From contig JBAYWG010000002.1 in NCBI GenBank assembly GCA_041674225.1, positions 34,841 to 98,840 on the forward strand: a DNA stretch of 64,000 nucleotides, in the 5' to 3' direction. The stretch is from Minisyncoccota bacterium. GTDB lineage: Bacteria; Patescibacteriota; Minisyncoccia; Phycocordibacterales; JAACPR01. How positions within the stretch are numbered: position 1 is the first letter of the stretch; every line of letters starts with the position of its first letter. The notes beneath the pieces were generated by a model that was not told the origin of the DNA, made no database searches, and worked only from the letters and a program-made list of their open reading frames with translations. Of this stretch, positions 1-64,000 are shown piece by piece. The translations under genes were made by a program, and so were the position numbers.

Positions 1-1
1 A

Positions 2-478
2 ATAATCTTGGTGATACTCGGTTTTACTTTTAAATTTATCAACGACGCTGAGGTTGTAAAGCAGAACCAAATTGAAGATGAAATAAAAAACGACGACGAT
101 ACTTTTGATCCAAACAAAGAACCTGTAATTGCACCGACGTATAAAAATGCTTCAGCTGATTTAATTCAAGTTGAGCTTCCTTATCCAGGAGCTGTGACAG
201 GAAAGGAATTCACAATTATTGGAAAGGCGAGAGGCTACTGGTTTTTTGAAGCTTCATTTCCTGTGGAGCTTCAAACTCTAGAGGGAAATATCCTTGGTGG
301 TGGAGTTGCAACAGCACAAGGTGAATGGATGACAGAAGACTTTGTGAATTTCACTGCAGAGATGCAAACGCCCTCAGCTTTTACAGGCCCAGCGATTTTG
401 ATTTTGAGAAAAGATAATCCTTCTGGATTACCTGAAAACGACGCCTCAATTTCATTTCCAATTAATGTTCAATTTTAA
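2..478 (+). CDS. hypothetical protein, 5'-truncated at window edge (open frame continues upstream)
   Basis: ORF is open from window start; TTG at 8; no recognisable family. Confidence 0.35.
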   Translation: MILVILGFTFKFINDAEVVKQNQIEDEIKNDDDTFDPNKEPVIAPTYKNASADLIQVELPYPGAVTGKEFTIIGKARGYWFFEASFPVELQTLEGNILGGGVATAQGEWMTEDFVNFTAEMQTPSAFTGPAILILRKDNPSGLPENDASISFPINVQF

Positions 479-479
479 T

Positions 480-1175
480 ATGAAAAATATAATTACAATT
501 TTGCTAGTAGTCGGAATTCTTGTTTTGAGTGGATATATTTTGAACATAGGAAAAACTCCTCAAAATATTCAGGGAGAAAATATAGTTAAAGTGGATGACA
601 AAATAAAAACAGACGAAAATATTCCTGAAGAAAAACCTCCAATTAAAAATAACGGTTTAAAGATTGGTGAGACTTATGATTATGGAACGGTTTCTATCAA
701 ACCACTTTTAATTGAAGAAGATAGTCGATGTCCTATAGATGTGACTTGTATTCAAGCTGGAACTGTTAAATTAAAAATTGAAGTAATTTCGAAGGTTGGT
801 AATAGCAATAACAATATTCACGTTGTGACTTTGGGTGTGGCTAAGGTAATTCATGGAGTAAATGTTGTTCTTTCATCTGTGAATCCTGTTGCTAATTCAA
901 AAATAAATCTTTCACCTGGTGATTACGGATTTACTTTTGATGTTACAAAGAAAACTGATCCAGTAACTCCACCGGAACCAGTTGCAAAATGTTATGTAGG
1001 AGGATGTTCTAGTGAGGTGTGTAGTGATAGGGATGATGTTGCAACTAATTGTATGTATCGCGAAGAGTTCGCTTGTTATCAAACTGCTAAATGTGAGAGA
1101 CAATCAACAGGAAAATGTGGTTGGACAGAAACAAATGAGTTGAAGGTATGTTTGCAGAATTCTCGGCCAGAATAA
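480..1175 (+). CDS. membrane-anchored hypothetical protein with C-terminal Cys-rich domain
   Basis: ATG at 480 (MKNIITILLVVGILVL, N-terminal TM); C-terminus has about 10 Cys (CYVGGCSSEVC...CGW). Confidence 0.45.
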   Translation: MKNIITILLVVGILVLSGYILNIGKTPQNIQGENIVKVDDKIKTDENIPEEKPPIKNNGLKIGETYDYGTVSIKPLLIEEDSRCPIDVTCIQAGTVKLKIEVISKVGNSNNNIHVVTLGVAKVIHGVNVVLSSVNPVANSKINLSPGDYGFTFDVTKKTDPVTPPEPVAKCYVGGCSSEVCSDRDDVATNCMYREEFACYQTAKCERQSTGKCGWTETNELKVCLQNSRPE

Positions 1176-1183
1176 ATGCTTGT

Positions 1184-2350
1184 TTATTGTTCAGTTATTT
1201 TTTTAAAATAATCCGCCACAGTAATATCATTGTCTTGAAATAATTTAAGTAATTTATTTGCAAGTTCTTTTCTCGTAGAATCATATTTTTTCCAATCCCA
1301 ATTTTTTAATGTATTTATAATATCTTCTTTACTGACTCCGTTCATACAATTTCTTGAATCAATGTGTGGTATGTGCATGATTTGGCAAAGTTCAAGAGTT
1401 CTTAGATCTATACAGATACAAAGTGAGGGTATCCCTGCTTGAATCCCAGTCATTGTTCCATGAATTCTAGTCCCGACAACAACATCAAAATGTTTTAATG
1501 TGTCTATCCATTCTGGAACACTAGAAAATATATAGCTTTTAAACTTGAACCATTTAATGAAATCCTCATCTGTGAGCTCTGGACTTATAAATTTTTTTGC
1601 ACTCAAAAAATCTTCTTTAGAAACATTATTTAAATCTTGTCTCGACAATCTGATCATTATTTCTGGATTTTGACATATGTATAATCCGTCTGATGCATTG
1701 ATTAAATTTATTAAGGATTTTTCAATTAAATTAAATTGTGGTCGTACAGGATTACCTGCAGATACTGCAAATCTAGGATTTTCTGGAATTTCCTTTTTTG
1801 AAATTTCTTCTCCAAGATTTACGGATGGATTTATAAAATTAGAAGGACAACCAGTCACTACACAGTGATTTTGTTTGTTTACTTTAGTTAATAAATCATA
1901 AGTAGAATTTCCTCTTAATGAAATGTTTGGAACACCCTCTTTAGAGTGTTCAGTAATTTGATTAAACCACTGCCATGTTCCATCTGAAATGTCGCTAGGT
2001 GTAATTGATTTTTTTAAAAGATTATAAGGATATTGAATTCCAAGACCAACTCCAACAACTGGTAAATTTATTTCACTTAAAAACTCAGCAGCTTTAAGCA
2101 AATCAGTATGTGGACCTAGTTGGTTTGCTAAAGTCATTACAAGTATGTCTACTTCAGAAAATTTATCTTTTGATCTTTCATTCCAACTTATTGCAATAGG
2201 ACTTATATCTAAAATTTGTGATAAAGCGTAAGAATATACAAAGTTACCGTTATTTGCACCATATTTTTTAATAAAATCTTCGGTTGATAAAAATGGTGCA
2301 TCTGGAATATATGAAGATAAACCAAATAGCCGAACTCTTTTTATAGCCAT
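1184..2350 (-). CDS. polysaccharide pyruvyl transferase family protein (CsaB/WcaK-like)
   Basis: 388 aa; GTRIHG...GIPSL motif region typical of PS pyruvyl transferases. Confidence 0.45.
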   Translation of the reverse strand: MAIKRVRLFGLSSYIPDAPFLSTEDFIKKYGANNGNFVYSYALSQILDISPIAISWNERSKDKFSEVDILVMTLANQLGPHTDLLKAAEFLSEINLPVVGVGLGIQYPYNLLKKSITPSDISDGTWQWFNQITEHSKEGVPNISLRGNSTYDLLTKVNKQNHCVVTGCPSNFINPSVNLGEEISKKEIPENPRFAVSAGNPVRPQFNLIEKSLINLINASDGLYICQNPEIMIRLSRQDLNNVSKEDFLSAKKFISPELTDEDFIKWFKFKSYIFSSVPEWIDTLKHFDVVVGTRIHGTMTGIQAGIPSLCICIDLRTLELCQIMHIPHIDSRNCMNGVSKEDIINTLKNWDWKKYDSTRKELANKLLKLFQDNDITVADYFKKITEQ

Positions 2351-2416
2351 AATTTAATGATTGTATCATGACTTTTAAAATTTTGACTTCCTTGATTAAT
2401 GAGGTAAATTTAAAAC

Positions 2417-2737
2417 ATGAAAAAAATAATTGCAATTATAGTTTTATTAATTATTGGAGCTGGGTTTTATTACTGGGTTGAGATGAATCAAATTTCAGAA
2501 AATGAAATTTATGAGATGCCTTACGAACAAGAACAAAAACAAGACAATGTCGTGCCATCACAATCAGTTGGAAAAATAAATATTGATGAAGTGTGTGCAA
2601 ACGCTCTTATCAGAATGACATTTACAGATGGTGAAAGCGCAGCAAAATTTGTTCAAGAATGTAGAGAAGGAAAACACCCTGAAGTGATTGAACAATTTAA
2701 AGCAGAAATGAATTTGGGAGCCGGAGCAGAGATTTAA
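2417..2737 (+). CDS. small secreted or membrane-anchored hypothetical protein
   Basis: N-terminal hydrophobic helix MKKIIAIIVLLIIGAGFYYW; 106 aa. Confidence 0.4.
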   Translation: MKKIIAIIVLLIIGAGFYYWVEMNQISENEIYEMPYEQEQKQDNVVPSQSVGKINIDEVCANALIRMTFTDGESAAKFVQECREGKHPEVIEQFKAEMNLGAGAEI

Positions 2738-2810
2738 TTTAAAAAATAAAAAACGCCAAGAAGATTTTGCCTTCGAAGCGTTGATGTGATGAGTGACAGA
2801 TGTCAGTTCA

Positions 2811-3176
2811 TCAATTGGTAGACACGGGAATTCCGTTTCCGATGAGTACCATTTTTCCGATGTGTGCATGTTTCCAGTTGAATAACATGTGGATGTGCAC
2901 AAATATTGCGATAAGTGGAAGTAATAGTACAACAGCTGGTACATTGAAAAGACCGATGTCTTCTCTGTGCCATTCCAACATTCGCTGCCAAACTTCCCAT
3001 TTTCCCCATGCAATCCAGACGAATGCTGTGAATAGTATAAGTAGCGATAGTATGTTTGAGAGGATAAAAAATTTAACTGACTTTGCACATCGGATGGTCT
3101 CCTTTGTGTAGTTATCACTGAAGGACCCAATCCTTATAGTTCTTGATGCGAGTTTGTATAGTTGGTACGGATTCAT
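2811..3176 (-). CDS. possible small membrane protein (two predicted TM helices); start chosen at internal Met
   Basis: C-terminal part of ORF 2811..3410 has TM-like segments; the upstream part looks non-coding. Confidence 0.25.
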   Translation of the reverse strand: MNPYQLYKLASRTIRIGSFSDNYTKETIRCAKSVKFFILSNILSLLILFTAFVWIAWGKWEVWQRMLEWHREDIGLFNVPAVVLLLPLIAIFVHIHMLFNWKHAHIGKMVLIGNGIPVSTN

Positions 3177-3311
3177 TTTTAAGTTTGGTGAACATTTGTT
3201 GTCATGGCTAGTCTTAAGCGCAGACAAATTCCTAACCATATAACAACGTTGTACACAAAAAGTCAAACCAGCTTTTAAATAAGCCTTTATTGTGGTATTG
3301 TTTTTTAACTT

Positions 3312-4634
3312 ATGGATAAAGTAATTACACGTTTTCCACCATCTCCAACAGGGGAAATTCACATCGGCAACATGCGGACAATGTTGTTTAACTATCTTTT
3401 TGCAAGACATTTCAATGGTGAGATTGTTTTGAGATTCGAAGACACTGATAAAGAGAGAAGTAAAAAAGAATTCGAGCCATTTATCCTTGATGGATTAAAA
3501 GCTGTTGGTTTAAGTTTTGATCACGGACCTTTTCGACAATCTGAGAGAAATGATATTCATAAAGAAAAATTATTAGAATTGATAAAAAAGGGACTTGCTT
3601 ACGAGGCGGAGGATTCTTCGACTGGTTCTGGAAAAGTTGTTAGATTTAGAAATCCAAATAAAACTATAATTTTTGATGATCAAGTTAGAGGTCCTATTTC
3701 TTTTGACTCATCTATTTTTGAAGATTTTATTATCGCGAGAAATATTGATAATCCAATTTATCATTTCGCTGTGGTAGTGGACGACATGGAAATGGGTGTG
3801 ACTCATGTGATCCGAGGAGAAGAACACCTTACAAGCACACCGCGACAAATTCTTTTGCTAGAAGCGCTTGGTGCAAAAGTTCCTTTGTATGCGCATCTTC
3901 CTTTGATTGTGGGTGATGATAAAAAGAAATTATCAAAAAGGCACGGCGCCACTTCTGTGAGCGGATTTCTTTCACAGGGTTATTTACCAGAAGCACTTGT
4001 GAATTATTTAGCATTTCTTGGTTGGAATCCGGGTGGAGAAAGAGAAATATATTCTCTCGAGGAATTGGTTGATATTTTTGATTTGAGCAGAGTGGGTAAA
4101 AACCCTGCGAAGTTTGATTACAATAAATTGAATGATATCAATTATCACTACATGATTAATTTGTCTGACGAGGACTATCGTGAAAAACTATTGAAGTTCT
4201 TAAACGAAGAATACACAAAACTTTTTGAAGAAAATGTAGAAGCGTCAAATTTGATTATAAAAGAAGTTATAAAAACACGAATCAAAAAATTTGCAGATAT
4301 TAAAACTATGATTTCAGAAGGTGAACTTGATTATTTTTTCAAAAAACCAGATATGAATTTGGAAATAATTTGTTTCAAAGATAATTCTCTTGAAAAGACA
4401 AAAGAAACATTAAAAATTACAAGAGATGTTTTGGAAAAAATTCCGGAAGATAAATGGAGTATTGATTTTATTAAAGAAAATCTAAATACACTCTTTGCAG
4501 AAAACGGTGTTGGAGCTATCTTGCATCCATTGCGTGTAGCTTTGTCTGGGAAAAAACAATCACCGGATCCTTTTACACTCAGTTATCTTTTGGGTAAAAA
4601 AGAAGTTTTGGAGAGATTGGATGCTACTATATAA
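3312..4634 (+). CDS. gltX: glutamyl-tRNA synthetase
   Basis: HIGH motif (PSPTGEIHIGNMRT) and KMSKS variant (KLSKRHG); class I GluRS architecture. Confidence 0.9.
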   Translation: MDKVITRFPPSPTGEIHIGNMRTMLFNYLFARHFNGEIVLRFEDTDKERSKKEFEPFILDGLKAVGLSFDHGPFRQSERNDIHKEKLLELIKKGLAYEAEDSSTGSGKVVRFRNPNKTIIFDDQVRGPISFDSSIFEDFIIARNIDNPIYHFAVVVDDMEMGVTHVIRGEEHLTSTPRQILLLEALGAKVPLYAHLPLIVGDDKKKLSKRHGATSVSGFLSQGYLPEALVNYLAFLGWNPGGEREIYSLEELVDIFDLSRVGKNPAKFDYNKLNDINYHYMINLSDEDYREKLLKFLNEEYTKLFEENVEASNLIIKEVIKTRIKKFADIKTMISEGELDYFFKKPDMNLEIICFKDNSLEKTKETLKITRDVLEKIPEDKWSIDFIKENLNTLFAENGVGAILHPLRVALSGKKQSPDPFTLSYLLGKKEVLERLDATI

Positions 4635-4638
4635 ATAA

Positions 4639-6228
4639 ATGATAAAAATTACAAAACTCTCAAAGTATTTCGGTGAAAAGACGGTCTTGAATAAGATTTC
4701 TTTTAATATTGAAAAAGGGAACAAGATTGCTTTAACTGGATTCAATGGTTCCGGAAAAACTACTTTATTAAAAATTTTGGTTGGAGATGAGACTTACTCA
4801 AACGGTTTATTTGAGTTACAAAAAAATGTAAAAAGGGGATTTGTTCCTCAAGATCCGAGTGGTCACGGTAAATTAAAAGTGGTTGATTTTCTTTTAACTG
4901 CGAAAAAAGAATCTGAAGATAAAAAAGATTTTTTAAGAAGAGTGGATATTATGTTTGCTGGATTTATGCTTTCAGAAAATCTTAAGGATAAAAAAATCGG
5001 TGAATTAAGTAGTGGGCAGAAAACAAAAATATTTTTAACAAATTTTCTTTTACAAGATGTTGATTTACTTTTGCTAGATGAGCCCACAAATAATCTGGAT
5101 CTCCCTGCGCTTATTTGGTTAGAGTATTACCTTCAAAATTTCAAAGGTGCTTTCATTGTTGTATCCCATGACAAAACATTTTTAGATAATGTGACTAATA
5201 AAGTTTTTGAAATAGATTGGCACGATCATTCTTTGAGAATTTCAAATGCAAAGTACTCGAATTATTTGATGGAACGACAAATTGAGTTTAATAGTCTGAA
5301 TCAAAAGTATTCACAACAAAGAGAAGAGGTTTCTCGTCTTAAGGGTGTTGTGGCTGCTAAACAAGAGAAAGGGCTCCTAGGGGCAAAATGGAAGAGTGGA
5401 GACAACGATAAAATGCTTCAAGGCTTTAAAAGAAATCGTGCGGGGTATTCTTTAAATGATGCAAAAGTGACTATGAACCGAATCAAGAGAATGGACTTTG
5501 TTGAAAAACCAAAAGAAAGAAATGAGCTTTCTTTAAAAATTGAATCACAAATTAATTCACCCGCTTTGAACATCGCTTTGAAAGATGTTATTTCTGGATA
5601 TAAGGGAGATTTTATTTTAGGTCCGATAAATCTAGATGTTCGTTATGGAAAAAGAATTTGTATCGTTGGACCAAACGGAGTTGGAAAAACTACAATTTTG
5701 AAAACAATTACAGGGATGCTAAAAAATATTAGTGGAATTGTGAGTGTAGATAGCGGAGTTCATTTTGGGAATTTTATGCAAGAACACGAAAATCTTCCAC
5801 AAGATAAAACTCTACTGGCTTTTTTGAAAGATCATTTAGGAGTTGAAAAAGAATTAGTTCACAATCATTTAACTAAATTTGGTTTCAGTGATGAAGACAT
5901 AAAATCTAAAATTGGAAATTTGAGTCCTGGAGAAAGAGCTCGACTTCTTTTTGCATATTTTACAGCGACAAATGTGAACACATTGATCTTAGATGAACCA
6001 ACAAATCATTTAGACATTGAAGCCGAATTGGCTCTGGAAGAATCTTTGAAAGATTTTATGGGAACAATTATCGCCGTGTCTCATGATAGAAGTTTTGTCA
6101 AAAATGTTCATTTCGATGAATACTATGTTTTGTCTGATAGAGGTTTAGAAAAATTGATTGATTTTAATGATTATATTGTGGAGATGGAGAAGCGTTCGAA
6201 GAAACTTATCAGAATGTTAGAAAAATAA
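4639..6228 (+). CDS. ABC-F family ATPase (tandem ABC domains, no TMD; EttA/Uup-like)
   Basis: Two Walker A motifs (GFNGSGKTT, GPNGVGKTT) and two LSGGQ-like signatures (LSSGQKTK, LSPGERAR). Confidence 0.85.
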   Translation: MIKITKLSKYFGEKTVLNKISFNIEKGNKIALTGFNGSGKTTLLKILVGDETYSNGLFELQKNVKRGFVPQDPSGHGKLKVVDFLLTAKKESEDKKDFLRRVDIMFAGFMLSENLKDKKIGELSSGQKTKIFLTNFLLQDVDLLLLDEPTNNLDLPALIWLEYYLQNFKGAFIVVSHDKTFLDNVTNKVFEIDWHDHSLRISNAKYSNYLMERQIEFNSLNQKYSQQREEVSRLKGVVAAKQEKGLLGAKWKSGDNDKMLQGFKRNRAGYSLNDAKVTMNRIKRMDFVEKPKERNELSLKIESQINSPALNIALKDVISGYKGDFILGPINLDVRYGKRICIVGPNGVGKTTILKTITGMLKNISGIVSVDSGVHFGNFMQEHENLPQDKTLLAFLKDHLGVEKELVHNHLTKFGFSDEDIKSKIGNLSPGERARLLFAYFTATNVNTLILDEPTNHLDIEAELALEESLKDFMGTIIAVSHDRSFVKNVHFDEYYVLSDRGLEKLIDFNDYIVEMEKRSKKLIRMLEK

Positions 6229-6416
6229 AGAAACAATGAAGACTTTAGTTGGGTACTAGTATTTATTTATAAAAGCTTTAATATCAGTATGAGAAGATGT
6301 TGGGCAAATGAGCACATTACAAAAAAGGTCTAAATATCGGAATTTATGGTGGAGTTTGGGCACAAACTACAGTCGATTTTTTTAAAACGATTGGACTTTT
6401 TGCCGATGGGGTTTCT

Positions 6417-6821
6417 TTGTTTGAATATACTCACAGAGAAGCTTTGTCTTTCGATCAGTACGATATGTTTATCATTACTGATTTTGGTAAACCTGCGGAA
6501 GCGGGTTGGAATGACAACAATGGCTATTGGCTACAGAGACTAAATGAAATGCGTGAAATTATTTGGAGTCGTTCGATGAAGAGTGTAATTTTTGCAAATC
6601 ATAATGATGCAGATGTATACAAATCTCTTAGGAGTGCGTGTACAGATGTGGTAGAAGTTGAAACTTTTTTAAAGAAAAACAATAGATTTCCAGAAGCATC
6701 AATTATTCCACAGTCCTTTGCACTTGCGGTTTTAACACATTGTTATGTGAAGAAAAAACAAGAAATCATCAGTCAGCCTTTGGTTTTTCACGAGGAATTC
6801 CTGGAGGCATCAGTGGCCTAA
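6417..6821 (+). CDS. hypothetical protein (TTG start in ORF track; true start uncertain)
   Basis: 134 aa ORF; no family recognised. Confidence 0.35.
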   Translation: MFEYTHREALSFDQYDMFIITDFGKPAEAGWNDNNGYWLQRLNEMREIIWSRSMKSVIFANHNDADVYKSLRSACTDVVEVETFLKKNNRFPEASIIPQSFALAVLTHCYVKKKQEIISQPLVFHEEFLEASVA

Positions 6822-6844
6822 AAACCTAAAATTAACCTTAACAT

Positions 6845-6866
6845 AGCGCTTCGGCGCTTTTTCTTT
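6845..6866 (+). terminator. rho-independent terminator
   Basis: agcgcTTCGgcgct stem-loop followed by tttttcttt. Confidence 0.6.
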
Positions 6867-6895
6867 GATACTTATTTTTATGTTAAAATTGGTAA

Positions 6896-7657
6896 ATGGA
6901 TTTAAAAAACTTGCCGCAAAAGAAGAAAAGAGACAGTAGATGGAATTATGGAGGCTCAAATTGGAAGCTTTCAAGATCGAAAATTGATTTGTTTGTAGAG
7001 TGTCCTAGATGTTTTTATTTAGATAATAAAATGGGAATCGCGCGACCAAAATTTCCTTCGTTTCTTTTAAACACCGCGGTAGATACACTTTTTAAAAAAG
7101 AATTTGATATTCATCGCGCAAATGGCACTCCTCATCCTTTGATGACGACTTATGGAGTTGATGCTGTGCCTTTTGAACATCCTAAAATGGACACTTGGCG
7201 AGAAAACTTTGAAGGAATTCAATTTCCTCACACAGACACAGGAATGATAATTTCTGGAGCAATAGATGATATTTGGGTGAAGCCAGATAATTCTCTAATT
7301 GTCGTAGATTATAAATCTACGAGCAAGGACGAAGAAATAACATTGGATGATAAATGGAAAGAGGGATACAAAAGACAAATGGAAGTGTATCAGTGGCTTT
7401 TGAGAAAATTAAATTTTAATGTTTCTGAGTTGGGATATTTTGTTTATGCAAATGGAAAAACAGATGCAAAAAGTTTTGATGGAAAATTAGAATTCGATGT
7501 GACCCTAATTCCATATGAAGGAGATACTGCGTGGGTGGAAGATACAATTTTTAGAATTAAAGAGACTTTAGATAAAGATGAAGTGCCAATACCTAGTGCG
7601 GAGTGTGAACAATGCCAGTATGTTTATGGCCGAGTTTCTGCTGAGGAGTCTAAATAA
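6896..7657 (+). CDS. PD-(D/E)XK nuclease, Cas4/RecB-like family with 4-Cys cluster
   Basis: N-terminal CPRC and C-terminal CEQC cysteines; IDDIWVK...IVVDYKS resembles the D...(D/E)xK core. Confidence 0.6.
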   Translation: MDLKNLPQKKKRDSRWNYGGSNWKLSRSKIDLFVECPRCFYLDNKMGIARPKFPSFLLNTAVDTLFKKEFDIHRANGTPHPLMTTYGVDAVPFEHPKMDTWRENFEGIQFPHTDTGMIISGAIDDIWVKPDNSLIVVDYKSTSKDEEITLDDKWKEGYKRQMEVYQWLLRKLNFNVSELGYFVYANGKTDAKSFDGKLEFDVTLIPYEGDTAWVEDTIFRIKETLDKDEVPIPSAECEQCQYVYGRVSAEESK

Positions 7658-7662
7658 AAATT

Positions 7663-8448
7663 ATGAGTTTCTCTAATAATGATTTAAATAAAAGTCGAGG
7701 ATTGGATACTAATGTACTGAAAGTTTTAGATTATCGTAAAACTATTAGAGACAATAAGGCTAAGACTTTAAAAAGAAAACAAGTCGAGCAAGAAATACTT
7801 GTTTTACGTACAAGATTGAATGTTATCGATAGAGAAATTCAAAGACTTAATGTCTCAGAGAGAAGATTTCATGGGGATGAATCACGTGCAGAATTAGAAT
7901 TAGCAGAAGAGACCAAAACTTTAGAAAATCTAACAAAAGAATTGGAAAAACATTCTTTGAATGTACAAGAACTTCAAAAAACATTGAGTTCGAAAAAGAT
8001 GTATTTTGGGAGGTCGAAACCTAAAATTAGTTTTAGTACTCAGAACGCTGAAAAAGAAATGCAGAGCTTGCGATCTGAGTTGAAAAGAGTTAATCAAGAA
8101 ATTGAACAATTAAATGCAAAGAAAAGAAGATTAATAACAGAGATGGGTTTGGTTGAAACAAAGTCTCATGAAGCAGAGGAATTGCAACAAAAAACTGATT
8201 ATCAAAATAAAGAAGAGGAAATTGCAATGCAAAAACTGACTCAAGAGATGAACTCAGAGGAGACTTTGATAAGCCGTTTTAAATCAAGATTTTTAAATCA
8301 ACAAAAAAGCGTCTTAGAAAAGAAAAGGCAATTTGAAGAAGTAAAAAATAGACTGAAAGGTTCTCGAACAGTTTCACCTGCTTTGGAAAATGAAAAACAT
8401 CGAATAGAACAAAAAATACAATCTTTAGAAGTAGATTTAAATAAGTAA
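7663..8448 (+). CDS. coiled-coil K/E/Q-rich protein; starts 6 bp after the nuclease gene stop
   Basis: Heptad-like charged repeats throughout; 261 aa. Confidence 0.5.
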   Translation: MSFSNNDLNKSRGLDTNVLKVLDYRKTIRDNKAKTLKRKQVEQEILVLRTRLNVIDREIQRLNVSERRFHGDESRAELELAEETKTLENLTKELEKHSLNVQELQKTLSSKKMYFGRSKPKISFSTQNAEKEMQSLRSELKRVNQEIEQLNAKKRRLITEMGLVETKSHEAEELQQKTDYQNKEEEIAMQKLTQEMNSEETLISRFKSRFLNQQKSVLEKKRQFEEVKNRLKGSRTVSPALENEKHRIEQKIQSLEVDLNK

Positions 8449-8449
8449 T

Positions 8450-9820
8450 ATGTCAGAAAATGTGCCATTTAAAATTGTGATTTTTGGAGGAACCGGGGAT
8501 TTGGTTCGGAAGAAAATTATTCCTGCGATATTTGATTTATATCAAAATGGATTTTTACCTGAAAATTTTGAAATTATAGGTGTATCGAGAAAGAATCTTT
8601 CAGATGAGGAGTTCGGGGATTTTGTAAAAGATTCTGTTTCTAATAAAAAGTTTGATGATAAACATTTGCAGGATTTTTTGAAAAAGAGTAGATATTTTTC
8701 TGCAGATATTTCAAATGAAGAAACTTTAAAAGAGTTAGGGAATTTTTTGAAAACAAATAAAAGTAATAATATATTTTATTTAGCGATTTCTCCAAATTTA
8801 TATGAAGTGGCTTTTAATAATCTGAGTCAGTCTGGGTTGATGCAACAATCAGAAGATAATTGGTCTAGAATTTTGGTAGAGAAGCCTTTTGGAAATGATT
8901 ACAATCACGCAGAAAAGTTGGACAAAATGCTTGGAGAGTTATTTTCTGAAAATCAGATTTTTAGAATAGATCATTATTTGGCGAAAGAGACTTTGCAGAA
9001 TATTTTAACTTTTAGATTTGCGAATTCAATTTTTGAACCGATTTGGAATTCCAGTGCGATTGAGGAAATTAATATAAAAATGTTTGAAAGTCTAGACGTA
9101 GATAATCGAGCAAGTTTTTATGATGGTGTTGGAGCTTTGAGAGATGTCGGACAAAATCATATTTTACAGATGTTGGCTTTGATAGCGATGGAAGATCCGG
9201 GTTCTTTGAAGGTGGAGGATATAAGGTTGAAGCGCGCGGCGATACTGGAAGAGATTAGTCTCGCCGAGCCGGTGCCGCCGCGCGCCCAATACACTGGATA
9301 CAGTGAAATTACCGGAATCAACCCTGAAACTAAAACAGAAACTTTTTTCTCAATACAAGCAGAAATAAATAATCCTCGTTGGAAAGGTGCAAAATTTAAT
9401 TTAACTAGCGGAAAAGCTCTTAAAGAAACTCTGACGGAAATTTCTGTTGTATTTAAAGAAAAATGGACAAGTGTTGTACCAGCTGAAGATGAAAGAAATT
9501 ATCAAAATATTGTTACTTTTAAAATCCAACCAAAACAAGAAATTTCAATTCAATTTTGGTCAAAAAAATCTGGATTTACTTATGAAGTTGATCCGCAAGA
9601 ATTGAGTTTTAATTATGAAACTTCAAATTCCAGAATTCCTGATGCTTACGAAAGAGTGCTTTTTGATTGTATAAAAGGCGATCAAACTTTATTTATATCA
9701 ACACGAGAAATAATGGCTCAGTGGAATTTTGTAGAAAAAATCCTAAAAATCTGGGAAAATGAACCAATTAAAAAATATCCAAAAGGTGTTGACCCGAGTG
9801 AAATATTAAGTACGATTTAA
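8450..9820 (+). CDS. zwf: glucose-6-phosphate 1-dehydrogenase
   Basis: N-terminal GGTGDL NADP motif and RIDHYLAKE active-site signature. Confidence 0.85.
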   Translation: MSENVPFKIVIFGGTGDLVRKKIIPAIFDLYQNGFLPENFEIIGVSRKNLSDEEFGDFVKDSVSNKKFDDKHLQDFLKKSRYFSADISNEETLKELGNFLKTNKSNNIFYLAISPNLYEVAFNNLSQSGLMQQSEDNWSRILVEKPFGNDYNHAEKLDKMLGELFSENQIFRIDHYLAKETLQNILTFRFANSIFEPIWNSSAIEEINIKMFESLDVDNRASFYDGVGALRDVGQNHILQMLALIAMEDPGSLKVEDIRLKRAAILEEISLAEPVPPRAQYTGYSEITGINPETKTETFFSIQAEINNPRWKGAKFNLTSGKALKETLTEISVVFKEKWTSVVPAEDERNYQNIVTFKIQPKQEISIQFWSKKSGFTYEVDPQELSFNYETSNSRIPDAYERVLFDCIKGDQTLFISTREIMAQWNFVEKILKIWENEPIKKYPKGVDPSEILSTI

Positions 9821-9822
9821 TT

Positions 9823-10464
9823 ATGAATTATTCTGATAAAAAAATTATAGACATATCTTTACCACTTTATTCTGCGACAATTGTTTATCCAAACAACGTT
9901 CCACTTGAGATTGAGACTCATGCCCACATGCCAGAATCTACAACTCATTTATCAAAAATCACTATGGGAACACATACTGGGACTCACATAGACGCTCCGA
10001 TGCACGCTGTGCAAGGTGCTAATACTCTAGATCAAATCCCGCTAGAAACTTTTGTTGGATTGTGTCGGGTGGTAGATGTGACACATCGCGGCCCAGGCGA
10101 ATCTGTGAAAAAAGGGGATTTAGGGGATGTGGTAAAAGGTGAAAGAATTTTGATAAAAACTTCTAATTCTGTTCGAGGTTTTAAAGAATTTTATAATGAT
10201 TATGTATATCTAGACGGAGATACTGCGGATTGGTTGGCTGATATTGGTGTAAAATTAGTTGGTATTGATTATCTTTCAATAAAACAAAAAGGTTCAAAAG
10301 ATCAAAGACCCCACACTTCACTTTTAGAAAAAAACATCCCAATTATAGAAGGGATAAATTTAAATCATGTTGGAGCCGGTCTGTATGAATTGATTTGTTT
10401 GCCTTTAAATTTTGTCGGAGTAGAGGGAGGACCAGCCAGAATAATTTTACGAGAATTAAATTAA
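9823..10464 (+). CDS. cyclase-family metal-dependent hydrolase (kynurenine formamidase-like)
   Basis: HTGTHIDAPMH motif characteristic of the putative cyclase / KynB fold. Confidence 0.7.
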   Translation: MNYSDKKIIDISLPLYSATIVYPNNVPLEIETHAHMPESTTHLSKITMGTHTGTHIDAPMHAVQGANTLDQIPLETFVGLCRVVDVTHRGPGESVKKGDLGDVVKGERILIKTSNSVRGFKEFYNDYVYLDGDTADWLADIGVKLVGIDYLSIKQKGSKDQRPHTSLLEKNIPIIEGINLNHVGAGLYELICLPLNFVGVEGGPARIILRELN

Positions 10465-10469
10465 ATAAC

Positions 10470-11426
10470 ATGGAAGACTCAATAATAAACTTTAATAAAC
10501 AATTTGATTACGAGCCTGTAATTCGAAATGCAGAAAAATTAAAAGAAAACTACGAGCATTTTGTTTTGTGTGGAATGGGTGGATCTCATTTGGCAGCTGG
10601 AATTGTGAAAATGCAAAAACCTGGAGTTGAATTATATGTTCACAAGGATTACGATCTCCCTCCATATTCTGATGATTTTTTGAAAAAGAGTTTATTGATT
10701 GCGAGTTCACATTCTGGAAATACTGAAGAAGTTTTAAGTTTCTTGAGATTTGCACTTGAAAAAGGTTACGACACGGCTGTGATTACAACTGGTGGAAAGT
10801 TATTTGAAATTGCTGTAGCTCAACAATTACCTCACATAGTAATGCCAAACGACGGGCTACAACCTCGTCTTGCAATTGGGTTTTCTACACTTGCACTTTT
10901 GAAAATAATGAAAGAAGAAGATTTAATTTCGACTTTAAAAAATGTTGGACGAAATATTGATTCAAGTAAATTAAAATCAGAGGGAGATTCTTTGGCAAAT
11001 TCTATTGGAGATAAAGTGCCAGTTATTTATGCTTCAAATCAAAATCTACCTATTGCGTATAATTGGAAAATTAAATTCAATGAAACAGGGAAGATACCAG
11101 CTTTTTATAATCTATTTCCAGAATTAAATCATAACGAAATGCAAGGTTTCGACGATGAAAAATATTCTGATAAATTCCATTTTATATTTTTGCATGATAC
11201 AAACGATAATCCTAGAATTGAACAAAGAATGAAAGTTTTGAGTACTCTCTTTGAAGAGAAGGGATTTGTTGTTACAAATTTAGAGCTGTCGGGGCAAACT
11301 GCTTTTGAAAAAGTTTTTTCAAGCCTACTTATAGCTGATTGGACAGCACTAGAGTTGGCAAAAATAAAAGGCACAGATCCGCAATCTGTACCTCTTATTG
11401 AAGACTTTAAGAAAAGATTAAACTAG
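10470..11426 (+). CDS. bifunctional phosphoglucose/phosphomannose isomerase (SIS domain, archaeal-type PGI)
   Basis: [14 protein letters not shown] motif; start placed at ATG 10470 (MEDSIINF) after the upstream stop. Confidence 0.65.
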
Positions 11427-11857
11427 TTTCTATTTAGTTTATCTCTAATTTCTCTAAGCAGTAAAACTTCCTCTGGAGTTTTTTCTGGTTCACATGGTGG
11501 ACACTCTTCCTTTTTTGCAACACTTTCTCTTAGTTTGTTAATACCTTTTACAACCAAAAATATTGCCCAAGCTACTATTATGAAGTTTATTAATACTGTA
11601 ATAAACAAACCGTAATTTAGCGTAAGTTCAGCTTGAGCTTCTGTGGCTTTCTTTAAAACTATAACTTTGTCTGAAAAATCAACACCTCCTGTTAGAAGTC
11701 CAATTATTGGGTTAATTATATCTTCTACTAAAGAAGTTACTATTTTTCCAAATGCTGTACCAATAACAACTCCGACAGCTAGGTCGACTGCATTACCTTT
11801 TGATATAAAACTTTTAAATTCTTCGATAACTTTTGATCCTTTTTTTATTGCTTCCAT
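11423..11857 (-). CDS. mscL: large-conductance mechanosensitive channel MscL with Cys/Pro/Glu-rich C-terminal tail
   Basis: [20 protein letters not shown] signature; 144 aa. Confidence 0.85.
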
Positions 11858-11874
11858 GCATGGAATATATCAAA

Positions 11875-12510
11875 TTATGCGTATTTTGGCGACTTAATGA
11901 CCTGTATTACCGTACCGTTGATCATGAAGCTGTCATCTTCGTGAATAAATATTGGTGGAATGCTTTGAGTTGAATCAGAGGCTAGAACTACTTGGTTATT
12001 TTTTTCATCCCAAATATATCTTTTAACATTGGCCATATCGTCTATAACAGAAAGAACAATCTCTCCGTTTCTAGGAGTTTTTCTGTCTGTGTCTATGATT
12101 AGATAATCTCCATCTTCTATTGTTTTTCCATCGATCAAAGCTTTGTTCATAGAAAGCCCTTGTGCTCGGATAGCAAAAATATTTTTACATTTCTTCAGAA
12201 TATTTTTTGAAATCTTTAAATAACCTTGAATGTTTTCTGTAGCTAAAATAGTTGCCGGACCACAGTTGGCTGTACCAGCGATAGGGACTGATACAAGACC
12301 TGTGTTTTTGTTTGTGCCAGAAGTTGCGCGGGTGATTGTTTTAGAATCTTTGTCTATTTTAATTAAACCTTTTTTCTCTAACTGCATTATGTGGTGCTTT
12401 ACTTTTTGTGGAAATTTCTCACCAATCATTTCTCCAATTTGTCTAAGAGTCATACCTCTCAAGCCTTCTTGCCCAATTTTTTGTAATATTTTTTCTTGTA
12501 GGGAATGCAT
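11875..12510 (-). CDS. lexA: LexA repressor
   Basis: N-terminal wHTH; Ala-Gly cleavage site (VPIAGT); S24 peptidase Ser/Lys (GLSM...K). Confidence 0.8.
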   Translation of the reverse strand: MHSLQEKILQKIGQEGLRGMTLRQIGEMIGEKFPQKVKHHIMQLEKKGLIKIDKDSKTITRATSGTNKNTGLVSVPIAGTANCGPATILATENIQGYLKISKNILKKCKNIFAIRAQGLSMNKALIDGKTIEDGDYLIIDTDRKTPRNGEIVLSVIDDMANVKRYIWDEKNNQVVLASDSTQSIPPIFIHEDDSFMINGTVIQVIKSPKYA

Positions 12511-12789
12511 GTTTTTACAGGTTATTAATAAATATACGCATTATTATAATTGAAAACTAGAAAAAAGTAAAAAAGTTATCCACATTTATTTAAAACTAGA
12601 AAAGTTGACATACTTTAAATAAATAATAAACTATATTTATTAAAAAATAATTCAAATATCATGTTCTACGATTTTCAAACAAGAAAAAACAGATTACAAA
12701 AGAGAAATAATTTCACAACTAAATTGCACAACGCTCTAAAAGCCTCATCTACATTCAAGTTAACAATGTTCTAGTTGAATTTTACTTCA

Positions 12790-12798
12790 TGATATAAT
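12790..12798 (+). promoter_or_regulatory. extended -10 element (TGaTATAAT) upstream of the DUF378 gene
   Basis: tgatataat about 45 nt upstream of ATG 12841. Confidence 0.3.
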
Positions 12799-12840
12799 TT
12801 CATGTGTAGTTCAATTATTTAAAATAATTTTAGATTCAAT

Positions 12841-13056
12841 ATGAAAATTCTAAAGAAGGTTGCGTATGTTCTTGTAATAGTAGGAGCTTTGAATTGGGGA
12901 CTTGTAGGTCTGTTTAATTTTAATTTAGTTATGGCTATTTTTGGTGGAGCACCAACAATTGAAAGACTGGTGTATTTATTAGTAGGTATTTCTGCACTTT
13001 TGGTATTAGTTACAAAATGTAAATGCAATACTTGCGATTGTTCTTCTTGTAAATAA
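12841..13056 (+). CDS. DUF378-family small membrane protein with C-terminal Cys cluster
   Basis: GALNWGLVG motif; C-terminus CKCNTCDCSSCK. Confidence 0.55.
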   Translation: MKILKKVAYVLVIVGALNWGLVGLFNFNLVMAIFGGAPTIERLVYLLVGISALLVLVTKCKCNTCDCSSCK

Positions 13057-13057
13057 T

Positions 13058-13435
13058 TTAGTAGTAAAACTCTCTAACCATTTCAGAAACAAATCTAGCG
13101 ATTTCTTCTATTGGAACAGGTCCTAATGCCATGGTTTTTACTCCGTGTTGTTGAAGGAAAGTTAATTCAGCACCTTCGATTAATTTTCCGATGTATAAAA
13201 TTCCAGTTTTTTCCATTTCGGGAACTTCTCGAATTTCTCTTACAAAACCAACAATCGATTCCCAATAAACAGGAACTAAGAAAACAATTGCACCAGGGAG
13301 AGCTACTTTTGCATATTCTAATCCTTCTTTGAAACTTTCTGTTTGATAAACGGCGATATTTTCTCTTTCAAATATAGATAAAAAAGCTTTTGCGTCTGTA
13401 AGTTTCGATATTAAAAGTAGTTGTTTCTGTGCCAT
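13058..13435 (-). CDS. hypothetical protein
   Basis: 125 aa, alpha/beta-like; no catalytic motif recognised. Confidence 0.4.
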   Translation of the reverse strand: MAQKQLLLISKLTDAKAFLSIFERENIAVYQTESFKEGLEYAKVALPGAIVFLVPVYWESIVGFVREIREVPEMEKTGILYIGKLIEGAELTFLQQHGVKTMALGPVPIEEIARFVSEMVREFYY

Positions 13436-13457
13436 GTTAGTTTTAATAGTTTATCAC

Positions 13458-13500
13458 AGAACACAAAAGACGCTTCTTTTGGAAGCGTCTTTTGTGTTCT
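13458..13500 (-). terminator. perfect 19-bp stem hairpin (terminator downstream of csp)
   Basis: agaacacaaaagacgcttc-ttttg-gaagcgtcttttgtgttct. Confidence 0.6.
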
Positions 13501-13514
13501 ACAAACATATTTTA

Positions 13515-13715
13515 TTATGCTCGTGAGATTTTTGAAGCTTGTGGGCCTTTTGGTCCATCTGTAACTTCGAAAGTAACTCGATCACCATCTCGAAGGTCGT
13601 TGAATGCAACATCAACTAGTTCGTTTGCGTGAAAGAATAGATCTTTGTCTGCACCGTCTCGTTTGATGAAGCCGAAACCTCGATCAGTAACTCGGGCAAT
13701 AATTCCAAATTCCAT
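13515..13715 (-). CDS. cspA: cold-shock protein (CspA family)
   Basis: GFGFI and FFHAN RNP motifs; 66 aa. Confidence 0.9.
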   Translation of the reverse strand: MEFGIIARVTDRGFGFIKRDGADKDLFFHANELVDVAFNDLRDGDRVTFEVTDGPKGPQASKISRA

Positions 13716-13864
13716 ATTTTTTTGTTTACTACTGCTAACTTCAAATGCTAAGACTGGGCTAACTCACCTGACCTTGTGTTCCTGCAGCAAAGATTTGACC
13801 TATATATATTAAACGATAAAATGATTTTTGTCAATGCAATCTGGTGTACTGTGTAAAAGTCTTT

Positions 13865-13885
13865 GGTTGTGGGTTTTACTGGTAT
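13865..13885 (+). promoter_or_regulatory. putative promoter (TTGGTT-14-TGgTATAAT), short leader
   Basis: Extended -10 tggtataat 11 nt before ATG 13897. Confidence 0.4.
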
Positions 13886-13896
13886 AATTTGTCTCT

Positions 13897-14541
13897 ATGA
13901 AAATACATAAAATAGTTGCGCTATCTTGTTCTCCATCAAAAGGAAGAAACTCCGATACTATGCTGAATTCATTTATTGAGGGAGCATCTTCTGTTTCTGG
14001 TGTGGAAATTGAAAAAATCTATTTGAATGATATTTATATTGAGACTTTTAAATTTGAAAACAGCACTGGACCAACTGAAAATGAAAAAGAATTTGCAGAA
14101 CTTGTAGAAAAGATAAAAAATTCTGATGCTTTGGTTATTGCAACTCCAACATATAATTTCTCTGTACCTGCTCAACTGAAAAATTTTATAGATCGAATGC
14201 GATTTTTTTCTTTAGATTTGAATGAAAAAAACTTTTTGAAACAGCCAGTGGGAAAACTTTGTTATCTAAAAACTTATTTTATTGTTTCTGGCGGTACTCC
14301 AAATTGGGCTCAGAAGATTTTGTTTTTTGCATTTCCGCCGTTTTGGCTAAGAGGGATTTTTCTTTATTACAATGCTCATGTGTTAGGAGCTTTGTATAGT
14401 GGAAATGTTAGAACTTTTGAAAATAAAAGTATTTTGAATAATGCAAAAAGAAAGGGAATTAAGTTTGCTCAACACGTAAGAAAAGATAAGAGAAATCGTG
14501 TTCTTGAAAGAATATTCTTTAGGCCACCTCAAGTAGATTAA
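13897..14541 (+). CDS. NAD(P)H-dependent FMN reductase-like flavoprotein
   Basis: ALVIATPTYNFSVPAQLKNFIDR flavodoxin-like segment. Confidence 0.5.
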   Translation: MKIHKIVALSCSPSKGRNSDTMLNSFIEGASSVSGVEIEKIYLNDIYIETFKFENSTGPTENEKEFAELVEKIKNSDALVIATPTYNFSVPAQLKNFIDRMRFFSLDLNEKNFLKQPVGKLCYLKTYFIVSGGTPNWAQKILFFAFPPFWLRGIFLYYNAHVLGALYSGNVRTFENKSILNNAKRKGIKFAQHVRKDKRNRVLERIFFRPPQVD

Positions 14542-14562
14542 TATAATGTATAATTCCAAGAT

Positions 14563-15531
14563 ATGTTTTTAACAATAGTTTTTTTGATAGCAGGTTTTCT
14601 ATTATTAATTAAAGGTGCGGATTTGTTGGTTGATGGTTCTTCTTCTGTTGCAAAAAGATTTGGGATTTCGGATTTGATTATCGGTTTAACAGTTGTTGCT
14701 TTTGGAACATCGGCTCCTGAGCTTGTTGTGAATATTGTTTCGGCTGTGCAAGGTAATTCTGAAATAGCGATTGGAAATATTTTAGGAAGTAATATCGCAA
14801 ATATATTATTAATTTTGGGTATCACTGCGATAATTGTTCCTATAACTGTACAACGTTCTACAACTTGGAGAGAAATTCCTTTTGCTTTGCTTGCTGTATT
14901 GATGTTGGGGGTAATGGCAAACGACGTTCTGATCGATGGATTGCAATCATCTTTCATTTCTAAGTCTGACGGGGTGGTGATGATAGGATTTTTTTCAGTA
15001 TTCATGTATTACATTTTTGGATCAGCAAAGAAAAATGTTCAAGAGTATGGAGATGAGGAAAGTAATACAAAGCAGTATGGTGTTATAAAATCTTTGCTTC
15101 TGATTGTTGGAGGTTTGATCGGATTAGTTTTGGGAGGAAAATGGGTTGTGGATAGTGCAATTTATTTAGCAACTGCTTGGGGAATGAGTGAAGCTGTTAT
15201 TGGGTTAACTGTGGTAGCTATTGGAACATCTTTGCCAGAGTTAGCGACATCAGTTGTGGCTGCGACAAAAGGAAAAGCCGATATTGCTATTGGAAACGTT
15301 GTTGGTTCAAATATTTTTAATATCTTCTGGATATTGGGAGTTACATCTTTAATTGCACCACTACCTTTTTCTGAAAGTAGTAATATTGATATTTTTGTCA
15401 CAATTTTTGCGACAATATTATTGTTTGTTTGGATGTTTACAGGAAAAAAACACAGACTTGATCGATGGCAAGGTGTGATTTTTGTGATTCTTTATGCGGT
15501 TTACGTGTATCTTTTGCTGACTCTTAGATAG
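14563..15531 (+). CDS. Ca2+/Na+ antiporter (CaCA family, YrbG-like)
   Basis: Two alpha-repeats GTSAPEL / GTSLPEL with GxxxGSNIxNI. Confidence 0.8.
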   Translation: MFLTIVFLIAGFLLLIKGADLLVDGSSSVAKRFGISDLIIGLTVVAFGTSAPELVVNIVSAVQGNSEIAIGNILGSNIANILLILGITAIIVPITVQRSTTWREIPFALLAVLMLGVMANDVLIDGLQSSFISKSDGVVMIGFFSVFMYYIFGSAKKNVQEYGDEESNTKQYGVIKSLLLIVGGLIGLVLGGKWVVDSAIYLATAWGMSEAVIGLTVVAIGTSLPELATSVVAATKGKADIAIGNVVGSNIFNIFWILGVTSLIAPLPFSESSNIDIFVTIFATILLFVWMFTGKKHRLDRWQGVIFVILYAVYVYLLLTLR

Positions 15532-15568
15532 GTGTATACTATTTCTCCAATAAGTTAAGTTTATTTAA

Positions 15569-16885
<1,317 letters not shown>

Positions 16886-16889
16886 TTAT

Positions 16890-18377
16890 ATGAGTAAACA
16901 AGTAGCACTAATTGTTTTGGATGGTTGGGGTTATCGAGAAGACTCTGAGCACAACGCTGTTGCAGTCGCCAAGACTCCAAATTTTGATGAACTTTGGAAT
17001 AAATATCCACATAGTTTGTTGGAAGCATCTGGACTGCATGTTGGTTTGCCAGAAGGGCAGATTGGTAATAGTGAAATTGGTCACACAACAATTGGTGCTG
17101 GGAAAGTAATTGATACTGATTTGGTTCGTATTAATAAATCTATCGAAGATAATTCTTTTTCTGACAATGAAGTTTTTGAAGCTTTGTTTGAGCAAACTAA
17201 AAATAATAATTCCAAACTTCATGTTTTGGGCTTGATTGGAAAAGGTGGGGTGCATTCACACCAGGATCATCTGTTAGCATTTTTAAAACTTTGTAAACAA
17301 AAAAAAATTTCAGAAGTTTATCTTCATTTATTTACAGATGGTCGTGATGCTTCTCCTTATGAATCTGTAAAAGATATTGAGGAAATTAAAAAGGTAATTC
17401 AAGAAGTGGGTATTGGGGAAATTTGTAGTATTTCTGGAAGATATTTTGCGATGGATAGAGATAACAATTGGGACAGAGTAGAACAAGTTGAAAAGATAAT
17501 CTTTCATTGTGAAGGAAATATTTGTCAGGTGACTCCAGAAGAAGAAATTCTTGCTCAACATCAATCTGGAAAAACTGATGAACACATTGAACCATTCATT
17601 GTGCGAGAAGTGCCGATTTCACAAGGTGATGCTGTTTTGTTTTTTAATTATCGAGCGGATAGAGCTAGAATGTTGACTGAAAGAATTTTAGCCAGAAAAG
17701 AAGAAATGAATTTATTTTTTGCAACACTGACAGAATATTCTAAAAATTATGAATGCGCTGTAGCTTTTCCTCCGATTGCTATTGAGACAACAATTGCAAA
17801 TGAAGTTTCAATTGCAGGATTAACACAAGCTCATATTGCTGAGACAGAAAAATTTCCTCACGCTACATATTTTTTAAATGGTGGAAAAGAAGAACCACAT
17901 GACGGCGAAGAACATGTGATGTTGCCGAGTCGAAAAGATGTGCGAACTCACGATGAAGCTCCAGAAATGAGAGCAGAAGCGATTGCCGATGAAGCGATAA
18001 AAAGACTTGAAGACGGTGTGAACTTTATTTTTATAAACTTCGCAAATCCAGACATGGTGGGGCATACAGCAAATGTTGAAGCGATTGTGACAGCGGTGGA
18101 AACTGTTGATAGAGAATTGAAACGCGTTTTGGATGTTTTGCATGAAAGAGGTGGAGTTGCTTTCGTGACTGCGGATCATGGAAATGCTGAAGTGAATTTT
18201 GATTCTGAGAAAAATGAAAAACACACAGCTCATACTTTAAACAGAGTGCCTGCGATTATTACAAAAAATGGAATTGAAATGATTGATGGTTCACTGAAAG
18301 ATATTGCTCCGACAATTTTGAATTTGTTGGATTTGGATAAACCAAAAAGTATGACTGGAGAGGTTTTGTTTAAGTAG
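16890..18377 (+). CDS. gpmI: 2,3-bisphosphoglycerate-independent phosphoglycerate mutase
   Basis: ALIVLDGWG N-terminus; 495 aa iPGM architecture. Confidence 0.9.
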   Translation: MSKQVALIVLDGWGYREDSEHNAVAVAKTPNFDELWNKYPHSLLEASGLHVGLPEGQIGNSEIGHTTIGAGKVIDTDLVRINKSIEDNSFSDNEVFEALFEQTKNNNSKLHVLGLIGKGGVHSHQDHLLAFLKLCKQKKISEVYLHLFTDGRDASPYESVKDIEEIKKVIQEVGIGEICSISGRYFAMDRDNNWDRVEQVEKIIFHCEGNICQVTPEEEILAQHQSGKTDEHIEPFIVREVPISQGDAVLFFNYRADRARMLTERILARKEEMNLFFATLTEYSKNYECAVAFPPIAIETTIANEVSIAGLTQAHIAETEKFPHATYFLNGGKEEPHDGEEHVMLPSRKDVRTHDEAPEMRAEAIADEAIKRLEDGVNFIFINFANPDMVGHTANVEAIVTAVETVDRELKRVLDVLHERGGVAFVTADHGNAEVNFDSEKNEKHTAHTLNRVPAIITKNGIEMIDGSLKDIAPTILNLLDLDKPKSMTGEVLFK

Positions 18378-18410
18378 AATTAGAAAAAATAAAAAAAAAC
18401 GAAGCCCGGG

Positions 18411-18446
18411 CACACACAATTGTGTGCCCGGGCTTCTTGGACTTCA
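18411..18446. terminator. 16-bp perfect palindromic hairpin between convergent genes
   Basis: gaagcccgggcacaca-caat-tgtgtgcccgggcttc preceded by an A-run. Confidence 0.55.
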
Positions 18447-18651
18447 TTGAAGTTTTGGTGGCGACAGGATTACTCCTCTTCGCCTTCTTCGATGCGTTGA
18501 TGTGGAATTCCGAGATTGGTTTTCATGGTGTTTTTGGGTTCAAAAACAAAGTCTTTCTAGGTCAGTTGACCAGAATTTAGAAAGAGCATTTGTTAAGTCG
18601 GGCATTAGTATAAATATTAATAAAAATTTGTCAACACTAAAATACGCACTT

Positions 18652-19017
18652 TTATAAGACGATTTTTTGGTCGTCATGGGTCAGACTAAAGTTGTGTTTA
18701 ATACTGAAATTTTGCAGGGTTTTGAGAGTTCTTTCAAAATTATTCGAGTATAGATAGATCTCTTGTTGGCTGGCGTTGTCTCTAATTGAAAGCAAAACAG
18801 CGGGATGTTTTTGTGATACTTTTATTCTTCTTTTGCCACGAAGAGATGGTAATCCCGCTTTGATTATTCCTGGAGAAATTTTGGACACACTAGAGCACTT
18901 TGAAAGATAATCACAAACCAAAATACCGGCAGGAATCAAAGACGTATGATTACCGCTAAATTTACCTCCGTTTCGAGAATTCTTGGACATGCATTGAATA
19001 TACATCTTTATCCTCAA
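18652..19017 (-). CDS. hypothetical protein
   Basis: 121 aa basic protein; no family recognised. Confidence 0.3.
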   Translation of the reverse strand: MRIKMYIQCMSKNSRNGGKFSGNHTSLIPAGILVCDYLSKCSSVSKISPGIIKAGLPSLRGKRRIKVSQKHPAVLLSIRDNASQQEIYLYSNNFERTLKTLQNFSIKHNFSLTHDDQKIVL

Positions 19018-19096
19018 AATATCATTAAAATAAAAAATATCTAAAATATGATAAAAATCCTTTAGAACGCAGAGCCTTCAAATATGTTAAAATCGC

Positions 19097-20794
19097 TTGG
19101 TCATGATGACTCAAACAGAAGCACTAAAAATATTGAAAATGGGAAAGAATGTTTTTTTGACGGGTCCTGCCGGATCAGGAAAAACATATATTCTAAATGA
19201 GTATATTAATTTTTTGCGACAGCACGGTGTGGATGTGGCGGTGACTGCTTCTACTGGTATTGCTGCAACTCACTTAAAGGGAACTACAATCCACTCTTGG
19301 GCTGGGATCGGAATTAAAGATTTTCTAACTGATTATGATTTAGATAATTTGCAACAGAAAGAATATTTGTGGAAACGTTTTGAAAAAACAAAAGTTTTGA
19401 TTATTGATGAAATTTCGATGTTGAGTTCATCTACTTTGGATTGTATAGATAGAGTCGCAAAAATTTTTAAAAGAAACGAAGAACCATTTGGAGGATTGCA
19501 GATTATTTTTTCCGGAGACTTTTTTCAGCTGCCACCGATTGAAAAAAGACCAGTTTATAATGAGCAAACTATTTTTATGGATGAAGAGGAAAATTCTAGA
19601 ATTCCTTTTGCGTTTAAATCTAAAGCTTGGAAAGATTGTGATTTGCACACTTGTTATTTATCTGAACAATTTCGGCAAGAAGACAATGAACTTTCGACAG
19701 TACTTTCGGAAATTCGTGATGGAGAACTTTCGCAAAAATCTTTGGAAATTTTAACTAAAAGAATTATCAAAGAAGATAATCCTGATATTACAAAACTATA
19801 TACTCACAATATAAATGTTGATACTTTCAATCAGAAGAAACTAGAAAGTTTAAATACTGAAGGGAAAAATTATTTAATGATTGGAAAAGGGAAACCAAAT
19901 CTTTTGGATGCTTTAAAAAGAGGGTGTTTGGTACAAGAAAAATTAACTTTGAAAAAAGGTGCTTTGGTTATGTTTGTAAAGAATAATCCTATCGCTGGTT
20001 ACGTAAATGGAACTGTTGGAGAAATTATTGGTTTTGAAGAAGGTTATCCTGTGGTTCTTACAAAAAATGGTGAAAGATTTGTGGCTGCGCCTCAAAGTTG
20101 GGCGGTGGAAGAAGGTGATAAGGTTTTGGCAGAAATATCTCAGGTGCCTCTAAAACTAGCTTGGGCTGTGACAATTCATAAAAGCCAGGGAATGACTCTA
20201 GATAAAGCGATTATAGATTTGTCGAATTCTTTTATTGAAGGACAGGGTTATGTGGCACTTTCGCGGGTAAAAACTTTGGATGGATTATTTTTGAAAGGTT
20301 TTAATAAGATGGCTGTGGCTGTGCACGATGAAATATTAAATTTAGATAAAGATTTGAGAGATCATTCAGATAAGCTTTGTATGTATGTGAATGGATTAGA
20401 GGTTGATGAATTTCAAGATGAACACCAAGAATTTTTTGAAAAAATTGGTGCAAAGAAACATAAAGTAAAAGATGAGGTGGGTGAAAAACTAAGCACTTAT
20501 GAAATTACTCACAAAATGATTAAGTCTAAAAAATCTTTAGAAGAAATGGCAGAAGAAAAAGTGGTAAAAGTTTCGACAATTTTAGCTCATATTGAAAAGC
20601 TTTTGGAAGAAAAAGTTATTACAAAAAAAGATATTGAATATTTAAAGCCAGATACAAAAGAATTTAATAAAATGTTTAAAGAGATTAATGTGGTTTTAAA
20701 AAAAGTTGGTGCGGATAAACTAACTCCTATTTTTAATGCACTAGATGGTAAATATACATTTGAGGAAATAAAGTTTACGAAGATTTTTTGTTAA
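19097..20794 (+). CDS. Pif1/RecD-like SF1 DNA helicase with C-terminal extension
   Basis: Walker A GPAGSGKTY; LIIDEISM Walker B; RecD-like motifs. Confidence 0.75.
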   Translation: MVMMTQTEALKILKMGKNVFLTGPAGSGKTYILNEYINFLRQHGVDVAVTASTGIAATHLKGTTIHSWAGIGIKDFLTDYDLDNLQQKEYLWKRFEKTKVLIIDEISMLSSSTLDCIDRVAKIFKRNEEPFGGLQIIFSGDFFQLPPIEKRPVYNEQTIFMDEEENSRIPFAFKSKAWKDCDLHTCYLSEQFRQEDNELSTVLSEIRDGELSQKSLEILTKRIIKEDNPDITKLYTHNINVDTFNQKKLESLNTEGKNYLMIGKGKPNLLDALKRGCLVQEKLTLKKGALVMFVKNNPIAGYVNGTVGEIIGFEEGYPVVLTKNGERFVAAPQSWAVEEGDKVLAEISQVPLKLAWAVTIHKSQGMTLDKAIIDLSNSFIEGQGYVALSRVKTLDGLFLKGFNKMAVAVHDEILNLDKDLRDHSDKLCMYVNGLEVDEFQDEHQEFFEKIGAKKHKVKDEVGEKLSTYEITHKMIKSKKSLEEMAEEKVVKVSTILAHIEKLLEEKVITKKDIEYLKPDTKEFNKMFKEINVVLKKVGADKLTPIFNALDGKYTFEEIKFTKIFC

Positions 20795-20802
20795 GATTTT
20801 GA

Positions 20803-20831
20803 AAAGAAAAAACTGTAACGCGAGTTACAGT
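20803..20831 (-). terminator. hairpin overlapping the stop of the small minus-strand gene
   Basis: actgtaac-gcga-gttacagt with an A-run on the plus strand. Confidence 0.4.
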
Positions 20832-21019
20832 TTGGGGTCTGGTGTGACCACTCCTATCATACAAGGCAGGATGTATATTTCCGATAGTTTTTTGTCTGGA
20901 AAATGTTCTTTGATTGCATTGACCAGATCTTCTGCTGTCACTTTTCCGACATGATAGAAGGATAAAGATATAGTTTTTCCTGACTTTTTATTAACAGTGA
21001 ACTTTTGTTCTTCTGGCAT
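20825..21019 (-). CDS. small hypothetical protein
   Basis: 64 aa ORF. Confidence 0.35.
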   Translation of the reverse strand: MPEEQKFTVNKKSGKTISLSFYHVGKVTAEDLVNAIKEHFPDKKLSEIYILPCMIGVVTPDPKL

Positions 21020-21151
21020 TGGTAATTGGGTTGATGTTCAGTTTTTTAAAACATTAACTTTTTAATCAATAATGTCAAATGGTGTTTTTAAAATGGTGTA
21101 AAATAAATGCAAAGTTCTTAAATAATTAAACAAATAGAAAGGGTATTATCG

Positions 21152-22009
21152 ATGAATAAATATAAAATATCTAGATATTGGTGGAAACACCATGCCTATA
21201 AGCCTGTGGTTTTTGGGATGATTGGATTGCATTTATTGGCCGCTTTGGCTTTTTTACCTCAGTTTTTCAGCTGGAGTGGACTGGTTATTTTTGCGTTTTT
21301 GTATTGGGTTAGTGGTGGTTTGGGTATTACGCTCTGCTACCATCGCTTGCTCACACACAAGTCTTTCAAGACGCACCAGTGGTTTAAAAATATTCTAACT
21401 ACATTCGCTTGTTTGGCTGAGCAAGGGTCTCCTCTTGTTTGGGTGGATACTCATCGTTATCATCACAAACACTCGGACGAGGATTTGGATCCTCATTCTC
21501 CTGTGCATGGATTCTTTTGGGCACACATGCTTTGGGTTTTGACTAAAGTTCCGGAAGATTTCAATGCAACAGACAGAGTAAAAGACTTGAAGAGAGAAAA
21601 AGCAATGTTGTGGTTTCATCGGTATTGGTGGTTACCTCAAATTGTTTTGATGGTCTTACTCTTTTTTGCAGGGTTACTCTTCGGAGGATTTAATTTGGCG
21701 ATCTCTTGGGTGGTGTGGGGAATTGCTTTACGAACAGTCGCGGTATTCCATGCGACATGGTTTGTGAACTCTGCAACACACACGTGGGGGTCTCGAAATT
21801 TTAGTGATACCGGAGATAATTCTCGAAATTTGTGGTGGGTTGCACTACTTTCTTTTGGAGAAGGTTGGCACAACAATCATCATGCGGATCAAAATTCTGC
21901 ATCTCATGGGATGCGTTGGTATGAATTTGATATAACATATCAGACGATTAAGTTCTTAGAGCTTATTGGTTTGGCTTGGGATGTGAAATTGCCAAAGGTG
22001 AAATTGTAA
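21152..22009 (+). CDS. acyl-CoA/acyl-lipid delta-9-type fatty acid desaturase
   Basis: Three His boxes: HRLLTH, HRYHHKHSD, HNNHHAD; membrane helices. Confidence 0.85.
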   Translation: MNKYKISRYWWKHHAYKPVVFGMIGLHLLAALAFLPQFFSWSGLVIFAFLYWVSGGLGITLCYHRLLTHKSFKTHQWFKNILTTFACLAEQGSPLVWVDTHRYHHKHSDEDLDPHSPVHGFFWAHMLWVLTKVPEDFNATDRVKDLKREKAMLWFHRYWWLPQIVLMVLLFFAGLLFGGFNLAISWVVWGIALRTVAVFHATWFVNSATHTWGSRNFSDTGDNSRNLWWVALLSFGEGWHNNHHADQNSASHGMRWYEFDITYQTIKFLELIGLAWDVKLPKVKL

Positions 22010-22023
22010 AAAGTTTAAAAATA

Positions 22024-22054
22024 AAGCCGCGGACCTTGGTCCGCGGCTTTTTTA
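22024..22054 (+). terminator. rho-independent terminator
   Basis: agccgcggacc-ttgg-tccgcggc then tttttt. Confidence 0.65.
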
Positions 22055-22420
22055 CTAAGTAAAAGCATATAGTACTAGAGCATTTATTACTAAATGCAGA
22101 GTATTATCTACAATTACAGTTAACCAAAAACCTAACCAAATCGGCACTTCGATTTCATTCGCGGAAGACCAAAGCCGAATTGGACAGATATAATTTCGAG
22201 CCATGCAAACGTATTTTGCTAGTGAAAATCTATCAATCAAGAAATGAGTTCCTGAAATCAGAATCAATGCATAAACATTTGTGGTCAAAACACAAAACGG
22301 AAGAGTATAAAACATTGCATGAACGAAAGCTGGGAAGCTTTGTTTATTTTTATTCAAACCCATCCATCCTGACTGAAGCACGTAATCGCCAACTAAATGA
22401 GCTAGGAGTTCATAATACAT
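22055..22420 (-). CDS. DUF3307-like membrane protein
   Basis: HLVGDYVLQ motif; paralog of the gene at 55807..56184. Confidence 0.45.
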   Translation of the reverse strand: MYYELLAHLVGDYVLQSGWMGLNKNKQSFPAFVHAMFYTLPFCVLTTNVYALILISGTHFLIDRFSLAKYVCMARNYICPIRLWSSANEIEVPIWLGFWLTVIVDNTLHLVINALVLYAFT

Positions 22421-22525
22421 ATTCGAGGATCCTTTCGACTATAATTACATCACCTATGTGATTTATTTAAAAATAAAATGTCGAAAAAAGCGACACTTTT
22501 TTTGAATATATGCTAGACTTCCAAT

Positions 22526-23266
22526 ATGATAGATACATCTATGAATACATTAAAAAGTTTGGGTTTATCAGATAAACATTCCAAGATTTATTTAGTGGCT
22601 TTAGAAAACGGAGAATGCACCGTAAGTTTTCTGGCTCAAAAAAGTGGCGTAAAGAGAACTACTGTTTACGAAATTGTAGAAGACTTAGTTGATGATGGAT
22701 TTTTGTTTGAAACACAAGTTGGTAAGAAGACTCTGTATGGAGCCGTAACCCCAAGACAAATTTTAAAATTAAAAAGACGAGCACTTGAGAGAGTTGAAGA
22801 AGAAATAAATCATTTAGAAGCAAAACATTATTCTTCTTTTGATATTCCTAAAATAAAGTTTCATTATGGAAGTGTTGGGTTTAAAAATATTTGGGATGAT
22901 ATTTTGGATCACACTAAAAAAGAATACAAAATAATTACAAACGGATCTATTTTTGAAAAATACATTACAAATAATTATTTATTTGACGAGATTATAAAAA
23001 AGAAAAAAGATAAAGGTTTGTTTAGTAAACAGCTAATTGTTGATTCTGGGCTGGCTAAAAGAATCATTGCCAGAGACAAACAAGATAATAGAGTCACCAG
23101 AACTTTGCCGCCAGATACTCAGATAGAATTCACCGAAGTTATTTCTGATTCTTCTGTAGCCTTTATTTCTGAGCCTGAACACAACTTTCAATTTATTGTT
23201 GAAAGTAAAGCCTTTGCACACTTCAGAAGACAGTTATTTGATGTTGTTTGGGATGGTTGTAAATAA
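22526..23266 (+). CDS. TrmB-family transcriptional regulator
   Basis: N-terminal wHTH LGLS...KIYLVALENGECTVSFLAQKSGVKRTTVYEIVEDLVDDGF. Confidence 0.6.
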   Translation: MIDTSMNTLKSLGLSDKHSKIYLVALENGECTVSFLAQKSGVKRTTVYEIVEDLVDDGFLFETQVGKKTLYGAVTPRQILKLKRRALERVEEEINHLEAKHYSSFDIPKIKFHYGSVGFKNIWDDILDHTKKEYKIITNGSIFEKYITNNYLFDEIIKKKKDKGLFSKQLIVDSGLAKRIIARDKQDNRVTRTLPPDTQIEFTEVISDSSVAFISEPEHNFQFIVESKAFAHFRRQLFDVVWDGCK

Positions 23267-23325
23267 ATTATAAAGACATACATTTATATAGTAGTATTTA
23301 ATGGTGTAAAAACACTAGATTGGAA

Positions 23326-23362
23326 AAGAAAAAACCCCGCATCGGCTTCGCCGATGCGGAGG
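23326..23362 (-). terminator. rho-independent terminator for the TPM operon
   Basis: ccccgcatcgg-cttcg-ccgatgcgg with an A-run on the plus strand. Confidence 0.55.
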
Positions 23363-23373
23363 TGTATTTTGTC

Positions 23374-23829
23374 TTAACAGAAAACAACGTCATCTGTTAA
23401 TTCGTTGCAATCTCCAGAGTCATGAGGAGGGAAGTGCTTTGCGAGCTCTTCACCCATCTTTTTGACGGCCTCGATGATTCCCACCACCAAGTCGTCTCTC
23501 TTTGCATTTTCTGTGATGAGCTTCACCACTTCCGGCCAACCATCTTTGAAGACTGCATTGATTGCATCATCTCCATAAATGGCGACTCGATGATCAACAG
23601 GAGAAACCAAAATGATGATACCTGTGCTGTGTCGAGTATTACCGATTCCCAGTTCGTTGAACATGTGAACCGCTTTCTTCTCTACAGATACCGAGATATC
23701 TTCACCCTCAATGTGGCATGATTCTTTTGCCACACAGACTTTGATTTCACCTGCTGTTTTGAACTCAGCGATTTGAATTATGTTTCGTATGAGTGCCAGG
23801 TCCGCTATGTTTAGGATGTGATTTTTCAT
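23374..23829 (-). CDS. TPM-like domain protein (cytoplasmic)
   Basis: NTRHSTGIIILVSPVDHRVAIYGDD resembles the TPM/DUF477 core; third gene of the LemA operon. Confidence 0.45.
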   Translation of the reverse strand: MKNHILNIADLALIRNIIQIAEFKTAGEIKVCVAKESCHIEGEDISVSVEKKAVHMFNELGIGNTRHSTGIIILVSPVDHRVAIYGDDAINAVFKDGWPEVVKLITENAKRDDLVVGIIEAVKKMGEELAKHFPPHDSGDCNELTDDVVFC

Positions 23830-23831
23830 TG

Positions 23832-24659
23832 TTACCAGCTACCAGAGGCGCCTCCACCACCAAAACTTCCACCACCAAAACTCGAATTCGAAGAAGATGA
23901 ATATCCACTAGAGTAGCTTCCACTTGAAGAAGATCCTCCTCCTTCACTTTCAGCTATTATTCTGAGAATAAATCCCCCGATGACACCTACGATCGCACCA
24001 AGGATAACCCCCAAGATGATAAATCCGGGTCCGAAAAGAATCCAGAATATAAAACCTCCGATAATTCCTCCAGAGATACCGCCTGCTATCCATTGGAATG
24101 CGCCGATTAGAGCTATCACAAAAGCGCATGCTCCAAGTACTAACAGATTTACATCCGAAGATATTTCTTCTTGGACGTTTTCTTCTGTGTACTCTCCATC
24201 AATGACTTTGATAATCATGTCGACACCACTTTTGATGCCTTCATAAAAATTTCCGTCTTTGAATTCGGGTGTGATTTCTCCATCGACAATCCGACCTGAT
24301 AGAACGTCAGTAAGTGTTCCCTCAAGACCATAACCAACTTCTATTCGAATCTTCCTATCTCTTTTTGAGATGAGGAGAAGGACACCGTTGTCCTTCTCCT
24401 TTTTTCCGACACCCCATTGTTGAGCGACTTTTACAGAGTATTGTTCGAGAACTTCTCCTTCAAGTGAATCAATAATGAGCACAGCTATTTCGTTGGAGGT
24501 TGTCTTTTTGTAAGAAAGTAACAACTCTTCCAACTCAGCTTCCTGATTTGTTTTGAGCATTTTTGCTAAGTCTGTCACATGACCCGAAGGTTCAGGAACA
24601 TCTTTTGCAAAAATGCTCGTAGCCAACATAATGCTGGCTAGGAAAACAATAATTCTCAT
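23832..24659 (-). CDS. TPM-domain protein (YgcG-like) with signal peptide, TM and Gly/Ser-rich tail
   Basis: GVGKKEKDNGVLLLISKRDRKIRIEVGYGLEG TPM core. Confidence 0.7.
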   Translation of the reverse strand: MRIIVFLASIMLATSIFAKDVPEPSGHVTDLAKMLKTNQEAELEELLLSYKKTTSNEIAVLIIDSLEGEVLEQYSVKVAQQWGVGKKEKDNGVLLLISKRDRKIRIEVGYGLEGTLTDVLSGRIVDGEITPEFKDGNFYEGIKSGVDMIIKVIDGEYTEENVQEEISSDVNLLVLGACAFVIALIGAFQWIAGGISGGIIGGFIFWILFGPGFIILGVILGAIVGVIGGFILRIIAESEGGGSSSSGSYSSGYSSSSNSSFGGGSFGGGGASGSW

Positions 24660-24662
24660 TCT

Positions 24663-25298
24663 TTATTGAAACGAAACTTTCGGCGCGATTTCTGAACCTG
24701 CGGTAGCCTCGAATGACTGGCGCACATTAACACCAGACATTCCAGAGACCATCCGTCCCAAGATTCCACGAACAGATTTGTTCAGTGCCGCAACGTCCGC
24801 GTTGTATCTTTGTCTTGCGACATTGATACGATTTTCCGTTCCTTCCAGCTGATGCTGAAGATCGAGGAAGTTTTGATTTGCTTTTAGGTCTGGGTATTTT
24901 TCAACCGTAACCAAAAGGCGACTCAGAGCGCTGGACATTTGTTCCTGTGCACCTACAAGTTTTTGCATCGCAGCAGCGTCGAGCTCTCCGGCAGTCCCAA
25001 TTTCAGCTTGAATATTGGTCACCTGTTGTCTTGCTTCAGTAACTGCTTGTAGCGTTTCTTTTTCGTGAGCGGCGTAGCCTTTCACTGTTTCAACAAGGGA
25101 AGGGATGAGGTCTGCGCGACGTTGATACGTGGCTTCGACATCACCCCAGGATTTGTTGGCGTTTTCGTCATTGTTGATTTGGTTGTTGTAGATCCCCGCA
25201 ACTGTAATAAGGATGATCCCTAAAAGGGTTGTGATTATGATTAGTGCTTTGTTCATTAGTCGGTTTATTTTGTTTTTATTGGTTTGCTCAATCGACAA
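24663..25298 (-). CDS. lemA: LemA family protein
   Basis: N-terminal TM plus WGDVEATYQRRADLIPSLVETVKGYAAHEKETL. Confidence 0.8.
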   Translation of the reverse strand: MSIEQTNKNKINRLMNKALIIITTLLGIILITVAGIYNNQINNDENANKSWGDVEATYQRRADLIPSLVETVKGYAAHEKETLQAVTEARQQVTNIQAEIGTAGELDAAAMQKLVGAQEQMSSALSRLLVTVEKYPDLKANQNFLDLQHQLEGTENRINVARQRYNADVAALNKSVRGILGRMVSGMSGVNVRQSFEATAGSEIAPKVSFQ

Positions 25299-25373
25299 AA
25301 ATGTTGTTAATGTCCAATTGATTTCTTGCGTTTTATATCATTAAAAATATGAAAAGTCAATTATTGAGGTTGT

Positions 25374-25410
25374 GAAAAAGAAAAAACCCACCATCTTGCA
25401 ATGTGGGTTT
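25374..25410 (-). terminator. rho-independent terminator (AAAAAACCCAC...GTGGGTTT family)
   Basis: aaacccac-catcttgcaat-gtgggttt with A-run. Confidence 0.5.
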
Positions 25411-25435
25411 ATTAGATGTGTTTGTTATGAGGGTT

Positions 25436-25690
25436 TTAATTTCTGTATCGTAAAAATACAGCTATAAAAAATCCAAAAAAAACAGTAAAGAGTAAGATCA
25501 ATGCCGTTAAGAATCCATTCGATATACCATTCTCATTTTTAGAAGTCTCTATAACTGAGTCTTCGGATCCAGGAAAAAAAGTTTTAATAATAAGAAGTGT
25601 GGATACAACTATTGCTCCTGCAATTACCATTCCTATGATTGTTTCGATGTGCCCACTTTCTCTGCTCCTTTTTTGGTTTACAATTTTCAT
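25436..25690 (-). CDS. small membrane protein, hypothetical
   Basis: Two hydrophobic segments; 84 aa. Confidence 0.35.
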   Translation of the reverse strand: MKIVNQKRSRESGHIETIIGMVIAGAIVVSTLLIIKTFFPGSEDSVIETSKNENGISNGFLTALILLFTVFFGFFIAVFLRYRN

Positions 25691-25955
25691 TGTTTAATCC
25701 TTTCGTTTGTATTTTATTTTTGGCGCTTCGATCGAGATAGTTTTCTGACCATCTTTTGCTACGATATATCGAAATAGTATAAAAAGAGGCATGAAAAATT
25801 CAATAAAACCCTCCTTGAAACTGTTTGTGATGATTTTGTTTATTTTACTCATGTTTAGGTGCTGTTTTAAAAGTAAAACTACCACTTGAGTTTATTGTGC
25901 GCAAGGCTGAAAAGAAAAAGAGCTTCACAGACTCGGGTCTGTGAAGCTTGTAATT

Positions 25956-26342
25956 TTACCAACTTAAATATGCTCGATCGAACATTCGAATCATGTCGAA
26001 GTGCATCGGAGTATTTTTCTCCGCTACGGCCATCACTTTACTCCGGTGCACGGAATAAATATTTTTTTCAATGTAACCAGAGGTCCCATCTAGATAAATA
26101 ATTACCCATTTGTTTTCCGTATCATATTCAATGATGGCAATTGTTCTGCGCACTCCGTCTTCCGGATTGAAACAGAGAATGTCTCCACGATCGGCATACT
26201 CGTTGAGTAAATTAAAGACTGCTTCCGCTTTCTTTTCTTCTTGAAGGGTTAATTTGGGATTTGATTTTGTGCATGAGCACATGATGACTGACGATACGAT
26301 CAGTCCCAGCAGGATTATTTTTTGAAGTGATTTCATGAACAT
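25956..26342 (-). CDS. secreted/lipoprotein-like hypothetical
   Basis: Signal peptide then Cys (VIMCSC). Confidence 0.4.
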   Translation of the reverse strand: MFMKSLQKIILLGLIVSSVIMCSCTKSNPKLTLQEEKKAEAVFNLLNEYADRGDILCFNPEDGVRRTIAIIEYDTENKWVIIYLDGTSGYIEKNIYSVHRSKVMAVAEKNTPMHFDMIRMFDRAYLSW

Positions 26343-26388
26343 TCAAAAAGCACATTATCATAAAGCAACATAATGTAAATAGTGTCAA

Positions 26389-26802
26389 TTAATGTTTACC
26401 CACAACTTTAAAAGTAAAAAATAAATTCATTAAATAATTGTAGCTACCAACTATTCCAGCAATAATAATTCGCGCAATCAAAAAATCAAAATTTAGTTTT
26501 TCCACAAATAAAGCCATTAATGCTACCACCATCAATAATCCAATTACTGTAACAGTTATAAAAATATAATATCCAGTCTTTAGTTCTCGTGTAGTTCTTG
26601 AAAATACAAATTTGCGGATGAAATAATAATGTATAGATACAGAAACTATAAAAGATAAAGCTGTAGATATTAGATAATTTATTAATAAAATATCTGTAAG
26701 AAAATATAATAGAAACAAATCAAGCAAAAAAGTAGAAAAACCTATTGAGAAATATTTTAGAAATCTAGATAAAGCTTTGTTCAAGGTAATTAAATTTAGC
26801 AC
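26389..26802 (-). CDS. GtrA-family membrane protein
   Basis: 137 aa, 4 TM; FSIGFSTFLLDLFLLYFL. Confidence 0.45.
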   Translation of the reverse strand: MLNLITLNKALSRFLKYFSIGFSTFLLDLFLLYFLTDILLINYLISTALSFIVSVSIHYYFIRKFVFSRTTRELKTGYYIFITVTVIGLLMVVALMALFVEKLNFDFLIARIIIAGIVGSYNYLMNLFFTFKVVGKH

Positions 26803-26831
26803 TTTTAAATTTATACTAAGATTGGTTTTTG

Positions 26832-27257
26832 TTAAAAATCCTTCAAAGCTTCATTAGTTTGAGATTCACTTCCTCTTTCGCCGTCTACGTATTGTTGAAG
26901 GTCTTCTTCGGTAACAGGGAACACTTGTCCGTCAACTTCTATTTCTTTTAACACATTTTGTGTTTTTCTATAATTGATGGTTTGACCTGGAACTATTTCT
27001 ATACCTTTCATCAAAGCAATTTCTTTTACTATTCTACCCTCATTAATACTTTCATCGACTCGCGCTGCCGCTCTGTCAAATCTGTCAGGTTTAAATCCAT
27101 CATCTGTTTTTTGTGTTTCTGAATCACTACATGCATTTAAAGCCGCCATTGTAAGAACTGCTCCAAATGTCTGTGCCATTTGTTTAATTCCTTTGTAATT
27201 CTTTTTCTCTTCTTTCGGTTGTTCCGCTTCAGGTTCAATATATCTTTCCATATTCAT
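26832..27257 (-). CDS. lipoprotein, hypothetical
   Basis: Lipobox LNAC after the signal peptide. Confidence 0.45.
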   Translation of the reverse strand: MNMERYIEPEAEQPKEEKKNYKGIKQMAQTFGAVLTMAALNACSDSETQKTDDGFKPDRFDRAAARVDESINEGRIVKEIALMKGIEIVPGQTINYRKTQNVLKEIEVDGQVFPVTEEDLQQYVDGERGSESQTNEALKDF

Positions 27258-27284
27258 ATGATGATAATTATATACTAGTTAGAA

Positions 27285-27314
27285 AAGAAAAAACCCGCCA
27301 GCGACGCTGGCGGG
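27285..27314 (-). terminator. rho-independent terminator
   Basis: cccgccagc-gac-gctggcggg with A-run. Confidence 0.5.
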
Positions 27315-27326
27315 TTGGTTTGTTCT

Positions 27327-27629
27327 TTACTCGACCACAATGATAGTGCCCGATTTAGGATCAAGAATTCTCAAAAGCTGCCCACTTAAATCACTTTTGA
27401 GTTCGTTTATAGCATCCAGTGTTCTTTGACGACTATCGTCATCTCCGAGATGAAGCACATTTGCAATTCCTCCGGCGTAATGCCAGTCGACTTGAGCTCC
27501 AGCTTTTTTTGCGACAGCTTGCACCCATTCCTCAACGGCGTTAGAACTCCCATAGATTGTGCAAATTGTACTACCTTCTTTGAAAATTTTGGGGTCGCAA
27601 GGTTTTGGGGTAGGTCCATCAGTTGCCAT
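27327..27629 (-). CDS. hypothetical protein
   Basis: 100 aa ORF. Confidence 0.4.
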   Translation of the reverse strand: MATDGPTPKPCDPKIFKEGSTICTIYGSSNAVEEWVQAVAKKAGAQVDWHYAGGIANVLHLGDDDSRQRTLDAINELKSDLSGQLLRILDPKSGTIIVVE

Positions 27630-27702
27630 AGTTTTGTTTTCCTTTCGTTTTTGTTGAATTAGAGCTAATCAATTAATAAATTATCACATAATATTACATG
27701 TG

Positions 27703-27963
27703 TCAATTTTTATAAACAAAAAACTGCACAACGACAACCCAAGACATTATTGATCCGATGGACATTGGAATAATGATAACTAAGTCTTTTAAAACAATTC
27801 CGTAGATAACCCAAAAGCTATATGAAATTGCGAGGATAAAGAAGTAGAAGAAAGATAATCCTTCCATACTTTTTCTTTGCTTATTCTTTTTAACTTGAGA
27901 ACTTAATCCAAGTCCTGTTACGACTAATGAGAGTATGACGGTGATAATTCCGATTGGTGACAT
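27703..27963 (-). CDS. SemiSWEET / PQ-loop sugar transporter (3-TM)
   Basis: 86 aa with 3 TM helices and PQ-loop-like spacing. Confidence 0.55.
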   Translation of the reverse strand: MSPIGIITVILSLVVTGLGLSSQVKKNKQRKSMEGLSFFYFFILAISYSFWVIYGIVLKDLVIIIPMSIGSIMSWVVVVQFFVYKN

Positions 27964-27995
27964 GAGGAAATTGTAACAGAAAAAACAAAATTAAA

Positions 27996-28004
27996 TTGTT
28001 ATAA
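27996..28004 (+). promoter_or_regulatory. extended -10 (TGtTATAAT) 8 nt before ATG; near-leaderless
   Basis: attgttataat-taatctc-ATG. Confidence 0.35.
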
Positions 28005-28012
28005 TTAATCTC

Positions 28013-28468
28013 ATGGAAAATATACCAATACAAAAACATATGGGAGTGTATGGAGTTGCAATGAAAGATGGAAATATATTATTGATTAAAAAATCCAGAG
28101 GTCCTTATACCGGTATGTATGATCTGCCAGGTGGAAGAATAGAGGAGGGGGAGAAAATTGAAGATGCTTTGCATAGAGAATTTATTGAAGAAGTTGGTTG
28201 TGAAATTAAGGAACTTTCGTTTTTAACTCAAGAGGAGGATAGTCTTGAGTACATGCATCCAGCGCAGGGAAATACACTTTTTGAACATTCAGGAACTTAC
28301 TACAATGTGGTTTTGTCGGACTATTGTGAAATCAAAGACGAGCCTGATGAGCATGATTCGCTTGGTGCTGAATGGATTAATTTGCAGGATGCATACGATG
28401 GAAAAATTCAAGTTCCAAATATTGTAAAGAAAGTTTTGGATTGTTGTGTTGCTTCGGAGATAATATAA
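28013..28468 (+). CDS. NUDIX hydrolase
   Basis: Nudix box GGRIEEGEKIEDALHREFIEEVG. Confidence 0.8.
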   Translation: MENIPIQKHMGVYGVAMKDGNILLIKKSRGPYTGMYDLPGGRIEEGEKIEDALHREFIEEVGCEIKELSFLTQEEDSLEYMHPAQGNTLFEHSGTYYNVVLSDYCEIKDEPDEHDSLGAEWINLQDAYDGKIQVPNIVKKVLDCCVASEII

Positions 28469-28510
28469 AAAGAGCACACCCGCATTTCTGCAAAGTGTGC
28501 TCTCGCTCTT

Positions 28511-29098
28511 CTATGGAAGCCAATGATCAGGACACTGTACATAAATAATTCCAGAATTGATATTTTGGAGTTTCTCGATGAAACCTCTGATTGTCACTGG
28601 CATTTGAAGAACTTTTTCACCCTCCTCGAGATCTCTTTGCTCTGCAGATCTACTTGAACCATCTGGAATCCAGAATTTATCGCGTAGTCTGCGCAAAGCT
28701 TTCGTTTCCAATTCCATTTCAGCAAAAGGTAAATCATCTGGGAGACTCCGCACATATTCTTCGGATTTACCTTCGATTTCTGCCAGTGCTTTGTAAAATT
28801 TTGCAGCGGCATGTGCGAGTGTCCATGATGGTCTAATAACTTCACACCCACAAGGTAAACATTGTCCTCGTTGGAGTTGCTTTAGTTGATTTGTCCGTTC
28901 AGCTTCGCTCTCAGCAGAAGGGAATTCAACTGTTACTCGAGCTCTAAGTTTTGGCAGGTGACGGCTGAATCCAATCATTCGATCGTGACACTTCTCGCAC
29001 TTCTCGATGTGATCATCAATCTCTGACAAGTATTGTTTAATAAAACTGTGAAAGTCAAAATTTCTCTCCTGTATTATTTCATGTATTTTCATTGGCAC
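28511..29098 (-). CDS. Cys-rich (zinc-binding?) hypothetical protein at the left edge of the cassette array
   Basis: CEKCHDR...CLPCGCE...CPDHW. Confidence 0.45.
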   Translation of the reverse strand: MPMKIHEIIQERNFDFHSFIKQYLSEIDDHIEKCEKCHDRMIGFSRHLPKLRARVTVEFPSAESEAERTNQLKQLQRGQCLPCGCEVIRPSWTLAHAAAKFYKALAEIEGKSEEYVRSLPDDLPFAEMELETKALRRLRDKFWIPDGSSRSAEQRDLEEGEKVLQMPVTIRGFIEKLQNINSGIIYVQCPDHWLP

Positions 29099-29165
29099 TT
29101 TAAAGTACTAGTTGGTCTTAATCGTCATATTATATTTTTTAGGTTAAAAGTAAAGATGATATTTT

Positions 29166-29207
29166 AAAAAGAAAAAAGACCCTCAGAGATTTGAACTCAG
29201 TCAGGTC
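29166..29207 (-). terminator. weak hairpin plus T-run terminator of the leftmost cassette
   Basis: gacc...ggtc stem with an A-run on the plus strand. Confidence 0.3.
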
Positions 29208-29232
29208 TTGTAGCAACTTCAGTTTCAGGATG

Positions 29233-29427
29233 CTAAGCCTTTACCCACTCGAGCTTTTCCGTAGTGCCAGGGAACGAGGAATGGACGTGGAACCAAAACG
29301 ACCAGGATCCAGGGCAGGCAATCGTTTCGAATTCATGGTATTCACGGTCTTTCTCGTGGTCCTCGTTGCTCTGGAAGATTCCTTGTGGGTAGTTGATGAA
29401 TGCGATAAGGTACTTGGGCATAATCAA
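29233..29427 (-). CDS. cassette gene, hypothetical (64 aa)
   Basis: Preceded on the minus strand by TTGACA-16-TATAAT then 7 nt then ATG. Confidence 0.4.
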   Translation of the reverse strand: MIMPKYLIAFINYPQGIFQSNEDHEKDREYHEFETIACPGSWSFWFHVHSSFPGTTEKLEWVKA

Positions 29428-29461
29428 AATTATAATATAAATATTAGATATGTCAAATGTT

Positions 29462-29493
29462 TACTATGCGGACTTGTACTAGTCCGAACTAGT
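29462..29493 (-). repeat. R0: degenerate copy of the tRNA-3'-end-like direct repeat (tactatgcggacttgtactagtccgaactagt)
   Basis: Aligns to consensus tgctccgcggacttgggctagtccgaaccagt. Confidence 0.6.
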
Positions 29494-29525
29494 TTAGTGG
29501 GTAGAGAAAAACTAAACAATAAGAA

Positions 29526-29561
29526 AACCCACTGCAAGCAGGGGTTCCTGTTGAGTGGGTT
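29526..29561 (-). terminator. hairpin terminator for cassette 29576..29806
   Basis: aacccact...agtgggtt. Confidence 0.45.
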
Positions 29562-29575
29562 CAAGCTCCTAATTG

Positions 29576-29806
29576 TTATAGAGTGTTCACAAAGATAATC
29601 AATTGCATAAGTAGAAGACTGAGTTCGTAATCCACGATGCGATCATAGTCGATCTTTGTTTTTGTTGCTGTAAACATCTCTTCGACAATCAGTTGCTGTT
29701 CAGGGTTCAGGTACTTCTGTGTATTCACACCTCTGGAAACAAAATCTGCCATGCTTCCGTAATTGCTTTCTAGTGATTTTACAAAGTTGAATGCGTTTTG
29801 CGTCAT
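29576..29806 (-). CDS. cassette gene, hypothetical (76 aa); N-terminus and 5'UTR paralogous to 30840..31097
   Basis: Shared upstream ttggttgattgtgaaa and MxQ.aF N-terminus. Confidence 0.4.
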   Translation of the reverse strand: MTQNAFNFVKSLESNYGSMADFVSRGVNTQKYLNPEQQLIVEEMFTATKTKIDYDRIVDYELSLLLMQLIIFVNTL

Positions 29807-29903
29807 CTGTTTTCGGTTGGTTGATTGTGAAAAGTAAAAAAATCTTTCAAATAAATAATAACACTCTATAATTATTTGTCAAATATTTAATCAACAGACA
29901 TGT

Positions 29904-29919
29904 GTTGGTCCGAACCAGT
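29904..29919 (-). repeat. R1: truncated repeat (ttggtccgaaccagt)
   Basis: 3' half of the consensus repeat only. Confidence 0.45.
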
Positions 29920-29935
29920 TGGTAGCGTAGGAAAA

Positions 29936-29967
29936 TAAAAAACTCCACTATCTTGCAATAGTGGGTT
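29936..29967 (-). terminator. hairpin terminator (ccactat-cttgca-atagtgg)
   Basis: Near-identical to the terminator at 25384..25410. Confidence 0.5.
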
Positions 29968-29984
29968 TCTGGGTTGAGTGTGAT

Positions 29985-30167
29985 TTATAATCCAAAATCT
30001 TCTTCCTTTGGCATTTTTTTCAACCACCGCTCTCTCATGATTTTGGCATTTTCCTTCCTTTGTGAACCTTTTCCCATTAAGTATACGTACTCATTGAAAC
30101 TAAATGGACCTTTAAGCCCCCAACAGAAGAAGCTCCAAATGTATCTTATCTTTCGGACTATTTTCAT
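29985..30167 (-). CDS. cassette gene, hypothetical (60 aa)
   Basis: ORF between R2 and its terminator. Confidence 0.35.
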   Translation of the reverse strand: MKIVRKIRYIWSFFCWGLKGPFSFNEYVYLMGKGSQRKENAKIMRERWLKKMPKEEDFGL

Positions 30168-30211
30168 TCTAATTTAGATAAAAACATTATTATAAATCTT
30201 TGTCAAATATT

Positions 30212-30243
30212 TACTCCGCGGACTGAGACTAGTCCGAACCAGT
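30212..30243 (-). repeat. R2 repeat (tactccgcggactgagactagtccgaaccagt)
   Basis: Matches the consensus. Confidence 0.65.
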
Positions 30244-30275
30244 AACAATATTTGAAAATAATTATACAAAATAGA

Positions 30276-30309
30276 ATCCGCCCAGATCCTTAGTCGGAGC
30301 TGGGCGGAT
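30276..30309 (-). terminator. hairpin terminator (atccgcccag...ctgggcggat, 10-bp stem)
   Basis: Inverted repeat downstream of cassette 30351..30644. Confidence 0.55.
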
Positions 30310-30350
30310 GAAGTATCGGGTAGAACTTTTTCGAATTACACTGCCTCTGT

Positions 30351-30644
30351 CTAGAAACGAAGCTTAGCGATGATTTGTTCAAAAAGGTTCTCACCTTCAA
30401 CGATTTCTGCACATGTAACTATGCACGGATGGTTGTCGGGGTGCTGTTGAACGTGGATGTGTAATTCCACAAACGGTGGCCACACCCGAATCTCTTGCTT
30501 GCCATCATGAATAAGAACGTGTGCGTTTGTCACATCATCATCTTCGCTGAGGAGTGTGACGTTGGATATTCTCGATAAGTATTCCTGGAGAGCTGTGGCA
30601 AGAGGACTATCTTCAAGTCTGATACAAATCAAAGTGTGGTTCAT
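30351..30644 (-). CDS. cassette gene, hypothetical (97 aa)
   Basis: ORF with an upstream consensus promoter. Confidence 0.45.
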   Translation of the reverse strand: MNHTLICIRLEDSPLATALQEYLSRISNVTLLSEDDDVTNAHVLIHDGKQEIRVWPPFVELHIHVQQHPDNHPCIVTCAEIVEGENLFEQIIAKLRF

Positions 30645-30734
30645 GGGTATTGTAGTTTATGTTGTTTACTTGGACAGAATGCGAAAGTACTTTTAAACAA
30701 TATTATAATACATATTTATAAATATGTCAAACAA
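30645..30734 (-). promoter_or_regulatory. consensus sigma70 promoter TTGACA-17-TATAAT abutting R3
   Basis: Minus strand reads ggagcattgTTTGACAtatttataaatatgtatTATAAT. Confidence 0.55.
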
Positions 30735-30766
30735 TGCTCCGCGGGCTTGAGCTAATCCGAACTAGT
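30735..30766 (-). repeat. R3 repeat (tgctccgcgggcttgagctaatccgaactagt)
   Basis: Matches the consensus. Confidence 0.65.
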
Positions 30767-30789
30767 GTGGTGGTGTAGGAAATAAAAAA

Positions 30790-30832
30790 CCCACTATCTC
30801 ACGACAGGGATTTCCTGGTTGAGATAAAGGGT
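30790..30832 (-). terminator. imperfect long hairpin terminator
   Basis: ccc-act-atctca...tgagat-aaa-ggg. Confidence 0.4.
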
Positions 30833-30839
30833 TGTGGAT

Positions 30840-31097
30840 TCAACGGCAACTGTTGATATAGGTCGCGAGCGACAGGGTCATTTCGTAGCTTTCGATATCA
30901 GCATCTACGTCACCTTTAACGGTAACGGGTTTCGAAAAGATACTTGTTACTTTAGTGTAAACAAAAAACTGTTGTCGTTCACTCAGGATGGCTTCTTCAT
31001 TGATGGCGTCTCTGAGTTCACCGAGGAAGTGCCATTGGAAAGAGTCGGTTTTGAATTCCTTTGACATTTCATTTAAAAAATCTCTCGCGCTTTGCAT
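30840..31097 (-). CDS. cassette gene, hypothetical (85 aa)
   Basis: Paralogous N-terminus/UTR to 29576..29806. Confidence 0.4.
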   Translation of the reverse strand: MQSARDFLNEMSKEFKTDSFQWHFLGELRDAINEEAILSERQQFFVYTKVTSIFSKPVTVKGDVDADIESYEMTLSLATYINSCR

Positions 31098-31168
31098 TCG
31101 TTGGTTTTTGGTTGATTGTGAAATAACTTCTTCAATAAAATATAATAAATATTCAGTTTAGTCAATTT

Positions 31169-31200
31169 TGCTCCCTTTAGTGGACGAGTTTAGAACTCAG
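31169..31200. repeat. R11: degenerate repeat (tgctccctttagtggacgagtttagaactcag...gggttg)
   Basis: Partial match to consensus; about 80 percent match to R12. Confidence 0.4.
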
Positions 31201-31296
31201 AATTGGGTTGAAATAAAAAGGGAAGTTGAAATTTTCGGGATTTGGAGTTTGTTTCAAAGCATAGAAATAAGTAATTAATTTTAGTATCATTGGAGG

Positions 31297-31719
31297 ATGA
31301 GTAAACCATCTATGACACCCGTTGGAGCATATTACTTGTTCATATTTTTTATTGTTGGTGTTGCATTTGTATTATTTTTACATTTAGCACTAGTTCAAGA
31401 GGTTGTATTTTTTCAAAACATATATACAAATGGAATTATTATTTTGAGTTTTGTGATGTTATCCCTAGTTGTCCCTTTTAATATTAAGGAAATCATAGGA
31501 CAAAAAATAATCCCAATTTTTAAAATGTTTATAGCAATTAGAGGTGGTAGAGGAAGTTTTGACTTATTTGAATCAGAAGTGCAAGAACGAGCGAGGTTGC
31601 GCGTTGAATTGGATAGTAAAATAAAATCCAATACATTACTTTATTCTGTTTTTGTTGTACTTATTATTATCTCAATAATCGGCTTTATTGGTTTAATGAT
31701 TTATTCCGCAACTTTTTAA
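31297..31719 (+). CDS. membrane protein, hypothetical (only plus-strand cassette)
   Basis: GGAGG RBS 13 nt upstream; 4 TM helices. Confidence 0.5.
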   Translation: MSKPSMTPVGAYYLFIFFIVGVAFVLFLHLALVQEVVFFQNIYTNGIIILSFVMLSLVVPFNIKEIIGQKIIPIFKMFIAIRGGRGSFDLFESEVQERARLRVELDSKIKSNTLLYSVFVVLIIISIIGFIGLMIYSATF

Positions 31720-31731
31720 ACACTTTACTAT

Positions 31732-31786
31732 GCTTTACAATTACTCGGATACAGGGACGCATTTAGAACTTTTGATTGGGTTAGTT
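31732..31786. repeat. R12: degenerate repeat (ggacgcatttagaacttttgattgggttag)
   Basis: Direct repeat of R11 flanking the plus-strand gene. Confidence 0.4.
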
Positions 31787-31857
31787 TGTATCCAAATCCT
31801 GAATATCATTTAGAAAGAATAGGTAAGTTGTTGGTTTTAGCGAGATATTTTGTGTAA

Positions 31858-32355
31858 TTAATTTCTTTTTCTTAATAAACTTATGATTGCAGATAGACAA
31901 AGTATTCCTTCAGCTACAGCTCCTCCGATTGATCCTGAAAAAATATCATACAAAATCCAGCTTAGGTGTGATGGTATAAAAAGTACGCGCATTTTTTTGG
32001 TATTAAGTTGCCAACTTGCTACGATCGCAAATACTCCACCCACAAACGCTGCAATACCCCAAAGTGATTCAAGTGTGAAATATGTAGAAATACCAAGTAA
32101 TAAAATAAATAGCCACATTACAATCGGTTTACCAATCCAATTTGTATTGGTTTTAAATGAAAAGAGAGCCAATCGTAGTGCTGCAACGCTAGCAAGAGCT
32201 GCACCTGTGTATGCCTCAATAAGAATAAAGTGTGTAATCCAAAATACAAAACTTAAAAGTTGAACCAAGAGAATAGTTTTTCTTGAATTAAAATGATACG
32301 AAGAAAACCAGATACCCAAAGCAATTATAGCTAGTAATTGAATTAAAATTGCCAT
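31858..32355 (-). CDS. YgjV-like inner membrane protein
   Basis: 165 aa, multiple TM; resembles the YgjV family. Confidence 0.45.
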   Translation of the reverse strand: MAILIQLLAIIALGIWFSSYHFNSRKTILLVQLLSFVFWITHFILIEAYTGAALASVAALRLALFSFKTNTNWIGKPIVMWLFILLLGISTYFTLESLWGIAAFVGGVFAIVASWQLNTKKMRVLFIPSHLSWILYDIFSGSIGGAVAEGILCLSAIISLLRKRN

Positions 32356-32373
32356 ACATTGAGTTTATCAGAT

Positions 32374-32416
32374 AAAAGAAAAAACGGTGCAGACCTCAAA
32401 TGAGAATCTGCACCGC
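32374..32416 (-). terminator. hairpin terminator (cggtgcaga...tctgcaccg)
   Basis: 9-bp stem with A-run on the plus strand. Confidence 0.5.
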
Positions 32417-32440
32417 TAGGTGAATTGTTTTGTGATACTT

Positions 32441-33154
32441 TCAGAACTTCATCGAAATTCCGACACCACCAGCGATCTCGCTGTTGCCCTGGCCTGTGAG
32501 GGCTCGGGTGGAGAAGAACAACGTTGTGGTGTCATTCAATTCCAGGTTCAGCGTAAGATTGCTGCCGAAGTAAAGTCCAGGAGTGACTCCGAACCCGTCG
32601 TCATAAGACATAAACGGATTGACGTCGACTGAGACTTTATCAGCTACGGGAAAACGAGCATTGATGCCCGTGGAAATGTTCCAACCATTTCCAAGGAAAT
32701 TGTTACTGGTGTGGTAGTAGCGAGGTTGGATATACCAGCTCGTCGCAACTTCATCCCAGACAACAAAATCTTTTCCGAAAGTGACGTGAGCTGTGACGAT
32801 GTCGTCCCAGACCGATGCAGTTGGATTCACATTCCAGATACCAACTCCAGTGTTGAAGTTGAAACCGAGGATTTTGTGAGCCCAACCGAGGTTGAGATCA
32901 ATTTCGTCGCCCGCCGATGTTCCGCCGAGATCTTCAGAAGACCATATGCTTGCGTTGAAGCCGTGTGGCAGATTGATGACCAGAAGCGATTGAAGGCTGG
33001 GCTGGTCACTGACAACGACGGGGACTTGAAACAGCAGGTATTTGTCCCACACGGATGTGGAAACAAGACCTGAAAATTCGTAGCCCATTTCTTCAGCTTT
33101 GGAGGTGTTGCAGAAACCGATTGTAAGTATCACGATGGTAAAGAACTTTTTCAT
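32441..33154 (-). CDS. secreted beta-rich protein, OMP beta-barrel-like (signal peptide, C-terminal Phe)
   Basis: MKKFFTIVILTIGF signal; alternating hydrophobic pattern; ends ...ISMKF. Confidence 0.45.
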   Translation of the reverse strand: MKKFFTIVILTIGFCNTSKAEEMGYEFSGLVSTSVWDKYLLFQVPVVVSDQPSLQSLLVINLPHGFNASIWSSEDLGGTSAGDEIDLNLGWAHKILGFNFNTGVGIWNVNPTASVWDDIVTAHVTFGKDFVVWDEVATSWYIQPRYYHTSNNFLGNGWNISTGINARFPVADKVSVDVNPFMSYDDGFGVTPGLYFGSNLTLNLELNDTTTLFFSTRALTGQGNSEIAGGVGISMKF

Positions 33155-33434
33155 TTGTACAATAGAGTAGGTTTGATTTTGGTGTAGATTCACAAGTTAC
33201 TGATCACTCTTTGAAAGAGTCAGTTATGAAGCTACTTCCAGAATCAAAATAACTATATATTCCAACGAAATTTACTAATATTATAGCAATAAATATGCAT
33301 TATGTCAAGTCTATGTAGTGTAGGTCAAAGACGGGTTTTAAAATGCTATTGTAAAAAGTTCGAACCCTATTTACAGGTACGAGATTTCAGACTGTTGACT
33401 CTATGTTTATCAACGTGTTTTAGACGTTTTATTT

Positions 33435-33466
33435 TGCTCCGCGGACTTGCACTGGTCCGAACCAGC
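33435..33466 (-). repeat. R4 repeat
   Basis: tgctccgcggacttgcactggtccgaaccagc. Confidence 0.65.
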
Positions 33467-33491
33467 ACTTTGAAATTTATTTAATCTAAAA

Positions 33492-33977
33492 TTACTCAAC
33501 AATCTTAATTCTGTCAGAAGAAGGCATATCTTTTGATGTAACCTCAATAACATCTGAAGGTTCAACTTCTTCATAGGACCTCCATTCCATTGAATCAGTA
33601 GTTGCCACTTGGTCTCTTTTATATGGTTCGAAGTTGTTTTTATCAAAAACATACACAAAGCCTTTTTTATCTTTTACCTCTTTTAATACGTCCTCTGAAG
33701 AAACTCTAAATTCCGCATTACCGTCTCTTATGCCAAAACCACTTGTGTGATTTATAGAAACATTTTCTCTATTTATAAGCGCTCTAAAAGTTGCAAGTTC
33801 TGCATATGGAGTTGCTGAAACTGCTGGATTACCATCTAAGGTTGTTTCATCTGGTTTTGACCAATCAGGAACATGTCTTCCTTGTCGTGGTTCTAAGGAT
33901 TTGATGCTTCCATTAGGCGAACCATGAAATACATGTTTTCCTTCTTGCTCAAGTTTTTTAAGTTTTTCTATGGACAT
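33492..33977 (-). CDS. cassette gene, hypothetical (161 aa)
   Basis: Driven by a copy of the tRNA-proximal promoter flank. Confidence 0.45.
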   Translation of the reverse strand: MSIEKLKKLEQEGKHVFHGSPNGSIKSLEPRQGRHVPDWSKPDETTLDGNPAVSATPYAELATFRALINRENVSINHTSGFGIRDGNAEFRVSSEDVLKEVKDKKGFVYVFDKNNFEPYKRDQVATTDSMEWRSYEEVEPSDVIEVTSKDMPSSDRIKIVE

Positions 33978-33989
33978 AATTTAATTTTT

Positions 33990-34060
33990 TATACAAAAAG
34001 TATACCAAAGTTCGAACCTTCGGTCAGGGGTTAAAAATATATGTTTTAAAATAAAGACGA
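33990..34060 (-). promoter_or_regulatory. copy of the tRNA-Asn downstream flank carrying promoter CTGACC-17-TGgTATACT
   Basis: About 85 percent identical to 37330..37400. Confidence 0.5.
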
Positions 34061-34062
34061 AA

Positions 34063-34094
34063 TAAAGTGCTCCGCGGACTTGGGCTAGTCCGAA
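34063..34094 (-). repeat. R5 repeat (exact consensus)
   Basis: tgctccgcggacttgggctagtccgaaccagt. Confidence 0.7.
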
Positions 34095-34112
34095 CCAGTA
34101 TTGTGGTGTGAA

Positions 34113-34146
34113 ATAAAAATTGCGCCCTGTAGCTTGCTTTAGCTAA
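34113..34146 (-). terminator. hairpin terminator (tgcgccct...agggcgca)
   Basis: 8-bp GC stem plus inner stem. Confidence 0.55.
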
Positions 34147-34170
34147 AGGGCGCAGTTGAAAACATTTTTC

Positions 34171-34473
34171 TTAGTGCGGTAGCCGCTTATAACCAGTTTT
34201 CTTGTTTAGGATGCGATGGTAATTGGTCGATGTTGGATGAGGAATGACTCTCACCTCCACTAGTTCGAATTCAGGAACGCTGAGGAGGATGTTGTGCTCA
34301 ACTTCGGTCACCATCAATCTGACGGTCGTATTAAAACCACTACCACGGCTGTTAATCGAAGAAAACATGACCTTTATTGTTTCTCCAACTCGTGGCACTG
34401 CGTTTCTTTTTACATCAACGATATTGTAATACCACAAACCGTTTGCAAAAAGGTTTAATTGAACTCGGTACAT
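34171..34473 (-). CDS. cassette gene, hypothetical (100 aa)
   Basis: ORF between R5 and R6. Confidence 0.4.
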   Translation of the reverse strand: MYRVQLNLFANGLWYYNIVDVKRNAVPRVGETIKVMFSSINSRGSGFNTTVRLMVTEVEHNILLSVPEFELVEVRVIPHPTSTNYHRILNKKTGYKRLPH

Positions 34474-34586
34474 CTTTGATAATTTGGTGTATGGTTTGGC
34501 ACACCTGGGTTCCTCCTAGAACCACTAGCCGTTTTAAAATAACTTCTTCGTTAAATTACAATGAAAAATATATAAAGTCAAATATT

Positions 34587-34618
34587 TGCTCCTCGGACTT
34601 GGGTTGGTCCGAACCAGT
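34587..34618 (-). repeat. R6 repeat
   Basis: tgctcctcggacttgggttggtccgaaccagt. Confidence 0.65.
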
Positions 34619-34642
34619 GTTGCGGGGTAGGTAAATAAAAAG

Positions 34643-34675
34643 GGCCTGAAAGACATTCAGTCAAACAGGCCTTTG
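34643..34675 (-). terminator. hairpin terminator (agggcctg...caggcctt)
   Basis: 8-bp stem with one G-U. Confidence 0.45.
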
Positions 34676-34681
34676 GGTTTG

Positions 34682-35017
34682 TTAATCAATGATTTCGAAT
34701 ACGAAATTCTGAGCTTCATCGGCGTCGCCGTCTGGTCCCATGACGCATTGACACGCGCCGTCTTTTAAAGGACCTTGAATCACGAAACCGTTTTGAAGTT
34801 GAATTTCAATACCCCAAGCTAAATTTAAACTGTTATCTTCGTCTGAATTTTTATCGTGCCGATAAAAATTGAGACCAGATACGGTCGAAACTATTGTTCC
34901 AATGCTGTGTTCCTCATGACGAGTTACAGAACATTTTTTCCCAATGATTTCTGATGCTGACGGAAGACCAGCTTCGGTTAGTTCAGAATTAAGAACTTGC
35001 AAGTTTTGGTTTTTCAT
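34682..35017 (-). CDS. cassette gene, hypothetical (111 aa)
   Basis: ORF between R6 and R7. Confidence 0.4.
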   Translation of the reverse strand: MKNQNLQVLNSELTEAGLPSASEIIGKKCSVTRHEEHSIGTIVSTVSGLNFYRHDKNSDEDNSLNLAWGIEIQLQNGFVIQGPLKDGACQCVMGPDGDADEAQNFVFEIID

Positions 35018-35073
35018 AGAATAAAATACATTTTTTTTAAATTAACATAATATAACATCTATGTCAAATAATT

Positions 35074-35105
35074 TGCTCCGCGGACTTGTGCTAGCTCGAA
35101 CCAGT
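35074..35105 (-). repeat. R7 repeat; abuts the stop codon of the GNAT gene
   Basis: tgctccgcggacttgtgctagctcgaaccagt. Confidence 0.65.
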
Positions 35106-35558
35106 TTATTTAGATAAATCTTTAATTATGTGAGTTGCTTTATGTTCCTCAGTTTTTTCAAATCCAAGAGATTCATAGAGTGAAATTGCGACTGGATTTT
35201 TTGTAGAAAGACGCAGGGATGTGAAGTGTTGTTTTGCTCTGTTTATAATGAGCTTCATTAAAATTTTTGATAATCCTAATCCTCTATATTTTTTCATAAT
35301 ATAAACATGACGCACCCTACCAACTTCTGGATTTTCAGTATAAGGGTCTTGATTTAAACCACCTAATCCAATGATTTCATCATCTATTGTAAGTCCCCAA
35401 AGTTTTTCACTTGGTTTTGAGAAAGTGTTTACACCACTTCGCCATTCATCGATAGTTTTTTGAATAAAAAGGTCTCCATCAAGTGTAGATTCGTTAGCCA
35501 TATCTTGAAGTATTGATATATTCGAATCATTAATTTCTATAATTTTATAGTCAGGCAT
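35106..35558 (-). CDS. GNAT-family N-acetyltransferase (AAC-like size)
   Basis: Acetyl-CoA motif RGLGLSKILMKLI; 150 aa; TGaTATAAT 6 nt upstream (leaderless). Confidence 0.6.
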   Translation of the reverse strand: MPDYKIIEINDSNISILQDMANESTLDGDLFIQKTIDEWRSGVNTFSKPSEKLWGLTIDDEIIGLGGLNQDPYTENPEVGRVRHVYIMKKYRGLGLSKILMKLIINRAKQHFTSLRLSTKNPVAISLYESLGFEKTEEHKATHIIKDLSK

Positions 35559-35580
35559 TATTAAATTATATCAAATGTAT

Positions 35581-35612
35581 TTGCACCGCGGACTTGGGCT
35601 AGCTCGAACCAG
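35581..35612 (-). repeat. R8 repeat
   Basis: tgcaccgcggacttgggctagctcgaaccagt. Confidence 0.65.
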
Positions 35613-35632
35613 TTTGTAAATAAAAACACGAA

Positions 35633-35665
35633 AGCCCCAACCGAAGTCGAAGCTTCGTGGGGCTG
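35633..35665 (-). terminator. hairpin terminator (agcccca...tggggct)
   Basis: 7-bp stem plus extended pairing. Confidence 0.45.
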
Positions 35666-35667
35666 TT

Positions 35668-35865
35668 TCAGATGAAAAGCATGACAATGAACGGAGCAAT
35701 TAAGGCGCCCGTTACCAAAGAGAGTGTCCAAGTTGTTTCCTGTGTCCATTTGCGGTTTTTGTCGATGGACTTGATGGTGAGACCAACAACCAAAGCAATG
35801 ACGATAATGAGAACTAGGCACAAAACTTGAAAACCAAATGACGATGGTGTTCCTGATGGTAGCAT
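35668..35865 (-). CDS. small membrane protein (65 aa) with strong RBS
   Basis: AGGAGG 8 nt upstream of the ATG; two TM helices. Confidence 0.5.
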   Translation of the reverse strand: MLPSGTPSSFGFQVLCLVLIIVIALVVGLTIKSIDKNRKWTQETTWTLSLVTGALIAPFIVMLFI

Positions 35866-35945
35866 CTTATACCTCCTTTCTATTTTAATGTTTAAACTAA
35901 AGAACGAATCTTACTTATATAATAAATATTACATAACGTCAATTT

Positions 35946-35977
35946 TGCTCCGCGGACTTGTGCTAGTCCGAACCAGT
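35946..35977 (-). repeat. R9 repeat
   Basis: tgctccgcggacttgtgctagtccgaaccagt. Confidence 0.65.
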
Positions 35978-36011
35978 GTGGTGGGGTAGGAAAAGACAAT
36001 TGGGATGGTAA

Positions 36012-36722
36012 CTACTTTATAAACTCTTGTATCATTTTCTTCGTGTATGAGTCCACTTTGTCCTTATTTTCTAAAAGGTGTTGTTTACAATATCCAGCAT
36101 CTTTGTTCTTATAAAAAATATCGATTAACTGGGATTCTTCTTCGTTAGCTTTTTGTTTTATGTTTGTGTAAGAAAAAGGGAAGTGTTCATTTCTCTTGAG
36201 TTGAGAATAGTAAATTATTCTCATGATTCCTTTGAGATGATATTGCACAAAACCATCTCCTACATTTGTTGAATCATCCCATTGGTCTCTGATTATTTTC
36301 TTTATTTCCAGACTAATTAATTCATCTGGTATAGCAGGGTTGTTAGTAAAGTCTTCAGTTGAATATATTTTTCCGAATACTTGCTTCCAGTCTTTCATAT
36401 CTGAAAGTAATATTCTTGGATGTATCACTGTGGTAATTGAGCTATCTTTTCCGACACCTTCTTTTAGCTCGTCTTCTCTGATTACATTAAATCCAAAATA
36501 TTTGAAATCATCAAAACATTCATTAATCTTTTCTTTAATAGAAGATTGGTCAATCGAATTCTCTGACTTAACTATTGCGATAATATCTATGTCACTTGTT
36601 TCAATATCAAACTCTCCAGTAGTTATTGAGCCCCATAGATATGCTGAAAGTAATCCATCTTTCTCATATTCTTGAAAGAATTTATTTAAATGCTCCTCTA
36701 GATTGTTTTTATCGAATTTCAT
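36012..36722 (-). CDS. nucleotidyltransferase, ANT(3'')(9)/Lnu-like
   Basis: NTase motif YLWGSITTGEFDIETSDIDIIAIV (compare AadA LYGSAVDGGLKPHSDIDLLV); helical C-terminal domain; TATAAT 6 nt before ATG. Confidence 0.6.
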   Translation of the reverse strand: MKFDKNNLEEHLNKFFQEYEKDGLLSAYLWGSITTGEFDIETSDIDIIAIVKSENSIDQSSIKEKINECFDDFKYFGFNVIREDELKEGVGKDSSITTVIHPRILLSDMKDWKQVFGKIYSTEDFTNNPAIPDELISLEIKKIIRDQWDDSTNVGDGFVQYHLKGIMRIIYYSQLKRNEHFPFSYTNIKQKANEEESQLIDIFYKNKDAGYCKQHLLENKDKVDSYTKKMIQEFIK

Positions 36723-36776
36723 TTTGACATTATAGCAAAGTCTTAAAACTCTACTAATAAAATCGGATTTTTCAAT

Positions 36777-36808
36777 TGCTCCGCGGACTTGGGCTAGCTC
36801 GAACCAGT
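36777..36808 (-). repeat. R10 repeat
   Basis: tgctccgcggacttgggctagctcgaaccagt. Confidence 0.65.
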
Positions 36809-36819
36809 TTGGAATGTCA

Positions 36820-37329
36820 TTAGTCCTGTATCTCCATTAAAACAGAGTCCATTACTTCTCTGGGTTCCATATTTGTAGTATCAATTACCTTGAAACCTAA
36901 GTGGCTACGATTTTTAAAAATAGAAATATTATTTCTAGCTCGTTCTTCTGTTAGGTCACCGTTATTTTCTTGAGTTCTTTTTACTACTCTTTGAAGAGCA
37001 ATATCTGGATTAGCATGTAATTGAAATTTATAACAATGAATTTTTCTATCTTGAGCAAGAGTCGTGTAGAAATCAATCTCTTCCTCCGTTTTAAATGGAT
37101 TCTCAACTATTACAGATAATCCAAGGTCTAAGTATTTTGCTGCCATTACCATGGTTACTTCTCGGGCTATTTGATTATCTTGAATTCCTCTTTCAAAGTC
37201 AGATATAAACCTTTTAATTTTATCAAAACCAACGATTGCTGTTCTAGGAAGTTCTTTTGATAAGGATTTTGATAGTGTGGTCTTTCCAGCTCCAGACATT
37301 CCGTCTAATAGTATTAATTTTTGTTTCAT
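36820..37329 (-). CDS. P-loop kinase, chloramphenicol-phosphotransferase-like (AAA_33 family)
   Basis: LILLDGMSGAGKTTLSKSL...AIVGFD resembles CPT MIILNGGSSAGKSG...LAFGVD; 169 aa. Confidence 0.55.
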   Translation of the reverse strand: MKQKLILLDGMSGAGKTTLSKSLSKELPRTAIVGFDKIKRFISDFERGIQDNQIAREVTMVMAAKYLDLGLSVIVENPFKTEEEIDFYTTLAQDRKIHCYKFQLHANPDIALQRVVKRTQENNGDLTEERARNNISIFKNRSHLGFKVIDTTNMEPREVMDSVLMEIQD

Positions 37330-37400
37330 ATAAAAAGTATACCAAGGTTCGAACCTTCAGTCAGGGGTTAATAATATATGCTTTAAAATAAAGGTGTACT
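37330..37400 (-). promoter_or_regulatory. promoter immediately downstream of tRNA-Asn (CTGACC-17-TGgTATACT) driving the kinase gene
   Basis: Minus strand cccctgactgaaggttcgaaccttggtatactttttatATG. Confidence 0.45.
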
Positions 37401-37404
37401 AAAG

Positions 37405-37478
37405 TGCTCCCCCGGCAGGATTCGAACCTGCGACCCATCGCTTAACAGGCGATTGCTCTACCGCTGAGCTACAAGGGA
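37405..37478 (-). tRNA. tRNA-Asn (anticodon GTT)
   Basis: Minus strand TCCCTTG-TA-GCTCAGCGGTAGAGC-A-ATCGC-CTGTTAA-GCGAT-GGGTC-GCAGGTTCGAATCCTGC-CGGGGGA-G; cloverleaf with U1-A72 and discriminator G as in E. coli tRNA-Asn. Confidence 0.85.
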
Positions 37479-37548
37479 ATGTAACAACTTTGCTATGTTA
37501 TCAATCCAAAAGGCTTATGTCCAGCTTAATTTTTGCTATATTTGAGAC

Positions 37549-37773
37549 ATGTATATTCATTTAAAAGTTCACACCAAAGCTAAAGATGAAATTTTCAAAA
37601 AATTAAAAGAAGATCATTTTGAGGTGTGGGTTAAAGAGCCGGCTGAGCGAAATTTGGCTAATAAAAGACTTATCGAGATAGTTCGGGAAAATTTTCCAGA
37701 AGCAAAAAAGATAAAATTGGTTTCCGGACACCACTCTCCATCAAAGCTTTTTTCAATAGATTTTGAAGACTAA
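37549..37773 (+). CDS. DUF167 (YggU-like) protein
   Basis: VKEPAERNLANKRLIEIV...VSGHHSPSK. Confidence 0.55.
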   Translation: MYIHLKVHTKAKDEIFKKLKEDHFEVWVKEPAERNLANKRLIEIVRENFPEAKKIKLVSGHHSPSKLFSIDFED

Positions 37774-37797
37774 GCTTTTGTGATAAAATAGAAGAGT

Positions 37798-38169
37798 ATG
37801 GCAATAAATTTTCATATAAAAACTACAAATATTGACCTTACACCAGAAGTGAGCTCACAAGTTCACGAAAAACTGAGTGTGGTTGAGAAATATTTACCAG
37901 TTCAAGAAGATAGAGAAATTTTGGCAGAAGTTGAATTAGGTTTAGTTTCAAAGCATCATAAAAAAGGTGATGTGTATCGAGGAGAAATAAATGTTAGTTC
38001 AGATGGAAATTTTTACCGAGCTGTTACAAAAAAGTCATCTGTAGTTGAAGTAATGGATGATTTGAAAGATCAAATTGGAAAAGTGATCAAAAGAAAAACA
38101 AACAAAAAAGATTCTTTGTTTAAAAAAGGAGGAAGATTATTTAAAAAAATGTTGAAAGGACAAAAATAA
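37798..38169 (+). CDS. hpf: ribosome hibernation promoting factor (RaiA/HPF family)
   Basis: MAINFHIKTTNIDLTPEV...; basic C-terminal tail. Confidence 0.7.
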   Translation: MAINFHIKTTNIDLTPEVSSQVHEKLSVVEKYLPVQEDREILAEVELGLVSKHHKKGDVYRGEINVSSDGNFYRAVTKKSSVVEVMDDLKDQIGKVIKRKTNKKDSLFKKGGRLFKKMLKGQK

Positions 38170-38170
38170 A

Positions 38171-38815
38171 ATGGGAACTTTAAAACAAGTAGTTGTGGCG
38201 ATTTTGGTTTTGGTATTGTTGGCAGGAATAATTATTTTTGCTACAAACAAAGTTGAACCAAATAAAATTGATAATAATAACGTAGCAGAAGTGAAGGAAG
38301 AGCAGAAATATAATTTAACTGAACTTAACGAAAAAAATATGAAGGCAACAATACAAACAAATAAAGGAAATATAGTTTTGGAATTATTTGCTGAACAAAC
38401 TCCAAAAACTGCAGGTAACTTTGCAAAATTAGCAAAAGAAGGATTTTATGACGGAACAAAATTTCACCGAGTGATTGATGGATTTATGATTCAAGGTGGT
38501 GATCCTCAAACAAAAGATGATTCACTTCAAATGAGATGGGGAACAGGTGGACCTGGGTATCAATTTGAAGATGAGATTGTTGCAGGTTTGAGCAATGTTG
38601 TTGGAACTATTTCAATGGCGAATGCTGGTCCAAACACAAACGGTAGTCAATTCTTTATAAACGTTGGAGACAACACTTTCCTAGATGGTAAACACGCTGT
38701 GTTTGGAAAAGTTATTGAAGGAATGGATATTGTGATGATGATTTCTCAAGTTCAAAAGAATGAAAGGGATGTGCCAGTAGAAGCGATTGTTTTGGAAAAA
38801 GTTACTGTTGAATAA
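38171..38815 (+). CDS. peptidyl-prolyl cis-trans isomerase, cyclophilin type, membrane-anchored
   Basis: FHRVIDGFMIQGGDP and SMANAGPNTNGSQFFI. Confidence 0.85.
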   Translation: MGTLKQVVVAILVLVLLAGIIIFATNKVEPNKIDNNNVAEVKEEQKYNLTELNEKNMKATIQTNKGNIVLELFAEQTPKTAGNFAKLAKEGFYDGTKFHRVIDGFMIQGGDPQTKDDSLQMRWGTGGPGYQFEDEIVAGLSNVVGTISMANAGPNTNGSQFFINVGDNTFLDGKHAVFGKVIEGMDIVMMISQVQKNERDVPVEAIVLEKVTVE

Positions 38816-39671
38816 ATAAAGAATAATCAATTTCTTTTTTTCCCTCAGGAATGACACGCAAAATCTCAAGCGTGTCATTTTTGTATTGTGCAGAAACAAT
38901 TTTCACACGAATTTGTTTTCCATTTTTTTCTGTAAAGAAATATGCTCCTGGGTGTGGAGTGTAGGCCATAATTTTTAGGAAGTTTTTTCGAGGTGAATCT
39001 GAAAGTTTAATTTCTGCGTCAGATTTTTCGATTTTTTTTGTGAAAGTTGCATCTGCGTGATTTTGCTCAACAGGTTCAATTTCACCGGATATGTAGTGCG
39101 GCAAAATTTTTGCCAAAATTTTGCCGCCAACCTCAGCCAACTTTGCAGATACAACATTTTTATTTTCCCATTCTTTAAATTCAACAATTTCTTGAGACAA
39201 AATAGGTCCATGATCAACTTTTTCATCAATCAACATTATTGTGACACCAGTTTTTAATTCATCATTTAAAATCGCTGTTTCGATCGGTGAAGGTCCTCGG
39301 TATTTTGGCAGAAGTGAAGGATGAACATTTACGATTCCTTTTTTTGGTATTTCTAAAACATCTTTGGGAATAATTTTTCCATAAGACACAACAACGAATG
39401 CATCCCAATCTAAATTTTTTCCGTCCTCATCTTTATAACTTTTTAGTTGCACAAAGAAATCTCCAGAAAGTCTTTCAGGTTGAAAGTTTTTAGTTCCGTT
39501 TTCTTCAGCCCAAATTTTTACAGGGCAGGGAGTTAATTTAAGACCTCGACCTTGCAAACTGTCCGGAGTTGTAATAATTAAATTCGGCATTAAGTCTGCA
39601 GATTTGAGTTGATTTAAAACATCAACGCTAAATTCGCTCGTGCCAAAAAATATGTAATTATTTTTTTTCAT
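38802..39671 (-). CDS. fmt: methionyl-tRNA formyltransferase
   Basis: NVHPSLLPKYRG motif; downstream of def. Confidence 0.85.
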   Translation of the reverse strand: MKKNNYIFFGTSEFSVDVLNQLKSADLMPNLIITTPDSLQGRGLKLTPCPVKIWAEENGTKNFQPERLSGDFFVQLKSYKDEDGKNLDWDAFVVVSYGKIIPKDVLEIPKKGIVNVHPSLLPKYRGPSPIETAILNDELKTGVTIMLIDEKVDHGPILSQEIVEFKEWENKNVVSAKLAEVGGKILAKILPHYISGEIEPVEQNHADATFTKKIEKSDAEIKLSDSPRKNFLKIMAYTPHPGAYFFTEKNGKQIRVKIVSAQYKNDTLEILRVIPEGKKEIDYSLFIQQ

Positions 39672-40167
39672 TATTTAATTTTAGTTCAGTTATGTTTGTG
39701 GCTTTGTCGATAAATAAAACGCCGTCTAGATGATCTATTTCGTGTTGAAAAATTTGTGCAAGTAGTCCAGCAGCTGAAACACTGAATTCATCTCCATTTT
39801 CATCTTTTGCTTCCACAGTCACCCGGCTAGATCTTTTTACTACTCCATAAAGCGGACGAACAGAAAGACATCCTTCATCCATTTTCTTTTTATCTTTTGA
39901 AATTTTTGTGATAACAGGATTTATGTAAACAAGTGGTAGATCTTTTGGCGCAGATCCGTCTTTCAAAATTTTTGGACTCACAACAAAGATTCTTTTTGTG
40001 ATTGCTATTTGAGGAGCGGCCAGTGCGACACCATCGTCTTGAGATTCTAATGCTTCGCGCATATCTTCCAGATTTTTCAAAAGTTTAACAGAACCGAATT
40101 CTTTTTCGGCTACTTCATCTGCAATTTTCCGCAGTGCTTTATGTCCGTCTTGAACAATTTCTACCAT
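39658..40167 (-). CDS. def: peptide deformylase
   Basis: GVALAAPQI, EGCLS, HEIDHLDG motifs; start placed at Met19 of ORF (MVEIVQDGHKALRK). Confidence 0.85.
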   Translation of the reverse strand: MVEIVQDGHKALRKIADEVAEKEFGSVKLLKNLEDMREALESQDDGVALAAPQIAITKRIFVVSPKILKDGSAPKDLPLVYINPVITKISKDKKKMDEGCLSVRPLYGVVKRSSRVTVEAKDENGDEFSVSAAGLLAQIFQHEIDHLDGVLFIDKATNITELKLNNEKK

Positions 40168-40214
40168 ATGGCCTAGTATATAGGAATTTTCAAAAGAAAA
40201 AACCCCCGAAGGGG

Positions 40215-40754
40215 TTACCAAGTTTCGCCATTTGGTTTTTCTTTATATTCTTTCAGTTTATAGACTGTTGTCTCATTAGCTTCGAGTTTTTCCCATCTTT
40301 TTGCAGGATTATTGTCGTTTTTGCGACTAAACAATTCAATTACTCTTTCCTTGATTAGACCCAGAGAAGGATGTAAATCGCTCTTGTTTATTTTCTCTGT
40401 TTGCAACTCTGTTCTTACTATTTGGAAATAGCTCGAGTTAGATTCAGAAATCTCTCGGACTGATTTAATAGGAATCGAATTAAAAGTGACACCCTTTTTC
40501 ATCAGTATTAATATTTTGTATTCTGGAACATATCCTCCGAAACCAACATTGTATTGCAGTACAATCACTGCAATTTTGCGGTCAAAGATTAACACCGGAT
40601 TAGTGATCATCTCACCTTTCTGGAGTAGGAGAGCAATTGTTTCCTCGAGTTTTTCGCAAAAATTACGAAACTTAAACATATCTTCTACACTGTTCATTTG
40701 TACTGTTGTTTGGAATTCAAATTCAAAACTACACTTCCAAAAATAAAAAGTCAA
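40215..40754 (-). CDS. hypothetical protein, tandem paralog A
   Basis: Paralogous to 40785..41291; terminator aacccccgaaggggtt overlaps its stop. Confidence 0.45.
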   Translation of the reverse strand: MTFYFWKCSFEFEFQTTVQMNSVEDMFKFRNFCEKLEETIALLLQKGEMITNPVLIFDRKIAVIVLQYNVGFGGYVPEYKILILMKKGVTFNSIPIKSVREISESNSSYFQIVRTELQTEKINKSDLHPSLGLIKERVIELFSRKNDNNPAKRWEKLEANETTVYKLKEYKEKPNGETW

Positions 40755-40784
40755 TTAAATAAAAAACCCCCGGAGGGGTTGTGG

Positions 40785-41291
40785 TTATTCTGGTGAAATA
40801 GTATAGGTGACTTGTTTTTCCGCATACAATTCCTCCCATCCATGTTGTGGAATTTCGGTGTTAATGTTAAAAATTCCTCCCATAACTTTTTTCAGCTGCT
40901 CGATTGCCTCAAGTTGTCTCTTGGCGAAAAATAATTGCTTATCTTCTGCGGGTTTAAATTCCGTTGTGGATTTAAAACTGGATGTAAGAACTAGATTTTT
41001 TACACAAGTATCCCATTCCATTTTGGTAATTACTTCAAGATTACCACAAGGATCCCAATTGAATCCCTTTGGAATTATCACAATCAATTCAACTACTGTG
41101 AATTCCGGAGGAATCCCCGCATCACCTGAGTTTTCACAGATAACTAAACCTGCTAATTTTCTGTCATAGATTTGAATTGGACTCACAATATCAAATCCTC
41201 TTTTCTGAAAATTTAATAAGTCAGTGATAGAATCAGTCAATTCATTAATAAAGTTTACAAAAGCATACGCATCTTTTATACCTGGACTCAT
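40785..41291 (-). CDS. hypothetical protein, tandem paralog B
   Basis: Shares IYDRK...PEF...KG motifs and duplicated UTR/terminator (aacccccggaggggtt). Confidence 0.45.
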   Translation of the reverse strand: MSPGIKDAYAFVNFINELTDSITDLLNFQKRGFDIVSPIQIYDRKLAGLVICENSGDAGIPPEFTVVELIVIIPKGFNWDPCGNLEVITKMEWDTCVKNLVLTSSFKSTTEFKPAEDKQLFFAKRQLEAIEQLKKVMGGIFNINTEIPQHGWEELYAEKQVTYTISPE

Positions 41292-41370
41292 TATAATGTA
41301 CTTAATTGGTTAGTTTTGAATTCAAATCTCAAAATACACCTCTAAAAAATAAAAGTCAATTTGCGAAAAA

Positions 41371-43275
41371 TTAAAGTACACTCGGAGTATCAACGATGAT
41401 TTTGAATTGTGGGGGAAGAGTCATTAATTTCTTTCGGAGCGTTTCGTCAGGCCAACTTTTTGGATCAATTTTCAAAACTCCGTTCCAAATCATTTTACCT
41501 TTTTGTCTTTCTGTAAAAGCTGGATAAACCAAAAGATCATAAGGCTCTAGAAATTTCTTTGCTTCCAAAATCGCTTTCTCGGCAGCTTTCGGTGTACCTC
41601 CAACAGAAATTTTTATCAATCGCACAAAAGGCGGATAGCTATATTTTTTTCGATCACAAAATTCATTTCGATAAAAATCCGCTAAGTTTCCTTGTCGAGC
41701 ATTTTCAAAAATAGTATCGTCTGCACGCCGTGTACTGATTTGAAATCTTCTTGTAGCTTTGGCACGTAGACGAAGCAGAATTCTCAAAATTCTTTCACGA
41801 ATAGCAAAGTCTGGAATTGAAAAAAGAGAATCAATCGAAGCAATTAAAACATTTTCAACTGGTTCGTTCATATAGTGAAGTGCCATTTCTGTCCCGATTA
41901 ATACACTTCCTGGTTTTGCATAAAAAGCCTCAATAATTTCTCGTGCTTGTTTAGAAGTCTTTGCATGCTGACTATCTAAAATAAATAAATTTAAATCAGG
42001 AAATGTTTCTTTTATTTTTTCTGCGACACCTTCGACTCCGATTCCAAGCATTTGCAATCTCCAGCTATCACAATGCGCACATTTTTCTCCTGCTCTCCGC
42101 ACATCTCCGCAAGTGTGACATTGAAAAATATTTCCACCTTGTGTTGGATCTTTCCCGTACAAAACTACGGGAGTACTACAGTTTTTGCATATCACCACAG
42201 TTCCACAATCAGAACACACAATAGATGGCGCTAATCCACGGCGTGCTGTGAAAATAAAAGTATTTTCGTTTTCTGATTTTGCGCTCTTTAAAATCTCAAA
42301 AGTTTCGTTTGATAAAATTGAAAAAACATTTCCAGAATTTGAATAATCTTTTTTCATGTCGATTATTTTTGATTCTGCTGTTGAAAGAGCACGAAACTTC
42401 AATGTCCCTTCTTCTAAAAATTCATGAGTGTCATATCGAGACAATGTCTCTACGCGCAAAGCAATATCTCCCAAGAAAAATCTCGCTCCGATAATGCTCG
42501 CATAATTTTCTGCGCAATTTCTAATATCTATATACGGCATAAATTGAGTTCGATATGAATTAGAACTTTCTTGTTCAATTATGATTGTGCCAATATCGTG
42601 GCGTGGAATTGAGATAAAGCTTCCAGTTCCGATAATCAAAACCGGTCGATTGTGTTCGATGACATTGTTCCAAGATTTTATAAGTTGAGATTTTGTCATT
42701 GCGCTGTTGAAAGTGAAGGTGTGGTCTTCGATTCCTTTAGAAATTAATTTCTTGGTTCTTTCTATGTCTTCGATTGTTGGACAAATAAAAATCACTGAAC
42801 TATTTCTCGCAAAAGATTCTCGAACCAAACTTTTATAACTCGCATATCTTTCATCAAACTGATCTTGAATTACATATTTTTCACTTTGTTCATTTAAATC
42901 ACAGGGAGATATTTGAGATGGTGGATTTTTTAATTCTTTTATATTTTCAAATATTTTTTTCGGAACCAGTGCGCTGATAATTGCTCCTGTTGATGTTGCA
43001 AAATGTTCAGCCGATTTTCCACAAGCTTCTATGAATTGATTTTGTAGGATTGTATTTTTTGAAATTCCACGAATTCTTTTTAAAGTAAATTTTTGAGATT
43101 TTAATTCTTCTTTGCTTGCGAGCGCTGGTTTTTTATTCAAAACTATTCCGTTGACAATCTTTTTCCGTAGTTCAATTGTCACTAAAGATCCTATCTCAAT
43201 ATCTTTGGTCGAAAAATAAGACAGGTGCTCCACCCGAATACTTTTAGTTAATGGCATTATCTCGAGAATATACAT
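41371..43275 (-). CDS. priA: primosomal protein N' (PriA) homolog with degenerate ATPase motifs
   Basis: Aligns to E. coli PriA helicase core (PVLIIGTGSFISIPRHDIGTIIIEQESSNSYRTQ vs IVIGTRSALF...VIVIDEEHDSSYKQQ); Cys4 zinc ribbons CSDCG...CKNC...CHTCG...CAHC; Walker A replaced by DERYASYKS and DEEH by EQES. Confidence 0.7.
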   Translation of the reverse strand: MYILEIMPLTKSIRVEHLSYFSTKDIEIGSLVTIELRKKIVNGIVLNKKPALASKEELKSQKFTLKRIRGISKNTILQNQFIEACGKSAEHFATSTGAIISALVPKKIFENIKELKNPPSQISPCDLNEQSEKYVIQDQFDERYASYKSLVRESFARNSSVIFICPTIEDIERTKKLISKGIEDHTFTFNSAMTKSQLIKSWNNVIEHNRPVLIIGTGSFISIPRHDIGTIIIEQESSNSYRTQFMPYIDIRNCAENYASIIGARFFLGDIALRVETLSRYDTHEFLEEGTLKFRALSTAESKIIDMKKDYSNSGNVFSILSNETFEILKSAKSENENTFIFTARRGLAPSIVCSDCGTVVICKNCSTPVVLYGKDPTQGGNIFQCHTCGDVRRAGEKCAHCDSWRLQMLGIGVEGVAEKIKETFPDLNLFILDSQHAKTSKQAREIIEAFYAKPGSVLIGTEMALHYMNEPVENVLIASIDSLFSIPDFAIRERILRILLRLRAKATRRFQISTRRADDTIFENARQGNLADFYRNEFCDRKKYSYPPFVRLIKISVGGTPKAAEKAILEAKKFLEPYDLLVYPAFTERQKGKMIWNGVLKIDPKSWPDETLRKKLMTLPPQFKIIVDTPSVL

Positions 43276-43342
43276 AATTTGTTGATTTCACTATTCTTCC
43301 AAAAAGTAGGAAAATAAGCTAGACTTTGCGTACTAAAACTCT

Positions 43343-44356
43343 ATGGGATTTTTCACACCAAAATTAGGTATCGATTTAGGAACTGCTAACACCCTTGTTT
43401 TTGCACCTGGAAGGGGAGTTATCTTGAATGAACCATCTGTTGTGGCTGTTTCAGAACAAGACAATAAAATCTTGGCCGTGGGTAATGAAGCTAAAGAAAT
43501 GATTGGTAGAACTCCTGAAAGTATTGTGGCGTATCGACCGATGCGTGATGGTGTAATTGCTGATTATCGTGTGACAGAAGCGATGCTTAGTTATTATTTT
43601 TCAAAAGCTCTAGGTAAATGGAATATTTGGAAACCAGAAGTAATGGTGAGTGTGCCAGCAGGTGTGACTTCGACAGAACGTCGAGCTGTAATCGAAGCTG
43701 CTATTAAAGCTGGAGCAAAAAATGCATACGTGGTGAAAGAACCGATTCTTGCTGCTATCGGTGCTGGAATTCCAATTCATGAAGCGCAAGGTCACATGGT
43801 GGTAGATATCGGAGGAGGAACAACTGACGTCGCTGTGATTTCTTTAGGAGGAATTGTTGCTTCTACTTCTGTGAAAGTTGCCGGAAATAAAATTGATCAA
43901 GCAATAATTGATTACATTAAAAAAACTTTCAATCTTGCGATCGGAGATAAAACTGCAGAGCAGATAAAAATAAAAGTTGGTTCAGCCGTTTTTCTAGAAG
44001 AAGAATTGGAAATGATTATTAAAGGAAGAGATTATCTAACAGGTCTTCCGCGTTCTACAAGTATAAAAACAAATGAAATTGTAAAAGCAATAAGTCGTGA
44101 ACTTCGAGAAATGATTAAAGCGATTAAAGATGTGTTGCAAGAAACTCCACCTGAATTGGCTGCAGATATTATTGATCACGGAATTACGATGACAGGAGGT
44201 TCTTCAATGCTCCGGAATCTTCCAGAACTTGTTTATCGTCGAACAGGTGTGAAAGCACAACTCGCAAAAGATCCTCTATATTGCGTGGCAAAGGGAACCG
44301 GAATTGCTTTGAACCATTTGGATACTTATAAGAAGACAATAATCACTAAACGATAA
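43343..44356 (+). CDS. mreB: rod shape-determining protein MreB (paralog 1, stand-alone)
   Basis: LGIDLGTANTLVF...NEPSVVAV; actin-fold motifs. Confidence 0.85.
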   Translation: MGFFTPKLGIDLGTANTLVFAPGRGVILNEPSVVAVSEQDNKILAVGNEAKEMIGRTPESIVAYRPMRDGVIADYRVTEAMLSYYFSKALGKWNIWKPEVMVSVPAGVTSTERRAVIEAAIKAGAKNAYVVKEPILAAIGAGIPIHEAQGHMVVDIGGGTTDVAVISLGGIVASTSVKVAGNKIDQAIIDYIKKTFNLAIGDKTAEQIKIKVGSAVFLEEELEMIIKGRDYLTGLPRSTSIKTNEIVKAISRELREMIKAIKDVLQETPPELAADIIDHGITMTGGSSMLRNLPELVYRRTGVKAQLAKDPLYCVAKGTGIALNHLDTYKKTIITKR

Positions 44357-44358
44357 AC

Positions 44359-44491
44359 ACACAGAAAATTACTAATTCACAGACGCGCGTTCGAGAATTT
44401 TTAAATGCTTCGCATTCAAAAATCTCTCGCCGCTACAGGCTCGGCCTTGAAGGGCCTGCGCAGTGTCTGTGAATTAGTAATTTTCTGTGTG
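44359..44491. repeat. 28-bp perfect inverted repeats flanking a 77-bp GC-richer core (MITE-like element or long hairpin RNA)
   Basis: acacacagaaaattactaattcacagac ... gtctgtgaattagtaattttctgtgtgt. Confidence 0.5.
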
Positions 44492-44765
44492 TTTGTACTT
44501 TAATTAAATTGTTATAAAAGAAAATGAGCTCTGTCGGTGTGAAAACCGACAGAGCTCGCTCAAACTTGATTTAACTCAAGTTTGATCTTAACGTCCGGTG
44601 CAGTCAGTGCCTCATTTTGTGTCTTTCGACTACCGGTCTACGAAACAAGTTCGTAGTTAGAGCTGTTGAATTTTATAATACACTTTTTGTTAAAAAGCAA
44701 GTAATGTGGTTTTAAATAAAACAGGACACACTCTAGTGAGTGTGTCCTTGTGCTTGTGTTGTGTT

Positions 44766-45035
44766 TTAAAACAACTGGATACCCATTAATGGTATTTTAA
44801 AAACACAGCAAATCCCAAATGAAATCACAAATACTGTCCCCACAGTTTTGCCTGGAGTATAAGTTTTTTTTGCGTAAGTTTCAAAAAGTCTTAACCTTGA
44901 TTTGGAAAAAAAATCAATGCCAAGACACACTATTGCTCCAAACATCCATACTGCATATAGCAAGAACGAAGTGTTAATTGCCAGCTCACATAGTAGTAAA
45001 AGAACATCTTTTTTCATTTCAATATATAAACACAA
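44766..45035 (-). CDS. small membrane protein, hypothetical
   Basis: 89 aa, 2-3 TM helices. Confidence 0.3.
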   Translation of the reverse strand: MCLYIEMKKDVLLLLCELAINTSFLLYAVWMFGAIVCLGIDFFSKSRLRLFETYAKKTYTPGKTVGTVFVISFGICCVFKIPLMGIQLF

Positions 45036-45083
45036 TATTAGATTTATGTCAATTAAACATAATCTATTTCATACTGCTATAAT

Positions 45084-45791
45084 TTGAGCATGCAAAGTTT
45101 AATTGACTCATATAAAAACACAGGCACATTGCATCATGCGTATGTTGTGGAAGGCGAGACGGATCACGCTTATAAAAACGTATGTGATTTTTGCGAGAAG
45201 GATTTAAATTTTCAGATAAAGGCCAATCCACATTTTATTTACGAAGCATACGATAAATTTTTGGTTGATGACGCACGGCGAATTCGAGAGTTGCAAATGA
45301 ATAAAACAAAAGAAGGTCAAAGAAAGATTTTTGTAATCTCTTTTAATTTTATTACAGAGCAAGCACAAAATTCTTTGCTAAAAGTTTTGGAAGAACCAAC
45401 CAAAGGAACTCACTTTTTTATTTTGACACCATCTTCAGAAGTTTTTCTAGATACAATTCGTTCGCGCGTTTCGATTCTTAGTGCAATCGGTACAACAGAA
45501 AATTCTGAGGCATTAGATTTTCTTTCTCTGAGTGTACCTAAAAGAATTAAATTTATTGCTAATTTAGTGCAAAAAATAAAAGATGAAAAAGCTAGTAAAT
45601 TTGATGCGATCAAATTGATTAAAGGTTTAGAAATAGAAATTCATAAAAAAGCAGTTTCAAATTCTGCTACTCCAGAAGAAAGAAAAGAATATTTTAAAAA
45701 ATTAAAAAACATCAATAAAGTTGGGGATTATTTAAATGACAATTCTGCTTCTGTAAAACAAATTCTCGAATATACTTCGACCATAATTTAA
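45084..45791 (+). CDS. holB: DNA polymerase III delta'-like clamp-loader subunit (no P-loop)
   Basis: LHHAYVVEGE resembles HAYLFxG of HolB; AAA+ lid-like region. Confidence 0.45.
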   Translation: MSMQSLIDSYKNTGTLHHAYVVEGETDHAYKNVCDFCEKDLNFQIKANPHFIYEAYDKFLVDDARRIRELQMNKTKEGQRKIFVISFNFITEQAQNSLLKVLEEPTKGTHFFILTPSSEVFLDTIRSRVSILSAIGTTENSEALDFLSLSVPKRIKFIANLVQKIKDEKASKFDAIKLIKGLEIEIHKKAVSNSATPEERKEYFKKLKNINKVGDYLNDNSASVKQILEYTSTII

Positions 45792-45830
45792 TTTTTACTA
45801 AAAAGCTGATTTCTGCTAATATATAAACAT

Positions 45831-46385
45831 ATGTCATACGATTTTTCAGATTTCAAAAAACAACTTATTAATATTGAGGATTGGTTAAAAAAAGAATTTT
45901 CAGGTTTACGGGCTGGGCGTGCGAGTATTTCTATTTTAGATAATGTTTTTGTAGAATCTTATGGTTCAAAAATGTCTCTAAATCAAGTAGCTAGTCTTTC
46001 TGTGGAAGATTCTCGAACAATTAGAATTTCTCCTTGGGACAAAACTCTAGTTGGCTCAATCGAAAAGGCGATTACTCTTGCTGATATTGGTGTTTCAACT
46101 GTTTCTGATGGAGAAGGTGTACGTGCAATTTTTCCAATTCTTACAACAGAGAACAGAGAAAAACTTGTGAAGGTAGCAAAAAACAAAACTGAAGAAGCAA
46201 AAATTTCTGTAAGAAATGATAGAGCGACTGTTGTTAAGGAAATTGAAGCTGCACAAAAAAGTGGAGAGCTACCAGAAGACGATGCAAAAAGAGACAAAGA
46301 AAGTGTTCAGAAAATGGTAGATGAGGCAAATACGAAACTAGATATTTTGTTTAAGCAAAAAGAAGAAGAAATTCTATGTCAATAA
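45831..46385 (+). CDS. frr: ribosome recycling factor
   Basis: 184 aa; LRAGRASISILDNV...RISPWDK. Confidence 0.9.
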   Translation: MSYDFSDFKKQLINIEDWLKKEFSGLRAGRASISILDNVFVESYGSKMSLNQVASLSVEDSRTIRISPWDKTLVGSIEKAITLADIGVSTVSDGEGVRAIFPILTTENREKLVKVAKNKTEEAKISVRNDRATVVKEIEAAQKSGELPEDDAKRDKESVQKMVDEANTKLDILFKQKEEEILCQ

Positions 46386-47473
46386 TTATTTTCCTAATAA
46401 TTTTAGGTGTACTGATTTTTGTCCACGAGTTGGGGCATTTTTCAATTGCAAAATGGGCAAAGATTCGCGTAGATGAATTTGCTGTTGGTTTTCCTCCGAA
46501 AATAATTTCTTATACAAAAAACGGCACAAAATACGCTTTGAATTTAATTCCTTTTGGAGGTTATGTGAAAATTTTTGGAGAAAATCCAGATGAAGAATCT
46601 TTGAATCCAGAAGCTGATAATAGCTTTGTAAATAAAAGTAAATGGATACAAGCGGCTGTTTTGATCGCTGGAATTACTTTCAATATTATTTTTGCGTGGA
46701 TGCTTATAAGTGCTAGCTACATGATGAGTTTCCCTGCAATTGTAAATGAAGAGAATTTTTCTAAAGTAGAAAATGTACAAACTCACATCACACATGTTGC
46801 TCCTGGAAGCCCTGCAGAAAATTCTGGACTGCAAGTTGGAGATACGATTCAAAGTTTAATTGCTGGAGAAAACAGTTTATTAAAAACTGAACAAACTAAA
46901 ATTGAAGATATTCAAAATTTCATTGCAGAAAATTCCGAAGAGGAAATTAAAATTGTTGTAGATAGAAATGATGAAGAACAAACTTTTTCTGTTGTGCCAA
47001 CAAGTGGTTTGGTGGAGGGAAAGAAAACAATCGGAATTGTGATGTCTGAATTGGGAGATTTGCAATTGAGTTTTTTTCCAGCACTATGGCAAGGTGCTAA
47101 AACAACTGCTACTTTGTTGAAAGAAACAGCTGTTGGTCTGGCTTTATTTATTGGTACAGCAATTACCGGCCAAGCAAATCTTGATCAAGTATCTGGTCCT
47201 GTTGGAATTGTTGGTCATGTAGGAGACGCTGCACAATTTGGATTTTCTTATCTACTTACTTTCACTGCATTTATTTCAATTAACCTGGCTGTGATAAATC
47301 TAATTCCTTTTCCAGCATTAGACGGTGGAAGATTACTTTTTGTTGCGATCGAAGGAATAATTAAAAAACCAATCAAACCAAAAATTGCGAATACTTTAAA
47401 CTTAATCGGATTCGCACTTCTAATGCTTCTCATGATTTCTGTAACTGTTAGCGATATTGTAAAACTTTTCTAG
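46376..47473 (+). CDS. rseP: RseP-like site-2 zinc metalloprotease (M50) with PDZ domain
   Basis: HELGHF HExxH motif; LDGG; PDZ region. Confidence 0.8.
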   Translation: MSIIIFLIILGVLIFVHELGHFSIAKWAKIRVDEFAVGFPPKIISYTKNGTKYALNLIPFGGYVKIFGENPDEESLNPEADNSFVNKSKWIQAAVLIAGITFNIIFAWMLISASYMMSFPAIVNEENFSKVENVQTHITHVAPGSPAENSGLQVGDTIQSLIAGENSLLKTEQTKIEDIQNFIAENSEEEIKIVVDRNDEEQTFSVVPTSGLVEGKKTIGIVMSELGDLQLSFFPALWQGAKTTATLLKETAVGLALFIGTAITGQANLDQVSGPVGIVGHVGDAAQFGFSYLLTFTAFISINLAVINLIPFPALDGGRLLFVAIEGIIKKPIKPKIANTLNLIGFALLMLLMISVTVSDIVKLF

Positions 47474-47494
47474 ATAGTGTATTTTCATTTTTAG

Positions 47495-47962
47495 ATGAAA
47501 AGAATTTTCACTGATCTTGCTACTAACTATATTTATAGTGTCTTTGTTGAATTGACTTATGAACAGAAAAACAAGGCATACTTCAACTTCGCTTTTGAGA
47601 GTGAACAGGTAAAATCGGATATCGTTATTGTTGATTCATTTGATGAACTGATTAATTTCGAGAAACTTTTCGAAGATTATATATTGAAGCGCATTAAAGA
47701 AAACCGGCCAATTATTTTCATAATCGAAACCGTTTGTGAAAAATCTGAGAAACCTTGCAGAAATTTTGAGGAGGTGTGTGATGTTTTGTACATTTGTGAT
47801 TCTGAATATATTCATGAATTAATCTCTAGTATGATTCCTCCCGTAGTCGTTTTACCAGAGACGCTAATTGCTGATAAACCGAAGGTTGTTTGCAACTTCG
47901 GTTTGTATCTAACTCTTTGTTCGGAGTCGGAAAAATATAAACTTCAACCAATCTTTGACTAA
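47495..47962 (+). CDS. hypothetical protein
   Basis: 155 aa ORF. Confidence 0.4.
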   Translation: MKRIFTDLATNYIYSVFVELTYEQKNKAYFNFAFESEQVKSDIVIVDSFDELINFEKLFEDYILKRIKENRPIIFIIETVCEKSEKPCRNFEEVCDVLYICDSEYIHELISSMIPPVVVLPETLIADKPKVVCNFGLYLTLCSESEKYKLQPIFD

Positions 47963-47969
47963 AACCAAC

Positions 47970-47994
47970 AACCGCCTCGCGCGGTTTTTTCTTT
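47970..47994 (+). terminator. rho-independent terminator
   Basis: aaccgc-ctcgc-gcggtt then tttttcttt. Confidence 0.6.
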
Positions 47995-48021
47995 TATATG
48001 AACAAAAGATAGTATAGAATA

Positions 48022-49284
48022 TTGCTTATGAGACAATCAAAACTTTTTACAAAGACTAGAAAAGAATCACCAAAAGATGAAGTATCAAAAAATGCAGATT
48101 TATTAATTCGTGCGGGATTTATTCATAAAGAAATGGCTGGAGTGTATTCTCTTCTTCCTCTTGGTTTGAAGACGATGAATAAAATTGAAGAAATTGTGCG
48201 TGATGAAATGAATAAAATCGACGGACAAGAAGTCTCTTTGGCTGCACTACAAGAAAAAGAACTTTGGGAAAAAACAAATCGTTGGGATGATGTAGTAGTA
48301 GATAACTGGTTTAAAACAAAATTAAAAAACGAGACTGAATTAGGTTTAGCTTTTACACACGAAGAACCGATCACTCGTCTGATGAAAGATCATATTTTGT
48401 CATACAACAATTTACCTAAATATGCATATCAATTTCAAACAAAATTTAGAAATGAAACACGTGCAAAATCTGGAATATTAAGAGGAAGAGAATTCTTAAT
48501 GAAAGATTTATATTCTTTTTCTAAAGACGAAGCTCAACACAATGAATTTTATGAAAAAGCGAGTGATGCTTATAAAAATATTTTTGATCGAGTTGGTATT
48601 GGTCATTTAACATATAAGACTTTTGCATCAGGTGGAGTGTTTGCAGAATTTTCTCATGAATTTCAAACTGTTACAGATGCTGGTGAAGATTTGATTTATA
48701 TTGATGAAGAGAGTGGAATGGCAGTAAATAAAGAAGTTTTGACTGATGAAGTTTTAAATAAATTAAAATTGAGCAGAGATAAATTAGTTGAAAAGAAATC
48801 AATCGAAGTTGGAAATATTTTTAGCTTAGGAACAAAATTTTCTGAACCTTTGGAATTAATTTTCACAGATGAAAAGGGAAATCGTGTGCCAGTTATCATG
48901 GGATGTTACGGAATTGGTATTGGAAGATTGATGGGAACTGTTGTAGAAGTTTTATCTGACGACAAAGGGATTGTGTGGCCAAAAAGTGTGAGTCCTTTTG
49001 ATTTGCATTTGATTTGTTTAAATACTGATAATGCAGAAGTACTCGATGAAGCCAATAAAATTTATGAAAGCCTAAATAAAAATGGATTTTCTGTTTTGTT
49101 TGATGATAGAGACAAACAAGCTGGAGAAAAATTTGCCGATAGTGACCTAATTGGTATTCCAACAAGAATTATTGTGAGCAAAAAGACTTTAGTTTCAGGC
49201 GCGCACGAAGTAGTAGACCGATCTAGTCAAGAGGTGTCAGAATTCTCAACATCTGCTATTGTAAGTGGTGCGTTTTTAAAATAG
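48022..49284 (+). CDS. proS: prolyl-tRNA synthetase (short form lacking INS editing domain)
   Basis: N-terminus matches bacterial ProRS (LLIRAGFIHKEMAGVYSLLPLG); class II motifs; C-terminal anticodon-binding domain. Confidence 0.8.
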   Translation: MLMRQSKLFTKTRKESPKDEVSKNADLLIRAGFIHKEMAGVYSLLPLGLKTMNKIEEIVRDEMNKIDGQEVSLAALQEKELWEKTNRWDDVVVDNWFKTKLKNETELGLAFTHEEPITRLMKDHILSYNNLPKYAYQFQTKFRNETRAKSGILRGREFLMKDLYSFSKDEAQHNEFYEKASDAYKNIFDRVGIGHLTYKTFASGGVFAEFSHEFQTVTDAGEDLIYIDEESGMAVNKEVLTDEVLNKLKLSRDKLVEKKSIEVGNIFSLGTKFSEPLELIFTDEKGNRVPVIMGCYGIGIGRLMGTVVEVLSDDKGIVWPKSVSPFDLHLICLNTDNAEVLDEANKIYESLNKNGFSVLFDDRDKQAGEKFADSDLIGIPTRIIVSKKTLVSGAHEVVDRSSQEVSEFSTSAIVSGAFLK

Positions 49285-49298
49285 CGTTCTACTAAAAT

Positions 49299-50390
49299 AT
49301 GGTAAATGAAAAGAAAGAAAAATGGAGCTTTAAAGGCCTTTTGGATAAAATCTGGCGCTCTCTTTCTAATGATATTGGTATCGATTTAGGTACCGCAAAT
49401 ACTCTTGTTTATGTTCCTGGGAAAGGTGTGGTTTTGAATGAACCTTCTGTTGTGGCTGTTAACACAAAGACTGGTCAAGTGGTAGCGGTGGGATCTGAAG
49501 CAAAAAGAATGCTAGGACGGACACCTGGTCACGTTCAAGCGATACGTCCACTTGTTGACGGAGTTATTTCTGATTTCGAAGTGACAGAAGAAATGATTAG
49601 TTACTTGGTGAAGCGAGCTATTAAAGAACATAAAACTATTTTAGGTCCGAGAGTTGTTGTGGGTGTGCCTTCTGGTGTGACAAACGTGGAGTCTCGAGCT
49701 GTGAGAGATGCAGTAATAAATGCGGGAGCAAGAAAAGTTTATATTGTAGAAGAACCAACTGCAGCTGCGATTGGAATTCGTCTTCCGATAAATGAACCAG
49801 TTGGAAATATGGTGATTGATATTGGAGGAGGTACTTCTGATATTGCTGTAATTTCTTTGGGAGGAATTGTTCGTTCAAAAAATTTAAAGATTGCCGGAGA
49901 TAAATTAAATAATGATATTTCCTCATATATTCGAAGTGAATTTAAAATTTTAATTGGTGAAAGAACTGCTGAAGAAATAAAAATTCAACTAAGCAATATG
50001 GTGCAAGGCGAACAACCTTTGGAAGCTCCTATTAGAGGAAGAGATCTTGTTACAGGATTACCAAGAGAAGTTATTATCACCGACTCTGATATACGAGAAG
50101 CTATTGCGCATTCAATTGGCGCATTGGTAGAAGCTACAAAAGAAGTTTTGGAATCAACTCCACCAGAAATTGTTGCGGATATTATGAAGAGAGGAATTTT
50201 TCTTGTGGGAGGTGGAGCACTAATAAAAGGTCTAGATGTGTTGCTTGAATCAGAATTGCAGATTCCTGTGTATGTAGCACAAGAACCACTAACCGCAGTT
50301 GCGCGAGGTACTGGTGTGATTTTAGAAAACCTAGAAGAGTATAAAGAGGCTATAATGGTAGATGATGATGCATTACCGAAAGAAAAATAA
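49299..50390 (+). CDS. mreB: rod shape-determining protein MreB (paralog 2, in mreBCD-pbp2 operon)
   Basis: IGIDLGTANTLVYVPGKGVVLNEPSVVAV. Confidence 0.85.
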   Translation: MVNEKKEKWSFKGLLDKIWRSLSNDIGIDLGTANTLVYVPGKGVVLNEPSVVAVNTKTGQVVAVGSEAKRMLGRTPGHVQAIRPLVDGVISDFEVTEEMISYLVKRAIKEHKTILGPRVVVGVPSGVTNVESRAVRDAVINAGARKVYIVEEPTAAAIGIRLPINEPVGNMVIDIGGGTSDIAVISLGGIVRSKNLKIAGDKLNNDISSYIRSEFKILIGERTAEEIKIQLSNMVQGEQPLEAPIRGRDLVTGLPREVIITDSDIREAIAHSIGALVEATKEVLESTPPEIVADIMKRGIFLVGGGALIKGLDVLLESELQIPVYVAQEPLTAVARGTGVILENLEEYKEAIMVDDDALPKEK

Positions 50391-51138
50391 AAAATCATAT
50401 TTACTTTTCTTTGTCGCTGTTATTGTAATTTTTTTATTGGGATTTTTGAGTATAAAGTGGCCACAAGCTATTGCAAGAACAATTTCAAATCCTATTTACA
50501 CGGTAAAAAATTTAGTTTCAAAACCTTTTGTTGCGTTAGGAACTTCTTTTCAAGACAAAAAGGAATTAGAAGAAAAGATTTTTACATTAGAAGAAGAATT
50601 AACAAAATTAAAAATTTCTCTCATTGCACAAAATTTTGTAAATTCTCAAATTGAAGATTACAATTTGGAATTAGAAAAAAATTCTGGTGGTGCGATTTCA
50701 AAAGTTTTAAATCGTCCTCCTTTTTCTCCGTACGACACACTGCTTATCTTGAAAGGAGAAAATCAAATTGAAGTTGGAGATTTAGTTTTTATTTATGGTC
50801 TTTATATTGGAGACATTGTAAGTGTTGATACTTATACTGCAAATGTGAAGCTGCGTTCTTCATCTGGAGAAAAGACATTAGTGCGACTGGCAGATATTGA
50901 AATCGAAGCCGAAGGAAAAGGGGGTGGACAATTTATCATTAAGATTCCTAAAGATTTGGAATTAAGTATTGGAGATGCTGTAATGGTTCCTGGATTGAAT
51001 TATGCTTTGATCGGTTCTGTTGGGCAGATTAAAGAAGATCCTATTGCAACCTTTAAAACTGTTTATTTCTCAATTCCTGTGGCGTTTCAAAACATGAATT
51101 TTGTATCAGTGGTTAAAAAATACAGTGTGTTAGAATAG
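50362..51138 (+). CDS. mreC: rod shape-determining protein MreC
   Basis: N-terminal TM, coiled coil, beta-rich C-terminus; position after mreB. Confidence 0.6.
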   Translation: MMMHYRKKNKKSYLLFFVAVIVIFLLGFLSIKWPQAIARTISNPIYTVKNLVSKPFVALGTSFQDKKELEEKIFTLEEELTKLKISLIAQNFVNSQIEDYNLELEKNSGGAISKVLNRPPFSPYDTLLILKGENQIEVGDLVFIYGLYIGDIVSVDTYTANVKLRSSSGEKTLVRLADIEIEAEGKGGGQFIIKIPKDLELSIGDAVMVPGLNYALIGSVGQIKEDPIATFKTVYFSIPVAFQNMNFVSVVKKYSVLE

Positions 51139-51145
51139 TGTCACT

Positions 51146-51403
51146 ATGTTTTGGAGGGTTATTTCAGTTATATTTTTAATTATTTGCATATTCACATTAC
51201 CGTGGTGGATAAATATTATATTTATGGTGTGTGCGGCTTTTTATTTTAAAAGTTTTTATGAAGTAGTTGGACTGGGATTGTTGATGGATTCTATTTTTGG
51301 AAGTGTCGCAATCTTTGATAATTTTTCTTATTTTTTTACATTAGTATTTTTAGTTTCAGTTTTCTTGATTAATAAGGTTAGAGAAAAATTAATCATGTAT
51401 TAA
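51146..51403 (+). CDS. mreD: small membrane protein, probable MreD
   Basis: 85 aa polytopic; synteny between mreC and pbp2. Confidence 0.4.
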   Translation: MFWRVISVIFLIICIFTLPWWINIIFMVCAAFYFKSFYEVVGLGLLMDSIFGSVAIFDNFSYFFTLVFLVSVFLINKVREKLIMY

Positions 51404-51408
51404 ATAAT

Positions 51409-53112
51409 ATGTTTCAAAAAAGAATTAACAAATTCAAACAAAAAAGATATTCAGCCAAAGACATTGCATTGGACGAAGTTTTTTTGGATTCTCACAACTT
51501 ACCAGATTATGATACAAATCAATTAGAAGGTCGTATTGAAAAACCAATTTCAAAAAAAGTTGTTAGTGTGATTTTTTTAGTTTTTATATTTATTTTTCTT
51601 TCTTTTCTTTTTAAAATTTGGAATTTGCAGATTGTGAATGGGCAAAGTTTTGCAAAAATTAGTGAAGAAAACAGTTTGAGACATACTTTGATTTTCTCTG
51701 ATCGTGGAATTGTTTATGACAGAAATCATGTGCCTTTGATTTGGAACGAAAATACAGATGAGGATATAGATTTTAGTTTTAGAAAATATATCGATAAACC
51801 AGGCTTTGCTAACTTGTTGGGTTATGTTAAATATCCTAAAAAAGATTCATCAGGGTTTTATTACACAGAATCTTTTGAAGCTCTCGGAGGTGTGGAACAA
51901 TATTTTGATGAAATAATTTCTGGAAAAAATGGATTGAAGATTATTGAAACAAACGCAACAATGAACGTGGTGGGAGATAATACAATCCAAGATCCTGTTT
52001 CTGGACAAACACTTTCTTTAAGTATTGATGCTGAACTACAATCAAAGCTTTATTCAACAATTGCAGATATTGCAAATCAAGTAGGATTCAAGGGTGGATC
52101 TGGTGTGATCATGGATGTGAACACAGGAGAAGTTTTGGCAGTGACATCGTATCCAGAATTTGATTCAAATGTTTTAACTGAAGGGTCAGACAAAGAAAAA
52201 ATAAATTCATTTCTTAATGATTCAAATAATCGTTTTCTAAATCGCGCGACAAAAGGTTTGTATACTCCTGGATCGATTATGAAACCATTCGTTGCACTTG
52301 GAGCTTTGAATGAAGGAGTAATCTCTCCTGAAAAAGAAATTTTGAGTGTAAAAAATATGGAAGTGCCAAACCCATACGATCCCTCGAACCCATCTATTTT
52401 TACGGACTGGAAAGCTCATGGGTACGTAAATGTTTATGGTGCGTTGGCATATTCTTCAAACGTTTATTTTTATCAAGTGTCTGGTGGATACACTCCAACA
52501 GGACAAAAGGGAATTGGAATCACAAAACTAGAGGAATATTTTAGAGCGTTCGGTTTTGGTGATGATATTAATGATGAGTTTTTGGGAGGAAAGTCTGGAA
52601 CAATTCCAAATCCAAAATGGAAGATAGAAAATTTTGATGGAGATGATTGGCGACTCGGTGATACTTATTTCACAGCAATTGGACAATACGGAGTGCAGGT
52701 GACGCCGATGCAAATTGCGCGAGCTGTATCTGCGATTGCAAACGGAGGAAAATTAATTGAACCAACTGTGAAGCTTGACGATTCTGTAACTATTTTAAAA
52801 AACATAGATAACATTTCACCTCAGAATTTTGACATTATTCAAAAAGGAATGAGAGATGCTGTGGTGTATGGAACAGCAAGAGGTCTTAATTTGAGTAATG
52901 TGGAGATAGCTGCAAAGACTGGTACGGCTGAGCTCGGTGTTTCTAAGGAGAGTGTGAACTCTTCGGTTGTCGGATTCTTTCCTTATCAGGAGCCAAAATA
53001 CGCTTTTGTGGTGATGCTGGAGCAAGGAAGCAGAAGTAATCTAATCGGAGGAGTTGCTGTCATGAGACAGGTTTTAGACTGGATAAACATATATAGACCC
53101 GAATATTTCTAA
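51409..53112 (+). CDS. mrdA: penicillin-binding protein 2 (elongasome transpeptidase)
   Basis: SIMKP (SxxK), SSN, KTGTA motifs. Confidence 0.8.
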   Translation: MFQKRINKFKQKRYSAKDIALDEVFLDSHNLPDYDTNQLEGRIEKPISKKVVSVIFLVFIFIFLSFLFKIWNLQIVNGQSFAKISEENSLRHTLIFSDRGIVYDRNHVPLIWNENTDEDIDFSFRKYIDKPGFANLLGYVKYPKKDSSGFYYTESFEALGGVEQYFDEIISGKNGLKIIETNATMNVVGDNTIQDPVSGQTLSLSIDAELQSKLYSTIADIANQVGFKGGSGVIMDVNTGEVLAVTSYPEFDSNVLTEGSDKEKINSFLNDSNNRFLNRATKGLYTPGSIMKPFVALGALNEGVISPEKEILSVKNMEVPNPYDPSNPSIFTDWKAHGYVNVYGALAYSSNVYFYQVSGGYTPTGQKGIGITKLEEYFRAFGFGDDINDEFLGGKSGTIPNPKWKIENFDGDDWRLGDTYFTAIGQYGVQVTPMQIARAVSAIANGGKLIEPTVKLDDSVTILKNIDNISPQNFDIIQKGMRDAVVYGTARGLNLSNVEIAAKTGTAELGVSKESVNSSVVGFFPYQEPKYAFVVMLEQGSRSNLIGGVAVMRQVLDWINIYRPEYF

Positions 53113-53189
53113 TGTTGTTAAGTTGATTGACTTTATCTCAAAAAAGGTTATAAATATGTCTTATTTTAATGATAAAGTCCTAATAGATT

Positions 53190-53654
53190 ATGCCAAATAA
53201 GCAATATTTAACTCAAGACAAATATACTGAACTGCAAGAAGAATTGCGGGTTTTAATTCATGAAAAGCGAAGAGAAGTCGCTGAACACCTTGAATATGCT
53301 AAATCTATGGGTGATTTATCTGAAAACGCTGAATATCAAGAAGCTCGAGACGAACAAGCTAAAGTAGAGGCTAGAATCTCTCAAATAGAAGAATTGCTAA
53401 AACACGCTCAAATTTTGCAACACAAGAAAAGTGATGTTGTTGAAGCCGGTTCAAAAGTGGTGATCCAAAAGGGTGGAGACAAAGAAAAGAAAGAGTTTAT
53501 TCTAGTTGGATCTGAAGAAGCAGATATGGCAGAAGGTAAACTTTCATACGATTCACCATTAGGAGAAGCTTTGCTTGGAAAAAAGAAAGGTGATGCTGTC
53601 TCAATTGATACTCCAAAAGGAAGTGTAGAATACAAGATTATTTCTGTAGAGTAG
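53190..53654 (+). CDS. greA: transcription elongation factor GreA
   Basis: MGDLSENAEYQEARDEQ; 154 aa. Confidence 0.85.
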   Translation: MPNKQYLTQDKYTELQEELRVLIHEKRREVAEHLEYAKSMGDLSENAEYQEARDEQAKVEARISQIEELLKHAQILQHKKSDVVEAGSKVVIQKGGDKEKKEFILVGSEEADMAEGKLSYDSPLGEALLGKKKGDAVSIDTPKGSVEYKIISVE

Positions 53655-53664
53655 AGTATAATTT

Positions 53665-55152
53665 TTGATTATGACTTCAATAGAAGATTTAAAAAAAGTT
53701 AGAGAAGATAAAATAAATATTTTAAAAGAAAACGGAATCGACGCTTATCCAAGTATTACAAACCGCACACACGAGCTTAAAGAAGTTTTAGAAAAGTTTG
53801 ATGATCTTGAAAAAGATGCGAGGGAAATTCGTGTTGCTGGAAGAATAATGTCTCTACGTGGACAAGGAAAAATTTTCTTTTCAGATATTTATGACGGAAC
53901 TGAAAAATTTCAGATTGTAATTCGTATTGATAATAATCCTATTTATACTGGAATTGAAAATTCAAATGGTATTTCACTTTTTGAAAAAACTGCGGACATT
54001 GGAGATTTTATTGAAGTGGGTGGAAATGTTTTTGTTACAAAGTCAGGGCAAAAAAGTGTTGATGTAAAAGATTGGAGAATTCTTACAAAATCTATTGCAC
54101 CGATTCCGGATACTTTTTATGGTTTGAAAGATGAAGACGAAAGATATCGAAAGCGATATTTGGATTTACTTTTGGATACAGAAAGAAAAAATTTGTTTTA
54201 TAAAAAAGCATCATTCTGGAATGTTGCTCAAAGTTTTTTCTTAAAGAATAATTTTCTTCCTGTAGAGACTCCGACTTTAGAAATCACAACAGGAGGTGCA
54301 GAAGCAAGGCCATTTAAAACTCATCATAATGATTTTGATATGGATGTGTTTTTAAGAATCTCAGTTGGTGAGCTGTGGCAAAAGAGATTGATGGCAGCTG
54401 GTTTTCCTAAAACTTTTGAAATTGGAAGAGTATTTAGAAATGAAGGATCAAGTGCTGAGCATCTACAAGAATTCACAAACTTGGAGTGTTACGCTGCTTT
54501 CATGAATTTAGATGAAGGAAGAGAATTGGTTAAAGAACTTTATCAAACATTAGGAAAAGAAGTTTTTGGTACAACTAAATTTACAGTTGGAAATCATGAA
54601 TTTGATTTAGCTGATGAATGGACTGAGATTGATTATGTTTCTCATATTAAAGAAAAGACGGGAATTGATGTTTTGAATTCTAGTGAAGAAGAGATGATGA
54701 GTAAGTTGAATGAATTGGGAGTGAAGTTTGAAGGAAAAAATAAAGAGAGAATGACAGATTCACTTTGGAAATATTGTCGAAAGGCGATTGCTGGTCCTGC
54801 ATTTTTGATTAATCATCCAAAAATTGTTGCACCACTTTCAAAATCTTTACAGGGAGATGATTTTAGAACAGAAATGTTCCAAGTTATTTTAGCTGGAAGT
54901 GAAGTGGGGAGAGCTCATGCAGAGTTGAATGATCCTATTGAACAACACAATCGTTTAAATACTCAACAAGATTTAATTAAGAGTGGAGACGAAGAGGCGA
55001 TGATGAAAGACGATGAGTTTGTGGAGATGTTAGAACACGGAATGCCTCCGACTTTTGGGTTCGGTTTTGGGGAAAGACTTTTTGCGTTTATGGCGGGGAC
55101 TTCTGTGAGAGAAGCGCAGTTGTTTCCTTTGATGAAGCCTAGAGATAATTAA
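53665..55152 (+). CDS. lysS: lysyl-tRNA synthetase (class II)
   Basis: OB-fold N-terminus; FEIGRVFRNEG motif 2; motif 3. Confidence 0.9.
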   Translation: MIMTSIEDLKKVREDKINILKENGIDAYPSITNRTHELKEVLEKFDDLEKDAREIRVAGRIMSLRGQGKIFFSDIYDGTEKFQIVIRIDNNPIYTGIENSNGISLFEKTADIGDFIEVGGNVFVTKSGQKSVDVKDWRILTKSIAPIPDTFYGLKDEDERYRKRYLDLLLDTERKNLFYKKASFWNVAQSFFLKNNFLPVETPTLEITTGGAEARPFKTHHNDFDMDVFLRISVGELWQKRLMAAGFPKTFEIGRVFRNEGSSAEHLQEFTNLECYAAFMNLDEGRELVKELYQTLGKEVFGTTKFTVGNHEFDLADEWTEIDYVSHIKEKTGIDVLNSSEEEMMSKLNELGVKFEGKNKERMTDSLWKYCRKAIAGPAFLINHPKIVAPLSKSLQGDDFRTEMFQVILAGSEVGRAHAELNDPIEQHNRLNTQQDLIKSGDEEAMMKDDEFVEMLEHGMPPTFGFGFGERLFAFMAGTSVREAQLFPLMKPRDN

Positions 55153-55164
55153 AGAAAATAAAAA

Positions 55165-55200
55165 CCACCTCCTACAAAAAGTAACGAGGTGGTGTGTTTC
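55165..55200. terminator. hairpin terminator (ccacctc...gaggtgg)
   Basis: 7-bp stem, A-run before and T-rich after. Confidence 0.5.
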
Positions 55201-55207
55201 CGTTCAA

Positions 55208-55705
55208 TCACTCACTGCAATTGAATAAAAAGAAGAGGCTCTGTTTTGAATATTTTCCATCAGCGACGAATTTTACCTTTTCGAATTCGAAAAAGGGAAC
55301 TTCGCTGGTGCCTTTGTAGATTTTGGTTAGTTGTTCTTCTTGTGGATTATCTTGATCAGGATCAAAAGAGTAAATATCTTTTCCTGCTGGTATTTCTTTG
55401 AATAATTGGGTCAAGCATAGTGCTGCACCTAATTGACCAAGCATTAAATGATCTTGAGAATATAAAAACTCGAATCTTTCTTGAGTTGTGGTTTCATCAA
55501 TCATTTGACTTACGATGGTCACATCTATTTTACTTCCAGGTTCGGGTAGCTCGATTACACTTGATGAGGTGTAAAAATAGGTCCTGTGTCGGTTGTTTAC
55601 AACAAACTCCAGAAACCACTGAGTCCATGAAAAATCTTCTGGTATTTCAAGAACTCCAATTTTGTTCAAATTAAAGTTGCCGATAGTCTTTTGATCATGC
55701 ATCAT
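55208..55705 (-). CDS. hypothetical protein
   Basis: 165 aa ORF. Confidence 0.4.
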   Translation of the reverse strand: MMHDQKTIGNFNLNKIGVLEIPEDFSWTQWFLEFVVNNRHRTYFYTSSSVIELPEPGSKIDVTIVSQMIDETTTQERFEFLYSQDHLMLGQLGAALCLTQLFKEIPAGKDIYSFDPDQDNPQEEQLTKIYKGTSEVPFFEFEKVKFVADGKYSKQSLFFLFNCSE

Positions 55706-55806
55706 TTTTATTTTTCTTTGTTCAGGTTCTTTAATTGCAAATTACATTTAAAATATATTTTAGTCAAATAAAAATCCCTCGCTAATAAAAGCAAGGGAAG
55801 TTTGAG

Positions 55807-56184
55807 TTATAGAAAACCTAGTAGAATTTTGAGACACAATATATGCAGTATTTGGTCCATTACTACATAAATCACAGCTCCAAAACTTTTTTGTAAAGGA
55901 TCTATGGAGTAAAACAAATTATCTCTCCCGATAAATTTCATCCACTTTGCAGCGAGTGAATATCTATCAATAATCCAGTGAGGAAAGAATATTCCAGCAA
56001 TGAAAAGCATTGAGAAATTACTGGTCCCAACACTAATGATTGTGGTGTAAACGATGACATGAATTGTGCACCATTTGAAACCAGATTTTGTTGGTAAATA
56101 TTTTTGCTCAGACATTTCTCTAGTTTGAAAGAAGAAGTCTGCAATAAAATGCCAAAGTACTAAGTGGATAAACGCATCATTCAT
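55807..56184 (-). CDS. DUF3307-like membrane protein (paralog of 22055..22420)
   Basis: HFIADFFFQT motif. Confidence 0.45.
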   Translation of the reverse strand: MNDAFIHLVLWHFIADFFFQTREMSEQKYLPTKSGFKWCTIHVIVYTTIISVGTSNFSMLFIAGIFFPHWIIDRYSLAAKWMKFIGRDNLFYSIDPLQKSFGAVIYVVMDQILHILCLKILLGFL

Positions 56185-56297
56185 TTTTGTTGGGGTTGAG
56201 TTTTTCTATTAGTAAACTACTTTTTTGCACCAATTTAGTCAAGGAAAGATTTTTATGGGTTGTAATACTGAAAATGTGGATAAAACATTGCACTAAA

Positions 56298-56343
56298 TGG
56301 GTAATAGTGGGGTACAATAGTAATCAAGTGGGATGATGTGGGA
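56298..56343 (+). promoter_or_regulatory. putative MraZ operator: four TGGGN direct repeats (two pairs with 10-bp phasing)
   Basis: TGGGTaatagTGGGGtacaatagtaatcaagTGGGAtgatgTGGGA about 50 nt upstream of mraZ. Confidence 0.5.
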
Positions 56344-56389
56344 AATCGCAAGTTAACCTCAAAATACCGCTTAAAATAAAGATAAAATC

Positions 56390-56824
56390 ATGCTGATTGG
56401 CGAATTCAAACATACACTGGATGACAAAAACAGAGTTTCGCTTCCTTCGAAATTTCGCAAGGAGGTTGGAAAAAAAATAATTGTCACTCATGGTTTGGAT
56501 AACTGTTTGTTCCTTTACACTTTGAAAGATTGGGAAAAAATTGCAGAACAATTTAGTTCTTTGAGTGTTGGTCAAGCTGAAACAAGAGCCTTCAACCGTT
56601 ATATGTTGGGAAGTGCTTCTGAAGTTTTGGTTGATTCAGCTGGAAGAATTTTGATCCCAGAAAATCTAAAAGAAGTTGTTGGTTTAAAAAACAAAGTTGT
56701 ATTCGCTGGTTTGTATAATCGAATCGAAATTTGGCAGGAAGAAGAATGGGATAAATATAAAGCTCAAGTAGTGAAGAATGCCGATCAAATGGCTGAAAAG
56801 CTTGGACAGATCGGGGCAATCTAA
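56390..56824 (+). CDS. mraZ: transcriptional regulator MraZ
   Basis: Duplicated DxxxR motifs (DDKNRVSLP, DSAGRILIP). Confidence 0.85.
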   Translation: MLIGEFKHTLDDKNRVSLPSKFRKEVGKKIIVTHGLDNCLFLYTLKDWEKIAEQFSSLSVGQAETRAFNRYMLGSASEVLVDSAGRILIPENLKEVVGLKNKVVFAGLYNRIEIWQEEEWDKYKAQVVKNADQMAEKLGQIGAI

Positions 56825-56828
56825 TCTT

Positions 56829-57719
56829 ATGAGACACATAACAGTTCTTTTAAAAGAAACAGTAGATGGTCTTTCACCTAAATCCGGAGGCATTTATGTC
56901 GATGGGACTTTGGGAGGAGGTGGTCATACTGAACAAATTTGTAAAGTGGCTCCAGGTAGCACAATCATTGGAATCGATGCCGACTCTGAAGCAATTGAAA
57001 GATCAAAAGCTCGATTGGCAGGGTTTCCTTGCAAGCTTATAACTTCATTAAATTTCAACGACAAGATTGATGAAATTTTAAATGAAAATGAAATTGAAGA
57101 AGTTGATGGAGTTTTGCTTGATTTAGGAATGAGTTCAGATCAATTGGATCGTTCAGGAAGAGGGTTTTCATTTCTAAGAGATGAACCTTTGAAAATGACA
57201 ATGCAATCTGAAGTTTCTAAAGATGATTTAGATGCTTATAAAATTGTGAATCATTTTAATGAAGAACAATTGGCAACAATTATTTATGGATACGGAGAAG
57301 AAACTTATTCAAGAAGAATTGCAAAAGGAATTGTGGAAGCAAGAGAAATTTCTGAAATTAAAACAACAGGACAACTTGCAGACATAATAAAAAAGTCAGT
57401 TCCTTTTAAATATCGAATTGGAAAAACTCATCCAGCTACAAAAACTTTTCAAGCTTTACGAATTTCAGTTAATGACGAACTAGAAAGATTAGAAACTACT
57501 TTAGAAAAATCTTTTAACAGATTAAAAAAGGGTGGGAGATTGTCGGTGATTAGTTTCCATAGTTTGGAAGACAGAATTGTAAAAAGATTTGCAAAAGCAA
57601 AATACGATGAAGGTCTTGCAAATTTAATTACAAAAAAGCCAACAATCCCAACTCCAGAAGAAACAAAAGAAAATCCACGAGCAAGAAGTGCAAAATTAAG
57701 AATCATTGAAAAAAAATAA
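56829..57719 (+). CDS. rsmH: 16S rRNA (cytosine1402-N4)-methyltransferase RsmH
   Basis: DGTLGGGGHT SAM motif; start at ATG 56829 after the mraZ stop. Confidence 0.85.
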   Translation: MRHITVLLKETVDGLSPKSGGIYVDGTLGGGGHTEQICKVAPGSTIIGIDADSEAIERSKARLAGFPCKLITSLNFNDKIDEILNENEIEEVDGVLLDLGMSSDQLDRSGRGFSFLRDEPLKMTMQSEVSKDDLDAYKIVNHFNEEQLATIIYGYGEETYSRRIAKGIVEAREISEIKTTGQLADIIKKSVPFKYRIGKTHPATKTFQALRISVNDELERLETTLEKSFNRLKKGGRLSVISFHSLEDRIVKRFAKAKYDEGLANLITKKPTIPTPEETKENPRARSAKLRIIEKK

Positions 57720-58071
57720 CTTTAAAAATATTATGAATTACAGAAATCAAACAAGAGCAAAAGCAAAAACTAACGTATTTCTTTCCCAAAATACTATATT
57801 TTGGACACTGTTAGCTTCAATTGCTTTCTTTGCTTTGTTTTATGTATATCTTATAAATGCGACTGTGATGAATACTGCCCAACTTGGAAAAATAGAAGAG
57901 CTTGTCGTAGACACTCGATCAGAAATCAGTCAGTTGGAATTTAAATTAATCGAAGAAAATAAAAACTTTACAAAAGAGTATGCATCTCGAATTGGTTTGG
58001 TGGATGTAGAAGAACCAGTTTTTGTAGCAAGAAATTCAAATTCTGGACTATCTCTTAATGAGCAAAGATAA
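57706..58071 (+). CDS. ftsL: FtsL-like cell division protein
   Basis: Single TM plus coiled coil; dcw synteny. Confidence 0.5.
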   Translation: MKKNNFKNIMNYRNQTRAKAKTNVFLSQNTIFWTLLASIAFFALFYVYLINATVMNTAQLGKIEELVVDTRSEISQLEFKLIEENKNFTKEYASRIGLVDVEEPVFVARNSNSGLSLNEQR

Positions 58072-59785
58072 CAATATAAGAATAAAAGTAGTTTTTGGCT
58101 GCGTTTTATTTGTAGCTTTTGTTTTGATTTTTAGATTGTATAGTTTGCAAATAATAAATGGCCAAGAATACATGGACGCGGCCGAGAAGAAATATGTTAC
58201 AAAAGTTCCGAACGTTTTTAACAGAGGAAGTATTTCTTTTACAACTAAAGACGGCGAAAAAATTGATGCGGCGACTATCCAAACTGGCTACACTGTTTCT
58301 TTTAATCCGAGTCTGATCACAGAACCTGCTGATGTTTATAACAAACTTTCTTTTGTTTTGGATGTGGATGCTGAAACTTTCACTGAAAGATTTGAGAGAC
58401 CAGATTCTCGTTATGCTGAAGTAGAAAAAAAATTAGATCAAGAAACTGCTGACAAAATTTTAGATTTAAAAATTAAAGGAGTTGGAATCAATAAAGAACG
58501 ATGGCGATTTTATCCTGGTAAAAATTTGGCATCAAATGTAATCGGATTCATGGGTTGGAAAGATGAAATTTATAAAGGTCAGTATGGATTAGAGAGACAA
58601 TATGAAGATCTTTTGAATAGAAATAAAGAAGATAACTATGAAAACTTTTTCGTGGAGATTTTTTCTGGAATAGGAGATGCTTTCAAAGGACGTGATTCTG
58701 ATGGTTCAATTGTGACAACTATCGAACCAACTGTACAATCTTTTGTTGAAGAAGAACTTCAAGAAACTCAGGCTAAATGGAATTCTAAAACAGTGGGTGC
58801 AATTGTGATGGATCCTTACACAGGTGAAATTATTTCAATGGCTAGCTATCCGACTTTTGATTTAAATAATTTCCGTGAAGTAGATGATGTTTCAATTTTT
58901 AATAATCCAATGGTGGAAGATGTTTATGAAATGGGTTCTATTGTAAAACCACTTACAATGGCAATTGGTTTGGAAACAAAAGCCGTCACAGCAAAAACTC
59001 AATACGAAGACACTGGAAGTTTGACCTTGAATGGTTTTACTATTCGTAACTATGACAAAAAAGCTAGAGGTGTAGTGACCATGCAAGACGTTTTAAATAA
59101 GTCTTTGAACACAGGAGTTGCTTTTGTTGTGAATAAGGTTGGTAATCAGATATTCGTAGATTATTTGAAAAAATTAGTCGCTGAAAAAACAGGAATTGAT
59201 TTACCAAACGAAGCACACCCTTTGATTGAAAACTTAAAAAACAATCGAGACATTGAATATGTTTCTGCATCTTATGGTCAAGGTATTGCTGTGAGTCCTA
59301 TTTCAATCACTAGAGCACTGGCAACACTTGGTAATGGGGGATTTCTTGTGACACCACATTTAGTAAAAGAAATAAAATATGAAAGTGGTCTGACTAAAAA
59401 AGTTTCTCCAGAAGTTGGTGAAAGAATTTTTTCTCAAGGTACATCAGAAGAAATTTCTAGAATGTTGACCAATGTTGTGGATGAAGCTTTGGCTGGTGGG
59501 GAAGTTGCTTTACCAAATCATTCGATCGCTGCCAAAACTGGAACCGCGCAAATAGCAGTAAAAGGTGGACGAGGGTATTACGATGATCGATTTTTACACT
59601 CATTTTTTGGGTACTTTCCGTCATTTAACCCTAGATTTATAGTGTTTATTTATCACACAGAGCCTACAGGAGCCGACTATTCTTCACAAACACTGACAGA
59701 ACCCTTTATGGACATTACGAAGTTTTTGATTAATTATTATGAGATTCCGCCCGACCGACAATTAAATGATAAAGGAAATATTTAA
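58058..59785 (+). CDS. ftsI: penicillin-binding protein FtsI (PBP3-like transpeptidase)
   Basis: GSIVKP (SxxK), SLN, KTGTA. Confidence 0.8.
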   Translation: MSKDNNIRIKVVFGCVLFVAFVLIFRLYSLQIINGQEYMDAAEKKYVTKVPNVFNRGSISFTTKDGEKIDAATIQTGYTVSFNPSLITEPADVYNKLSFVLDVDAETFTERFERPDSRYAEVEKKLDQETADKILDLKIKGVGINKERWRFYPGKNLASNVIGFMGWKDEIYKGQYGLERQYEDLLNRNKEDNYENFFVEIFSGIGDAFKGRDSDGSIVTTIEPTVQSFVEEELQETQAKWNSKTVGAIVMDPYTGEIISMASYPTFDLNNFREVDDVSIFNNPMVEDVYEMGSIVKPLTMAIGLETKAVTAKTQYEDTGSLTLNGFTIRNYDKKARGVVTMQDVLNKSLNTGVAFVVNKVGNQIFVDYLKKLVAEKTGIDLPNEAHPLIENLKNNRDIEYVSASYGQGIAVSPISITRALATLGNGGFLVTPHLVKEIKYESGLTKKVSPEVGERIFSQGTSEEISRMLTNVVDEALAGGEVALPNHSIAAKTGTAQIAVKGGRGYYDDRFLHSFFGYFPSFNPRFIVFIYHTEPTGADYSSQTLTEPFMDITKFLINYYEIPPDRQLNDKGNI

Positions 59786-61070
59786 AAAAATCATAATAGC
59801 TATACTGACACTAGAATCTAAAGCTGTTTTATTTAGATTTAAACCAAAGATAATAGCTATCACAGGTAATGTTGGAAAAACTTCTACAAAGGATGCAATC
59901 TTTACAGCTTTGTCGAACAATTTAAAAATTCGAAAGAATCAAAAAAGTTTCAATAGTGAAATTGGAACACCACTGACAATTCTAGGATTAGAAAATGCAT
60001 GGAACGATCCTTTCCTTTGGATAAAAAATATTTTTATTGGGGCATGTGTTCCTTTTAAAAATAAATATCCAGAATGGTTAGTATTAGAAGTTGGAGTTGA
60101 TAGACCTGGAGATATTCCAAGAGTTGCAAAGTGGTTGAAGCCTAATGTTGTAGTGATAACATCTCTTCCAAAAATTCCTGTGCATGTAGAATATTTTTCT
60201 TCACCTGACGCTGTGATAAAAGAAAAGCTTTCCCTTATAAATTTTTTAAAGAAAGATGGAACTTTGATTTTGAATGCTGACGATCCTTTAGTTTTTGCTG
60301 CAAAAGAAAAATTTGATGGAAATGTTTTAACTTACGGAAGCGATTCTACCGCTACCGTTTCTTATTCAAACAAAAATATTATTTATATGGAAAACGATGG
60401 GGTGCAATTGCCTGCAGGTATTTCTTTTAAAATATCACACTCCGGAAACTCTGTGCCAATGTCATTGCCGAAAGTGTTGGGAGTACAGCATATTCTGCCC
60501 GTGGTAGCTTCGATTGCCGTAGGGATTTCGCAAAATGTTCCTTTTTTGGATATGGTGAATTCTTTTGCAAAATTTGACCCGCCAAAAGGAAGGATGAATC
60601 TTATTTTAGGAAAAAATAATAGTATTGTAATAGATGATACTTATAACGCTGCACCTCTTGCTATGCAAAAAGCTGTAGAAGTTTTAGCAGAAATAGAAAC
60701 TAATGGGAATAAAATTGCTGTATTGGGAGATATGTTGGAGATTGGTCAGTATTCTGCGTCAGAACATAAAAAAATTGGCGAGCAAGTAGAAAAATCAAAA
60801 ATAAATTTATTAATTACTGTCGGCATTAGAGCACGATCGATCGCTGAATCTGCGATTGAGTCTGGTATGGATCAAAATTCAGTTTATCATTTTAAAGATT
60901 TTAAAGATGTTTCAACTTTAGTTTTGAGTAATTTGAAACCGTCGACAGTGGTTTTGGTAAAAGGATCTCAAGGTATCCGTTTAGAAAAAGTGGTAGAAGA
61001 TTTAATTTCAGAAGATTTAAATAAAACAGATTTATTGGTGCGTCAAGAAAAAGATTGGAAGAATAGGTAA
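59766..61070 (+). CDS. murF: Mur ligase, MurF-like (UDP-MurNAc-peptide D-Ala-D-Ala ligase)
   Basis: IAITGNVGKTSTK P-loop; IDDTYNAAP like MurF DDSYNANP. Confidence 0.6.
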   Translation: MIKEIFKKIIIAILTLESKAVLFRFKPKIIAITGNVGKTSTKDAIFTALSNNLKIRKNQKSFNSEIGTPLTILGLENAWNDPFLWIKNIFIGACVPFKNKYPEWLVLEVGVDRPGDIPRVAKWLKPNVVVITSLPKIPVHVEYFSSPDAVIKEKLSLINFLKKDGTLILNADDPLVFAAKEKFDGNVLTYGSDSTATVSYSNKNIIYMENDGVQLPAGISFKISHSGNSVPMSLPKVLGVQHILPVVASIAVGISQNVPFLDMVNSFAKFDPPKGRMNLILGKNNSIVIDDTYNAAPLAMQKAVEVLAEIETNGNKIAVLGDMLEIGQYSASEHKKIGEQVEKSKINLLITVGIRARSIAESAIESGMDQNSVYHFKDFKDVSTLVLSNLKPSTVVLVKGSQGIRLEKVVEDLISEDLNKTDLLVRQEKDWKNR

Positions 61071-61116
61071 CCTTTTTGTTGGCTAAAATATTAACTATTG
61101 TGTATAATGAGCATCC

Positions 61117-61446
61117 GTGATTTTTTCATGGGAGTTTTTTATGAATACTGGCAACGCTGAAAACGATATAATCAGAATGGAAAAAGAGCGAGAGGGCTAT
61201 ATAACAAAGCTGTTTTGGTTTGCTTTGGAAATTGCGCTTATATTTTTGGTACCAGCGCTAATTGCAGTTTTTATTTCAATAGAATTTTGGGGGAAAAAGG
61301 CGGTGTGGTATGCACTGCCTTTTACTTTTGTTTTGTCTTGGGTAATAGTAGTGATCCGTTGGAGAAAAATAAATAAAATTTTAACAAAATTAGATAAAGA
61401 TATTTTGGAATTAAAGAAACAAAAACATTATGATCGGGATAATTAG
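61117..61446 (+). CDS. small membrane protein, possible AtpI/AtpZ-like
   Basis: 2 TM; located immediately before atpB. Confidence 0.3.
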   Translation: MIFSWEFFMNTGNAENDIIRMEKEREGYITKLFWFALEIALIFLVPALIAVFISIEFWGKKAVWYALPFTFVLSWVIVVIRWRKINKILTKLDKDILELKKQKHYDRDN

Positions 61447-62212
61447 AGACATCACACCAATAAAATCTGCAGAGGTTTTTTCTTTGTATGGTTTTACAAT
61501 TGCCAATTCAACACTATTTATAATGATGATTTCTGTAATTGTTTTATTGTTCGGAGTTTTAGTTGTTAGAAAATTTTCTTTAGAAAATCCAAGTCGATTG
61601 CAGGTTGCAACTGAATCAGTTTACCTTGGGGCTTTTGATTTAATTCAAAATATTATTAATGACGAGAACAAAACTAGAAAAGCTTTTCCTGTTATTGGAG
61701 CTCTAATGTTTTATTTAATAATTGCAAACATAATTGGACTTATTCCTGGATTAGAACAATTAACTTTAAATGGAGAAGGGGTTTTTCGTACACCAACATC
61801 AGATTTTAATACAACATTTGGAATTGCTTTGGCGGCGATTGTGATTGTGAACTTCATTTCATTAAAGGAAAAGGGAATTCTTTTATATCTAGAACAATTT
61901 TTTAAATTTGGCGCAGTTTGGAAAGGATTTAAAAAAAGTATTGGTGATGGATTTATGGCAATCATAGATTTCTGTATTGGATTACTAGATATTGTTGGTG
62001 AATTTACAAAAGTTATTTCTTTATCTCTTCGACTTTTTGGAAACATGTACGCTGGACAAGTCTTAGCTGTAATCATTATGGGATTTTTCGCTGTCATTGT
62101 GCCATCAATTTGGTTGGCAATGAATCTATTTGTAGGAGTTCTTCAAGCTGTAGTCTTCGCCTCATTGGTGGCCTCCTATTATATGTTGGCCACAATCGAG
62201 GCAGAAGAGTAA
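61430..62212 (+). CDS. atpB: F0F1 ATP synthase subunit a
   Basis: SLRLFGNMYAGQ signature. Confidence 0.8.
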   Translation: MIGIIRDITPIKSAEVFSLYGFTIANSTLFIMMISVIVLLFGVLVVRKFSLENPSRLQVATESVYLGAFDLIQNIINDENKTRKAFPVIGALMFYLIIANIIGLIPGLEQLTLNGEGVFRTPTSDFNTTFGIALAAIVIVNFISLKEKGILLYLEQFFKFGAVWKGFKKSIGDGFMAIIDFCIGLLDIVGEFTKVISLSLRLFGNMYAGQVLAVIIMGFFAVIVPSIWLAMNLFVGVLQAVVFASLVASYYMLATIEAEE

Positions 62213-62239
62213 TAGATAATTATTAATTTAAAAAATTTT

Positions 62240-62455
62240 ATGGATCCAGTATCAGCAGCATTAATCGCCAAAGGAATGACAACATTATCAATGTTTGGTT
62301 CAGCTATTGGCGAAGGTTACCTTATCGGAAAGGCGCTTGAGGCTATGGGAAGAAACCCAGAAGCTTCAGGAGTTTTGTTTACAAGAATGATTATCGGAGT
62401 GGCGCTTGCTGAATCAACAGCGATTTACGCTTTCGTTGCATTCTTCCTAATTTAA
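62240..62455 (+). CDS. atpE: F0F1 ATP synthase subunit c
   Basis: 71 aa hairpin; GAIGEGY...LAESTAIYAFVAFF. Confidence 0.85.
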   Translation: MDPVSAALIAKGMTTLSMFGSAIGEGYLIGKALEAMGRNPEASGVLFTRMIIGVALAESTAIYAFVAFFLI

Positions 62456-62458
62456 TTT

Positions 62459-62911
62459 ATGGAAGCAGGAATACTTACAAAAATAGGATTTGATTTAGAA
62501 GTTGCATTGGCAAACTTTGTAAACTTTTTAATTATTTTCTTATTATTCAAAATATTCTTGTTTAAACCGATTCAAAATCTTATAGACAAAAGACGAGAAG
62601 AAATTAAAAATGGATTAGCACAAGCTTCGCAAGCACAAATTTCTTTAAATTTAGCTGAGGAAGAATCAGAGAAATTAATAAAGGAAGCGAGATTAAAGGC
62701 TAACAGTATTTTGTCAGAAGCAAAAAGTCATGCAGACGATATTTCTGAAAAAGCAATTTTGGAAGGTAGAGCAAATGCTTTGAAAATTAAAGAAAGAGCA
62801 GAGCATGATATAGCTCAAGAAAAAGACAAGATGCGTCAGGACGTTGAAAAAGAAATGACGAGTTTAGTTTCTTCTTTGACTGAAAAAGTTGTAAGAGGAG
62901 AATCAAAATAA
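62459..62911 (+). CDS. atpF: F0F1 ATP synthase subunit b
   Basis: N-terminal TM plus long charged helix. Confidence 0.65.
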   Translation: MEAGILTKIGFDLEVALANFVNFLIIFLLFKIFLFKPIQNLIDKRREEIKNGLAQASQAQISLNLAEEESEKLIKEARLKANSILSEAKSHADDISEKAILEGRANALKIKERAEHDIAQEKDKMRQDVEKEMTSLVSSLTEKVVRGESK

Positions 62912-62912
62912 T

Positions 62913-63269
62913 ATGAGTATTGGTAGAAAACTAGCAGAAAAAACTTCAGGAAAAAATTCTTTAAAATCAGAAATGGTTTTGGATAGTTTAAAAAAATATA
63001 ATTTAGAATCTATTTTGCCTAATTTCGGAAAAAGTTTTAAAAAAAATATTCAAAATGAAGAATTTTACAAAGTGTGTAGAATTTTCTCATCAGAAAAATT
63101 GAGCGATTCTGAAATTAATAATATAAAAGATAAATATAAAATCCCTGCAGATGTTGAAACTAGTACTCATTTAGACGAGAATATTTTAGGTGGAGTGGTG
63201 GTTTATTATCAAGGAAAAAAATGGAACGATAGTGTACGTGGTGCATTAAATCGTTTCAATGAAATGTAG
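62913..63269 (+). CDS. atpH: F0F1 ATP synthase subunit delta (short)
   Basis: Synteny; C-terminal ILGGVVVYYQGKKWNDSVRGALNRF. Confidence 0.5.
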   Translation: MSIGRKLAEKTSGKNSLKSEMVLDSLKKYNLESILPNFGKSFKKNIQNEEFYKVCRIFSSEKLSDSEINNIKDKYKIPADVETSTHLDENILGGVVVYYQGKKWNDSVRGALNRFNEM

Positions 63270-63274
63270 AATTT

Positions 63275-64000
63275 ATGAGTGATTCATTAGTAAAAAGATT
63301 AGAACAAAAGATAGAAGCGCTTTCTATTGATACTGAATACAATGAAATTGGTAAGGTTGTCAGTATTTCTGATGGTATTGCTACAATTTCAGGATTGTTC
63401 AATTGTAAATCAATGGAACTTTTATCTTTTTCGAACGGACTACGCGGAATTGCTTTAAACTTAGAAGTTGATAGCGTCGGAGCTGTTATCTTGGGAGATT
63501 ATAAAAGTATTTCTGAAGGGGACGAAGTAAAAAGAACAAATCAAGTTTTGTCTGTACCTGTTTCAGATGAAATTTTGGGAAGAGTTGTGAATCCTTTAGC
63601 TGAAGCGATTGATGGAAAATCTGATTTAACAAAAGGAGAACCTCAATTATTGGAAAAAGTTTCACCGGGGGTAATCGAAAGGGAGTCAGTTTCTGTCCCA
63701 CTTCAAACTGGTATTAAAGTAATTGATGCTTTGGTTCCTATTGGACGTGGACAAAGACAATTGATTTTGGGAGATCGACAAACAGGAAAAACTACAATCG
63801 CTGTCGATACAATCATCAACCAAAAAGGAAAAGGAGTGAAATGCGTTTATGTTGCTGTTGGTCAAAAACAATCAAAAGTTATGCAACTTGTTCAACTTTT
63901 AGAAAAAGCTGGAGCAATGGAATACACAACGGTTGTTTTGGCTGGAGCATCTGATTCACCTTCATTTTTATATTTAGCGCCTTACACAGGAGTAACAATC
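63275..64000 (+). CDS. atpA: F0F1 ATP synthase subunit alpha, 3'-truncated at window end
   Basis: GDRQTGKTTIAVDTIINQ Walker A; N-terminal beta-barrel domain. Confidence 0.85.
   Translation, partial: MSDSLVKRLEQKIEALSIDTEYNEIGKVVSISDGIATISGLFNCKSMELLSFSNGLRGIALNLEVDSVGAVILGDYKSISEGDEVKRTNQVLSVPVSDEILGRVVNPLAEAIDGKSDLTKGEPQLLEKVSPGVIERESVSVPLQTGIKVIDALVPIGRGQRQLILGDRQTGKTTIAVDTIINQKGKGVKCVYVAVGQKQSKVMQLVQLLEKAGAMEYTTVVLAGASDSPSFLYLAPYTGVTI

What the first reader, a model, noticed from the sequence alone, without database searches (positions are those of the whole stretch)
29190..37480. Integrase-less tandem cassette array anchored at tRNA-Asn, each cassette headed by a repeat mimicking the tRNA 3' end
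Immediately downstream of tRNA-Asn(GTT) (minus strand, 37405-37478) lie at least 13 short, mostly single-gene, co-oriented units. Each unit starts, in minus-strand reading order, with a conserved direct repeat, followed by a sigma70-type promoter, one small ORF of 60-250 aa, and often a GC-rich hairpin terminator. The repeat consensus on the plus strand is (t)gtcaaat..tgctccgcggacttgggctagtccgaaccagt(gtggtggggtaggaaataaaaa). The R5 copy (34063-34094) occupies the position the tRNA 3' end (gtgctcccccggcaggattcgaacctgcgacc) holds relative to a duplicated 70-bp promoter flank, so the repeats behave like pseudo-attB/tRNA-3'-end copies. Ten good copies (R0, R2-R10) and two or three degenerate ones are present. 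No integrase, transposase or intI is in the window. This resembles a CALIN/integron-like or tRNA-hotspot gene-cassette system, but with different repeat chemistry and per-cassette promoters. I do not recognise it as a described element type.
Basis: seen in the sequence. Interest (0 to 1): 0.9.

Follow-up and report, generated by a model that had tools for sequence, protein, structure and literature searches.

The report
Serine-recombinase gene-cassette array at tRNA-Asn
Next to a tRNA-Asn gene of an uncultured Paceibacteria (CPR) bacterium lies a strain-variable row of about 14 small self-promoted gene units, each ending in a 27-47 bp repeat that is best read as the phage-type (attP) half-site of a large serine recombinase found at this same junction in related genomes.

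Summary
The window has 11 co-oriented copies of a 32-nt repeat, plus 2 copies of a diverged family. All lie between 29462 and 36808, downstream of tRNA-Asn (37406-37478, minus strand), and none lies elsewhere in the 64 kb. No recombinase gene is in the window.

The repeat does resemble the tRNA 3' end, but it is not a copy of it. In 8 tRNA-Asn genes the T-loop motif GTTCGAAT ends 14 nt before the end of GGAGC. In 38 repeats from 9 loci the motif GTTCGRAC ends 19 nt before it. A 5-bp outward shift of this kind separates attP from attB half-sites of large serine recombinases (LSRs).

Related Paceibacteria carry an LSR gene abutting this tRNA junction (L027, L019, L010) or at internal repeat junctions (L023, L026, and a remnant in L012). 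In the attP arrangement the LSR reading frame ends inside the repeat.

The locus is hypervariable. A close relative has 1 unit, and one species shows three different contents. One unit, bounded by repeats, recurs in another genome's array.

It works like ccr-less SCC cassettes, at integron-like scale. It is a new variant of a known kind. Whether the recombinase-less units move individually is unproven.

The parts
37406..37478 (-). tRNA-Asn(GTT), intact. Its 3' end ...GTTCGAATCCTGCCGGGGGAGC is the proposed attB-type left half-site, with the junction at GGAGC|A.
   Evidence: ARAGORN; Rfam tRNA 69.9 bits; motif-to-GGAGC distance 14 nt.
36777..37405 (-). Unit 1: class B leader (CTTTAG...CTGACT-N17-TATACT, with the palindrome AAGGTTCGAACCTT at 37344-37357), an AAA_33/zeta-toxin-like kinase ORF (36820-37329) and a P-arm repeat (36777-36808).
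35946..36776 (-). Unit 2: leader, nucleotidyltransferase ORF (36012-36722) and P arm (35946-35977). The same unit occurs in the array of another genome (L010 556-1413).
   Evidence: Pfam NTP_transf_2/Polbeta; 79% aa and 80% nt identity over 818 nt, bounded by repeats, with unrelated neighbours.
35582..35945 (-). Unit 3: 65-aa membrane-like ORF (35668-35865), a conserved terminator module (35621-35668) and P arm (35582-35613).
   Evidence: The terminator module is 96% identical in L007 and 92.6% identical in L005/L012.
35074..35581 (-). Unit 4: GNAT acetyltransferase ORF (35106-35558). The P arm (35074-35105) starts right after the stop codon.
34587..35073 (-). Unit 5: TTGACA-type leader, 111-aa ORF (34682-35017), hairpin and P arm (34587-34618).
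34068..34586 (-). Unit 6: leader with a conserved ~100-nt 5' UTR also found ahead of an unrelated gene in L012, 100-aa ORF (34171-34473), hairpin and P arm (34068-34099).
   Evidence: (window 34487-34641 against L003 271-422, 79%).
33435..34067 (-). Unit 7: class B leader, a duplicate of the tRNA-proximal leader (33976-34073 against 37313-37410), 161-aa ORF (33492-33977) and P arm (33435-33466).
   Evidence: (repeat D4, 85%).
31743..33434 (-). Unit 8: consensus promoter (33308-33280), 250-aa ORF with GC3 of 0.55 (32441-33193), terminator, YgjV-family membrane ORF (31858-32355) and a degenerate variant-family P arm (31743-31770).
31170..31742 (-). Unit 9: a 140-aa membrane-like ORF on the opposite strand (31297-31719, plus strand) and a variant-family P arm GAGTTCTAAACTCGTCCACTAAAGGGAGC (31170-31198).
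   Evidence: homology to the L012 variant repeats (window 31160-31230 against L003 1720-1790).
30735..31169 (-). Unit 10: 85-aa ORF (30840-31097), hairpin and P arm (30735-30766).
30212..30734 (-). Unit 11: 12/12 consensus promoter (30730-30702), 97-aa ORF (30351-30644), hairpin and P arm (30212-30243).
29888..30211 (-). Unit 12: 60-aa ORF (29985-30167), terminator (29964-29945) and a degenerate P arm (29888-29919).
29462..29887 (-). Unit 13: promoter (29882-29855), 76-aa ORF (29576-29806), terminator (29542-29528) and P arm (29462-29493).
29190..29461 (-). Unit 14: 12/12 consensus promoter (29456-29429), 64-aa ORF with GC3 of 0.66 (29233-29427) and a hairpin. It has no terminal repeat.
28480..29189 (-). 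Distal variable segment: a 195-aa ORF (28511-29098) with no family match. It is absent from the close relative L007, whose shared flank resumes at window ~28471.

Best explanation
The region is an insertion hotspot at the 3' end of tRNA-Asn in a Paceibacteria (CPR/Patescibacteria) chromosome. It was built by site-specific recombination of a family of large serine recombinases (LSRs).

The tRNA 3' end supplies the attB-type left half-site: a zinc-ribbon-domain (ZD)-type motif GTTCGAAT, followed 14 nt later by GGAGC. Each direct repeat is an attP-type left half-site, or 'P arm': GTTCGRAC, a variable 7-8-nt linker, then AGTCCGCGGAGC, with the outer motif 5 bp further from the crossover. The crossover is at or next to the GC of GGAGC (tRNA positions G73-C74).

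In autonomous elements the LSR gene lies on the other side of the crossover, reads towards it and ends inside the P arm. This explains the conserved extension CTACCCCACCAC, which is Val-Val-Gly-stop on the other strand, and the adjacent bidirectional terminator.

Each unit in the window is leader/promoter + ORF(s) + (terminator) + P arm. New DNA enters at the tRNA-proximal junction and pushes older units outwards.

The window's array is an orphan, with no LSR in 64 kb. Present-day excision or capture of its units would need an LSR supplied in trans, as with ccr-less SCC cassettes. Homologous recombination between the 47-95-nt conserved modules probably also shuffles and deletes units.

Shown: the repeat anatomy, the 14/19-nt geometry, LSR genes at the junction in relatives, hypervariability, and one shared unit.

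Inferred: which protein domain reads which block, the exact crossover dinucleotide, the order of insertion, and trans-mobilisation of single units.
For: 1. Geometry. In 8 of 8 tRNA-Asn genes (window, L007, L008, L010, L012, L017-19) GTTCGAAT ends 14 nt before the end of GGAGC. In 38 of 38 repeats of three sequence families, from 9 loci, the figure is 19 nt; a fourth family, with a 9-nt motif, has 18 nt. The conservation profile shows two conserved blocks separated by a variable linker. Rutherford et al. 2013 showed that the ZD motif lies at positions 16-24 in attP and 11-19 in attB, a 5-bp shift (PMC3783163).

2. LSR at the junction. L019 ORF 4623-6173 has Resolvase + Recombinase + Zn_ribbon_recom domains. 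Its last 9 codons are encoded by the tRNA 3' end. In L027 an LSR (379-1911) overlaps tRNA-Asn (1870-1944), next to the same PF1765-like/S30AE/PPIase genes as in the window. In L010 a second LSR (E = 5e-50) lies about 90 nt from the tRNA 3' end by homology, and its 560-aa ORF runs across that end.

3. Internal repeat|LSR junctions. L023 has an intact LSR, with 3 small units between it and the contig end. L026 has another. L012 has a 27-codon LSR remnant, which I read by hand as WLRGLGLVRTSVMG* through a window-type repeat.

4. All 11 window repeats translate as [LIH][RCLN][GR][LH].L.RTS... in that frame, with a stop 1-9 codons after RTS.

5. LSR family. 1401 proteins at E <= 1e-30, and those that carry a source name are almost all named Paceibacterota/Patescibacteria. 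Their C-terminal tails diverge just after the conserved ...SPNWL: 40 of 120 are tRNA-type tails, and PRQDSNLRPIA is the reverse translation of the window-type tRNA-Asn; 12 of 120 are P-arm-type tails.

6. Hypervariability. L007 (PPIase 97% identical) has 1 unit against about 14 in the window. One species with an identical PPIase has three different contents, all diverging right after GGAGC.

7. Unit 2 recurs, bounded by repeats, at a different position in the L010 array.

8. The repeats are about 90% identical between genomes whose core genes are about 70-78% identical. Half of the ORFs have foreign GC3 of 0.43-0.66, against a host-like 0.19-0.32.
Against: - There is no LSR in the window and no LSR-side (P') remnant. 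The rest of the genome could not be searched.
- The right-hand side of the junctions in recombinase-less units is not conserved, and the TTGACA distance from GGAGC varies, so these sites have only one good half-site.
- Canonical LSRs recombine only attP x attB. Insertion into an occupied site (attL x attP) would need relaxed specificity or a directionality factor, and neither is shown.
- No circular intermediate and no empty site was seen. L026 is not demonstrably circular.
- The central dinucleotide is only bracketed, to within GGAGC.
- With the centre placed at GC, the outer motif sits at about 14-21 and 19-26, a few bp further out than in the LI integrase.
- The coding-like frame of the repeats is not independent of a DNA-binding constraint.
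Confidence: 0.75

Rival explanations
1. The repeats, together with their conserved terminator and leader modules, act mainly as portable homology. Units are gained, lost and exchanged by RecA-type homologous recombination, for example after DNA uptake, much as proposed for the promoter-stem-loop (PeSL) modules of T4-type phages. The LSR only created the first sites.
For: Conserved modules of 47-95 nt at 80-96% identity flank unrelated genes within and between genomes. Whole-array replacement between L017 and L018 could use the core flanks. Both distal ends look like illegitimate deletions: a truncated repeat in L007, and no terminal repeat in the window.
Against: The tRNA and the repeats share only 5-12 nt, yet every tRNA|unit junction is in register at GGAGC. 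That is too short for homologous recombination. This model also does not explain the fixed 19-nt geometry kept across four sequence families.
Confidence: 0.15
2. The array is only a graveyard. Each repeat is the distal scar of a once complete LSR element whose recombinase and most of its cargo were later deleted, and the small units were never mobile on their own.
For: LSR decay is seen directly in L012, where a 27-codon remnant survives. The array ends are degraded. The right half-sites are unconserved.
Against: Random deletions would not leave a promoter/leader abutting GGAGC in dozens of units. Unit 2 is shared with its leader and both flanking repeats between distant genomes. No P' or LSR remnant is left anywhere in the window array.
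Confidence: 0.15
3. It is an integron-like or tycheposon-like system run by a tyrosine recombinase, with the repeats serving as attC-like folded sites or as partial-tRNA att sites.
For: Single-gene cassettes occur in one orientation, the window array is recombinase-less like a CALIN, and it is anchored at a tRNA like a tycheposon island.
Against: No tyrosine recombinase was seen in any array region whose genes were annotated or scanned. LSRs sit at the junction in five genomes. The GGACT/AGTCC hairpin is possible in only a minority of the 38 copies (read). The repeats are not partial tRNA copies, because they are 5 bp longer. Every unit carries its own promoter.
Confidence: 0.04
4. The repeat is a generic intergenic element (a REP-like element, a regulator-binding site or a tRNA-like RNA processing signal) unrelated to DNA mobility.
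For: It lies just upstream of promoters. In units without a terminator it would be transcribed as a 3' UTR.
Against: There are no copies outside the array in 64 kb. In other genomes it occurs only at the same tRNA-Asn locus. There is no Rfam match.
Confidence: 0.03

Closest known systems
Staphylococcal cassette chromosome (SCC/SCCmec) composite islands driven by the Ccr large serine recombinases
   Same: Tandem cassettes are inserted at the 3' end of a conserved gene. They are separated by direct repeats that carry the recombinase site. Many cassettes lack a recombinase and are mobilised in trans by one encoded in a neighbour, and cargo is accessory or defence genes (PMC11470126). Here the LSR elements carry Type III and other restriction-modification systems.
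   Different: The target is tRNA-Asn, not rlmH. Units are 0.3-1.7 kb, mostly one gene with its own promoter, against 15-60 kb. The host is a CPR bacterium. Whether the LSR belongs to the Ccr clade was not tested. Trans-mobilisation has not been shown here.
Large serine (phage) integrase attP/attB sites (LI/A118, Bxb1, phiC31 paradigm)
   Same: Half-sites have two blocks, an inner block and an outer (ZD) block, and the outer block is 5 bp further out in attP than in attB (PMC3783163). The integrase gene lies next to attP.
   Different: Many attP-type half-sites are arrayed in the chromosome with unconserved partner halves. The LSR reading frame crosses the crossover site. The family is absent from IMG/VR viral contigs apart from relatives at 19-24% identity.
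Tycheposons and tRNA-anchored genomic islands of Prochlorococcus
   Same: Islands grow at a tRNA 3' end by successive site-specific integrations that push older elements outwards. A minority of these elements use large serine recombinases. Remnants and extra att copies are scattered through the islands (10.1101/2020.12.28.424599).
   Different: Tycheposon repeats are partial copies of the tRNA, and the elements are several kb long with integration and replication modules. Here the repeats are a distinct attP-type sequence, and most units are single genes with no mobility genes.
Integrons and CALINs (clusters of attC sites lacking an integron-integrase)
   Same: A dense, one-directional array of mostly single-gene cassettes of small, often unknown ORFs, with an orphan array lacking a recombinase and strong strain-to-strain variability.
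   Different: There is no tyrosine recombinase, no folded attC palindrome and no common Pc promoter, since each unit has its own. The repeats are conserved in sequence and spacing rather than in structure.

Membership tests
Large serine recombinase att site (attP-type half-site) | A recombinase with Resolvase + Recombinase + zinc-ribbon domains is encoded at or next to the site. | tested here: inconclusive
   Not present in the window. Present at the same junction in L019, L027 and L010, and at internal repeat junctions in L023 and L026.
Large serine recombinase att site (attP-type half-site) | The outer (ZD) motif is about 5 bp further from the crossover in attP than in attB. | tested here: met
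   14 nt in 8 of 8 tRNA-Asn genes and 19 nt in 38 of 38 repeats. Reference geometry is from PMC3783163.
Large serine recombinase att site (attP-type half-site) | attB and attP share an identical central dinucleotide, and sequence exchange occurs exactly there. | tested here: inconclusive
   All junctions switch immediately after GGAGC. The LSR tails diverge right after the WL residues encoded by the reverse complement of GAGCCA. The dinucleotide itself is bracketed, not mapped.
Large serine recombinase att site (attP-type half-site) | There are two half-sites in imperfect dyad symmetry. | tested here: inconclusive
   By eye, repeat|LSR junctions show AGTCC...GGACT and GTTCGRAC...GTTCTAG at roughly symmetric distances (sequences). 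The right side of recombinase-less units is unconserved.
Large serine recombinase att site (attP-type half-site) | Recombination activity on the site. | not testable with these tools
   This needs in vitro or in vivo assays, or read-level evidence.
Integron / CALIN | attC sites: imperfect palindromes (R''-L''...L'-R') that fold as single-stranded hairpins. | tested here: not met
   The only candidate stem (CGGACT/AGTCCG) is possible in a minority of the 38 copies and is absent from two repeat families (read). No attC model was available to run.
Integron / CALIN | An IntI tyrosine recombinase in complete integrons of the lineage. | tested here: not met
   No tyrosine recombinase was seen in any array region whose genes were annotated or scanned; serine recombinases were found instead.
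Integron / CALIN | Mostly promoterless cassettes expressed from a common Pc promoter. | tested here: not met
   TTGACA-N16-18-TATAAT-like sites follow individual repeats, four of them matching 11-12 of 12 positions.
SCC-type composite island | Tandem cassettes delimited by recombinase-site repeats at the 3' end of a conserved gene, some without a recombinase. | tested here: met
   SCC description from PMC11470126.
SCC-type composite island | Ccr-family recombinases and an rlmH (orfX) target. | tested here: not met
   The target is tRNA-Asn. The relation of the LSR to the Ccr clade was not tested.
Tycheposon | Flanking repeats are partial copies of the target tRNA, and the elements carry integrase plus replication modules. 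| tested here: not met
   The repeats differ from the tRNA by a 5-nt longer linker and by sequence. Units carry no mobility or replication genes. Definition.

The most novel reading that the evidence does not exclude
Paceibacteria run an integron-like gene-capture platform based on a large serine recombinase rather than a tyrosine recombinase. Non-autonomous, self-promoted single-gene cassettes carry only an attP-type half-site. They are inserted and excised at the tRNA-Asn junction in trans, through site pairings such as attL x attP that canonical serine integrases do not perform.
Probability: 0.3. Interest if true: 0.8.

Novelty: new variant of a known kind. Interest (0 to 1): 0.65.

Why it matters
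CPR/Patescibacteria have tiny genomes, and how they acquire genes is poorly understood. This locus points to a concrete and widespread route: the LSR family has more than 1400 members at E <= 1e-30. Accessory genes (kinases, nucleotidyl- and acetyl-transferases, restriction-modification systems and many small unknown ORFs) would be captured and swapped at a single tRNA.

The arrays also hold dozens of natural attP-type half-sites beside their attB. The 5-bp zinc-ribbon-motif rule of serine integrases can be read directly from them, and this may supply new tRNA-targeting integrases with defined sites. If single-gene units really move in trans, it would be a serine-recombinase counterpart of the integron.

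Three full-text literature searches found no description of it.

Tried and rejected
- Rfam on the whole window, and a permissive search on the array, found only the tRNA. A known RNA family is rejected.
- The repeat pattern in IMG/VR viral contigs gave 0 hits. LSR searches in IMG/VR, with a single sequence and with a 20-sequence alignment, found only relatives at 19-24% identity. There is no evidence for a phage vehicle.
- Exact-protein look-ups of two window array or flank proteins found nothing on record.
- The genome-contig scan gave only one other genome and the metagenome scan only three contigs. Exact-pattern scans under-sample diverged repeat families.
- A search for an LSR-side (P') remnant in the window and in other LSR-less arrays, allowing up to 13 of 43 mismatches, found none.
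- A terminal-overlap test for circularity of the 6.6-kb LSR contig L026 was negative.
- The hairpin idea (ggact/agtcc, or CTGGT-TCGG-ACTAG) was dropped, because neither stem is kept across the repeat families.
- An arm-type-site, tyrosine-integrase reading of the TATGAAC x3 motif in the P0094 species was considered. It was not pursued once the LSR was found.
- Region-wide promoter and terminator counts barely exceed shuffles, so they are not used as evidence.
- Literature searches for Parcubacteria + integron, CPR + genomic island + tRNA, and serine recombinase + Patescibacteria + tRNA returned nothing relevant.

Full report
OBSERVATION

ARAGORN and Rfam place one tRNA-Asn(GTT) gene at 37406-37478 on the minus strand. 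Downstream of it, reading the minus strand, a fuzzy search with the 32-nt consensus ACTGGTTCGGACTAGCCCAAGTCCGCGGAGCA finds 11 copies, at 29462-36808. All have one orientation, and none lies anywhere else in the 64 kb on either strand. A spaced pattern gives 9 hits against 0 in 100 shuffles. Two further copies of a diverged family lie at 31170-31198 and 31743-31770 (the family was recognised in L012).

The 98-nt flank shared by the tRNA 3' end and the copy at 34068 is real, at 85% identity. Between repeats lie mostly single minus-strand ORFs of 60-250 aa. Several repeats are followed by consensus sigma-70 promoters, and some ORFs by hairpin terminators, but region-wide counts barely exceed shuffles.

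Family scans of the window's ORFs found only housekeeping and accessory functions and no recombinase or transposase. The scans covered all ORFs of at least 150 aa outside the stretches syntenic with L007/L008, plus most array ORFs of at least 97 aa. The stretches syntenic with L007/L008 carry only core-gene families in the precomputed annotation.

CONTEXT

The window is a bacterial chromosome with 32-39% GC. It carries divergent core genes: PriA, PBP2, enolase, iPGM, aminoacyl-tRNA synthetases and ATP synthase. The identical PPIase is on record from a 106.6-kb contig, and a source names a fragment of it 'MAG: Candidatus Paceibacterota bacterium'.

Array ORFs include an AAA_33/zeta-like kinase, a nucleotidyltransferase, a GNAT, a YgjV membrane protein and many ORFs with no family. 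Half of them have GC3 of 0.43-0.66, against 0.19-0.32 for the rest, and the core has 35% GC. That fits foreign origin.

THE REPEAT AND THE tRNA

Scans of public collections found the repeat in only a few places. These were one Parcubacteria MAG (L002), three metagenome contigs (L003-L006) and no viral contig. In each it forms an array of the same kind.

In L004 the array follows a tRNA-Asn whose 3' end...GTTCGAATCTTGTCCGCGGAGCA, shares its last 12 nt with the window's repeat. It is not a copy, however.

- In all 8 tRNA-Asn genes examined, the T-loop motif GTTCGAAT ends 14 nt before the end of GGAGC.
- In all 38 repeats of three sequence families, from 9 loci, GTTCGRAC ends 19 nt before it.
- A fourth family, with a 9-nt motif, has 18 nt.

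Conservation is concentrated in two blocks, GTTCGRAC and AGTCCGCGGAGC. They are separated by a variable 7-8-nt linker, and conservation collapses immediately to the right of GGAGC.

THE LOCUS IS HYPERVARIABLE

I fetched syntenic loci through PPIase homologues.

- L007 has 97% PPIase identity and 88-93% nucleotide identity in the flanks. It has the tRNA, one 97-aa unit and a truncated repeat, then the shared flank. The window has about 14 units, about 9 kb, in the same place.
- One species with a 100% identical PPIase shows three contents: ten genes (L017), four different genes (L018), or an LSR plus a Type III restriction-modification system (L019). All three diverge immediately after ...GTCCGCGGAGC. 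L017 and L018 rejoin at a distal repeat.
- L012, L008 and L010+L002 hold further arrays.
- Unit 2 of the window (nucleotidyltransferase) recurs in L010, about 8 kb from the tRNA. It is 79% identical in protein and 80% in DNA over 818 nt. The homology runs from one repeat through leader and gene to the next repeat, and the neighbours are unrelated.

Repeats and an adjoining terminator module are 90-96% identical between genomes whose core DNA is 70-90% identical.

THE RECOMBINASE

In L019 an uncalled 516-codon ORF (4623-6173) converges on the tRNA. It has Resolvase, Recombinase and Zn_ribbon_recom domains, so it is a large serine recombinase. Its last nine codons, WLRGQDSNL*, are the reverse complement of the tRNA 3' end.

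- L010 has a second, 26%-identical LSR. Its homology ends about 90 nt from the tRNA 3' end, and its 560-aa ORF runs across that end.
- L027 has the same PF1765-like/S30AE/PPIase neighbours as the window. Its LSR (379-1911) overlaps tRNA-Asn (1870-1944).
- L023 and L026 have intact LSRs at internal repeat|LSR junctions. In L023 three small repeat-terminated units lie between the LSR and the contig end.
- In L012 the last junction keeps 27 LSR codons at 78% identity. I read them by hand as WLRGLGLVRTSVMG* through a window-type repeat.

The conserved extension CTACCCCACCAC of the window repeats is therefore Val-Val-Gly-stop of an LSR gene in its attP arrangement. All 11 window copies translate as [LIH][RCLN][GR][LH].L.RTS... 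in that frame, with a stop 1-9 codons after RTS.

The LSR family is large: 1401 proteins at E <= 1e-30, and the top 120 are at least 63% identical. Those that carry a source name are almost all named Paceibacterota or Patescibacteria. Their tails diverge right after ...SPNWL. Of the 120, 40 are tRNA-type, including PRQDSNLRPIA, which is the reverse translation of the window-type tRNA-Asn. Another 12 are repeat-type (..DDVRT..), 55 stop within two residues, and 13 are other.

MECHANISM

Rutherford et al. 2013 showed that serine-integrase half-sites have an inner block and an outer zinc-ribbon-domain (ZD) motif. The outer motif lies at positions 16-24 in attP and 11-19 in attB, a 5-bp shift (PMC3783163). 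The 19 against 14 nt found here matches that rule.

I therefore read the tRNA 3' end as the attB left half and each repeat as an attP left half (a 'P arm'). The crossover is in or next to the GC of GGAGC. The LSR gene lies on the P' side and reads across the core. Integration gives tRNA|P'-LSR...cargo-terminator-P arm|old flank. Repeated entry at the tRNA-proximal junction yields the array. Internal repeat|LSR junctions (L012, L023, L026) are what this order of events predicts.

Shown:
- the anatomy and the geometry;
- LSR genes at the junction in relatives;
- the variability of the locus;
- one shared unit.

Inferred:
- the assignment of protein domains to sequence blocks;
- the exact crossover dinucleotide;
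- the insertion order;
- that recombinase-less units are moved in trans.

The last point is the weakest. The right halves of these junctions are unconserved. Canonical LSRs do not recombine an occupied site. No circles or empty sites were seen. The SCC system does show that LSRs (Ccr) can mobilise tandem recombinase-less cassettes in every combination (PMC11470126). The LSR elements here also carry a small HTH_17 gene that could act as a directionality factor, but that is speculation.

RIVALS

Homologous recombination between the conserved modules surely contributes. It may explain whole-array swaps and the ragged distal ends. It cannot create in-register tRNA|unit junctions from 5-12 nt of identity.

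A pure 'graveyard' of decayed LSR elements does not explain leaders abutting GGAGC in dozens of units, or the shared unit 2.

Tyrosine-recombinase models (integron, tycheposon) fail on three counts: no tyrosine recombinase was seen in any array region whose genes were annotated or scanned, no conserved hairpin exists, and the repeats are not partial tRNA copies.

A generic REP or regulatory element is excluded, because the repeat is confined to this one locus.

COMPARISON AND NOVELTY

Functionally the closest system is the SCC composite island. The site logic is that of phage serine integrases. The island-building logic is that of tycheposons. The scale and look are those of an integron or CALIN.

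It is not a member of the integron, tycheposon or SCC families, because defining features were tested and not met. I rate it a new variant of a known kind: an array of single-gene, self-promoted units anchored at tRNA-Asn and associated with an LSR, in CPR bacteria. Three literature searches found no description of it.

LIMITS

Only 64 kb of the genome could be searched for the recombinase. Exact-pattern scans under-sample diverged arrays. No read-level or experimental evidence of recombination was available.

Noticed in passing
L008 8633-9234 and L010 8916-9186 (the window's own tRNA, 37406-37478, is uninterrupted): In two related genomes the tRNA-Asn gene is split after nucleotide 34, in the anticodon loop, by a group I intron (Rfam Intron_gpI, 79.8 and 80.8 bits). 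The L008 intron also holds an ORF that looks like an HNH endonuclease by eye. ARAGORN misses these tRNAs.
   Followed up: partly
window 37344-37357, 34007-34020 and 33357-33366; also L017 (several copies): The 'class B' leaders carry a palindrome AAGGTTCGAACCTT between their -35 and -10 elements. It contains the same GTTCGAAC word as the outer block of the recombination half-site, about 50 nt downstream of the junction. It could be an operator, possibly bound by the recombinase's zinc-ribbon domain, but this is unexplained.
   Followed up: no
window 34487-34580 and 31100-31165; L012 6420-6520: A conserved ~100-nt 5' UTR (CATTGTAATTTAACGAAGAAGTTATTT...GCTAGTGGTTC...GGTGTGCCAAACCATACAC) precedes unrelated ORFs in different units and genomes. 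Leaders, ORFs and terminator-repeat modules seem to assort independently. Whether the UTR is a regulatory RNA was not tested beyond the negative Rfam search.
   Followed up: no
L017 1290-1470, 5400-5560 and 7700-7900; L018 7960-8100 and 8685-8805: In the P0094 species the junctions carry three direct TATGAAC-like words (TATGAAC-N3-ATGAAC-N3-ATGAAC), either left or right of GGAGC. One 'empty' unit consists only of this motif between two repeats. Its function is unknown; it could be an accessory-factor site.
   Followed up: no
window 40195-41370: A second small variable spot: two ORFs (40215-40754 and 40785-41291) between the deformylase and PriA genes are absent from the close relative L007. 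Other relatives have ORFs of different sizes there.
   Followed up: no
window 22054-26831: About 4.8 kb (TrmB-like regulator, two TPM-domain proteins, LemA and small ORFs) corresponds to only about 0.9 kb in L007, so this is another strain-variable segment. No repeats of the array type occur there.
   Followed up: no
L019 19-4651; L023 4988-10004; L026 156-3899: The autonomous LSR elements carry restriction-modification systems (Type III Mod+Res, or other N6 methyltransferase genes). L023 and L026 also carry a small HTH_17 (excisionase-family) gene, so the recombinase appears to travel with defence cargo.
   Followed up: partly
window 36782 (start of L001): An independent short-read assembly of the same strain (L001, 100% identical over 7628 nt) breaks inside the first repeat. 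The L023 contig also ends at GGAGCA. These arrays fragment short-read assemblies and are probably under-represented in MAGs.
   Followed up: no
window 11875-12510: A LexA-like repressor (Peptidase_S24 plus a LexA DNA-binding domain) is encoded about 17 kb from the array. No link to the array was examined.
   Followed up: no

Follow-up and report, generated by a model that had tools for sequence, protein, structure and literature searches.

A tRNA-Asn-anchored cassette island in a Minisyncoccota genome, probably made by serine-integrase insertion

In a 64-kb stretch of a Minisyncoccota genome (the window), short genes are lined up beside a tRNA-Asn gene and are separated from one another by 31-nt sequences that resemble the 3′ end of a tRNA. 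We consider it probable that this arrangement is a cassette island anchored at tRNA-Asn and made by serine-integrase insertion. The argument is carried by a module that is duplicated between the tRNA flank and a distant repeat, by a constant 5-bp difference in the spacing of two motifs that tRNA and repeats have in common, and by large serine recombinase (LSR) genes that occupy the same junction in related genomes. From these comparisons we infer that an LSR acted on the array, where crossover took place, and in what order the events behind the two module copies occurred. The LSR family found at the junction in relatives is the most likely enzyme.

A repeat search of the window (family D4) aligned 33976-34073 with 37313-37410 over 98 nt, ungapped and at 85% identity, which bears out the original prediction that 37330-37400 and 33990-34060 are about 85% identical. 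Local alignment of the module flanks, with the tRNA and the repeat removed, gave 72 identities in 82 positions and a score of 62; dinucleotide shuffles scored 9.7 on average (sd 1.8, maximum 17), and the resulting z of 29.7 rules out low-complexity AT similarity as the source of the match between this main pair. Copy A (37313-37410, minus strand) adjoins the tRNA and consists of the tRNA trailer and a promoter, directly upstream of a kinase gene that starts at 37329. Copy B (33976-34073, minus strand) lies 3.3 kb from the tRNA, directly after the repeat R5 (34069-34099), which abuts it just as had been claimed; a 161-aa ORF starts behind it at 33977. The duplicated block overlaps tRNA-Asn by 4 nt only (GGAG). 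In their trailer-plus-promoter part the two copies are 89% identical to each other, compared with 74-83% to the distal copies of two related contigs (L007 and L005) and 67-71% to the copy that adjoins the L007 tRNA. The folding of either window copy was no better than that of shuffled sequences, and thus gave no indication of an RNA structure or terminator. A weaker third copy, said to lie at 33345-33380, shrank to a 12-nt match, AAAGTTCGAACC, at 33355-33366; extended alignments there reached z values of just 0.8-1.9, and the site is at best a badly decayed remnant. The module is therefore present at only 2, perhaps 3, of the 14 junctions in the window, and the remaining cassette leaders are unrelated to it, so that the duplication cannot serve as the direct evidence for the origin of all cassettes that it had been taken to be.

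The module follows tRNA-Asn elsewhere as well. The window gene, tRNA-Asn (GTT), occupies 37407-37478 on the minus strand (ARAGORN; Rfam RF00005, 69.9 bits) and is the sole tRNA of the window; to its right lie the core genes YggU-like, HPF, PPIase, fmt, def, priA and mreB. A module adjoins tRNA-Asn in L007 and also in L024, a more distant contig without any of the 31-nt repeats. Because it stands in this position in all three, including the array-less L024, the module is, in this clade, the sequence that natively follows tRNA-Asn on its 3′ side, and its description as the downstream flank of the tRNA holds. It is conserved in four other contigs in all, and in L007 and L024 a strong terminator hairpin separates tRNA from promoter. 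Additional copies directly follow repeats in L007 (five copies in total) and L005 (two). One L005 copy (4570-4687) has no detectable repeat beside it; all other aligned copies follow a tRNA end or a repeat. The distal copies of L007 and of L005 precede the same gene, DUF6790.

Two side observations concern this locus in relatives. A group I intron (Rfam RF00028) splits the anticodon loop of tRNA-Asn in L020 (2093-2376), L031 (9621-9877) and L030 (9592-9864), with scores of 80.8, 66.1 and 51.7 bits, respectively; ARAGORN misses these split genes, and the gene is intron-less in the window, L007, L024 and L028. In L024, which has no repeats, a homologue (73% identical) of a nucleotidyltransferase carried by one of the window cassettes lies at 787-1497, two genes from tRNA-Asn. 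It may be a resident tRNA-proximal gene that was recruited into a cassette, or the repeats may have been erased from this genome.

A promoter scan found a sigma-70-type pattern in both window copies of the module, in agreement with the promoter that had been proposed for the tRNA-Asn flank. Copy A carries CTGACT, a 17-nt spacer and an extended -10 of the form TG-n-TATACT (37336-37364, minus strand), and copy B carries CTGACC with the same spacer length and -10 (33999-34027, minus strand). The ATG in copy A comes 6 nt after the -10, so the predicted kinase mRNA would be leaderless or nearly so. The spacer of the copy A promoter holds a perfect palindrome, AAGGTTCGAACCTT (37344-37357), a half-site of which equals the tRNA T-loop motif; copy B has the same palindrome with one mismatch, AAAGTTCGAACCTT (34007-34020), and a third, decayed version, AAAGTTCGAACCCT (33355-33368), is found 68 nt from the repeat R4. 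When up to two mismatches were allowed and the centre TTCGAAC was kept intact, 37344, 34007 and 33355 were the only occurrences of this 14-nt palindrome in the 64-kb window. The tRNA T-arm matches it with 3 mismatches.

The 31-nt repeat, which reads GCTCCGCGGACTTGGGCTAGTCCGAACCAGT on the plus strand, occurs in 11 copies between 29463 and 36808, and two variants bring the number of such cores to 13. All are on the minus strand. Reading away from the tRNA, they are R10 (36778-36808), R9 (35947-35977), R8 (35583-35613), R7 (35075-35105), R6 (34588-34618), R5, R4 (33436-33466), a degenerate variant at 31743-31769 (GTTCTAA, 11 nt, TATCCGAGT), a variant at 31170-31196 (GTTCTAA, 11 nt, AAAGGGAGC), cores at 30736-30766 and 30213-30243, and degenerate cores at 29889-29919 and, leftmost of the array, 29463-29493. 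No core was found in the other 56 kb of the window. Dispersed repeats of the REP or MITE type were considered and set aside, as the copies are confined to 29.4-36.8 kb.

Two blocks are common to the cores and tRNA-Asn: the T-loop motif GTTCGRR, and the acceptor 3′ strand with the discriminator and two trailer bases (CCGCGGA-G-CA). The distance between them is 6 nt in 7 of 7 tRNA-Asn genes and 11 nt in 31 of 31 cores, the latter drawn from three diverged families (the window type, the L007 type and the L028 type). This constant addition of 5 bp identifies the cores as a separate class of site and not as decaying tRNA fragments. R5 illustrates the point: it has GTTCGGA, 11 nt and CCGCGGAGC, and beyond GCTCC it is only 32% identical to the tRNA of its own genome. 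Its description as a copied tRNA end accordingly fails, and we propose that it is an attP-type half-site. The 3′ end of the window tRNA (T-loop GTTCGAA, 6 nt, acceptor CGGGGGA, discriminator G, then CA) would, by the same comparison, be the corresponding attB-type left half-site. What survives of the predicted relation between the cassette repeats and the tRNA-Asn end is the GTTCGRR motif and the acceptor end CCGCGGAG-CA, which is identical in the cores and in the tRNA-Asn of L007 and L033; the cores are not copies of the window tRNA. The acceptor 3′ strand of the latter (37407-37413) reads CGGGGGA, as against the CCGCGGA of its 13 cores, which is the L007/L033 allele. This difference suggests an origin of the cassettes, or of their sites, in lineages whose tRNA carries that allele.

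The cores are unlikely to act as RNA. Rfam returned no tRNA-like match at any of them even at E ≤ 10, and the arms of an inner stem, CGGACT/AGTCCG, do not covary across core copies. Conservation at core junctions is limited to the left half; no motif that could represent a right half-site (B′ or P′) was found at any fixed offset in the cassette leaders. The two variant cores at 31170-31196 and 31743-31769 lie on either side of a gene for a membrane protein (31297-31719), the one cassette gene on the plus strand, and the first of these cores is 80% conserved in L003 (1720-1790), which points to a second core subfamily within the same array. Just outside most cores (35978-35995, 34619-34635, 30767-30782) there is a further motif, CTACCCCACCAC in the sense direction and GTGGTGGGGTAG on the plus strand, with equivalents in L002, L003, L009 and L028. 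It lies beyond the reach of about 25 bp expected of a serine-integrase half-site and could be the site of an accessory factor.

Between the cores lie single-gene cassettes of 0.35-0.8 kb, each with its own promoter. On the minus (sense) strand a unit is made up of a core, a -35 (TTGACA) at a variable distance of 2-8 nt from the core, a -10, one gene, often a terminator, the CTACCCCACCAC motif and the next core. The ATG often comes 6-10 nt after the -10 with no Shine-Dalgarno sequence (36722-36760, 37329-37341 and other starts), implying leaderless or near-leaderless cassette mRNAs. The tRNA-proximal cassettes, all on the minus strand, encode a P-loop kinase of the AAA_33/zeta-toxin-like type (36820-37329; Pfam), a nucleotidyltransferase (36012-36722; Pfam), a 65-aa membrane peptide (35668-35865), a GNAT acetyltransferase (35106-35558; Pfam) and proteins of 111 aa (34682-35017) and 100 aa (34171-34473) with no family match. 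The 161-aa ORF downstream of module copy B (33492-33977, minus strand) has no Pfam or PADLOC match, and a YgjV membrane protein is also among the array genes.

Pattern scans and protein look-ups revealed similar arrays in other Paceibacterota/Parcubacteria contigs: L001/L002/L020 (MAG JBEBBG010000007.1), L003/L009 (a 232-kb contig syntenic with the window), L005, L007/L011 and L028. Single weak matches in L004, L006, L008 and L010 from the metagenome scan were taken as chance. The gene content of the arrays is nearly non-overlapping between relatives. The only shared cassette is that of the nucleotidyltransferase, which is 80% identical between the window and L001/L020 and has different neighbours in the two. 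Its homology starts after the upstream core, takes in the leader that follows GGAGCA, and reaches as far as the downstream core, with which it ends. Homology that is bounded in this way indicates that a site travels with the gene upstream of it and that exchange takes place at the GGAGCA edge. A contig search for loci encoding the same proteins, which might have exposed strain variation within the species, returned only the same arrangement, on contigs broken at cores, and a scan of viral contigs for a phage or plasmid that carries the core gave GC-rich chance matches only. Independent assemblies of the same strain break at cores: of two Logan contigs, L012 begins at R10 and L013 near R8. Arrays of this kind are thus likely to be under-represented or fragmented in MAGs.

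The same junction is the entry point of recombinase-bearing elements in relatives. L020 has the syntenic tRNA-Asn followed immediately, at GGAGCA|TAGAAG..., by the 3′ end of an LSR gene. The element to which this gene belongs is about 7.5 kb long, carries the LSR and IetA/IetS, and extends from the tRNA end to a core (9911-9937); beyond it lie the nucleotidyltransferase cassette and eight more cores. We examined six LSR homologues, that of L020 itself and others at 55, 56, 61, 73 and 88% identity (range 45-88%). In five of the six (L020; L028, 61%; L030, 56%; L031/L032, 55%; and L033, 88%) the gene abuts the tRNA-Asn 3′ end at GGAGCA|TAG, and the exception, P0010 in L025, has a different context. 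The L028 locus keeps its synteny and has a core family of its own. GGAGCA| is also where the window module starts, at the same junction as the LSR elements of relatives. The protein has Resolvase, Recombinase and Zn_ribbon_recom domains and more than 1300 homologues at E ≤ 1e-20; the few with a named source are from Paceibacterota, Parcubacteria or Patescibacteria. The cargo of these elements includes defence genes: IetA and IetS in L020 (5618-9032; PADLOC, 1.7e-85 and 1.1e-62), a ResIII helicase, an N6/N4 methylase and an AcrVA2-like gene in L031 (19-3952), and an EcoO109I-like restriction enzyme and a methylase in L033 (1075-2696).

The window itself gave no recombinase of any kind by tblastn, Pfam or regex. 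A regex for HxxR...Y, together with Pfam matches of the flanking and locus ORFs, likewise detected no tyrosine recombinase in the window or the array loci. The pooled Pfam scan covered 49 window ORFs and gave the best 25 of 63 families, which makes it weak negative evidence, and for the far parts of the window the absence of tyrosine recombinases rests on the regex scan.

The geometry of tRNA and core matches that of attachment sites used by serine integrases. The motif bound by the zinc-ribbon domain lies at positions 16-24 of an attP half-site and 5 bp closer to the centre in attB, while the two sites do not differ in how the proximal region is bound (Rutherford et al. 2013, PMC3783163). The same 5-bp shift, with the proximal region shared, separates the 6-nt from the 11-nt spacing. 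If the centre is set at the GG of CCGCG|GAGCA, then TTCGAA occupies positions 12-17 for the tRNA and 17-22 for the cores, and GTCCGCG (positions 1-7) is identical in tRNA-Asn of the L007/L033 type and the cores. In an attP reconstructed for the L020 element, mirror positions 17-24 hold GGTTCGA on the left and TTAGACCC on the right (6 of 8 matches to TTCGAACC), for a single element and with a centre that was chosen afterwards. Conservation of the left half alone at core junctions is what would be expected of attR-type scars. Since the window tRNA has the acceptor CGGGGGA in place of the CCGCGGA of its cores, and must pair with its own 5′ strand, crossover would have fallen within the last 6 shared nucleotides.

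These comparisons suggest the following course of events. DNA would be inserted by site-specific recombination immediately after tRNA-Asn, within the shared block GGAGCA, the core serving as an attP-type half-site opposite the attB-type half-site of the tRNA. Each insertion would leave a 31-nt P-type core at its far end, beside the sequence that formerly followed the tRNA, and repeated events would stack core junctions with the newest nearest the tRNA. R5, module copy B and the 161-aa gene would then represent a former junction between tRNA and native flank, of the P|B′ type and attR-like, displaced by 3.3 kb through the insertion of six tRNA-proximal cassettes. Copy A would have come in as leader of the kinase cassette, the newest of the array, and its flank would have been captured in a donor genome, where an excision that ran from the tRNA end to a core farther downstream could take the native flank along; gene conversion or homologous exchange could give the same pattern. 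The prediction that cassettes arose by recombination at the tRNA 3′ end had the right idea in that module homology stops at this end, where recombinase-bearing elements join in relatives.

To our knowledge, canonical LSRs neither recombine attP with attL nor reuse attL as a target. Serial insertion at the tRNA would therefore need either a relaxed requirement for B′ or the second half-site, or regeneration of the target. Neither LSR remnants within the arrays nor internal cores within the LSR elements were found that could explain how the single-gene cassettes come to be deposited. More tentatively, and with doubts that outweigh our confidence, the system may be an equivalent of the integron that is run by serine recombinases. 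In it, tRNA-Asn would offer its 3′ end as the fixed acceptor, and the cassettes would each bring a promoter and no more than an attP-type half-site (with the additional 5 bp); visiting LSR elements would pick up, deposit and shuffle them by excision at one or another of the cores, with no need for a conserved second half-site, and the module would show how chromosomal genes become cassettes.

Four other explanations were weighed against serine-integrase insertion. The strongest of them, which we nevertheless think unlikely, regards the cores as recombination scars and the module as a portable promoter/operator leader, with GGTTCGAACC as the operator, that was spread by homologous recombination or gene conversion. 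It would account for a multi-copy module in front of unrelated genes at slightly varying distances from the ATG, with five copies in L007, for the operator-like location of the palindrome in the promoter spacer, and for the greater likeness of copies within a genome (89%, as against 67-83% across genomes), as concerted evolution would give. However, homology between copies ends at the boundary of tRNA 3′ end or core, the very point where LSR elements join; every aligned copy except that at 4570-4687 of L005 directly follows a tRNA end or core; and a portable promoter would have no need of the tRNA trailer that is part of the module, or of the tRNA terminator that is part of it in L007 and L024. 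Even less plausible, in our estimation, is an integron-like or tycheposon-like system whose tyrosine recombinase is encoded elsewhere in the genome, with the cores as attC-like or att core sites and the tRNA end as attI or attB. Co-oriented single-gene cassettes with a site at each 3′ end are an integron-like architecture, the cargo (GNAT, nucleotidyltransferase, kinase, small ORFs of no known family) is typical of integrons, a recombinase is likewise missing beside the arrays known as CALINs, and tyrosine integrases classically target the 3′ ends of tRNA genes, tandem arrays with partial tRNAs being described for tycheposons. Yet the window and the array loci yielded no tyrosine-recombinase motif or Pfam match, the only recombinase type at the junction, in five genomes, is serine, and the 31-nt cores have one conserved half, no R″/L″-L′/R′ symmetry of the attC kind and hairpin arms that do not covary. 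Nor does this explanation predict the 5-bp rule; we know of no constant shift of this kind in tyrosine-integrase sites.

An RNA role for the cores is very improbable. As tRNA-like 3′ elements, they would punctuate or stabilise cassette mRNAs by way of RNase P or RNase Z, in an array that grew by ordinary duplication, and they do resemble a T-arm plus acceptor 3′ strand and, on the sense strand, do follow each gene at its 3′ end. Several, however, are downstream of intrinsic terminators; there is no 5′ acceptor strand with which to form a minihelix, no Rfam tRNA match and no covariation between stem arms; and cassette-bounded homology between genomes and the association with LSRs indicate a role at the level of DNA. 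Chance resemblance of AT-rich sequence, for which one could cite the composition of the region and a third copy no better than chance, can be practically dismissed for the module in view of z = 29.7 for the main pair and its conservation in four other contigs.

Serine-integrase insertion, the reading that we prefer, also places the locus among known systems. It resembles the attP/attB sites of LSRs, as modelled for the Listeria A118/LI integrase (PMC3783163), in having the same two motifs with the distal one 5 bp farther out in the attP-type site, about 25 bp per half, a need for few identical crossover nucleotides and, in the related contigs, a recombinase gene beside attP and hence beside attL. 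It differs in that insertion is aimed at a tRNA gene, at its 3′ end, that many attP-type half-sites are stacked and that their partner halves are not conserved. The tRNA islands of Prochlorococcus tycheposons grow at the tRNA-proximal side, have partial tRNA copies between successive insertions, and carry tyrosine or large serine recombinases, most island DNA being recombinase-less, along with defence and niche cargo (bioRxiv 10.1101/2020.12.28.424599). As in such islands, partial tRNA-derived repeats separate variable gene blocks beside an intact tRNA-Asn, and recombinase-bearing elements are tRNA-proximal in L020, L028, L030, L031 and L033. The partial tRNAs of tycheposons are described as true att copies, however, whereas the cores have 5 additional bp and belong to regular promoter-gene-terminator-core units.

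Integrons and CALINs have in common with the window array co-oriented single-gene cassettes that each end in a site, variable content, and crossover at the far 3′ edge of the site. Unlike integrons, the array has own promoters in place of a shared Pc, a tRNA as anchor and a recombinase association of the serine type, and neither the window nor the array loci gave an adjacent IntI tyrosine recombinase. Nor do the cores, at 31 nt with one conserved half and no covariation, have the 57-141 bp and paired R″-L″/L′-R′ arms of attC. SCC and SCCmec elements at rlmH (orfX) are composite islands made by the CcrAB and CcrC large serine recombinases at the 3′ end of one conserved gene. Their tandem arrays include recombinase-less units between short direct repeats of the integration site, and their cargo is adaptive or defensive, as it is here. 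SCC units measure kb to tens of kb, and they differ from the cassette island in their protein-gene target, recombinase clade and host phylum.

CPR bacteria (Patescibacteria) have tiny genomes and few recognised mobile elements, and little is understood of the ways in which accessory and defence genes reach them. Our literature search found no description of cassette arrays, integrons, attC or serine-integrase tRNA islands in CPR, and an integration hotspot at the 3′ end of tRNA-Asn is apparently undescribed for these bacteria. The locus points to such a dedicated hotspot, where a widespread Paceibacterota LSR family delivers defence cargo (IetAS, restriction-modification) and small promoter-bearing cassettes pile up. 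The constant 5-bp relation of tRNA and core offers a multi-copy example from nature of the attB/attP geometry on which the directionality of serine integrases rests, and the predicted att sites of new integrases are of interest for genome-engineering tools. If cassettes were mobilised in trans through a half-site only, this would be a new mode of serine-recombinase action and also a convergent 'integron', with a visible route of cassette genesis, the capture of a tRNA flank.

Two minor observations concern the rest of the variable region. A 250-aa ORF at 32441-33193 has a signal-peptide-like N-terminus and a beta-strand-rich, porin-like composition, with no Pfam or PADLOC match; CPR bacteria are expected to be without an outer membrane, which makes a porin-like ORF odd. 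The far side of the region is bounded by a PIF1-like helicase gene both in the window (19097-20794) and in L020 (19579-20711), so that the flexible zone appears to extend over about 17 kb, from the helicase gene to tRNA-Asn.

Follow-up and report, generated by a model that had tools for sequence, protein, structure and literature searches.

The three enzyme genes beside tRNA-Asn in the window, by which we mean the whole 64-kb stretch of DNA analysed here, are probably three independent one-gene cassettes of a tRNA-Asn array of ~13 units, captured by recombination and encoding Patescibacteria-restricted enzymes that stand outside the resistance families. The real finding is the context, an integron-like array without integron parts, and not the identities of the enzymes. 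The host genome belongs to Candidatus Paceibacterota (CPR). The array starts at the 3′ end of tRNA-Asn and consists of mostly one-gene units between copies of a ~32-nt repeat. Its features, in window coordinates, are as follows.

37406-37478, minus strand: tRNA-Asn (GTT), found by ARAGORN and Rfam (tRNA, 69.9 bits); its 3′ end ...GGTTCGAATCCTGCCGGGGGAGCA is the start of the array.
37330-37405, minus strand: leader of cassette 1, with a promoter-like cTGACT-17-TATACT, the palindrome AAGGTTCGAACCTT in the spacer, and the ATG ~7 nt downstream.
36820-37329, minus strand: cassette 1 gene, a 169-aa P-loop kinase of the AAA_33 (PNK/CPT/GntK-like) clade (ORF and domain match).
36777-36808, minus strand: repeat R1 (ACTGGTTCGAGCTAGCCCAAGTCCGCGGAGCA), separating the kinase cassette from the NTase cassette (40.1 bits).
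36012-36722, minus strand: cassette 2 gene, a 236-aa two-domain nucleotidyltransferase (NTase; ORF, Pfam, and family profile).
35946-35977, minus strand: repeat R2 (repeat search).
35668-35865, minus strand: cassette 3 gene, a 65-aa peptide with two predicted TM segments, a strong Shine-Dalgarno sequence (GGAGG), and a terminator.
35582-35613, minus strand: repeat R3 (repeat search).
35106-35558, minus strand: cassette 4 gene, a 150-aa GNAT N-acetyltransferase whose stop codon abuts repeat R4.
35074-35105, minus strand: repeat R4 (repeat search).
29462-35073, minus strand: rest of the array, cassettes 5 onward, with ORFs of 111, 100, 161, 250, 165, 140, 85, 97, 60, and 76 aa; the 165-aa ORF is Imp-YgjV, and the 140-aa ORF is on the plus strand.
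Further repeats, with ends at 34587, 34068, 33435, 30735, 30212, 29888, and 29462.
~31748-31778 and ~31168-31199: two degenerate repeat copies.

The observation from which this work started, an earlier note describing three enzyme genes, was confirmed, whereas its interpretation was only partly supported. The ORFs of 169, 236, and 150 aa were found on the minus strand as described, together with the motifs quoted from them, KLILLDGMSGAGKTT...TAIVGFD in the kinase, WGSITTGEFDIETSDIDII in the NTase, and YRGLGLS in the GNAT. They are tRNA-proximal, with tRNA-Asn directly upstream of the kinase, and they do lie in an integron-like array of cassettes: the repeat occurs in 11 copies, all on the same strand, against 0 expected, which is far beyond chance. 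The genes are real cassettes but not consecutive ones; they are numbers 1, 2, and 4 because the separate 65-aa cassette lies between the NTase and the GNAT. They are also not the three largest, as a 250-aa ORF at 32441-33193 is part of the same array. Kinase, NTase, and GNAT were never found together elsewhere, and their grouping as a "triad" is therefore due to chance in the order of the array.

All three are genuine genes, with 36 conserved relatives for the kinase, 7 for the NTase (108 by profile), and 46 for the GNAT. The named relatives of all three proteins are Patescibacteria, and the unnamed ones are metagenomic; for the NTase, whose 108 profile matches carry no taxonomy, the family appears to be restricted to Patescibacteria. 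Relatives were found outside arrays as well (following tyrS or ychF, or next to an RNA ligase). The expected domains were recovered by HMM search for AAA_33 (2.8e-13), NTP_transf_2 (1.4e-4), and Acetyltransf_1 (7e-14).

The cassette 1 kinase has a conserved Walker A motif (GMSGAGKTT) and a conserved Asp36. With the AAA_33 or PNK-CPT-gluconate-kinase-like kinases it shares Walker A, an Asp following strand 2, the lid arginines, and the fold (TM-scores of 0.7-0.77 to PSTK, Pnkp, APS kinase, and CPT); unlike these enzymes, it falls into no characterised subfamily by HMM. The description of this protein as CPT-like held as far as the P-loop kinase fold is concerned, but at the HMM level not for CPT itself. 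AAA_33 scored 50.8 bits (cut-off 27) and Zeta_toxin 27.8 bits (cut-off 22.3), whereas the CPT model PF07931 stayed below its cut-off (20.7 against 22 bits), and CPT was missing from the PDB sequence and profile matches at E ≤ 1. On these grounds, we did not assign the kinase to the CPT family. In the fold search, CPT (1qhs) gave the highest TM-score (0.77), yet it ranked 32nd by E-value; PSTK, 2rhm, 2bdt, APS kinase, and Pnkp were equally close or closer, and gluconate and NMP kinases were also among the equally close folds. The Gar gentamicin-resistance model matched with an E-value of 1.1e-5, at a score of 25 against a cut-off of 170.

The NTase begins with a pol-beta domain carrying G31-S32...D44-x-D46, which at 22.6 bits for PF01909 (cut-off 21) belongs to the NTase superfamily; Ser-43, Asp-44, and Asp-46 are invariant in an alignment of 76 sequences. 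Only this N-terminal domain matches anything, namely minimal MNT-type NTases, and the C terminus appears to be a helical bundle of ~150 aa without a Pfam match. The superfamily assignment of the earlier note was thus correct, but its ANT/Lnu-like label was not borne out: the NCBIfam search returned MntA at 0.0076 only and no ANT or Lnu model. When the 76-sequence family profile was compared with the PDB, the minimal NTase 1ylq was found at 9e-7, AadA at 0.014 over residues 8-67 only (the N-terminal motif), and KNTase at 0.45. The ANT-type models DUF4111, KNTase_C, and Aminoglyc_resit (PF10706) matched 0 of the 76 family members, and a Lnu model was likewise absent from the matches. An AadA-type, KNTase, or Lnu enzyme was not supported, as the protein has no family-specific C-terminal domain and no whole-protein match to an AMR model.

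In its apparent architecture, a GS...DxD pol-beta domain followed by a helical bundle of ~130-150 aa with a total length of ~236-260 aa, the NTase resembles both the KNTase/AadA-type ANTs and the MNT-HEPN pairs. It is related to them in sequence only at the NTase motif, and its C terminus matches no Pfam family and lacks a conserved HEPN Rx4-6H. HEPN toxins, DUF86, and HI0074 come closest to the bundle, although these similarities are weak and the predicted structure is poor (pLDDT 64). The Rx4-6H motif was not found to be conserved in the NTase family, where only Lys-164 and Tyr-185 are nearly invariant in the C-terminal domain. We propose that the protein is a putative fusion in which an MNT-type domain is joined to a helical substrate-binding domain resembling HEPN or KNTase.

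The cassette 4 protein is a GNAT (PF00583, Acetyltransf_1, 52.5 bits against a cut-off of 20.7) with motif A present as R92-G-L-G95-L-S, in which Arg-92 is invariant and Gly-95 nearly so. The CoA motif had been given as Q/RxxGxG; YRGLGLS provides R-x-x-G-x-S, an imperfect match to Q/RxxGxG/A. Of the solved structures, the uncharacterised GNAT 3gy9 and a diamine acetyltransferase come nearest, and in the PDB profile search, 3gy9 was found at 1e-19 compared with 7e-4 for AAC(3)-XI. The NCBIfam AAC(6′) models reached 13-16 bits against cut-offs of 225-390. The "AAC-like" description is therefore right about the superfamily but not about the family, and an AAC was not supported because these models lie far under their cut-offs and the closest structures are not AACs. 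In this cassette, 23 nt separate the repeat from the ATG. The neighbouring cassette 3 has a foreign composition (GC3 = 0.47).

If the three cassettes were genuine resistance enzymes, that is, a chloramphenicol or Gar-like aminoglycoside phosphotransferase, an ANT/Lnu, and an AAC, the array would have collected them as a resistance island. The kinase provides some grounds for this, in that CPT is among its closest folds (1qhs, TM 0.77), the CPT HMM is barely subthreshold, and there is the weak match to the integron-borne Gar model; related arrays also hold an APH-fold kinase and an ORF weakly matching PF10706. We consider this explanation improbable. The specific models are far under their cut-offs (Gar, 25 against 170; AAC(6′), at most 16 against 225-390), no ANT/Lnu model matched, none of the 76 NTase family members carries DUF4111, KNTase_C, or Aminoglyc_resit, and the closest relatives of all three proteins are uncharacterised or non-resistance proteins. 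Moreover, the families are restricted to Patescibacteria, have host-like GC3, and have members in housekeeping neighbourhoods too. The results essentially match the outcome that the earlier note itself had named as speaking against its reading, generic kinases or a minimal MNT-HEPN-type NTase without affinity to resistance families. As the earlier note also suggested, the enzymes may instead act on a different toxin or metabolite.

A second explanation is that the enzymes act on macromolecules, as an RNA-repair kinase acting on polynucleotides or tRNA, an MNT AMPylase-HEPN-like fusion derived from toxin-antitoxin or defence systems, and a protein or aminoacyl-tRNA acetyltransferase, so that the array would be a store of defence or stress modules, as has also been proposed for sedentary chromosomal integrons. 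Defence systems have been reported in integron cassettes (preprint 10.1101/2024.07.02.601686). By fold and by HMM, the kinase lies nearest to PSTK, which is a tRNA kinase, and to Pnkp, the polynucleotide kinase of Clostridium, and a 61%-identical kinase homologue adjoins a T4-type RNA ligase, albeit in one lineage only. For the N terminus of the NTase, the nearest matches are minimal NTases of the MNT antitoxin type and PDC-S09, a PADLOC candidate; its C-terminal bundle is nearest to HEPN toxins, DUF86, and HI0074, and a RelB/RelE-type-looking pair is present in the L009 array (by eye). However, every one of these similarities is weak, PADLOC gave no confident match, the HEPN Rx4-6H motif is not conserved in the NTase family, and the GNAT cassette, with its 23 nt between repeat and ATG, has no antitoxin partner. 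We regard a macromolecular role for the whole set as unlikely.

Together, these data indicate that the kinase, NTase, and GNAT are stand-alone group-transfer enzymes of Patescibacteria-restricted families that appear to be catalytically intact. Each most probably has a separate substrate that it modifies, either of low molecular weight or a nucleic acid. The three form no functional triad, and their assignment to the CPT, ANT/Lnu, or AAC resistance families is not possible.

Most units of the array have the same layout, a promoter-like sequence, a single ORF, in some cases a terminator-like hairpin, and the ~32-nt repeat. The single-ORF units that we measured span 324-831 bp, with the ORF ending 0-107 nt upstream of the next repeat, and a promoter scan revealed consensus promoters directly after the repeats in several cassettes. 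GC3 of the cassettes ranges from 0.19 to 0.55 compared with 0.20-0.25 in core genes. The leader of cassette 1 has a second copy, 85% identical, after repeat 6, as part of a 98-nt duplication (33976-34073 versus 37313-37410), and it also follows the tRNA or repeats in the related loci L009 and L008. The same ~100-nt leader can thus stand after either the tRNA end or a repeat, with homology beginning at GGAGCA. The repeat itself mimics the 3′ end of tRNA-Asn. Folded as ssDNA, it gave MFE values of −0.5 to −5 kcal/mol (z of −3 to +2 against shuffles), which are not significant, and its GAGCT variants lose the stem. The lack of a conserved hairpin argues against a terminator or RNA role.

Arrays anchored at tRNA-Asn were found elsewhere, in L009 (9 repeats), L015 (15-16 repeats), and L001 (9 repeats), so that the design recurs in at least three other Patescibacteria lineages, with the cassettes shuffled. 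The NTase cassette shares 79.6% identity over 818 nt with a cassette of L001; the homology does not extend past the repeats, and different neighbours adjoin it in the two arrays. It occurs in a third context in L021 (with a repeat upstream only and different neighbours) and in a fourth in L004. A GNAT homologue in L015 is also bounded by repeats. The NTase and GNAT cassettes are hence discrete units that occupy different arrays in different orders. Among the other cargo, the L009 array contains an APH-fold kinase (by eye from the translation) and adjacent ORFs of 108 and 87 aa that resemble a RelB/RelE-type pair (by eye), and the L015 array contains the ORF with a weak PF10706 (Aminoglyc_resit) match. 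The kinase homologue beside the T4-type RNA ligase comes from a single lineage.

Such arrays resemble integrons, including sedentary chromosomal integrons and CALINs (attC clusters without an integrase), in being unidirectional, with mostly single-ORF cassettes of one orientation and a conserved, imperfectly palindromic, recombination-site-like repeat between them. One cassette can be found in several arrays with differing neighbours, and the cargo is diverse and mostly unknown, including GNATs, NTases, small unknowns, and here apparently toxin-antitoxin pairs, as in sedentary chromosomal integrons. On this account, an IntI-type tyrosine recombinase would act on folded ssDNA attC sites. attC sites are imperfect palindromes of 57-141 nt that form ssDNA hairpins with R″/R′ boxes. 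Unlike these, the repeat is only ~32 nt long, has no significant ssDNA hairpin or attC-type fold, and lacks R″/R′ boxes; with its stem lost in the GAGCT variants, it was not taken to be an attC. No IntI or other tyrosine recombinase was seen in the 64 kb (by eye), and no adjacent IntI in the ~8 kb beyond the right end. The anchor is the 3′ end of a tRNA and not an attI beside intI, and in several cassettes the preceding repeat is immediately followed by a promoter-like sequence. We consider a classical integron or CALIN very improbable.

We propose instead that the cassettes would be captured and shuffled site-specifically, a repeat recombining with either the tRNA 3′ end or another repeat, and that the exchange would take place within or beside the shared GGAGCA block. 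The recombining enzyme would be encoded in trans, and the most plausible candidate is a large serine recombinase. In L001, an element inserted exactly at ...GGAGCA| of tRNA-Asn encodes a 560-aa Resolvase/Recombinase/Zn_ribbon protein, and the ORF of this serine recombinase reads into the tRNA. GTTCGRA and the terminal GCA are 28-29 nt apart in the repeats compared with 23-24 nt in the tRNA (+5 nt). This offset was measured on the left half-site only, in the window/L001, L009, and L015 families and in L021, and it counts as a single inherited character of one repeat superfamily and not as three independent observations. In serine integrases, the distal (ZD) motif of the attP half-site is 5 bp more distant from the crossover than that of the attB half-site (PMC3783163), and the repeat and tRNA-Asn differ by the same offset. 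The +5-nt geometry, together with the serine recombinase element at the same point in L001, suggests that a serine recombinase drives the capture.

Several points speak against this mechanism. We found no recombinase of any kind in the 64-kb window (translations read by eye), none in the gene table for ~8 kb beyond its right end, and none near the arrays in L008-L011 and L015. Right-hand half-sites showed no dyad symmetry with the repeat in the anchored alignment (by eye), which is atypical for serine-integrase att sites, whose two half-sites are partly symmetric about a central dinucleotide, and neither circular intermediates nor strain-level array variants were observed. Canonical serine integrases need a directionality factor to recombine hybrid sites, and serial insertion would therefore require a relaxed, Ccr-like enzyme. 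SCC and SCCmec elements, inserted by CcrAB/CcrC at the rlmH 3′ end, offer a parallel: they insert serially at the 3′ end of a conserved gene, form tandem arrays with internal att repeats, and include members without a recombinase that rely on one in trans. Serine recombinase use is documented for SCC, and for the tRNA-Asn array we infer it. In contrast to the cassettes, which are single-ORF units of ~0.3-0.8 kb with up to 16 per array, SCC elements are multi-gene and 10-100 kb long; the target of the array is a tRNA, and a recombinase was found at one related locus only.

The arrays might also have arisen with no dedicated capture system. The repeats would then be decayed att scars of serial tRNA-island integrations in the manner of tycheposons, or REP-like regulatory or terminator repeats shuffled by homologous recombination. 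tRNA genes are integration hotspots that gather partial-tRNA repeats and pushed-down older elements (tycheposon preprint), in agreement with the tRNA-Asn arrays, in which the distal repeats of the window are the most degenerate, the recombinase-bearing element of L001 holds the tRNA-proximal position, and most arrays have no linked recombinase. Tycheposons and Prochlorococcus tRNA islands are similar in further respects, as flexible genes of streamlined genomes gather at particular tRNA genes with repeated tRNA-derived att motifs, newcomers push older elements distally, and both tyrosine and large serine recombinases are used (tycheposon preprint). They differ in having their own integrase and replication modules, kb-scale cargo, and 1-2 elements per island, whereas the units described here are integrase-less single genes in long regular arrays. 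Scars or REP-like repeats would also fit poorly with units that are uniformly tiny (324-831 bp) and hold no integrase or replication-gene remnants, with arrays of 9-16 well-conserved repeats each, seen in at least four lineages, with the absence of a conserved hairpin, and with the systematic 5-nt difference, by which the repeat is an expanded mimic and not a partial copy of the tRNA. We judge this origin to be rather unlikely.

Returning to site-specific capture, we put forward tentatively, as a possibility we do not favour over its contrary, that Patescibacteria (CPR) may possess an undescribed, non-integron cassette platform. It would consist of single-gene cassettes, many with their own promoter, and a ~32-nt attP-type, 5-bp-expanded mimic of tRNA-Asn, with serial insertion at the tRNA-Asn 3′ terminus, exchange between lineages, and a trans-acting large serine recombinase. 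If this is true, it would be the counterpart of the integron in ultra-small symbiotic bacteria, operated by a serine recombinase, and the kinase, NTase, and GNAT would be merely three items of its cassette pool.

Because none of the three can be recognised as a resistance gene, a CPR "resistome" should not include them. The genomes of CPR bacteria are tiny, and classical mobile elements are generally considered scarce in them. A compact tRNA-Asn platform that stores and swaps single genes would explain the diversity of their accessory genes, and if it is driven by a serine recombinase, it would represent a second, independent evolutionary answer to the integron problem. In that case, compact tools for site-specific recombination might also be drawn from it, as its att sites would be short and well defined. 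For work on the chemical modifications that these symbionts require, the three Patescibacteria-specific enzyme families offer tractable starting points.

The three tRNA-proximal ORFs named in the earlier note are present at the following coordinates, and the sequence motifs quoted for them there were found in their translations.

37406-37478, minus strand, tRNA-Asn(GTT), with the array starting directly downstream
36820-37329, minus strand, kinase ORF, 169 aa
36012-36722, minus strand, nucleotidyltransferase (NTase) ORF, 236 aa
35106-35558, minus strand, GNAT ORF, 150 aa

Because each has conserved relatives, we consider all three to be genuine genes. Their GC3 of 0.19-0.28 is host-like (core genes, 0.20-0.25), and every named relative of the three proteins comes from Patescibacteria MAGs, the remainder being unnamed metagenome proteins.

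The kinase matched the Pfam models AAA_33 (2.8e-13) and Zeta_toxin (27.8 bits, cut-off 22.3), with the CPT model reaching 20.7 bits against a cut-off of 22. NCBIfam ranked PSTK, bacterial Pnkp, and unnamed kinases highest and gave 25 bits for the Gar gentamicin-resistance model, whose cut-off is 170. Sequence and profile searches of the PDB led to the Pnkp kinase domain, fungal kinases, and adenylate-kinase-like proteins, with CPT absent from the matches. The structural model (pLDDT 93.6) was about equally similar to PSTK, 2rhm, 2bdt, APS kinase, Pnkp, NMP kinases, and CPT, the last ranking 32nd among its fold neighbors (TM 0.77). As the HMM, PDB, and fold results single out no affinity to CPT, the kinase is a generic member of the PNK/CPT/GntK-like clade rather than the CPT-like enzyme proposed earlier. 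At one related locus (L013, 6119-8492), and likewise at another (L014), a 61%-identical kinase homolog is a divergent neighbor of a T4 Rnl1-type RNA ligase (PF09511), which hints at an RNA-repair role for the kinase family in some lineages.

For the NTase, matches to NTP_transf_2 and Polbeta were confined to the N-terminal 70 residues. Seven relatives were recovered by word-indexed search and 108 cluster representatives of ~230-245 aa by profile search. A profile of 76 family sequences reached the minimal NTases 1ylq (9e-7), 9xbd, and 2rff in the PDB, whereas KNTase came in at 0.45 and AadA at 0.014, the latter over no more than the N-terminal motif. None of the 76 members matched DUF4111, KNTase_C, or Aminoglyc_resit, so that an ANT/Lnu-like assignment is not supported. 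The structural model was poor (pLDDT 64) and Foldseek on it uninformative. These data suggest a fused MNT and HEPN-like architecture laid out as in KNTase; the Rx4-6H motif showed no conservation across the family alignment. The third protein is an acetyltransferase, as had been claimed (Acetyltransf_1, 7e-14), without the AAC affinity, the NCBIfam AAC models falling far under threshold. Its closest solved structures in a PDB profile search were the uncharacterized GNAT 3gy9 (1e-19, full length) and then a diamine acetyltransferase. PADLOC gave no confident defense assignment for any of the three proteins. The superfamily assignments of the three proteins hold, and as far as profiles and predicted folds indicate, a resistance interpretation is not supported beyond that level. 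Separately, the first cassette of a more distant genome (L015, 2874-3476) carries a weak PF10706 (Aminoglyc_resit) match in the precomputed gene table.

A functional triad or operon was also considered and ruled out by the separate promoters, the unrelated cassette between two of the genes, and the lack of co-occurrence of the three genes at the other loci examined for relatives. Since they do not co-occur elsewhere and a separate 65-aa peptide cassette sits between NTase and GNAT, the "triad" is a positional coincidence. Some homologs lie away from any array, following tyrS or ychF or next to the T4-type RNA ligase. The kinase, NTase, and GNAT are ordinary Patescibacteria-specific transferases, each an independent cassette.

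The array itself is defined by a ~32-nt repeat, ACTGGTTCGGACTAGCCCAAGTCCGCGGAGCA on the minus strand, present in 11 copies on a single strand between 29462 and 36808, with 0 expected. A profile search of the 64 kb yielded no additional copies, and two degenerate ones were located inside the 2.7-kb gap of the array. Typical units, which measure 324-831 bp when they hold a single ORF, run from the repeat through a predicted promoter and one ORF, sometimes followed by a terminator, to the next repeat, which begins 0-107 nt after the stop codon. Consensus TTGACA-16/17-TATAAT promoter sequences directly follow the repeats at 30730, 29882, and 29456. An Rfam scan of the array returned only the tRNA. 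Cassette GC3 spans 0.19-0.55, indicating mixed origins. The values of 0.43-0.55 at 32441-33193 (a 250-aa ORF with a GC of 0.48), 35668-35865, 34171-34473, and 30351-30644, compared with ~0.2 in core genes, indicate probable acquisition from higher-GC donors.

The leader downstream of the tRNA is duplicated directly over 98 nt (33976-34073 and 37313-37410, 85% identity) and recurs at two related loci (L009 and L008). It holds a predicted promoter with the perfect palindrome AAGGTTCGAACCTT, which could be an operator or protein-binding site, in its 17-nt spacer. Between the last repeat (29462) and a PIF1-type helicase lie many small ORFs that may be older cassettes with decayed repeats.

Strict and relaxed repeat patterns identified one related MAG among species-representative genomes, and a repeat scan of metagenomes identified five loci; viral contigs contained no match. 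The related Parcubacteria MAG (L001) carries nine repeat copies at a syntenic locus (fmt, PPIase, HPF, DUF167, tRNA-Asn ... NUDIX ... PIF1). In it and in the window (19097-20794, 28013-28468), the variable region is flanked by the fmt-to-tRNA-Asn genes on one side and by NUDIX and the PIF1-type helicase on the other. L009 has nine copies of a variant repeat beginning after tRNA-Asn, L015 has 15-16 copies of the variant TTCCGAACATCCTCTAAGGTTCGGAGCA beginning directly after its own tRNA-Asn, and L021 has yet another variant. The tRNA-Asn cassette array is thus a recurrent, lineage-spanning design.

Individual cassettes also recur. The NTase cassettes of the window and L001 are 79.6% identical over 818 nt, with repeats bounding the homology and unrelated neighbors, and the gene is found in other contexts in L021 and L004. 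The GNAT homolog in L015 is a single-gene cassette bounded by repeats. Of the window cassettes, only those of the three enzymes recurred at any other locus compared, and the cassette pool is therefore very diverse. Judged by eye from translations, the L009 cargo appears to include a RelB/RelE-type toxin-antitoxin pair (neighboring ORFs of 108 and 87 aa) as well as an APH-fold kinase and an EEP-family nuclease (7289-7881, 3916-4803, 2235-3155).

A strain comparison via HPF found only one contig (L020, Logan, 7628 bp), which breaks at the kinase cassette, ending 11 nt before R1, the first repeat after the tRNA. The NTase relatives P0002 and P0006 lie on ~1-kb contigs and P0004 on a 1.6-kb contig. 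Such breaks at or near cassette boundaries in assemblies of other samples (L020, L021, P0002, and P0006) would be the expected outcome of repeat-induced or population-level variation in array order.

The repeat and the 3' end of tRNA-Asn share their terminal block. The final 12 nt of the L009 repeat, GTCCGCGGAGCA, match the tRNA of that genome exactly. The window repeats agree with this version and not with their own tRNA, which ends in CCGGGGGAGCA, and this implies exchange between lineages. A ~100-nt leader follows tRNA end and repeat alike, with homology beginning at GGAGCA, which puts the exchange point within this block or beside it. No significant ssDNA or RNA hairpin was found in the repeat, and common variants (GGACT to GAGCT) break the short stem. 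Because the hairpin is weak and lost in these variants, the sequences argue for recognition as double-stranded DNA and not as an attC-like fold or RNA element; on the same grounds, the repeat is considered neither a terminator nor a structured tRNA-like RNA.

In every repeat family, including that of L021, the repeat has 5 nt more than the tRNA between the distal motif GTTCGRA and the end that the two share. The attB sites of large serine integrases have their ZD-binding motif 5 bp nearer to the crossover than attP sites do (PMC3783163). Moreover, L001 encodes a 560-aa Resolvase/Recombinase/Zn-ribbon protein in an element inserted exactly after the ...GGAGCA of tRNA-Asn; the recombinase ORF extends into the tRNA, with a typical repeat on the distal side. 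SCC elements offer a precedent, being tandem arrays built by serine recombinases at the 3' end of a conserved gene, with some members lacking the recombinase. On the basis of the 5-nt offset, the L001 element, and this precedent, we tentatively favor a mechanism, which we hold somewhat short of an even chance, in which a large serine recombinase encoded in trans would capture cassettes at tRNA-Asn.

Several observations weigh against serine-recombinase capture. Most arrays have no nearby recombinase. None was found in the window, where reading by eye covered every ORF of 130 aa or more (70 aa or more over 14000-30500 and 40 aa or more over 30000-42000) and Pfam covered the array cassettes, nor in the right flank of the contig, among large ORFs at L008, L010, and L011, or among ORFs at the distal ends of arrays; tblastn with the L001 recombinase found no other copy at any locus. 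The right half-sites are not symmetric with the repeat in an anchored alignment judged by eye, hybrid sites are not substrates of canonical serine integrases, and the 5-nt offset counts as one inherited character. The array could alternatively be the work of a tyrosine recombinase that uses the weak 10-6-10 dyad inside the repeat, or of homologous recombination between att scars.

The L001 element spans ~7.5 kb (2269-9900) and also encodes small HTH proteins and an S8 peptidase (763 aa) adjoining an AAA ATPase (373 aa), a pair that may be a defense-like module. Interruption of the tRNA by the serine recombinase was rejected, since it is a group I intron that splits the gene, whereas the element begins after the intact 3' end. 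This ~260-nt intron splits the anticodon loop of tRNA-Asn in L015 (2474-2840; Rfam Intron_gpI, 80.5 bits) and L001 (2091-2423), both of which ARAGORN misses; the window tRNA-Asn has no intron.

Among known systems, integrons share the cassette logic and cargo profile of the array, which, however, fails the IntI, attC, and attI tests. Composite SCC islands resemble it in serial insertion at a gene 3' end, internal att sites, and mobilization in trans, whereas the array units are ~0.3-0.8 kb with up to 16 per array. Tycheposon islands are likewise anchored at tRNAs in streamlined genomes, but the array units are single-gene and lack integrase or replication modules. The searchable literature yielded no description of cassette arrays of this kind in CPR bacteria. 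The array, rather than the three enzymes, is the noteworthy feature, being a probable platform for site-specific cassette capture at tRNA-Asn.
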